The position numbers and the translations under genes are program-made. A stretch of 64,000 nucleotides of DNA, taken from the NCBI GenBank assembly GCA_030141605.1, contig JAQGDQ010000129.1, positions 318,781 to 382,780 of the forward strand, in the 5' to 3' direction. This DNA is from Tubiluchus corallicola. Its lineage: Eukaryota > Animalia > Priapulida. Shown here in pieces: positions 1-64,000 of the stretch. Position 1 is the first letter of the stretch. Each line of letters starts with the position of its first letter. Below the pieces are notes generated by a model that saw nothing but the letters and a program-made list of their open reading frames with translations, was not told the DNA's origin and did no database searches.

Positions 1-64
1 CATTTCTACATACAGCACATTACATGATTAAACACACTCCTGACGGTACTGTAGGTTAACATAA

Positions 65-92
65 TGACGTCACGCTCGTCTTCTACACCAAT
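65..92. promoter_or_regulatory. CRE palindrome (TGACGTCA, 65-72) plus CCAAT box (88-92); possible promoter of a gene outside the window
   Basis: Motifs read directly; no associated exon identified in the window. Confidence 0.3.
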
Positions 93-308
93 CAAGCGTA
101 TTGTTTACACTTCAGTGGAATTTCGGCGGCAACGTCAAAATAAATAATTAGTTTTTAGGAAAATCAGACCCTCATGATTTCATTGTGCTGCAACTTTGCA
201 AGCGCTTTTTCTTTGATTTTTTATTAAACTTTAAGTCTAAAAGCAATTTACACTCCCGATATCTATGCTAAACGGATCGAAGCGTTCAGATCATATTTCA
301 ACAATTAT

Positions 309-553
309 TTTATTAGCGCAGACGATCGTTTCGACACCAACTGCCATAAATCAAGCTGTAAATAGTTCAATGCTATAAATCAAGCCAAAACAATTAATAC
401 AATTATGACACTACTAACCAAGGCATACAATAAATTATATACAATTGTCTGCCTTGGTTAGCAGTGTCATAATTGTACTAACTAATTGTTTTGGCTTGAT
501 TTTTTGCATTGAAAATGACAGTTGCTGTTGAAACGATCGCCAGCGTAAATAAA
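309..553. mobile_element. Foldback/MITE-like long imperfect palindrome
   Basis: Left arm 309-431 (tttattagcgcagacgatcgtttcgacaccaactg...tgacactactaaccaaggcatacaat) matches the reverse complement of 444-553; ~12-nt AT loop. Confidence 0.75.
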
Positions 554-2447
554 CAACATGTTAATTCCTAGAGGTAGGATTTTTCATGCATATAACATTT
601 CAGTTCAATAATAAGTTTACCAGCAGCGTAGATGACGAAAGTAGCTATAACAAAAATCACGGCTATAAACTGCATAATGTAGTACGTGTACATAACTACA
701 ATCAATTATATACAGTCAGCGTTGTGAACTAATTATGCGTTAATTCTTTTAATACAATAATAAATCTCTTCGGAGTTTTGCTTTAATGAAAATTTTCTGC
801 AATCTAGCTAGGTTTTTGATTTTGTACAAAATAATAATTATAATTGTATAAAAATTCGTTATTACAATTTGTATTATATCCAATGTTATTCATTGAGCAC
901 TAATTGTACTTGATTAGCATATATAAGTCACCTTTTACTCTCTCGTTAAGTTTCTTTAATCTCCTAACTAAGTCCTCATAATGCCTAATTACCGAGTACT
1001 ATAAGAAATATGACTTTGTGACAAACACGTTGGTTAATTTATCAATTCAGTAACCTGGCCTTAGTTTCCACATAATTTGTTTTTTTTAAATGGAACACTA
1101 GCTGATGCTTACATTGCGCCTACCAATAATGTCCTCAGGTGCATAATTTTTTTGTAAAAAAAACTTTAATTAAACTGAAAGTGACTACTACTAAAGTAAC
1201 TAGGCCTATGTGCTCACAGAAATGTGAGAAATATTTCCGATATAAGACTCAACCACAGCAGATGGCTCATTGCAGCTGTATATATGTTATAATTTATAAC
1301 TTGTATATATATGAGATACAATGATATAATATATATTAATACTAAACAATGAGTAAGCTAAAAACATCAATATGTAGCATCCTGTACATGCAAATACTAA
1401 AAAGCGTTCGTTGAGCCATTTCAAGATTTATCAGATATGAGGCGTTGAACCTAAAGGGGGTGAGCCGTTTGAGCCATAATATTTGGATGCTTATACATCC
1501 TCTGTCAACGTAGTAAATAACTGAGGGGAGATGAAACCATCCAGAAAGCCATGGGATGCACGGGCACACATCCATTTATCAAATAGGTCTGGACATTGCT
1601 CTGGCCTCGGAAGTGGCTTGTCAATGTCGTGCAGCGCCTTTCGCATTAATTGTAATAAAAATGTTCTGAAAATGTTTGTCTCGCGCATTCTATACGACAG
1701 GTTACTCTAATAAGCTGGTGCTGCCATCTACAAAAAATATGGTTAAACTGTGTTAAAGGGACCAGGCTAGATAGACTTATGATATGTTACAAATGCTGTG
1801 GACTGAAAGAATTTATTTTGAGTACAAGTCATCATACCAGGAGCTAATACACACGTGGGTTTATTATTAAAGCCTAGCTGTAGCATTTAATAAAACGAGG
1901 AAAAATACATCTAATACGTTTCTGTATGTTACGTTCCAAAGTTGTGTGATTTTGGCTAATGGTTTATAGTTCCGTGTGTTTTCCCTTGTGTTTTTATTAA
2001 CTGTGGTTTTGTGTTGTTTCCATGCGTTTGTATCCAATTTAGTGTGATATTTTGTGTTTATAATTTAAAATAACTTCCCGGAGAATTAGTAATTTTATTT
2101 GATCTTTTTTTTGCGTTTTTCTCTCAGCTGAAGATAAAGTAAAGCAGCAGTTTGAAACGTCGTATTTTTCCTTATTTTTTAATTGCGAGTTTTTTAATTA
2201 TTTTTCTCTGCTTTGTCCTTAAGAATTAAGTTTGCGTTATCTTATCAATGTTTATGACAATCTTTGATACGAAGATCTATGTACTAATAGTCGAAATGTT
2301 CGAATAAATCTTTTTTATAATTTCACGCATTTAGCGGCGGCATTTTAATAGTTATCGGCTTATTACTCAGTGCATTATAACCGTGTTGCCATCACTACAA
2401 CGTGTCGCCATGGTTAATTGCAGATACTGTTGTCATGTCGCCTAATT

Positions 2448-2523
2448 ATGAGTGCTGACAGCGTTACCGCCGAAAAAAGTAACTTCTGGGCTCTAGAAAT
2501 AGCCTGGGACATTGCGAAAAAAG
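2448..2523 (+). CDS. GYS: Glycogen synthase exon 1
   Basis: [25 protein letters not shown]; in-frame stop upstream at 2415; donor GT at 2524. Confidence 0.8.
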
Positions 2524-5500
2524 GTATATTTCAGTTCTTTAGAGTTGTTGAACTGTGGTATCCTGAGCTGTGACATAGTGTTCACGTGCCTTTGCTAACG
2601 ACCAGACTGCTCCACAGTCTAAAACAGGGTCTAAGCCGGGTGGCACGTTGTACCGTTAATGGAGGGAAAAGCTTAGTGTAACACTTGTCTAAGTTTGACA
2701 GTACTCCCCAGTAGTCAAGAGTTTCTGTCTCACCATGTCAATAAAATGGATGACACTTCAACTCATGCGGAACTATTTATAGATAATTACGCCAAATGCA
2801 AAGCACATGGAAAAACTCCGTCTCAACTAATCGACTTTATCGAGTGTTATAAAACAGCTATCAAAATAAGCGACTTTAGATTGTCTGTTTGTGCGTTGAC
2901 ATATGAAATGAGTTTAAATTTAAACCCATCCCTGCGCCAATCGTTTAAATTTTATTTAGTTTTGATCTTGTGATATTGATCTTTTGAACCAAAAGCAACC
3001 GGTTTGCTCAGACCTGTGTCTGCTTCGAATTTGGAGATTATAGCTTATGAATCCGTTCTGATTTTGTTTGTGCACAGAATCTGCAGACAGACGCAGACGT
3101 GATCTTATGCATATTCAAAATGTTGTATAGCTATTGCACATGAATCCACATGCAGACAGATTAGCCATACGATTGGCACAGCTTAATATTTTGTAAACAC
3201 ATATACAATCATAGCAAGTACGCACAAATTAGCGAAACTTTTTTGACATTGCACATTCGCTAGTAAAGTCTACACATCACAGTTGTTACGTCTATAATGT
3301 TTTTACCACTTTTGGTTTTATTTGTACGGAGTTTTGCGGACGATTCATTTGCGGATTTACCTAATATTCAGAAAGCGTGAACTTTCTGGCAATATTTCCT
3401 GGCTAGCTATAGCCTAGATTTGAAACTGTTTGTTTTTCTGGTAATGGGTCTAAACTGTAGTACCTCTTTTTCAGCGGGCGGTATCTATAATGGCATTCGT
3501 ACAAAGGCGGCGGCGACGGTGGATGAACTTGGCAACCGCTATGTCTGCGTAGCTCCATACAGTGAAGGTGCTGTTGAAAATGGTGATGTTCAACTGCAAG
3601 AACCTGACGCTGCTCTCGATGCATGTCTGTCTGATCTCCAAATCCTGGGAATCGAGGTAAAAACGATGAATAAATCGGTAGATTATCACAAAATACGGGT
3701 AAACCACAGGTTGAGATGACGCTTAAAATGCATCTTAATACTATATTTAACACTTGAATTAATCCAATCATCACAATAAATTTATTTCAGTTAAATATGT
3801 GCATGACCTTATTGATTCAAGAAAGCACGTTCTCTATTCGCACATTCGATTCCTGGAATGTTTTATCAATTAATATCGTTTCCGTGTACCGGTTTAGCTT
3901 CATAAATAAAATGAGATTTTAATTCTCATTTATTGTATTTACTTTTTGGGTGGCTCTTTCTTTGTTTGCTTGTGTATTCATACATGAAACACACACATAC
4001 TTTACGAGCTTCCCTTTTATAAAAGTTATAAATAAATAATTTTTGACTTTATATAATTTAAATTTACGTTAAAATGCCTTTCAGCACAGTTTTTTAAATG
4101 TAAGGTAACTAATATATTGACGCTGAAATACGCCATTAATGAAAGAGAATCTAGCTTTTTAAAAAAGAATATGGTAATATTTTCATGGTAAAGAATGGTA
4201 AAAAGCTCTTCCCATTGTGATTTGAGCAAAAGACTCAGTATAAGTTAATATAATCCGATAACATGCAAAAGTCCCATTGAGTCTCCAACCCCCAATATTT
4301 TTGATATTGCAAATGGCTAACAGTTACATGCTTCTCACATGACTTAATAACTTTCGTATTTGCAAATTAATAATTTTAGTCACAAACTTTTCCTGTGGTG
4401 TTTATGATGTGATGTTGATAGTGTTTGTATGGCCGCTGGATGGTGGAAGGCTACCCTCAAATTGTACTCATCGATTTGGAAAGTGTAGCCAGGTATGCTG
4501 ACGAAGGCCGTGCAGAACTGTGGAATATTGCACAAATCAACATACCAGAACATGACGGGGTAGCAAGTGGGGCAATGCTCTTCGGCTATGCCGTGGCATC
4601 ACTGATTGGAGAGGTAGTATGTTCTACTGTAATTAATTTTGTAGACTATTAACGATGGATGCCATTATATTATATAAAACCTCATCATTGCACGAGGCCA
4701 AGGCATATGAGACTGCCAAAATTCACGTAATGGATGTTTGTACTTCCTCAGCAACCTATTTATAACAGGCTCCAAGAAATTACGAGATCAGGTTATCTTT
4801 TTGGACAGGGAATCTTAATTTAAGCACTGCTTTTTCGGATGTTATTGAAAATCGAAACCATATAAAATACAACATGCTCTAGACGCATAATGAAGTGACG
4901 AAATCAAAAGATAGTTGTTTAAAGTTTAAGAAATCAAATTTCAAGTTGAATGGTAAACTATGGGTGGGCACTTTTGGAAAATTGACATCCGTACACTACA
5001 TACATTTCATGTGTTAACTATATTACATAAATTTGCTAAGAACAATTTTCTGCTTTGTTATTCATTTTGACGCTCTGGAAGCCAATATTTAACTGCAGAC
5101 CTTATGAATGCAAATAATTTCTGACAGGACCGACATCTAGCTCATTATTATGGATAAACCTCTAACAAGAAACAGCAAATCAGGAATGGTATCTTGAGCT
5201 TCATTTGGATGCGAGCGCATCCTTAAATGTGTAACGGACATAAACATACTAAAATAAAAATAATATACATGGCACAAATCATGAATGACACAAAAGTATT
5301 GATACTGACGTCGTTTTATTTATTTATTTTTTATAATTTCAGTTGTTGTTGTTTTTGCAGCTCCAAGACGTCTGTCAGCAAGACGGTTTATCAGATTCTC
5401 AAATAACAGCACAGTTTCACGAATGGCAGTCTAGTATTGGACTCATATTGTGCCACGGTCGCAGGTACAATGTAGCCACAATCTTCACGACGCACGCCAC

Positions 5501-8500
5501 ACAGCTTGGCCGCCACTTATGCGGAGCTGAGAGCAATTTTTACAACGAGCTGGGTCAGGTAAATGCATTGGGGGAGTAACTTATTTAGTTCCATGGTACC
5601 AGAAAATAGCAATATGATTTATAACATTTCTTTAGATTATTTGTGTAGCAGAAAATCAGAGTGCTTGATTCATAGGTAGATAAAACGTGCGATCATAGGA
5701 TGGGTACTGTTTGTAAAGCTACATGGGCCAAGTCACTCGAGTGCTAGTTCCACGTAAATCCCTTCAACCTGTTTTGTGGGACTGTTTGTACCGAAAATGA
5801 CCTATTAAACACAAATAATATTTCCTTACTTAGAGGCTTGTGGACTTATTATTAGATGATGCAGTCAAACGTAGACAAGGAGATGGGTGATCGTGGTATC
5901 TATCATACTTACTGCATGGAAAGGTCAGCAGCAGCATTATGCGACAAGTTTACCACAGTTAGTGCTGTGTTGGGCAATGAGACAACTCACGTCCTTCTGC
6001 GGTCACCAGGTAACAGTCTTGCACTTGCAATGAAACATTGATGATTGTGACATACATTTATGTGTGACATTAAAATATTTTGCATTAGAAATAATTTTGG
6101 CAGTGCAGTTGTTCTCATTATATCATTGCCATTGTTGTTATTGTCTTACAATATCAAATAATTATTGCGTTTCTTTTACTTTTATGGTTTTTTCAGATGC
6201 AATCTTGCCCAATGGACTCGATGTCCAGTACTATGCTGACAAAAACTACCACAACTTTCTTCATGAGCTCTACAAGGAAAGAATTCATGAGTTTGTCAGA
6301 GGACATTTTATTGGGTACGTTTTTGTTAAATTAATCTGGTTATAGACGACCAAAAATATCACTAATAAAAATGAAGTGTCTTACGTTTGAAAACCATGCA
6401 GCGAAATCCTAGCTCAAACAGTACACGCATTTTTAAGTGAGATAGAACTCTGCTGCTTTTCAAGAATGGACTCAGGAATAAATACAAGCCTCTGACGAAT
6501 AAAGCTGCGAATGAAGCGACATGTCAGTATCATCCTGAGCTTCTCCATCTTGGTAGATTCCTGACAGAGCTGCATTCTTTTTTATCTATAACTGGTTGGT
6601 TATTAGTTTAGGCTACCCACTTTTTCAAATGTGTTAACCATTTTCGCTTCTTCTTTTTCTTTTATTTAAAAGCTCTCATTCACTCATTCCGTGCTCCGTT
6701 TCCGCAGGCTTAGAACTTTTTGGTGTAGTAAGAATTACTTCGTTTTATCAAAAAAAAAAATAAAATGTTTAATTATCGTAAATCCGTTGACATATTTTGT
6801 TACAGGTATTTGGATTTCGACCTAGATAAAACCTTGTATTTCGTAAATGCTGGTCGATATGAATTTTGCAATAAAGGAGTCGACCTTTACATTGAAGCAC
6901 TAGCAAGACTTAATTACCACTTGAAGGTGATATACGTTATATGTTATATGCTTTATAGGTTTAACAGACATTTTTTATACAATTTGGCACATTGCAAGTC
7001 GGAATTTAGCACTCAGCTACCACTCATCATTGATCTTGACCGGCGTCTAGTTCATTGTCAACGTTAAGAATCTGCGATGAGCCACTGAACCACCAGAGGT
7101 GTCTTTTTCGCTACATTTGGATATACATTCAACGTACACCCTCGCTCGACGAAGAAATGTCGAATGAGACCGTCCAGAGTCAGTATTGAAGGGAGTCACA
7201 TATCCACTCACTGATCACCATCAGCCTTGTTTAATTTCGGCAACGGCATACACCTAGTTTTAGCATAAGCATAGTTTATTTGGTTCAGGTTAGACAGTTT
7301 TTAAAATTAATACATGAATCCCCATGATGATAACTGATTATTTTTAGTTTTGATTCTTTTGTACCACTACTAAACAAAACTACATTTTTCAAATTTTTAT
7401 TTACAAATTTTCTTCAGTCTTTCCCATGGAAAGCTTTCTTTTCGTTTCAGTTTGCTAACAGTGACATTACAATTATTGCCTTCTTCGTTTTTCCCACCAA
7501 AACACACAATTATAACGTGAAAACGTTGCACAATCACTGGATCTACACTCGATTAAAAGATCTTGTTTCTGGATCGACCGATATAGTGCGGTTTAGGACG
7601 CTGGAGAGTCTGCTGAGGTAATTCTGTGATAATCTTGACCACTGAATGGTTTCGTAAAATGCCCGAAGTGAAGCTAAGCTAATTAGGTACGCATGAGTAT
7701 ACAGGATTGTAATGAATCTTGGAAAACAGTTCTATAGAGATTTGAAACTCACTGATTCGTGTTGAATTTGAGTTGAAATGAAAATTGAAAATAGAAATAG
7801 TCCAGTCCATTTTACAGTGCTGTTTTACTGTACTTACTTTGCATAGCAATTCCTTTTTAATGAAGAGGCCGTCAAGGTGAACAGACAAATTAGTTGTGAA
7901 GCGGTGGAACCGGTGACAGTATTGACGGCAGTGGTGATAAGAAGTGTGTTGGTGGGAGGGCGGTGGCGGCAGCGGCTAGTATTATGGAATGATTTTAAGG
8001 CGTATATTAGGTAGCGCAAAAACATACCGAAGTTTTGGTCGCGATATTATAAGGTAAAATAACGAGAGCACTTGAAAAGTGCCACATTGACGTTACATAT
8101 GCTTATGTATAAACACGAAAAATTCCATGTCATTTTTTTAGACTTTTCCAAAGATACAGAAGCATTAAAACAAAAAGTCAAAAAATAAATGCCGGAAAAA
8201 ATGTTTGTCACTATTGTTAACATTTTTGGCATGTGCTCTATTTATGTCTACTGTTTTCACCGCAAACTGGACTAAGGCATTTCTTCCAACAGTTGACACA
8301 GTTTCTCACTTCTTTAAAGGATAGTTGGTCCCAGGGCTCAACAGTTTTGGACTTTAGTTCCTCTGTACCAAACGGCGTCAAACGTGCCTTATATTTATGG
8401 TGGAGACCATGATGTAAACTAGATGATTTCTAAATAGTTTTGCTGCTATGTACTGTGTGCTTTATTTGCCAATTTGGTTGCTCTTCAGTTAATGATTAGC

Positions 8501-11500
8501 TGACATTGTTTCGGCATTTACTTTTTAACACTCAGAAGTATTTTGACCATAACTAAAAATTACTAAAATTACAAACTTGTAACTTTCACAGCCGAAAGTC
8601 AATGCAGCATCACAATGAGAATTTTCAACTTTATAGAGCGCGTATTTGCTTCTAATATTATTGGAGTCTAAATTTCGGCACGTTTTTCCTACCACACCAT
8701 ATCGGAACCGTACAAGAAGTCTTGAGCTACATTTACAACAGTTTTATGGAGTTGGTCTATGATATTAGAACATAAATACGAGAGTATTTAACATTCTAGC
8801 GGGCGTAATTTTACTGATGCAATTGTTTCACCGAATGAATACCATGGTATCCAAGAATGCTTGGCCGAACTAAACAACAGCGCCATGTTTCCTCCTATAA
8901 CTACTCACAACATGGATGATGATGGTGGTGATGAAATCCTGGTCAACCTTCGACGTTGTAAACTATTCAACGCCCCAAGCGACAGAGTCAAAGTAAGTCA
9001 CATAATTGTGCAACTGCTGGCTTGAAGCATCACTATAGTTTCGCTTTTAGTTTGAATCTAAAACTGCTTTCACAAGTCATCTGGTTAAAAACAAATGTTT
9101 AAATGACAATCTTTGTGAATGAAAATGGCGTATTGAAAACTGACCAGAAAACCTCTTTCTGTGTCGTCATTTTCATTGACCACTAACCGCCAGAATACTG
9201 GTTCTGGTTTCGAATTTCAGTAGGCAACAAATTTCCAGGTTTTCTAATTTAATCTGGTTCTAGTCATATAGTCATAATTCTAAATAGATCACCTAACTAT
9301 TATTTTATCTGATCATTCTATAAAGCGACTTGGTGTTGAAATATCTAGATAAATCTTAATAATAGAATCACTATCCAGTGACAAACAACAAGGCTTTTTG
9401 AAGGATGTCATTTTTACCAGTGCAAATGAACTTGCTAAGAAGCGGAAGCAGTTTCAAAGTGTAATGATTATGACTACACAAAATACTTCAAACAGTACAG
9501 AATTTGTTAGAGAAAATTTTTGACGCCAACATTCAGAATAGCAAAGTGGTAAAAACCTTTCAGCTATTTATGACGTGTATAATCATCTTCATCCTATAAT
9601 GAGCGCGTTACACCCTGTTTAATTGTTATAGGTAATTTTCCACCCAGCGTACCTTCATCAAGGAACAATCATTGGTTTAAACTATGACAACTTTCTTTTT
9701 GGCTGTCACTTAGGTGTTTTTCCATCGTACTACGAACCTTGGGGATACACACCAGGTAATTTCTTCATTTCTTAGTCTGACCTAAAATATTTGATGTTTT
9801 GATTTCTTGTGTGATGTTTTTCATGTTTTTGTCAATGAATCGCAGTTTAAGTTTAAATTTGTTTATTTCAGTTAACTAATAACTACATACAATTCTAGAC
9901 GAAATTAAGGCTGTATTGAAATAATAAAAAGTATTCATTTACAAAGAGATAAAAGTAAGAAATGTGTGAATTACATGAATGCAACATGATTAAATTATCA
10001 TTCGTATTGTGAAGAAAAAAGATATATACTTACGTATTAACTAACAACTATGAGCAAAGGCAAAGACTCGCTTGATGACAACAAGCCGAATACTTAAATT
10101 AATATATGAAATAATAAATATATATAAGAATAGTAAACATAATTAATTCCGATTATGAAACTTAACTATAACGACTTCATGGACCCACCAAACAACAACA
10201 TGGGTAACTTGATATTGCCCATTATCAAGCAGGAAATATTTTAAATAATCATCTACGCAAAATTAACCAATGGGCTAAACAATGGTTGGTAAACTTCAAT
10301 ATCCAGAAAACTGGGTTACTGATAATATCTAACAGACGATCTATATTCTCGCTGCCACCTATATTCTTAGACAATGTACCCATCGAAATATTTAACTCAG
10401 ATAAGTGTCTTGGTTTAACCTTTACTTTTGATGCTCACTGGTCGCTGATGCAAAGTGATTCTCACAACTCAGCTTCTAAATCCAAGTTCCCGCTTAGCAT
10501 TGACGTGGCTTCAAAACATAGTAGATAGAAAAACACTCTTAATTATAATTAAACTGTATATTCCCGTACTTGATATGCTTGTGAAGTGTGGGACAACTGC
10601 ACGCTCGCTCAGGCTAGTGATTAATACGCATAATTACTGATGCTATACGTGTCACAGAGATCAAGTTTTATACGAAGAAATTGGCTTGCTTCTCTTACAT
10701 GTTTCGTCGTAAGCTAAAATAATGTCATGTACAATATAACAAATAACATGAGCTCACCATATTCTGAATTACATACATAATTTGCTTCCTCTAAAAGTTT
10801 CTGAGATTGTTCCCCATAGGAACTTGTGAAATGCTGCTCACTTTTCTGTGCTCTGCACCTGTCCAGGACAACACTTTACCACAATTCGTTCACCGTGTGC
10901 GCCACATAAGAATGGAATCAGTTATGTGAAGATACAAAAATTCCCAATCCAATACTAATTTCAAAAATAAACTTCGCCCATTATGATGAATTTAAAGTTC
11001 AGAAATCACCCTTTTACCATTATATCTGGGAAACTCTTAGACAAATTCATCTTGTTCGAATGAGGATGAGTTGCAGTCTTTTGTTACTTCATATCTATTA
11101 AAATTCTATAACAGATACTTATAACCAATTTATAATCTAATAAATAATGACATCAATATTTTTCTGTATGGCAAACATCTCTTTATTTGCAGTTCAATCA
11201 AATTGTTACCACTGCTATAATTGATCTTATGATTAATAATTATAAACGTTTCACTATATAAGCTGTCAGTTCATTCCTTCTCGCTTAGTGTACATGATTA
11301 TGGTCTTATTAAGCCTACCTTAATGTTTCAGTTACTACCCTCTCTTCTTATTGTACCCCAAACCAGATTAATCATGTCATCGGGCTTAATTTTCTCACGC
11401 TATTTCACCCCCACTCCTTCCAAAAGGACTTCAGACCTTCATATCTGTAATTATTTTCTCTCCATTGTAGCTGTCTTTTTTTCTTTTACTAAAGCCTTTT

Positions 11501-12737
11501 TATTTGTTATTTGTTTTACTTTATTTGTTAAAAAGCTGGGGAAATTCAGTTATGAGGCAAAAAAAGATTCGCTATTGACATGCTTACAACCAGGCCGGTG
11601 TTGTGGTTGTGACGATTATGAAAATAGTGAAATGGAAATACTTGATACGAAGCAGTTAGGGATTCGAAATTTTTTAGATGAAAAGGTTGAGAGAAAGAAT
11701 ATGTACACGAAGAGCGTGTATATGTTAACAAATACGTGCTATATGTACGTGCTGCAGAAATTGGAGACATTTTGATTGTTCCAGATTGAATGAAAATCAT
11801 AAATTCAACTTCAAATTCAATCAACACCAACTTGTAATTGACCCTTAAATAATACACTATAATGCATATACATGTACAATGTATGCCATAACACCAAGGT
11901 ACCATTATAAGTATATTCAATTTTAAAATTCAATTTTAAGAATGGGGAGCGTGGGGAACGCCCAAATTATTATTACATACACCAAAAGAAGTGGCAACAG
12001 TCTTTCCATTATATCCGTCGTCAAAGATTCCTTTTCACTCATTTAGTGATTTTGTCAACTACTAATTTTTCTCCGAACCTTATCTGTTCATTTCCTGTTC
12101 TTTAACTTCTAGATACTCAACTGTTCTTCAATTTACAATTTTCAGCTGAATGTGTAGTTAAAGGATTGCCGTTAATTACGAGTAACCTGTCCGGATTTGG
12201 AAACTTTATGTCTGATCATGTGGGAAATCCGAAAGCATTTGGCATTTACATTGTAAATCGTACACACATCTCAGTTGAAGAATCAGTGCAGCAATTAGCC
12301 CAGGTGAGTGTCCCTCTGGCTTCATACATGAGAGCAAACCTGTTTAGATTTAAAGCTGTAATGTGTTGTAATATGCAAATAGTTTCTGGCCTTGCAGAAT
12401 TAGTACCTACATTTTTACAATTGACTACTCGTAAGACTATTTACAATAATTTAGAAGTAGTAAGCAAGTTAAAGCAACATGAAAGCCATTGTGACTGAGG
12501 CACGCAACGTATGTAAATCAAACAAACGCACGAAAATCTGAAGAAGCTGCTTTTCCACTGGAACTTCTACTTTCCGGGTAGCACCAATATGCTAACTAGA
12601 TAACTCCAACACGCACTAGTTTTAAATCAACCTGAATGCAACAAAAATCACCCAACTTTGTCCTATTCTCATCTAGTTATTTCTCATTTGACTTTTTTAA
12701 TCACCAATTTACACCAGTTGGTTTAGCTAAGTGCCAA

Positions 12738-12816
<79 letters not shown>

Positions 12817-14589
12817 CAATTCTCATTCGGTTGAGCTTTACTATTTGAGTACTTTTAATCCTATTTTTTGCGACTTACTCCGCCTGTACCTTTTACCTGC
12901 GTCCGCAGCTAGTCCAGTATCATAATCACCAAAAATTGAAGTACTGAAAATAAAGACAGTATTATTCGCACATGAGACAATGTAAAAATTATACACTTAC
13001 TAGTTCTATAAGAAAAATTAGCATGGACAACTTCGATGTTCAGCATGTTCCAGAACTGTACATTTTAAGTGGAATTATTGTGAATCTTACACGCAATTTA
13101 TTTGCGTTTTAGTACATGTGTGACTATGCGAATACATCTGCGTCAGTGCGAGGGCAAATGAGAGATAGATGTATTAAACTGTCTTGGCTCCTTGACTGGA
13201 ATCATCTCGGAAAGGTAAGAACACAACTGCCTAAAACTAATGTTCACACATCCACGTTTGAGCGTGATACCAATCAGTTAAGGCGTGTTCACGTTTACTT
13301 CATGTTCACACTAGCGGCATCGTTTACATATAAGGTATACACATTTGTATTGTAAGAGCTTTATACTGAGGCTTGCATGTAGTGTTTAAACAGCCGCACA
13401 GAACGTACCTGAAGAAAGTGATTATAAATAATAACAATCGTTGCAAGTTTTACTTGAGTGCAGTTATACCACATTGTTGAAACATGTTTTTGTAATAACA
13501 CTGAATCAGATAATTTTATTAAGTGTTAATGCAGACAACTTATCAAAGTAGGTGACTTTATATTTAGAAATTAATTAAACAGCAATCTTTAAAAGTTTTG
13601 TGGATTCATTATGGTATCGCTGAATGGGGGGGGGGGTGTCTATCTAAATGTGAAACAAATAACATGCCGGTCTTGGGTAGCTGGATAAGTGGCTTGTCTA
13701 TCTTGTTTCACAAAAGCGTTGAGGCAAAAGACTGTTAACACCTTAGGCTTAATTTTTGAATATTATTGAGCATTCGGTTTTTTTTGTTTCATAATCAATT
13801 TTGTTCATCGTCTTGTAGTTTTATACAAAAGTGCGTCAGTTAGCCATCGCTGACAAATCACCACAGAGCTCCAGACATTACCTGGGTAGAATGAAGCCGA
13901 TTAAAGAGATTTACGACAAAGGTGCCTGGTCATTACAGGAGTCATCCGTGCTGTTGCTAGAAACTCTGGAACGGCTGGCCACCGTCCCCAGCGCAAAAAA
14001 CCTTCATTCCTTCTCCGAGACCAAAACGCAGTTATTCCGTCAGTATTCAGAAATTAGCAAGAAGCCATTTTATTTCTGCTCACAACATGTCATGCGGCCA
14101 CTACTCCGCAATTACTGTGAGAGGCCATTCGTCGAAACCGTGCCGCGCCCCTTCTCGTGCAAGCCATTACAGCGGTACGCTGCATCAAGTACAAGAGCCT
14201 TCCATCAATACACAGAGGAAGGTTTAAACTGCCGCGATCTGTACGCCGAAACAACACCTAGGGCCTTCCACCAAAACAATGATGCACCTCCCTACCAGAG
14301 GTACGCTGACAGCTCAGGTATCTTTAGCCGATATAGTGGAGAAAATAATGTCATGCCTGATTCTGGTATTCAACCGCTATATGAGAGTGAAGAGACGAGA
14401 AGTCTTACAGTGACATCTATGAGTCATCCTGGCGATGGTACTAGTTCTGAAGACGTCAGCTTAAACCAACGGAAACTGCAAAATCAAGACCCAGAAATAA
14501 TCAGAAATTCCCTTATTTGGGATTCAGACTTGGTGCAATGGGCCAACTGCTTTGGTAATTGGATGGATTCTATGTTACAGGATATCTGA
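2448..14589 (+). CDS. GYS: Glycogen synthase (GT3 family), divergent, 13 exons, ~848 aa
   Basis: Exons 2448-2523, 3475-3656, 4422-4613, 5361-5558, 5865-6009, 6197-6314, 6806-6926, 7451-7617, 8800-8992, 9632-9755, 12146-12303, 13113-13214, 13819-14589. All introns GT-AG, phases consistent, total 2547 nt. Motifs [65 protein letters not shown]. Confidence 0.93.
3475..3656 (+). CDS. GYS: Glycogen synthase exon 2
   Basis: [12 protein letters not shown]...LGIE; tttttcag acceptor, gtaaaa donor. Confidence 0.9.
4422..4613 (+). CDS. GYS: Glycogen synthase exon 3
   Basis: [18 protein letters not shown]...[12 protein letters not shown]. Confidence 0.9.
5361..5558 (+). CDS. GYS: Glycogen synthase exon 4
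   Basis: AQFHEWQ...[17 protein letters not shown]...FYNEL. Confidence 0.9.
5865..6009 (+). CDS. GYS: Glycogen synthase exon 5
   Basis: [22 protein letters not shown]...FTTVS. Confidence 0.9.
6197..6314 (+). CDS. GYS: Glycogen synthase exon 6
   Basis: ILPNGLDV...[12 protein letters not shown]. Confidence 0.9.
6806..6926 (+). CDS. GYS: Glycogen synthase exon 7
   Basis: [36 protein letters not shown]. Confidence 0.93.
7451..7617 (+). CDS. GYS: Glycogen synthase exon 8
   Basis: [26 protein letters not shown]...ESLL; not in the ORF track. Confidence 0.85.
8800..8992 (+). CDS. GYS: Glycogen synthase exon 9
   Basis: [35 protein letters not shown]; gtaagt donor. Confidence 0.88.
9632..9755 (+). 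CDS. GYS: Glycogen synthase exon 10
   Basis: VIFHPAYL...[18 protein letters not shown]. Confidence 0.93.
10220..11230 (+). mobile_element. Decayed 3' fragment of a CR1/L2-type non-LTR retrotransposon (RT C-terminal region) in GYS intron 10
   Basis: Translated remnants [33 protein letters not shown]...KCLGLTF...[19 protein letters not shown]-like and [13 protein letters not shown], broken by frameshifts and stops; boundaries approximate. Confidence 0.8.
12146..12303 (+). CDS. GYS: Glycogen synthase exon 11
   Basis: [22 protein letters not shown]...GIYIVNR...EESVQQLAQ; gtgagt donor. Confidence 0.92.
12738..12814. repeat. (AAT)n microsatellite
   Basis: ~25 perfect units. Confidence 0.95.
13113..13214 (+). 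CDS. GYS: Glycogen synthase exon 12 (arginine-cluster regulatory helix)
   Basis: [34 protein letters not shown]. Confidence 0.88.
13819..14589 (+). CDS. GYS: Glycogen synthase terminal exon 13 with long novel C-terminal tail
   Basis: tcttgtag acceptor; [15 protein letters not shown] aligns with the last core helix; open to TGA at 14587-14589; AATAAA follows. Confidence 0.82.
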   Translation, partial: FYTKVRQLAIADKSPQSSRHYLGRMKPIKEIYDKGAWSLQESSVLLLETLERLATVPSAKNLHSFSETKTQLFRQYSEISKKPFYFCSQHVMRPLLRNYCERPFVETVPRPFSCKPLQRYAASSTRAFHQYTEEGLNCRDLYAETTPRAFHQNNDAPPYQRYADSSGIFSRYSGENNVMPDSGIQPLYESEETRSLTVTSMSHPGDGTSSEDVSLNQRKLQNQDPEIIRNSLIWDSDLVQWANCFGNWMDSMLQDI

Positions 14590-15585
14590 ATAAATATGAC
14601 TCCAAACTGGTATGAGCCCAAAACACATTTTGTAATGTATGAAGTTTTACTATAGGATCTTGTGATATATGTCACTTACCCAAAATGTCAAACCGAAAAA
14701 TACAATTGCAAATGCGGTACATATTTCTACTGTATAAAATGCGGTAATAAATTTTATGTACCAAAAGCAACATAATATTACCTGATTAAAATATTTGCAT
14801 GTTTTTCATCTTTGAAATATTTTATAGTTTCATGAATTGCATCAAATCATTTAATTACTGTTTGTCATCAGCAAAACAGGAAAAATTCGTCAAAAAAACG
14901 TGTACACATACTTGTGCCTCCTAATCTACAGGACTGAATGCAACAACACCTAATTGTAAATTTTTCAGTACAGTAACAGTTGACATACTTAATCATCTAT
15001 ACTCCTCTAAGTATTTTCTTGGTTATGGACTGGAAATACCTTATTCTATTCCATCCAATTACTATGTTATAGCCTACTCTTATGTGTATTGGCTTATTGA
15101 TTAACAAAAACCACCATTAATCAAACAATAGTCACAGAAATACAATACCAAGAGAAAATCAATTTATACCAAAAAAAGTTTTATTTCTCAGTCATGATTT
15201 AGTCCCAAAGTTAAAAGTTATTGCAAAATTTGTCATATAAACAATTTGACAAAGGAAATTGCAAGTGAAATTATAATTACACACTAGGCAAAAATTGCAT
15301 AACTAATTACTCAAAAATGTTTAAACTAAAACCTTGGCACTAGTAAGCTAGTGCTAAAACAGTCTCCGTGAAAACTTAAATAAGCAATAACAATTTAAAT
15401 CCATTATTTACAAATTATACACATACAAAAATGTTGAAAAATTCAACAACTATAAAAAATTAATTTACGTCAATATGTCCTAAAAGCATGAAACACAAAC
15501 TGCGTAAAAAAGGTAGCTTGCTATATAAAAACATCTAATCTAGAATGATTCATTGCTGTTAGTTGTACTGCTAAAGATGCTTTAA

Positions 15586-16335
15586 AGGAGACTACTGTAA
15601 GGCAAAATGAGAAGCAAGAATTTTCCTAATAATGATCTGTTTGATCCAACAAAATAGGCCTACAATACTGTTATCTTTGTTTTGCAGATTAAGAGAAATT
15701 TCATTTCTAAGATTTAGAATGTTTCAAGTGGTTCATCTGCATTTTTTTAAAGTAACAAAACTGGTAAAAGTGATATAACTAGTAAACTTTCTAGATAATA
15801 GTGATGCTAATCACATTGGCATTGTAAGTTGCACAGAATACGTGGTGCCATCCATTGCCACGAATATATAAAGGCAGTCTAATATACTATTTCAAAAAAT
15901 AATAAATTCTTCTGAAATTGAACAGGTGCTAAATTAGCTTAGACAGTTGGGATACTAAACACAATTTCCTATTAATCAAATATACCTTCTAGGCCCTCAG
16001 ATACTACTGTGAAACTTATGGGATTCATCATTCAACACATTAGAATTGCTACTGCATTCATTATTTACAATTCCCTGTAAAACGTCTAACATTCATTTTT
16101 TATATAAAATAAATTCTTTTTAACAAGGCAATATATACAACAATTTACAACTTCAAGTATGACAATTGTTGCTCTATATAATAATAACACCGACAATGCA
16201 CAACTCTGATCACAGGAAAGCTTCATATATCTTAACACGAATGAACGGATATCTGAAAATAACTTGTTCCCTCGCACTTGGTCCACAAAAAAATTCAAGC
16301 ATTGGACAACTGGGTATGAATAACAGTGGTCCCCC
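15586..16335. mobile_element. Possible non-autonomous Kolobok-like element between GYS and fringe 3' ends
   Basis: TTAA|AGGAGACTACTG ... CAGTGGTCCCCC|TTAA: 12-bp imperfect TIR (3 mismatches) flanked by TTAA. Confidence 0.3.
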
Positions 16336-16619
16336 TTAAGAAAGGAAATCCTTTCTTAACTAGTCATTATGACAATTACAATGACTGTGACAATAGGTGG
16401 TAACGATGGTGGTGACGACAATAAATTGATGACGATAGCAAAACGATACCCGAGGTTGTCATCAAATTATACAATCTTGTGACATCTAGTCTGGTTTATT
16501 GATAATTTATTTTATTGAGCCTTTTGTCAGACCTCTTCTTAAGTCTTCCATTTTGACTGTATGATTGTCATGGGGGGGGTGTAAGTATCGAATGCTAATG
16601 TCTCATTTTCTGATTTCTG

Positions 16620-45671
<29,052 letters not shown>

Positions 45672-45951
45672 TTTGTGTTAAACTTCTTGACCATCATCAT
45701 TACTTCTATCCCATATGGTTAAAACCAAGCACCTCAGAAATTCTTCTGCTCTCTGTGTTCGCACATCGCTACTGGTGTCCTGAGCGTGGGAACGTCGAAA
45801 GTCAGTGGCTCAGTGCTCGGTGGATCATAACCATGCACGTCACTCGGCGGAGGACCAAACAACGTGAGTCCAAAGGATGAGTGAATGTACTCACTCTTCG
45901 TCCGAGCGATGGCGCCACGTTACATGTAAATAAATAGGACTGGCTTTCAAG
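45672..45951. promoter_or_regulatory. Compact bidirectional promoter/5'UTRs shared by fringe and syntaxin-8
   Basis: 280 bp between divergent ATGs; locally GC/CpG-rich; contains CGTGGGAA, CACGTCA and YY1-like GATGGCG. Confidence 0.65.
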
Positions 45952-48900
45952 ATGGATGGCTCTGATAGTTGGTAAAATTTAGATTTCTGTGGTTTAGTGG
46001 AAGAAGGGCGTAACCCACATTACGTTTGTTCTGAGAAAATCACATTGTTTTGTAACTGTGTTAAAAATTTGCAGATAAACTATCATTCTCATGACATAAT
46101 AATACTTGTTGATGTCAGAACCGTTATCCACACTAAGTAATGTCATGATCATGTTATTTGGAATTGCATCACTGATAATGACTCTAGTAGGGCACTACGG
46201 CTTCTAGTAAGCTTGGTAAATAATGACATAAAGCTTTAAGCCCCGCACAGACATGCAATTTTCAGTTGTGCAATTAAAAATTGCAGAATCTGTAAATAAC
46301 TAAAGTCGGTGAGGGCGCACCAACTAAAAACTGCAATCTGAGCTCATACTTTTAGTTGCACAACTGTTTGGTAATGTACTCTCTTCAATGAGAGCACGTA
46401 GACATGCAATTTTTAATTGTGCGACTTTTAATTAAAACATACTAGTTAAGCGAGAGAAAAAGCCAGTGTCTTATGAAGAGGCACTATTAACCATACAAAA
46501 GAGAGAAAAGAAAAACAAATTAATGACTATAAATCATTGTTTCTATTTCTGCTCCTATCTTTCAAGAAATTCAGTGACAAATTCAGAAAATGGAGATCAA
46601 AATATGAAGTTCTGAAATTGACAAGCTTACTTCAAACATGTCTCAGTGCAATGAACACATTTCTGCTGATACTGTTCTGACTGTGTCTTGTACTTACACC
46701 AGACAGAAGATTTACATCCTCCCCTGCATTAGAAGAATACAAAATTGAAGAACTTTAAATTGTGCAAAGTGTCTGGTGTGCTTAAGAGCCCCAAGTCATT
46801 ATAGAACTTGTAAGGTTGCCTTTTTAATATATGCTGGTTAATTATTGTGCGCAATATTTCCGGCGTCTCTTTTGACTTTTTGTGAATTAATAATGAACAA
46901 ATGCAAGCAACGCTTCAAGCTCTGTACTGCCAGTTGCACAACGCAAATTGCATGTCTGTGTGCCCGATTTTGGTATACTAGTAAAATTGCTTTAATTTTC
47001 AGTTGTGCAACTTTTACTTGTGCAATTGAGTGACTCAAGTGTCTAGTGTGCAATTTTTCAGTGACTCAATAAGAAAACGAATTCTGTACTTTCTAATATC
47101 TGTTCGACATTGTGGCTTAAATAATTTCATTTTGTATAACATGGTAAACTATAATTAGAATTTCGTTTCAAGTTATACTCATGGTGAGTTTAGTCATTAG
47201 TATATGAACTGTGCATGAGACTTGTTAAAGTGACAACCAGTGAATCCCAATAATTAACCAGAAGGCTTAGCAGAATTAGACACAGACTGAATAATTCCAT
47301 TCAGTCGTTGAAGCTCGAAATAAACATAATGTTTATTTCGAGCTTCAAACGTACAGTTACGCGAAGATGTAAAAAATTTGCACATGTAAAATAAAAAGAG
47401 GAAAGTATATATCAGAGTGGTTAAGGGAGTGCAAGAGTTAGGGGATCAAGACAGATACCATTTTCTGATTAATATAATGCAAACTATAGGCATCGCAAAA
47501 TTAATAAAAAACAAGTTAAATATAAGAAGACGATAATAAAAAACAGAGAAAAAGTTAAAGAAAAACTATATACTGAGTAGTGTGTAATTAGACCTACATA
47601 ACAAGAAAATATAGACATATATATTATAACACTTATAATTTCAAATTAGGTACTAATTAAAATTATGATACATTTGATCATTTATATAGGTGCACATATA
47701 TATATATATTGGCTTGTTACAGGCTTATGCTGAGATTCAAACATATACAATACGTGCATGCATGATATATCATATATACATACATACCTAGTTACTAGAT
47801 ACCTAATTACTAGCAAGTAGCAAGCATACACATGTGCAAGCATGAATTCTTGCCTGAATTCTGAGAATCTCGAATTATCGGTAAAGCAAAAGTACAAAAA
47901 ATCAAACAACACATTTAGTGTGCAATGCCAAGTATTTACTAGGCTAAATATGAGAAAGTATCCGAGTGTACATACTACCCAATAAAACTAGTTTAAAGCT
48001 AGTTTTCTCTCAAGAAATAATTATGCTCGCTTTAGTTTTGATTCAGGTACATATAGTTGTGCATAAAATTAGTGTATTTACTCATCTTAGTAATTTTGGG
48101 CCTATAGTAGGCTTAATACCTGTCAAGTCTCAGACATTGAGCATGCATCTCCAGTTACTGATCTTCAACTCACACGCAATTTTTGATTTTCTTCTTGTTT
48201 CAGGAACTGAAAGAGATATATGTGTATTCAGGGTACTTTGTATTCTGTTTAAATTTTAGTTAAAGGCTGAAAGTGTTGTGCTAATGGCTGAAGGAGCATT
48301 GCTTTACCTTGCTATTATAATTCTACTGCTGCTGTATTATTCTATTACAGTAGTATTACAATTTTTACACATGTTACACTGTTACTTATTCAATTTTTTT
48401 CTTTGGTACCATTTGGAAACATTTTCTGTCTTTTGTCTTGTCCTTTTCCAAACTGTTTTGCATAAAGCTTAACTGACATTCTAAATCCTGAAAAATGTAA
48501 TTTAATGTTAGCATTTAAATGAATTATTACCTTGCAAAATATTTTTCAGTCTCTTCAGTCTTCATTGGAGCACCTTCATTTCTTAAACCTAATTTAAGTA
48601 AGGGAACAGTGCTTCATGCAGAAACCAAATTGCACATCACTTGCTTAGAATACATCATCTCAAGCAAACTGATTAAGCCTATATATTTCTGTGGCTCTAA
48701 TATTGTTTGAAAACGTGTTGAAGAATTGAAGTTGGCTACCAAGGAAAACCCATAGGAACAGTAGAGGCAAAATGTATTTTTAGAATACGGCTATTGTGGT
48801 AATCTCACAGATTCGCTGCCCAAACCACCAGTATCTAATTTAATATTTACAAATAGGTCTAAGAGATTATATCTGTGGCTAAGTAAGTGATTCATTACTT

Positions 48901-50796
48901 CTATGTTAAGTTTACTAAGTTAACTCACATATTACTTTTATTAGCTGTGCACATTTGATTTGATAATTTTGCACATCTACCAGGGAATTAAAAGAAACGC
49001 AAATTTGACTTGACCACTGTGCATGTAACATAGATAGCATGTTACTCTGTTTGATGAAAACTGGGCACTCTTTGATTGTATAGTTTGTATTAAGTTTAAT
49101 ACAACCCTTGCATATTGAATTTAACTATGCAAAAAGTTACAACACTATAGGCATTAGTCTGCTTCTACATTTTGCGATCCAGATCATTCTGTAAATGTGG
49201 ATACATTGCACCATTAGAAGACATAGTTATTGTCCACATTTGATCATGGTAGTTTAAACAAGGTTTTGGGTAATTCTTGCTTATTTACTTTTGTGCTTTC
49301 ATTTTCATGTTGATACCTGTTCACTTTGTGTGGTTAATCTTCATTCTGTATGTCATATTTTGCACAATTATGTGTCCAGTTTTTTTTTCAGTATAATGTC
49401 AAGTTTTTTTTCTGTTTAGCACTACGTAATACTGCCACCTGTTATCAAATGCTTGAATTTCATTCATTTTTTCCTTTCTTATTCAGAAAGCTAAAGCAGT
49501 TTTGATAAAATATTCATTTATTTTGCTTAAATTAAATAATTTAGCTTAGTTTTGTTTATTGAAAGTTACAGCACAAAGTGCACATGGTTTTTGCAAATAC
49601 AAGTACGATATAAAATCAAATAGAAAATTAAATTTAGATGACATTACTATAAATAGGCTGGTAGATTCCTTTATTACTTAACTAATGCCTAACAGTTACC
49701 GTGATGTTACAATCAATTAATTATATGTCAGACTCACACAGGTTCACACAGCAGATGGTCCAGCCTTAATATAGCAGTGCCATCTAGTAGCAAAAAGTAT
49801 AACTTCAAAGTTTAATCCGGCTATATTCAAAAGTAAAGTTACTTTCTGTTACGTATACTTTTTGACATGTCCAAAATACATTAGAGCATTGTCTGAAATG
49901 TGTTTGACTTTTGCATTTGCTGCTTAGGCCCTTCTTACGTAATTAACGTGTATAAAACTTTTTCACTTATGAGTAAAATACTTTTTAAGTTAAGCATGAT
50001 TTTTGCTTTATTTTCAGGTTAATAAAGTATGAAGCATGTGAGCATTTGAGTCGTGAAATTATGCAAAACTTAGCAGAAAGGAACCAAAGCCAGAATGATA
50101 GTGCTAGATATACTCGGGTACATGTTTTTCTAAGTGAATGTTTTATTTTTTATCAAAAGTTATTTGGTCCCTGATGTTAGTTGCCATTTCTTTATCCTCT
50201 GATAGCTTATACATTATCTATGATAGTATTTTAGTAAATATAACTGCATGTAATCATATGAATGCATGAAACCAGTACCAAATTTGAAATTCTGAAAAAG
50301 TTTCTTCTTTCAACTGGGACCTGAAAGCAGGCTGTCTGCTGCACTAAGAATTTTGTAAATAATTAATTTTTTATGAAAATTTATATTTAATTTTGTCTTA
50401 ATGGGTAAGGTAAGTGTTTCAGAATCTATTGGGTTAACTATAATTTGTATAGGATAGCTTGATTGATGTGTTTATTAGTTGTAGGCAGAGGCTGATGTGT
50501 TTCAACTTGTAGCTTAGCTTGTAGCCTTATAATTTAATTTCTCCAATCTCACCGTTTTATTATAAGAATAGGTCATAAGAAGGAGGTGTTATTGACCATG
50601 AAACCTAACATTAGCTTGCCACTTTTTGTCTTTACCTTATGAATGTATTTTCACCATAATACTACTAGTATAAATATGAAAGCATTTTTTTATTTCAGTT
50701 ATCAGCAAATATTCGGCAGTCTCTCACAGTCTTCTCTGCTGATCTAAGTGCCTTACAAAATAGGCTACCTAGTACAACCTTTACTTCTAAAAATAT
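45952..50796 (+). CDS. STX8: Syntaxin-8 (Qc-SNARE), 5' part: exons 1-3; the remainder is presumably beyond the window
   Basis: Exons 45952-45971, 50018-50117 and 50699-50796 splice in frame to MDGSDSWLIKYEACEHLSREIMQNLAERNQSQNDSARYTRLSANIRQSLTVFSADLSALQNRLPSTTFTSKNI. This matches the STX8 N-terminal Habc pattern (D.W...Y..C..L..EI......RN). Exon sizes/phases (20/100/98; 2,0,2) resemble vertebrate STX8 as recalled. Confidence 0.8.
46240..46965. mobile_element. MITE, possibly PIF/Harbinger-derived, in STX8 intron 1
   Basis: Terminal inverted repeats gcacagacatgcaattttcagttgtgcaa (46245) and cagttgcacaacgcaaattgcatgtctgtgtgccc (46931-46965); additional TIR-like copies near 46395 and 46995-47065. 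Confidence 0.65.
47308..47348. repeat. Perfect 20-bp inverted repeat with 1-nt spacer
   Basis: ttgaagctcgaaataaacat-a-atgtttatttcgagcttcaa. Confidence 0.9.
50018..50117 (+). CDS. STX8: Syntaxin-8 exon 2
   Basis: ttttcag acceptor; LIKYEACEHLSREIMQNLAERNQ...; GT donor at 50118. Confidence 0.8.
50699..50796 (+). CDS. STX8: Syntaxin-8 exon 3
   Basis: tatttcag acceptor; LSANIRQSL...LSALQNRL...KNI; followed by a U12-type donor. Confidence 0.78.
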
Positions 50797-50806
50797 GTAT
50801 CCTTTT
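50797..50806 (+). other. U12-type (minor spliceosome) 5' splice site
   Basis: GTATCCTTTT is a perfect match to the RTATCCTTT consensus, placed exactly at the exon end. Confidence 0.8.
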
Positions 50807-51472
50807 TGATATTTTGGTTGTTCAGCCGTATGGCAGAGTTGCACATAGTTTTGGATGAGTTAACTTGCCTGACATTATAATGAAGGGTCATAAAATTACT
50901 GTTCTAGATTATTGCTTGCCATTCATCTGCTAGACATTTTTTCTAGGCTGTTGCCATCATATTTACACTTGCGGCAGCAAAACCAAGATAGACATGTTGA
51001 TAAATTGCATACACATTAGTAGATATTGTCAAGCCACAATTATTAGTTTTGATAGATTGTTAGTGTACAATTGCTCAATTAACAAGTATAATAATATTTC
51101 TAAATAATGTGCCCAAATTCAGTGACTAGAAGGTTTAAACTTGGAGAAATTGTTTGATGTGTGTGGTGGAATTAATGAAACATGACTATGCGTTTGTTTA
51201 CTTAAGGCAGTCTCAGATCCTCACATGTGATTGAAACTCGATTATACTGAAAAGTCAAGTAAACTAATAAAACAAACCCGTACACCTATGGTCATAATTA
51301 CTTTTATGGCTATAACTCAAACTCGGTTTTGACTGCTATGTGTTTTGCAAAGCCTTTACAAATAAACTATGGAGAAACATTTTTTTAAATTTAATTTCCT
51401 TGTTTTAGTGCACCAATAAATGAATATATATATATATATATATGCTTAACACATGCTTAATCTGTGCTTATG

Positions 51473-51754
51473 GTTTTGTAACTAATCAATCACTGCTCTA
51501 TTTGGGCCGTGGATGTGTGTATATCAGCCTCTAGTTTTCTCCAAGTGTCATATTTAATGAAATAAGAAAATTCTCATTCTTTCACGTACTAGTCCATTTC
51601 TCAGTTTTGGCTTGCATAATTTGGTTTTGCTTTTGTAACTAATCAATTACCGCACGTTACCTCTACTTTTTTCTAAGTGTCATAGTTAATGAAACAAAAA
51701 ATTCTCATTGTCTTACATTATACTAGTCCATTTCTCAGGATTGGCTTACATAAC
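51473..51754. repeat. Tandem duplication of ~130-150 bp downstream (3'UTR side) of cyclase gene 1
   Basis: ttttgtaactaatcaat...aagtgtcata...aaaattctcatt...tactagtccatttctcag occurs at 51473-51620 and 51629-51754. Confidence 0.8.
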
Positions 51755-51930
51755 TTTTAAGCATATTGCAAACTAACTAATGAATCTATACTAAACTTAA
51801 CCACATGAGATATCAGCTAAACGAGATGCTTGAAAACAAGTGACATAAATTTCTATAATAACTGTGCTACATTCTACAATATAATCATCAGATATTTAGT
51901 TTTTTTGCAAGCTTCAGTATGCTAGGAAAG

Positions 51931-52812
51931 TCACCACAATAACTGATAAGCTGCTGCGACAAGTGTCACTAATAGCATTGAAATTATGGGAGAAATAGAG
52001 TTTCCACTAGCAGCTGACATACGAACGTTAGTGTAAACATTATCTGTAACCGCAAACACCCTAGCAGGAGAGCCAGTACCATCCCTTATTTTCATTGGAA
52101 TGGCAAAGACTTTTGCTCCCGTTGGTGGCAGTTTGTCAAGATTGGCAACATTTTCCAGCACTGGTATGTCTTCAGAAAGCAGTGTGAGGTGTACATTAAA
52201 CCTCTGTGCTTTACCGTAATCTACTGATATGCAGTCCACTCCATACATTTTAATACGGCGTTGTTCTACCAACCAAGCTGCAGCATCTGGATGAAGTCCT
52301 GGATAGTGGAGTTCACTTTCTGTCCATTCAGCTGTGCTTCCTAAATAATTCAGCGCATTTGGCCAGTATCTATGCCATCCCGTGTTCAGAAAGAAAAAAC
52401 TGTGCCTTGGTATTTTGCCATATTCTCTTTCCCAATCTTTTATGTCATCTACAGTACATTGGTAATCCCTATTTCTTCTGGTTTTAGCAGTAATATCAAT
52501 ATTTACGGCTTCTCCGATCAGTTCGTCTAAGCCTAGCTCGTGAATACCTCGCAGCCCACGCACGCAATGCCTTGGCGCATCCATGTGTGTGCCCGTGTGC
52601 TCTCCCGTGCAAAAATTGTTTACTTCCCAGTAATTTCCATTTGGATCTCTTCCTTTCATGGCTCTAGTCAAGTTGAATGGCTTGATGAGATCTTTTGCTG
52701 GGAAGAAAACCATGTCGTCATTGGCATAGTCATAAGTCAAATCAATTATTGCTGCACTGCAACTGCAAACAACCATTGCAGCAAAGATGTGGCATATGAA
52801 TACATCATTCAT
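51931..52812 (-). CDS. Cyclase-family metal-dependent hydrolase (kynurenine formamidase KynB/isatin hydrolase-like), copy 1; signal peptide and GPI-like tail
   Basis: 293-aa intronless CDS; IIDLT, EHTGTHMDAPRH, LNTGW, HYPGL, GVDCISVD, VH..LL...IPVLENVANL, PMKIRDGTGSPARVFA; hydrophobic N- and C-termini. Confidence 0.93.
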   Translation of the reverse strand: MNDVFICHIFAAMVVCSCSAAIIDLTYDYANDDMVFFPAKDLIKPFNLTRAMKGRDPNGNYWEVNNFCTGEHTGTHMDAPRHCVRGLRGIHELGLDELIGEAVNIDITAKTRRNRDYQCTVDDIKDWEREYGKIPRHSFFFLNTGWHRYWPNALNYLGSTAEWTESELHYPGLHPDAAAWLVEQRRIKMYGVDCISVDYGKAQRFNVHLTLLSEDIPVLENVANLDKLPPTGAKVFAIPMKIRDGTGSPARVFAVTDNVYTNVRMSAASGNSISPIISMLLVTLVAAAYQLLW

Positions 52813-53309
52813 ACTTATTCTTTCTTTGTCGAAACCTGCAAAATATCAAGCGATAGTTGACTTTACAATTTATTAAAAAATATCAAAGTAAGTGTGACTG
52901 ATATGGTGCTGGATCTTTTTTATCAACTTTAGTTAATGCAAATGACGAATTTACTTAGCATTTTTACATACACTATAAACTTTTACACTGCAGCATGATT
53001 TCAAAGAATTTTTTGGGTTTTACAGCTGCTGTTTTATAATGTTTTAAAATGAAATGTTGTATTTTTACAAATAATTGCACCTTATATACATTTTTAAAAC
53101 GAACAAATGGAATTATTTGGCATGTACCTTAAACTTCACACTTGTCCACATTCTTTATTGTTAGCTTAATTATTTTTAGAAAACACAAATATGCTGAACA
53201 AACTACTTGAAAAATATGGCATGTGCATACTAATAAATGTTCTAAGACCTCTGAAACACAGTTTAAACACTAAATAAAATTATAGAAAACTGAACAGGGC
53301 TTGATTTAC

Positions 53310-53393
53310 CTGATATAATTATTGTGACTTGTATGAAGCATCATAGCAGATCACTTGTGCTGAGAAATTTCACTTGTTACAAAACTATATATA
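53310..53393 (-). promoter_or_regulatory. Putative TATA box and short non-coding first exon of cyclase copy 1
   Basis: TATATATA at 53386-53393, Inr-like TCAGCA ~25-30 nt downstream, CAG|GTAAAT donor at 53309, ttttgcag acceptor at 52836 just before the ATG. Confidence 0.45.
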
Positions 53394-54129
53394 GCAGTGG
53401 CAGATGACAGTTAAAAGTTTTTCTGTGCTGTTACACTGATTACAGCTAGGGACACTCGTTCAAAAATTCCTTATGGATCAATATGGTTAACAATTACTTA
53501 TACTTTTAGAACTATATTGACAACAACTGCTGCATAAAAAATTATGCCTACTGCCTGATGGTAGCTACTAGTGTATAGTTGAAGTATTGCTTTTTAAATA
53601 AATATTCTTTTGCTTGTTAAAAATTAATAACTACTGCCAGTAGCAGCAGACAGCAGTAAAGTCTAATAAAACTCTCATACCTGGCAAATGAGCAAAGATT
53701 CTAAAGAAAATACTCTGCAGAGGTTCAGCTTGGTTGTAAAAGCTTTCACTTTCAAATGCAACATGCCAGGGCCCAGAATTTGCAGTGGCAGCTAAACACA
53801 TGTGCCAAATGGTATCTATCTGTGCCTCTAAATATGCCTGCCTGTCCTGTACGTGTGGCATCTTGGCATTCAATCTGTCTGCTTAAGATTTTAACTTGTG
53901 ACAGAGTGGTTTAAGGCATCTGCTCTTGCCATGATTTTTTTAAGTGTATTTAATTTAATGTTATCAATAAGGAGAGAACTAATTACTCAAAGACAGTTAG
54001 GTGCTAATTCAGAACCATTTATAGGAATACAATAAACTTTTGTAAAGTCGATTAGGTATTTACAACAAGCCAAATATGTAATGAATAAACAGGCCTGTGG
54101 AAAATAAATAAATACAGTAACATATAGCT

Positions 54130-54750
54130 AAGTGTTTGAAAACACAGTTAAGGGAATTCAACTACTTCGCACATTAAGAGAAGGCTTATTATGGTACATA
54201 AATAAACTTTCTTTCCCAGTTATATGTAGCTCTGGTCACAATGCTGAAATTATTAAAAGCAGCTTTGTGGCCAGAGGCACAAATATGGTCATTAATACTA
54301 GATTGAGGAGAATTTTTTAATTTCTTGGTAGTTCTAGACGAAATACCCAGTTGTATTCACATATACTTACTTTAAAGTATCTGGACGTTTTGCCATGGTA
54401 CGCAGCATTGAAGCTGCTACATTGAAATCTATAAATAATACCAGACTGTAAGAGTGTGGGTATTTTATCTTTAAATGTGAAGAAAGAGCCTAAACTATTG
54501 CCACATTTTAACTCGAATGTGTAACTGAACTGAATATGGGGGTATAGTTGCTTAACGATTTTGTTTTTCACTTCCAAAGTCTGGTGACCAATAAACTGTA
54601 TGAGTAAATATACTATTTTTGGAAACAGACAGTATGGTGATTTTTTGGAAAAAACTTCATCAAGATATTTTTTGATGGTTAAGTCAATGAATCACATTAG
54701 AAATCTGTTAGAAATTTAATTTTTTTTATAGTATTAATGTTTTCATGGAA
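54130..54750 (-). mobile_element. Decayed Penelope-like retroelement fragment (RT thumb + GIY-YIG endonuclease)
   Basis: FFTFKDKIPTLLQSGIIYRFQCSSFNAAYHGKTSRYFKVSICEY, then SINDHICASGH...FNNFSIV and KESLFMYHNKPSLN...IPLTVF across frameshifts. Confidence 0.85.
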
Positions 54751-55609
54751 TTGTGATATTTTTGTTGATAAGTTATGAGTTATGATGATTTGTTATGATA
54801 AGTTTGTTTGTTGATGAAATATAAAAATACAAAATACAGTAGCTATCCGTTAATGTATCTATTTTTTTTCTACAGGTCTGTCTACTCATTAAGTATTTGA
54901 CTTCTTGTAAATACATAATTTTCTGTACTGTATGCTGTGCCTATAAAACTTGTTTGTTTGTTTGTATGTATAAGTCTATCACAGATGATTGCTGCAATTG
55001 ACAGTCGAAATATTTGGTGACATGTTTTTTAAACTTCTGTAAACTTATAGTTTTTTGTTTTTGTAGGACATATATATATATATTCTTGGCTTGATGATAT
55101 ATGTATAATGTCCTTTCTTTGCCATCATCATCAATAGTGATGCAGTCTGCATGATTTAGAAAGAAGTCAAGAGACCAAAATGTTTGGTAAGTTAACTTTG
55201 TTCGATTGTTTGCATTAAACCTCAATATCATAATCACTGATCAATCAGGGTAACTCAGTAATTACAAAGTGAGACCTAACTTAGCCAGTTCTCAGAATCT
55301 CAGAGTGAGAAGTGAAGAATGAAGGACCTTGATGTTTTCCTGGGTTATTTTGCTTAACAGATTCTGCCAGAGCTATCAACATTAATAGACTTATGTTGTG
55401 TGCTGGTTACCAGCTTACATAACAGATGTGCTGGTTGTTATTAAAAATATGTAACAGAAAGAGTTGTTATTTTTAATGACAAGCTGTTGGACACTACCTT
55501 TATTCAGAAAACTACGTTTGAATCCAATTTAGCTACATACTTGTTTATGCGGTGCGGTGTAATTAATTGCAAACAGATTAGTGTAGGTATAATGATTATG
55601 CATCAGAAA

Positions 55610-55780
55610 CAGGGGCAGAACTAGGGGGAGCGAGGGGGGCGCATGCCCCCCTGTCAAAATTTGCGCCCCCCCTGCAAAATCGGACGAATAATTTTTTTTT
55701 GCAGTGAAAATTGCAGTTCGCATGTAATCATTTTCAATATGAATTAGAATTAGGTAAAAAAATGTTCGCTACGCCGTCCT
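55610..55780. mobile_element. GC-rich DNA-transposon/MITE end abutting the truncated cyclase pseudogene
   Basis: caggggcagaactagggggagcgaggggggcgcatgcccccc...gcgccccccc resembles common invertebrate non-autonomous element termini; no matching other end found. Confidence 0.45.
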
Positions 55781-55794
55781 ACACACATGATAAT

Positions 55795-56170
55795 TATATC
55801 ATTCACGGTGCATTGGTAATCCCTATTTCTCTGTGTTTTAGCAGTAATGTCTATGTTTACGGATTCTCCAATCAGTTCATCTAACTCAGATCGTTAAAAC
55901 CCTGTGATCCACGTATTAAATATCGTGGAGCATCCATTTGAGTTGAGTTCCAGTATGTTCACCTCTACAGAAATTTTTCATTTCCCATTCAGCTCCATTG
56001 GGATCATTTCTTTTTATGGATTTTGTAATATTAAATGCATTCACTAGTTGTTCGTCTGGATGAAACACCATTGCATCATTGGCATAATCATAGCTCAGAT
56101 CAATTATCTCTCCACTGCAGATGCGCATACAGAGGCTAAGCATAAAGGTAAAGCCCTGCACTGTCTTCAT
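55795..56170 (-). pseudogene. Cyclase-family pseudogene (copy 2), frameshifted and 3'-truncated
   Basis: Signal peptide + EIIDLSYDYANDAMVF...GEHTGT, then a 5-nt duplication (ctcaa), MDAPRY, a 1-nt deletion and LDELIGESVNIDITAKTQRNRDYQCTVNDI, after which homology stops; very close to copy 1. Confidence 0.85.
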
Positions 56171-58573
56171 GTTTCTGTTCTGGTAAGCTCTGCAAATTAA
56201 ATATTTTATAAACTTATTTTCTCCAGTTACGCATCAGTCAATACTTTTAATTTAGCAGCTATATTTATTTGTGGATAGATTTATTTATTTATATAATATG
56301 CTACTTTTTCTGCAACTACTGAACGATTTGTCACAAATGACGTATCAAACCAACTATCTCATTTTCTCCCAGTCCCTTTAGGTGGTTTGTTTTTCGACTT
56401 CGGTCATCTGGAAAGAACAACGGGCAAAAATCTCCATAAATCGGCATTTTACTCCGATTGTTTGCAAAATTTTTAAAACAGATCTGAAGAATGGAATCAC
56501 GAGAGACTATACAATAACATTTAAAAGAGCTTTTAGCATAGCGTGTGTATGCTAATGTGTATGTATACCATATAATTTGGTTTCCTTGGGAGCAGCAGTA
56601 AGCATTTTTCTGGAAACACCTAACCAATTTTTTTTTAAAATACGTGCAGACAGCCTCTAGTAAAAAATCGATTGTTGAAATTGTTATTGGACAACTCCCA
56701 GAAAGAGGTCAAAATGGTCCAGCTAAAGTGTGACTATTTCATTTAGAGCTATGCCCACTTAAAGAAATGAGGAGGAAGTATTTCAGAGCTCTTTTTCAAC
56801 CTCCCCGGCAATGGTGGTTTTGTCTGGGTAGTGCTGGTGTGTTGCGGGTGTCGGTGATATGGTATCACTGGTATGTGTTTGGGTTTTATTCATTAACTTT
56901 GTTCTTTTCTTGCCCTGTCTTTGATTTGTGTATTGCAGTGATATCTCTTTAAAAAGTGTAAAGTTATTGCTTTTCAACTTGACTGCTCTAACCCAAGATT
57001 ATATTTTTTGTTAATTATATGAGCTAATTCGATTTTTATACGAGACTGAAATTGGTCATGCTTGAGTCTTTTGTTCAAAATTATTTCATTTTTGTCCTTT
57101 GCAAACAACAAAATTCCTGGATGAAATGTTTATCACAATATGCTTTTTGCATCATTCGTTAACCAACCAAATTTGAGTATAACTGGATTAAGAGCACAGA
57201 AATTATTTTATCTCTTTTGTTTGATTAATAACAATAACAGATCTGTTTGGGGGATAGCCAAATGGAAACAATGTGTGCTTATCAGCCAAAGTTTAGCAAT
57301 ACTGAACCTCATCACTGATGGGCGCCCTCCGTGTTCGATTCTCGCTGTAATGCGCTTTCACGTGGGTATGGACATACCACCATATAGATATACAATCAGT
57401 GTCACCCTGAAGGAATCAATCTGAAATCACTAAATACCAAAGAAAAAAGTTAATTTATGGAAAGAAAGATGTGTTAAAAATTGAAATTGAGCCTAGATAT
57501 TAATTAAACAAGAAGCTTGCATCAAATGTTAAACATAAAATACGTCTAGGTCAGCTAGACATAAGAAAAAGTTATGCTTCATCCTGCAAACTGTGACAAC
57601 CATTGATTTGATTAAAACAAATTTCGGCTCAGTACCGTTGCATTATCAAATAAGAAGGATATTTACCACACTTAACAACAAATAGCTATATATATATACT
57701 TAAAAAATAGACTTACCTTAAATTGTCTTTTTCTGTCGTCTCACCATTGTCAAATTTACGTGTTTTAGCTCGCTAATTTTGCCTAGGTAGAAACCACCTG
57801 ACTGTCAAAAACACTGCAGTTAGTACATGTGCAACATCATTAGGACAGACATTTGCTGAGTCATTTACATTTACGCGCAGCTATTTTAATATGTTAAAAT
57901 CCGACACGGTTTTGTGGTCCTTGTTATTTTTCAAGCAAGCGCCACACTTGTTCTTGCAAGGTTTTCAAAAATATGTTTTTATAAATGTTCCACTCATGTT
58001 TCGTCCCCCTTAGAGTGTTGACCAAATTCATTACGTTTTTTTAATTTTGAGACGTTGGCAATGTGGCAATTTTTAATTTTAATTACATATTAGGTCTTTT
58101 ATCTAATAACATGTTCGCATATTTGCAAGTTCTTTTTCTTTTTGCACAGTTTTCTACACTACACACGACTGCCACGAGCTTTATAGGTTAACGTTATATT
58201 AAAATTACTACTTAGTGATAGTAATATTGTGCAGCAAAAGGAGTTTGTATTTTGACGTTTTGGCTACCTAATAGTCACTATCTTAGCTGTCTAATAATAA
58301 CTCCAAGTTAACAGGATTATCACAAAAATGTTTATTTTTACACAATATAACATTTAGTACGGTATTAAAAACACCCAAATTAAGGTGCCACATCAATATT
58401 GCTTTCATTCTCTAGGATTCTGTTGAAATGTAACATTCACAAAATACAGTCATTTCACAATAACTAAAACGCTACCTTCTATGGAGAATATTAATGTCTA
58501 AGTTCATAAAAACACTGATTTATTACAAGGGAAAATATAAACAATGCATGGTCGGTCGTATGATTGTCGGTAT

Positions 58574-59455
58574 TTATAAGAATAGAGTTGCTAGAGCAGC
58601 CAAGAACACGATGGCTGTGCACACATGTCTGCTTTTCATGGCTTCATTTTTAATGGCAAACAGTCTTGTTGGAGCACCAGTGCCGCCTTTTATATACATT
58701 GGAATAGCGAAAACCTTGGTTCCTGTTGGGGGCATATTGTCCAAATTTGCAACGTTCTCCAGCAGCGGGATGTTCTTGCGCAGAAGTACCTTATGAACTG
58801 GGAAAGTTTTTGACTGCCCGTAGTCATTAGAGACCGTGTCTACGCCGTAAAGCTTAATGTTACGCTCTTCAAGCAACCATTTAGCTGTATCAGCATGTAA
58901 GCCAGGGAAGTGCATTTCGGTCCACATGTCACCGCCTTTCTTCATTCCTAGGTACTTCTCTTCATCTTGGAAGTGCCGATGCCATCCTGTATTTAGTAAG
59001 AAGAGAGCGCCATCGGGAATTTGGCCATGGTTGGTTTCCCATTCTTTCATGTCTAGCACTGTGGCTTGGTAATCGGGATCTTCCTTGGCCTTCTCAGAAA
59101 TGTCAACAACCACTCCTGGTCCAATGACACTTTCTAGCTTGATTTGTTCAATTGGACGACCATTTATAACAAAATGGATGGGTGCATCCATGTGTGTTCC
59201 CGCGTGTTCTGTAGTTTCAAAGTTATTTGATTCAACGTAGACATTGTATGGTCCTGCGGCACCTTTATGTGCTCGGCTGAGGTTGTAGCGAAAGAGGCCA
59301 GGCCAGAAGGTCATTCCGGTGTTGGAATACTGGTGTGTTAAATCAATCACTTCATCATCTTCCATGTCGTCGGTTGATTTTTCTTCCTTTTCGCAAAGGG
59401 CAGGAATGACATTTGCGCTTAGCAAACCAATGAATAGCAATAATTTTAGTGCCAT
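58574..59455 (-). CDS. Cyclase-family metal-dependent hydrolase (KynB/isatin hydrolase-like), copy 3; signal peptide and GPI-like tail
   Basis: 293-aa intronless CDS; EHAGTHMDAPIHF, LLNTGW, HFPGL, GVDTVSND, VHKVLL..NIPLLENVANL, GGTGAPTRLFA; splice acceptor at 59459-59460 just before the ATG. Confidence 0.93.
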   Translation of the reverse strand: MALKLLLFIGLLSANVIPALCEKEEKSTDDMEDDEVIDLTHQYSNTGMTFWPGLFRYNLSRAHKGAAGPYNVYVESNNFETTEHAGTHMDAPIHFVINGRPIEQIKLESVIGPGVVVDISEKAKEDPDYQATVLDMKEWETNHGQIPDGALFLLNTGWHRHFQDEEKYLGMKKGGDMWTEMHFPGLHADTAKWLLEERNIKLYGVDTVSNDYGQSKTFPVHKVLLRKNIPLLENVANLDNMPPTGTKVFAIPMYIKGGTGAPTRLFAIKNEAMKSRHVCTAIVFLAALATLFL

Positions 59456-59574
59456 TTCCTGAAAATCAACAAAACAACGAACAGTGAATTGACAATGACA
59501 TATTTTTTACACGCTGGAAAAAAACGTGTTGGTAGTACGGCTTGCATTGCAGTGTGCACTTATTGCATATAACT

Positions 59575-59720
59575 GGATGGCGTAACTCAATGGTAGCGTG
59601 CTCGCTTCCACCTGGGTGGTCTCGGGTTCAACTAATGATCGAGCCATACCAAAGACAAAAAATGGTACAGCTGGTTCTTCGATCAAGCAAGCGGGTTTAT
59701 CGAAATGCAGCTCGGTGTAA
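59575..59720 (+). mobile_element. tRNA-derived SINE
   Basis: A-box-like TAACTCAATGGTAG and B-box-like GGGTTCAACT, then a gccataccaaagac-aaaaaatggtac core of the kind seen in invertebrate SINE2 families; no intact cloverleaf. Confidence 0.65.
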
Positions 59721-62700
59721 AATGCAGGTAACAAGTATATAAGTATTGAGTTACTTAAGGTGTTATCAGCTCGGTACAACAATTTGGGTCATACAAAACC
59801 AGGTCAGACCAACAAAAAGCAATAATTTTATCAAGTGACACTTAGTAAATCTTTACTATTGTTAGTTTGTTATCCATACAAAATTGGCTTCATGCAAAAG
59901 TTGTGTGCACGCCAGTTTTGTGCGGGCGGTTAGCGTCATACAGTTTGCTGCATACACATTTTTTGCAGTGTGAAACTAGTGTATAAGGCTTCTTAAAATT
60001 TACGAGCATTTCTTTTGAAGCTGTAAACCGTAGACGGTAATGATTACGTGCAAACAGCGTTTGACAAAGCTCATGTAACCATCGCCTGTAGTGTTTTAGT
60101 ATATTTGTGATAACATAACTGCATTTATAAATTCTTTGTCACCTGGCTATTTTGTTCTTTACAATTAGACTTTATAACAGTTTCTATCATGACGCTTACT
60201 AGAGGCTCAGTAAAACTAACAAATTAAAGTAATTATTCTGAAAAAACGTATTCATTTTTGCACTGTGGTTACCGAGAACCGTTAAACCAACTGGTTAGCT
60301 TTAATGGGCCTTTACAAATCTATTTTACTTCTGCCTACGATACGGACCAGCACGGATTTGCCCTGTCAGCGCTATCACAGTGTGCAATTTAAAAACGGAT
60401 CTAGAATTTCTGTTTTATTTATCTTTCAAAGAACTGCCCATTAAAAACAATTTCAGAACACAATGTGCGCTTTTAATTTTTGTGACTTTATTGAAAATGC
60501 ATTGGACTAATTATAAACTGGACTCGGTTTCTCCGCTTGTACATTTTTGCAGCGTTGGCTGGATGCAAGCGTTCGTGCAAAGCTTGCACGATATTATTTC
60601 GGGCACTTTGAGTTCTTTACGACGATAACATTTACTTATAACTTGAAGTTTATTTAAAAAAATATATAAGTGAGCAGTAAGATGTAAAGAGGAAAATGAA
60701 AAGTGAAAATCTTTCGTCCTATAGGTATAGCTATCTGCCGTTCATATTGAGTGTTTTGCCACGCCCGTTTTATGCACTGCCGATAACCTGCCATACGACA
60801 TGGGTGCGCATTTTAATTTTTAATCCGCGTTATTCACCAAACCTTAAAAATCGTTTTTAGGTAATAAAAGCAGTTAAACAGTAAAAAAACTAAAAGCATC
60901 ACTCACCGTTTTTTTCATGCAATCGTTTCCTGCAGCAGATACTAAGCAGCTGAAGACTATCCTATAAGATAAGTTATTACAAATCACGCACCTAATCCAC
61001 GTATCGTGTCCAATTCCCAGCAGTAATGTCAATAGTTTTACATTGGGCGCATCCACCGCGTCATTCAACCGTGCACATCATATGCATGGGCAGGCTGGCA
61101 TCCACAATCTCACTCTGGCTACTTAACTGCTTTGGCATAGGCTAATAGGCTTGTGTATACCCACAGTCTGCTTATTCTCGTTTTGAAATGTCCTTGTCAA
61201 ACATTCTGGAATCTTACTGCAAACTCTGCGTGCTCTGTCAGTGTGGCCCGAATGCAGTAAAAATAGAAAAAAATTATCCCAGTTTGCGCCTGGCAGGAAT
61301 GTGTTGTGGGCATTTTCAAGTTCCAAGTTTTTTGGAATTTTAAGTATGGCTGTGCTCTGCAAGCAGGAGTCTTGCAGAAAGTGTTCCAACTTATTTATTC
61401 ATTAATTTTGTTCTTCGTTGTACTTGCCGTTCACCATTAATTTTAAAATCGGTGCCGAGTTGAAATTTGGCCTATTGGTAGAGGGATGCCCAGGTCTTGT
61501 GCAATTTATAAAAATCGGGTCAACGATGAGGATCAGCGGTCACTGGCGACTGTTGGCCTTAGAAAATTTTCGATCGCGCAAAAAAGTCGAGGCCCCGTGA
61601 AACCAAGGCTTTAACAGTTCGAGAAAGAATTTTGGTTTAACAATTTGATGCAGGCACATTTGAATTCAGGTATAGGTGAGTGAGGTTACTCAAGGTTAGA
61701 ATGCACCCTGTAACTTGATCGTGATCGTAGGCTGGCTGGAGATTTGGCATGCATGTGACTGCTGGCAATAAAAGTTTGCACTTAACACTTCCATTACAAA
61801 TTTACAATGTACAGTACAACAGAAAAGTTCCCAAAACGAGAGAACAGAATTTGTTGTTCTGTCAAAGAAGCTTCTCAAGTTTACCACAATGACCAAAGAG
61901 CGTTCATTTTTCGTAAGAATTGTCCGAGCAAGTATGATCTCGATTGCTGTATACACACCTATCAAAAGAGTCGATCTAAATTTACTCTATTTTGTAGACG
62001 CGACCCTATGTGTTGTTTGTTAGATTTGATTTTTATGACTTTGCTTCAGTTTTTTGATTAAAATTTGTCACGCTATCCACGTTGCTTAACAAAACTCTGC
62101 TAGTAATAAAGTATTCTAGTGCATGTCAACGGGGAGGTTAGTTTGAACGTACTTGGTTTAACAAGATGCCTATCCAGGCAAATTTGACTATAACAGTTAT
62201 TTCTCTAACTATTATAAAATGAGACGCACTAAATAAAAACAAAACTGTAGTCGGTAACTTTGTGTAGTAATATATTACTGTCTTAGCTTGAATTCGCGTG
62301 AGGCCAAATTCAGTACAGACTTTCGTGCTTCGTTTCCGCTTAACACCCTCCTAACTACGATCATTTTCCCAAATGTTACTGCTTAACTTGTGGTCGGTCA
62401 AACGTTTGTACCACATTTGGGACTTGCTGACTGGTCGAGCTTGGTTTTAAATTATTTATAACTTATAAATAGTATACCACTAAGCATGCAGCGCTGAGTA
62501 CTATGTCCCTGTTAAATTTACTGCTGTCAGTTGCGTGCCTTTCTCCACTCTGAACATGCCTTGATTTCATTGGCAGTTGTTCAGCGTTGTCATCAATGTC
62601 AAGACGTTGAAGTGTCTGGCCATGTGTGAATGTTGGTCTTAGCTGTAAGGTTAGCACCAAATCCCCGCCAATTTTCCTGCTACACTGCCTAGAGTTTAAT

Positions 62701-63334
62701 GTGAAGTTCTGAATCTGTTGCAGCAAAAGCATTTCTGTCATAGTCTGCTTTACAAACTTATGATGTAATTTTAAATACAGATTGGGCTATTAAGTTCATC
62801 CTTCAAACCAAACTTGATACATATTAAAAATCTACTAGTGTTTAAACATGCATAGAAATTCCGGTAATTTTAATGTCATGTTTAATCAAAATGAAGCTAA
62901 AAAAATTCAATTTAAAAATGTTATTTTGTTACCCTTTTTACCATTCTACGTGTAATATTTTTCAAGGCTTGTTTCGCAAGCTTTAGAAACAGAGGTTGAG
63001 ATTTACAATTCATGGTTAGAAAATTGCTTTCTTTTTTAACATAGTAATGCTTACCAAAGTCATTTTCATTTAGTGATGGTTTTACATTTTTTATTTAAAG
63101 TCTAATTCCAAATTGCAAAACCCAGGTGAAAACCAAATTGCAAAACTGCTAACATGATTACCTATGGCAAGTAGCACCTCCAAATTATTACTTACAAATA
63201 CTGTACATATGTGCATCTATATACTGCACTAGCATCTATATAGCCTTCACAAGCCACATTTTTTTGGAACTACTTTTCTAAACCTTAAAGAGACTAATTG
63301 AAAGCACTAATAATGCTTTTTAAAATGTAATTAA

Positions 63335-63741
63335 CTATACAAACAGGTAGGCAAGAAACATAAAAATTACAAGCATGAGAGCCATGTTAAGGTGAATTAA
63401 GGTGACACTGCCATTTACCACAGCAAAGACCCTTACTGGTGCACCAGAACCGTCCTTAATTTTCATGGGTATTGCAAAGACAGTGCTACCCGTTGGTGGC
63501 ATCTCATCTAGATTTGCTAAGAAATCTATGATTCCGATACTGTGGTGTGCCTGAATTCTATAGTGAACTCTAAATGTTTGATCTGAGCCAGGGTCCAATC
63601 CCATATCAGATCCAAATAGCTTGATCTTTCGTTCTTCAATTAACCACTTCACAGCTTCAATGTCTATCCCTGGGTAGTGCATCTTGCCTCTTCTGTCTAT
63701 TCCAAAGTAAACCTTTGGGTCATCCCAATATCTGTGTCTTC
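63335..63741 (-). CDS. Cyclase-family hydrolase copy 4, last coding exon (upstream exon outside the window)
   Basis: ttacag acceptor at 63742-63743, then (G)RHRYWDDPKVYFG...MHYPGID..AVKWLIEERKIKLFGSD...VH...LANLDEMPPTG...PMKIKDGSGAPVRVFA + hydrophobic tail; in-frame stop upstream of the acceptor. Confidence 0.85.
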
Positions 63742-64000
63742 CTGTAAGTTAAAAATAGTTCATGTGTCATCAAATGAAGGTTTCATGACATCACAGTGAC
63801 TAGCATAGAAATGTGTTTTTGTAAGAGGAGAATATGGATATAAAACCTTATATATTGTTATTGCTATGTATGCTAGTACATTGCAAGGGTTTTCTATACA
63901 TGCATACCCGAATGGTCTCATCAGACGAAGTACCTCAGTATCGATAAATTTTTGTAAGCATTACTGTAGCAAATTTCTTTACAGTCATCATTAGCCTTGG

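What the first reader, a model, noticed from the sequence alone, without database searches (positions are those of the whole stretch)
50797..64000. A tandem gene array apparently nested antisense inside a >13-kb U12-type intron of syntaxin-8
Seen: STX8 exon 3 ends at 50796 with a perfect minor-spliceosome donor (GTATCCTTTT). I found no U12 branch point/acceptor leading into the expected next STX8 exon before the window ends, while four cyclase-family loci lie on the opposite strand in that span. Established: U12 introns are rare, slowly spliced and often rate-limiting. Inference: a birth-and-death gene cluster has expanded inside a minor intron of a housekeeping SNARE gene, so host splicing and antisense cluster transcription may be coupled. 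STX8 is entirely absent from the ORF track.
Basis: partly seen in the sequence, partly recalled or inferred. Interest (0 to 1): 0.8.

Follow-up and report, generated by a model that had tools for sequence, protein, structure and literature searches.

The report
Enzyme cluster inside syntaxin-8 minor intron
In a marine invertebrate, the first three exons of a likely syntaxin-8 gene end at a rare minor-spliceosome splice signal and are followed by four opposite-strand hydrolase gene copies (one broken) that likely sit inside that intron, which is a known kind of gene-within-gene layout in an intron that is also about 12 kb long in humans, with no sign yet that the two regulate each other.

Summary
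The sequence observations hold. Three exons (45952-45971, 50018-50117, 50699-50796) form an open frame resembling Qc-SNARE N-termini and end at AT|GTATCCTTTTT. A related organism's contigs join exons 1-2-3, and another record keeps the donor. Human and mouse STX8 have a catalogued minor intron with the same AT|GTATCC junction, 12,151 and 11,235 nt long, so >13 kb is unremarkable. Four antisense PF04199 (isatin-hydrolase-like) loci follow: two intact, one frameshifted and truncated but intact in a relative, one cut by the window end. I found no convincing exon 4 or SNARE exon in the window. Exons 1-3 look constrained, so nesting is likely (about 0.75) but unproven: no genome and no exon 3-4 junction were available. 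The paralogues are old (45-62% identical), not a recent expansion. Coupling is untested; the one hint is a relative's spliced record that reads into intron 3. Opposite-strand nesting, including paralogue clusters, is well known; my searches found no described cluster inside a U12 intron. The scan had no note on this locus or an STX8 case like it, only related notes on long minor introns. Modest interest.

The parts
45952..45971 (+). STX8-like exon 1, coding part (20 nt, ends in phase 2)
   Evidence: joint 45970->50017 with GT..AG ends in run X2; 7 of 7 residues identical in P0122
50018..50117 (+). STX8-like exon 2 (100 nt), predicted first Habc helix
   Evidence: X2 contig with 8 other letters in 97 and a loose end reading into exon 3; 28 of 33 residues identical in P0122
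50699..50796 (+). STX8-like exon 3 (98 nt, ends in phase 2), predicted second Habc helix and loop
   Evidence: 27 of 33 residues identical in P0122; helices 5-33 and 36-62 in the P0122 model
50797..50809 (+). U12-type 5' splice site GTATCCTTTTT; if unspliced, an in-frame TGA at 50807-50809 ends a 76-aa product
   Evidence: same AT|GTATCC junction as human and mouse STX8
50797..64000 (+). Inferred STX8 intron 3, at least 13,204 nt if exon 4 lies beyond the window
   Evidence: inference (no downstream exon recognised; constraint on exons 1-3)
51266..51420 (+). Three AATAAA hexamers (51266, 51361, 51415) between the donor and the cycA stop; candidate intronic polyadenylation signals, unremarkable in 68% A+T DNA
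   Evidence: use untested
51931..52812 (-). cycA: intact single-coding-exon PF04199 gene, 293 aa, hydrophobic N- and C-termini, all metal ligands present; acceptor of an inferred 5' UTR intron before 52835
   Evidence: 86% identical to P0008; covered by X2 contigs
55795..56170 (-). cycB: pseudogene; 5-nt insertion and 1-nt deletion relative to cycA, and the 3' half is missing below 55795
   Evidence: 79% identical over 73 aa to intact 280-aa P0005
55600..55790 (.). High-copy repeat next to the cycB truncation point (limits approximate)
   Evidence: X1 summed depth up to about 1,900 at 55692, with loose ends at 55693-55798
58574..59455 (-). cycC: intact single-coding-exon PF04199 gene, 293 aa, all metal ligands present; acceptor before 59458
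   Evidence: one X2 contig
63335..63741 (-). cycD: last coding exon (about 135 aa) of a divergent intron-containing paralogue; Asp where others have the metal-bridging Glu; its 5' part is not in the window

Best explanation
Three exons of a likely syntaxin-8 gene end at a U12-type donor and four cyclase-family hydrolase loci follow on the opposite strand; they likely lie inside STX8's ancient minor intron 3, whose branch point and exon 4 would be beyond the window. Shown: exon frame, donor, splicing of introns 1 and 2 in relatives, the four loci, cycB decay. Inferred: U11 pairs with the donor, U12 recognises a branch point more than 13 kb away, and the whole antisense array is excised in the lariat; opposite orientation keeps the array's own splice and poly(A) signals out of the STX8 pre-mRNA, so the array can be tolerated, duplicate and decay as a passenger. 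The array's proteins are predicted to be secreted, C-terminally anchored metal-dependent amide hydrolases. Some STX8 transcripts likely keep intron 3 and hit the stop 11 nt in, as is common for minor introns; regulation by the array is not needed to explain anything seen.
For: Open 20/100/98-nt frame ending in phase 2. Exon 1-2 joint and exon 2-3 loose end in X2. P0122 top three Atlas clusters all carry PF09177 STX6_10_61_N in some members (14%, 68%, 99%; scores 0.91-0.93). Human and mouse STX8 minor introns: GAT|GTATCCATG, 12,151 and 11,235 nt, whereas STX6 and STX10 start AT; mouse Stx8 intron responds to U11 loss in 3 of 6 datasets. Constraint: 8 differences in 97 nt of exon 2 against 22 expected from cycA synonymous divergence, P about 1e-4; P0122 62 of 73 identical against a simulated neutral maximum of 53 of 72. 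A constrained two-helix stump makes little sense without the rest of the gene. No SNARE or syntaxin family in 234 of 234 + strand and 105 of 105 - strand segments. 71% of Drosophila nested genes are antisense (PMC3814207 passages).
Against: Exon 4 was never seen: no genome, and X2 does not cover exon 3 or anything after it on STX8. The Pfam scan is insensitive for this region: the exon 2 and exon 3 frames and P0122 themselves hit no syntaxin family, and I had no positive control for SNARE exons. No named STX8 was aligned (searches found none). The only record that passes exon 3 (P0122) reads into the intron, not into exon 4. The constraint test assumes X2's cycA contig is the orthologue and that P0122's source is about as distant as X2, and only sequences at least 80% alike are laid.
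Confidence: 0.75

Rival explanations
1. STX8 is broken at intron 3 here (rearrangement, partial duplicate or mis-join). The cyclase array is an ordinary convergent neighbour, and the working STX8 lies elsewhere.
For: No downstream exon found in 13.2 kb. The array is old, so it may have arrived as a block by rearrangement. No X1 piece spans the stretch and X1 has no cover in 50671-51337 (a hole proves nothing).
Against: Exons 1-3 are open, spliced in relatives and apparently constrained. Intron 1 is already 4,046 nt and the orthologous intron is 11-12 kb in mammals.
Confidence: 0.1
2. The main product of this promoter ends inside intron 3: transcripts are polyadenylated at 51266-51420 or stopped by convergent cycA transcription, giving a 76-aa two-helix peptide or a decay target. 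Full-length STX8 is minor or made another way.
For: P0122 comes from a 986-nt contig with exons 1-3 joined that runs on into intron 3. Three AATAAA lie 470-620 nt into the intron and about 500 nt from the cycA stop. Precedents: PTEN minor-intron premature polyadenylation (PMC13141466 abstract) and H13/Mcts2 (PMC13309782 abstract).
Against: One contig of unknown depth and library, whose DNA I could not read. Retention is the usual minor-intron by-product (PMC8329584 passages). AATAAA is frequent in DNA this A+T-rich. A U12 donor kept perfect in two organisms argues that it is used.
Confidence: 0.08
3. Exon 4 lies inside the window and is too diverged to recognise, best candidate 61815-61931. 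The intron would be 11.0 kb and would hold cycA, cycB and cycC but not cycD.
For: First AG after a CTTAAC, 117 nt to a GTATGA donor in phase 2, close to the human exon 4 size (111 nt, recalled).
Against: The branch motif is 28 nt upstream against an optimum of 11-13 (PMC6717393 passage). The 39-aa peptide has 2 Pro and 3 Cys and lacks the ExxRR motif that I recall for this helix. It is 1 of 13 chance-level candidates, and X2 does not cover it.
Confidence: 0.07

Closest known systems
Minor intron of human and mouse STX8 (PMC6717393 supplements, files 1 and 8; PMC11347168 Table S6 row)
   Same: GT-starting U12-type donor after an exon ending in AT; length class 11-13 kb; same early position in the gene by exon sizes (human sizes recalled).
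   Different: The donor here is closer to consensus (GTATCCTTT against GTATCCATG). The supplement rows say nothing of nested genes in the mammalian intron; I did not check mammalian annotation for them.
Opposite-nested protein-coding genes: NF1 with OMG/EVI2A/EVI2B, MOB2 with six KRTAP5 paralogues (PMC4394429 passages); 567 pairs in C. elegans (PMC12274878 passages); about 10% of Drosophila genes, 71% antisense (PMC3814207 passages)
   Same: Several independent genes, including a paralogue cluster, on the other strand inside a large, early host intron.
   Different: The host intron here is U12-type, which these passages do not describe; nesting here is inferred, not closed by a downstream exon.
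Intronic termination at PTEN's minor intron (PMC13141466 abstract) and at H13/Mcts2 (PMC13309782 abstract)
   Same: A retained minor intron, or a nested gene's transcription, can end the host transcript in the intron; P0122 shows a matching retained form.
   Different: Those cases are measured; here no 3' end, level or dependence is shown.
Cyclase family PF04199: isatin hydrolases (5NMP, 5NNA, 5NNB, 4J0N), C-PTE (8F9X), KynB kynurenine formamidases; Priapulus caudatus 'kynurenine formamidase-like' proteins
   Same: E 3e-38 to 8F9X and 6e-37 to 5NMP. Ligand spacing H0/H4/D6/H10 and H...E(+12) matches C-PTE H92/H96/D98/H102/H224/E236. 43-54% identical to Priapulus paralogues.
   Different: Hydrophobic C-terminal tail (shared with Priapulus proteins, absent in bacterial P0009); substrate unknown; cycD has Asp at the bridging Glu. 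The Priapulus paralogues P0002-P0004, P0006 and P0007 are on contigs of five different lengths, with three records sharing one contig length.

Membership tests
U12-type (minor) intron | 5' splice site RTATCCTT at an exon end | tested here: met
   kept in P0122's source at the protein level
U12-type (minor) intron | U12 branch point shortly before the 3' splice site | not testable with these tools
   3' end not in the window and no genome held
U12-type (minor) intron | Excision by the minor spliceosome | not testable with these tools
   no junction reads; the mouse orthologue responds to U11 loss in 3 of 6 datasets and is classed 'minor-like'
Syntaxin-8 (Qc-SNARE) | N-terminal Habc helices related to STX6/8/10 | tested here: inconclusive
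   Atlas top three clusters are STX6_10_61_N-type and the model has two helices, but Pfam gave no syntaxin hit and the fold search gave only generic coiled coils, Z at most 5.6
Syntaxin-8 (Qc-SNARE) | STX8-type minor intron junction (xAT|GTATCC), as against AT-starting STX6/STX10 | tested here: met
Syntaxin-8 (Qc-SNARE) | SNARE motif and C-terminal membrane anchor | not testable with these tools
   not recognised in 50797-64000; expected beyond the window
Opposite-nested genes | Host exons on both sides of the inner genes | not testable with these tools
   upstream exons shown; downstream exon not located
Opposite-nested genes | Inner genes on the other strand with their own frames, both partners transcribed | tested here: inconclusive
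   strand and frames shown; X2 has contigs for STX8 exons 1-2, cycA and cycC, but it is a relative at about 87-95% and 'RNA' is the tool's guess
Cyclase family PF04199 | Pfam score above the curated cut-off | tested here: met
   cycA 137.5, cycC 146.1, cycD 24.3 bits against 23.1; cycB fragment 13.4, below
Cyclase family PF04199 | Metal ligands HxxxHxD plus distal His and Glu | tested here: met
   cycA and cycC; cycD has Asp for Glu and its N-terminal ligands are outside the window
Cyclase family PF04199 | Amide or ester hydrolase activity and substrate | not testable with these tools
   needs an assay
Birth-and-death tandem array | Adjacent same-strand paralogues with a pseudogene whose orthologue survives elsewhere | tested here: met
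   (cycB with P0005, 100/96 support)
Birth-and-death tandem array | Recent expansion in place (high identity, all copies one clade) | tested here: not met
   45-54% identity for A-C, A-D, C-D and 62% over 58 aa for A-B; only A+B group with strong support, C and D placement weak (49/48)

The most novel reading that the evidence does not exclude
An old cluster of cell-surface hydrolase genes sits inside the conserved minor intron of syntaxin-8 and acts as its switch: when the cluster is transcribed, converging polymerases and the slow U11/U12 step end STX8 transcripts at intronic poly(A) sites, lowering full-length syntaxin-8 and making a 76-residue two-helix fragment. It would be a natural case of a protein-coding gene array regulating a housekeeping SNARE through a U12 intron.
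Probability: 0.08. Interest if true: 0.65.

Novelty: new member of a known kind. Interest (0 to 1): 0.3.

Why it matters
If nesting is confirmed, it extends the STX8 minor intron to a priapulid-like lineage and gives an example of a whole paralogue array, with gains and losses, carried in a U12 intron. That would show that minor-intron recognition tolerates active antisense genes across more than 13 kb. It is a useful annotation fact and a natural test bed for interference between antisense transcription and minor splicing, but each part (long minor introns, antisense nested clusters, retained minor introns) is already known, and the animal is not an experimental model. It would matter more only if coupling were measured.

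Tried and rejected
No whole genome held, so the downstream scaffold could not be searched. Full-length STX8 relatives: none from the exon 2 frame or P0122 (176 candidates, none at E 10 or less); the representatives search returned only P0122. JGI metagenomes: nothing for P0122 (0 of 355 stretches); 9 loci for cycA at 26-43% identity, none with an STX8-like match. Sequencing runs: no RNA holder listed; X2 gave no record on exon 3 or later at 85% or 80% (5 loose ends and 2 records not shown), which is no evidence of absence. Fold search of the P0122 model: generic coiled coils only. The Atlas comparison of the exon-4 candidate with exon 3 as control was not obtained, so that test is open. A fifth cyclase relic near 61.0 kb (look-alike of the IDITA motif) was rejected: no profile hit and 53-145 of 200 random regions scored as high. 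STX8 exons flipped to the minus strand: no family hit in 105 of 105 segments of 27 aa or more, and recalled SNARE motifs gave 2 unrelated matches in six frames. Rfam: 0 matches in the window. Idea that the synapsin intron holding TIMP is a U12 precedent: SYN1-3 absent from the minor-intron table. Literature searches listed no paper on a gene cluster in a U12 intron, and search 47 none on animal members of this cyclase group; the library lacks most subscription papers. I sent no complex prediction, since no binding claim is made.
Full report
Setting. The window is animal DNA of about 35% G+C. The best named single-domain matches of cycC are Priapulus caudatus proteins at 43-54%, in line with unchecked scan notes calling this genome priapulid-like. 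No assembly is held, so nothing beyond base 64000 could be read.

The host gene. Three exons, 45952-45971, 50018-50117 and 50699-50796 (20, 100 and 98 nt), join into an open frame ending in phase 2 at AT|GTATCCTTTTT. Introns 1 and 2 are ordinary GT-AG introns of 4,046 and 581 nt. Run X2 (a relative; 'RNA' is the tool's guess) has a contig that skips 45970 to 50017 with GT..AG ends and whose loose end reads into the start of exon 3. The only hit among 1.84 billion representatives to exon 2 was P0122, a 79-aa Logan protein from a 986-nt contig. It matches exons 1-3 at 62 of 73 residues and then continues with the residues that the donor itself encodes: introns 1 and 2 removed, intron 3 entered. 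The Atlas's three best clusters for P0122 carry PF09177 STX6_10_61_N in 14%, 68% and 99% of members. Its single-sequence model has two helices (pLDDT 71.5, pTM 0.36), but the fold search was uninformative and Pfam gave no syntaxin hit. The STX8 label rests on the junction: in the supplements of PMC6717393 (rows read) human and mouse STX8 have GAT|GTATCCATG, while STX6 and STX10 minor introns start with AT. The exon sizes also fit human STX8 (17/100/95, recalled, from no call). No named STX8 was aligned.

The donor. As a 9-mer it is chance-level in 64 kb (0.65 expected). At an exon end, conserved in a relative and at the junction catalogued in mammals, it is real. The mouse intron is classed 'minor-like' and responds to U11 loss in 3 of 6 datasets (PMC11347168, one supplement row). 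The human and mouse introns are 12,151 and 11,235 nt. In the one part of nine of that table that I read, 8 human minor introns are longer than 13.2 kb (counted by eye). Minor-intron length tracks genome and major-intron length (PMC7367187 and PMC10639083 passages). The length is therefore not a surprise.

Search for exon 4. No CCTTAAC occurs on the + strand after the donor. Of 680 AG sites, 47 have a branch-like motif with at most one mismatch 8-44 nt upstream and 13 stay open for 60 nt in phase 2. None gives a convincing helix; the best, 61815-61931, is kept as a weak rival. Nine TCCTTAAC-like sites with at most one mismatch lead to no plausible exon. Pfam found no SNARE or syntaxin family in 234 of 234 + strand segments of 20 aa or more or 105 of 105 - strand segments of 27 aa or more. 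These scans are weak for exon 4, since exons 2 and 3 escape them too, and I had no positive control for SNARE exons.

Is the gene alive? From the differences that one search lists, cycA's core has 11 synonymous changes in 47.7 sites (0.23) and 9 non-synonymous in 144.3 (0.06). Exon 2 shows 8 changes in 97 nt against 22 expected if neutral (P about 1e-4), and neutral drift at 0.23 gave at most 53 of 72 identical residues in 2,000 trials against 62 of 73 seen in P0122. Against this: of the 4 exon-2 changes listed individually, 2 alter the protein; only 27 of that contig's 37 cycA differences were shown; and the comparison assumes orthology and similar distances. Constraint on exons 1-3 is the main reason to expect exons 4-8 downstream.

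The array. cycA (51931-52812) and cycC (58574-59455) are intact 293-aa genes with hydrophobic ends; cycD has only its last exon in the window (63335-63741); cycB (55795-56170) has two frameshifts and lacks its 3' half beside a high-copy repeat. cycA and cycC keep the ligand pattern of C-PTE/isatin hydrolase (PDB matches; PMC12135135 passages; alignment). 'Cyclase' is only the Pfam name; the characterised relatives are metal-dependent hydrolases. In a 32-row tree (4 window rows, 6 Priapulus, 2 Logan, 2 halves of one Branchiostoma protein, 18 others chosen from the 120 listed hits) cycA pairs with P0008 and cycB with the intact P0005; A and B form one clade (98/95); C and D are placed weakly, and all four fall with four Priapulus proteins in a set of ten (100/100). 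So one loss is shown and one duplication (A/B) post-dates the split from Priapulus, but the array is old, and whether it grew inside the intron or arrived there is unknown.

How it likely works. The STX8 pre-mRNA carries the antisense of the array and loses it when the minor spliceosome removes intron 3. Opposite orientation is the common, tolerated state of nested genes (71% in Drosophila, attributed to selection against mis-splicing; PMC3814207 passages). Nested genes prefer large, early introns and 95% of human hosts hold up to four (PMC11694760 section 5). C. elegans has 567 opposite-nested pairs (PMC12274878 passages). MOB2 holds six KRTAP5 paralogues and NF1 three antisense genes (PMC4394429 passages). 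Unspliced transcripts stop 11 nt into the intron. P0122 shows that such a form exists in a relative; retention is the usual outcome of slow minor splicing (PMC8329584 passages), though long minor introns were retained less than short ones in mouse (PMC6717393 passages). Coupling is possible by precedent (abstracts of PMC13141466 and PMC13309782) but nothing here measures it.

Novelty. Paper searches listed no description of a protein-coding cluster inside a U12 intron, and term look-ups in PMC11694760 (no 'minor' or 'U12'), PMC2831892 and PMC3291851 (no 'nested') found none. This is weak evidence, as most subscription papers and large intron databases are not covered. The scan's notes had nothing near this locus or like cycC; they do hold a 20.7-kb octopus STX6 minor intron, a long POLA2 minor intron linked to nested microRNA control and a nested gene elsewhere in this genome (unchecked). 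Verdict: a real, conserved minor-intron donor and a real old antisense hydrolase array, likely nested (0.75); a new member of known kinds; interest 0.3.

Noticed in passing
window 45177-45671 (-) and 45952 (+): A Fringe-like gene (PF02434) starts head-to-head with STX8, start codons about 280 nt apart, suggesting a shared bidirectional promoter. X2 has a contig on it with 8 of 9 listed changes synonymous.
   Followed up: partly
window about 3381-14589 (+): Multi-exon glycogen synthase gene (PF05693 in four ORFs); a 256-aa open frame at 13819-14589 with no Pfam hit may be its long last exon.
   Followed up: no
P0122 (Logan, 986-nt contig): Spliced exons 1-3 running into the minor intron: a retained or intron-terminated STX8 form in a relative. 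The contig's DNA could not be read.
   Followed up: partly
window 63335-63741 (-): cycD has a coding intron that cycA and cycC lack, a long tree branch and Asp for the metal-bridging Glu; it may have altered or no activity.
   Followed up: partly
window 52835, 56189, 59458 (-); candidate donors 53309 or 53680, 57716, 60906: cycA, cycB and cycC each have an acceptor just before the start codon, so a shared 5' UTR intron is likely; this points to DNA-level duplication within the array.
   Followed up: partly
window 57662 (-): An ATATCCTTC motif (AT-AC-type U12 donor look-alike) on the minus strand near the inferred cycB first exon; probably chance.
   Followed up: no
window 46250-46980, 54090-54690, 55600-55790, 59600-59930: High-depth X1 contigs with many joints mark interspersed repeats; 54317-54691 (-) is a 124-aa frame with a weak DUF6650 hit (E 0.004), likely a transposon remnant.
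   Followed up: no
window 51528-51756; 309-553: A 98-nt direct duplication (83%) just past the cycA stop, and a 245-nt imperfect palindrome near the window start.
   Followed up: no
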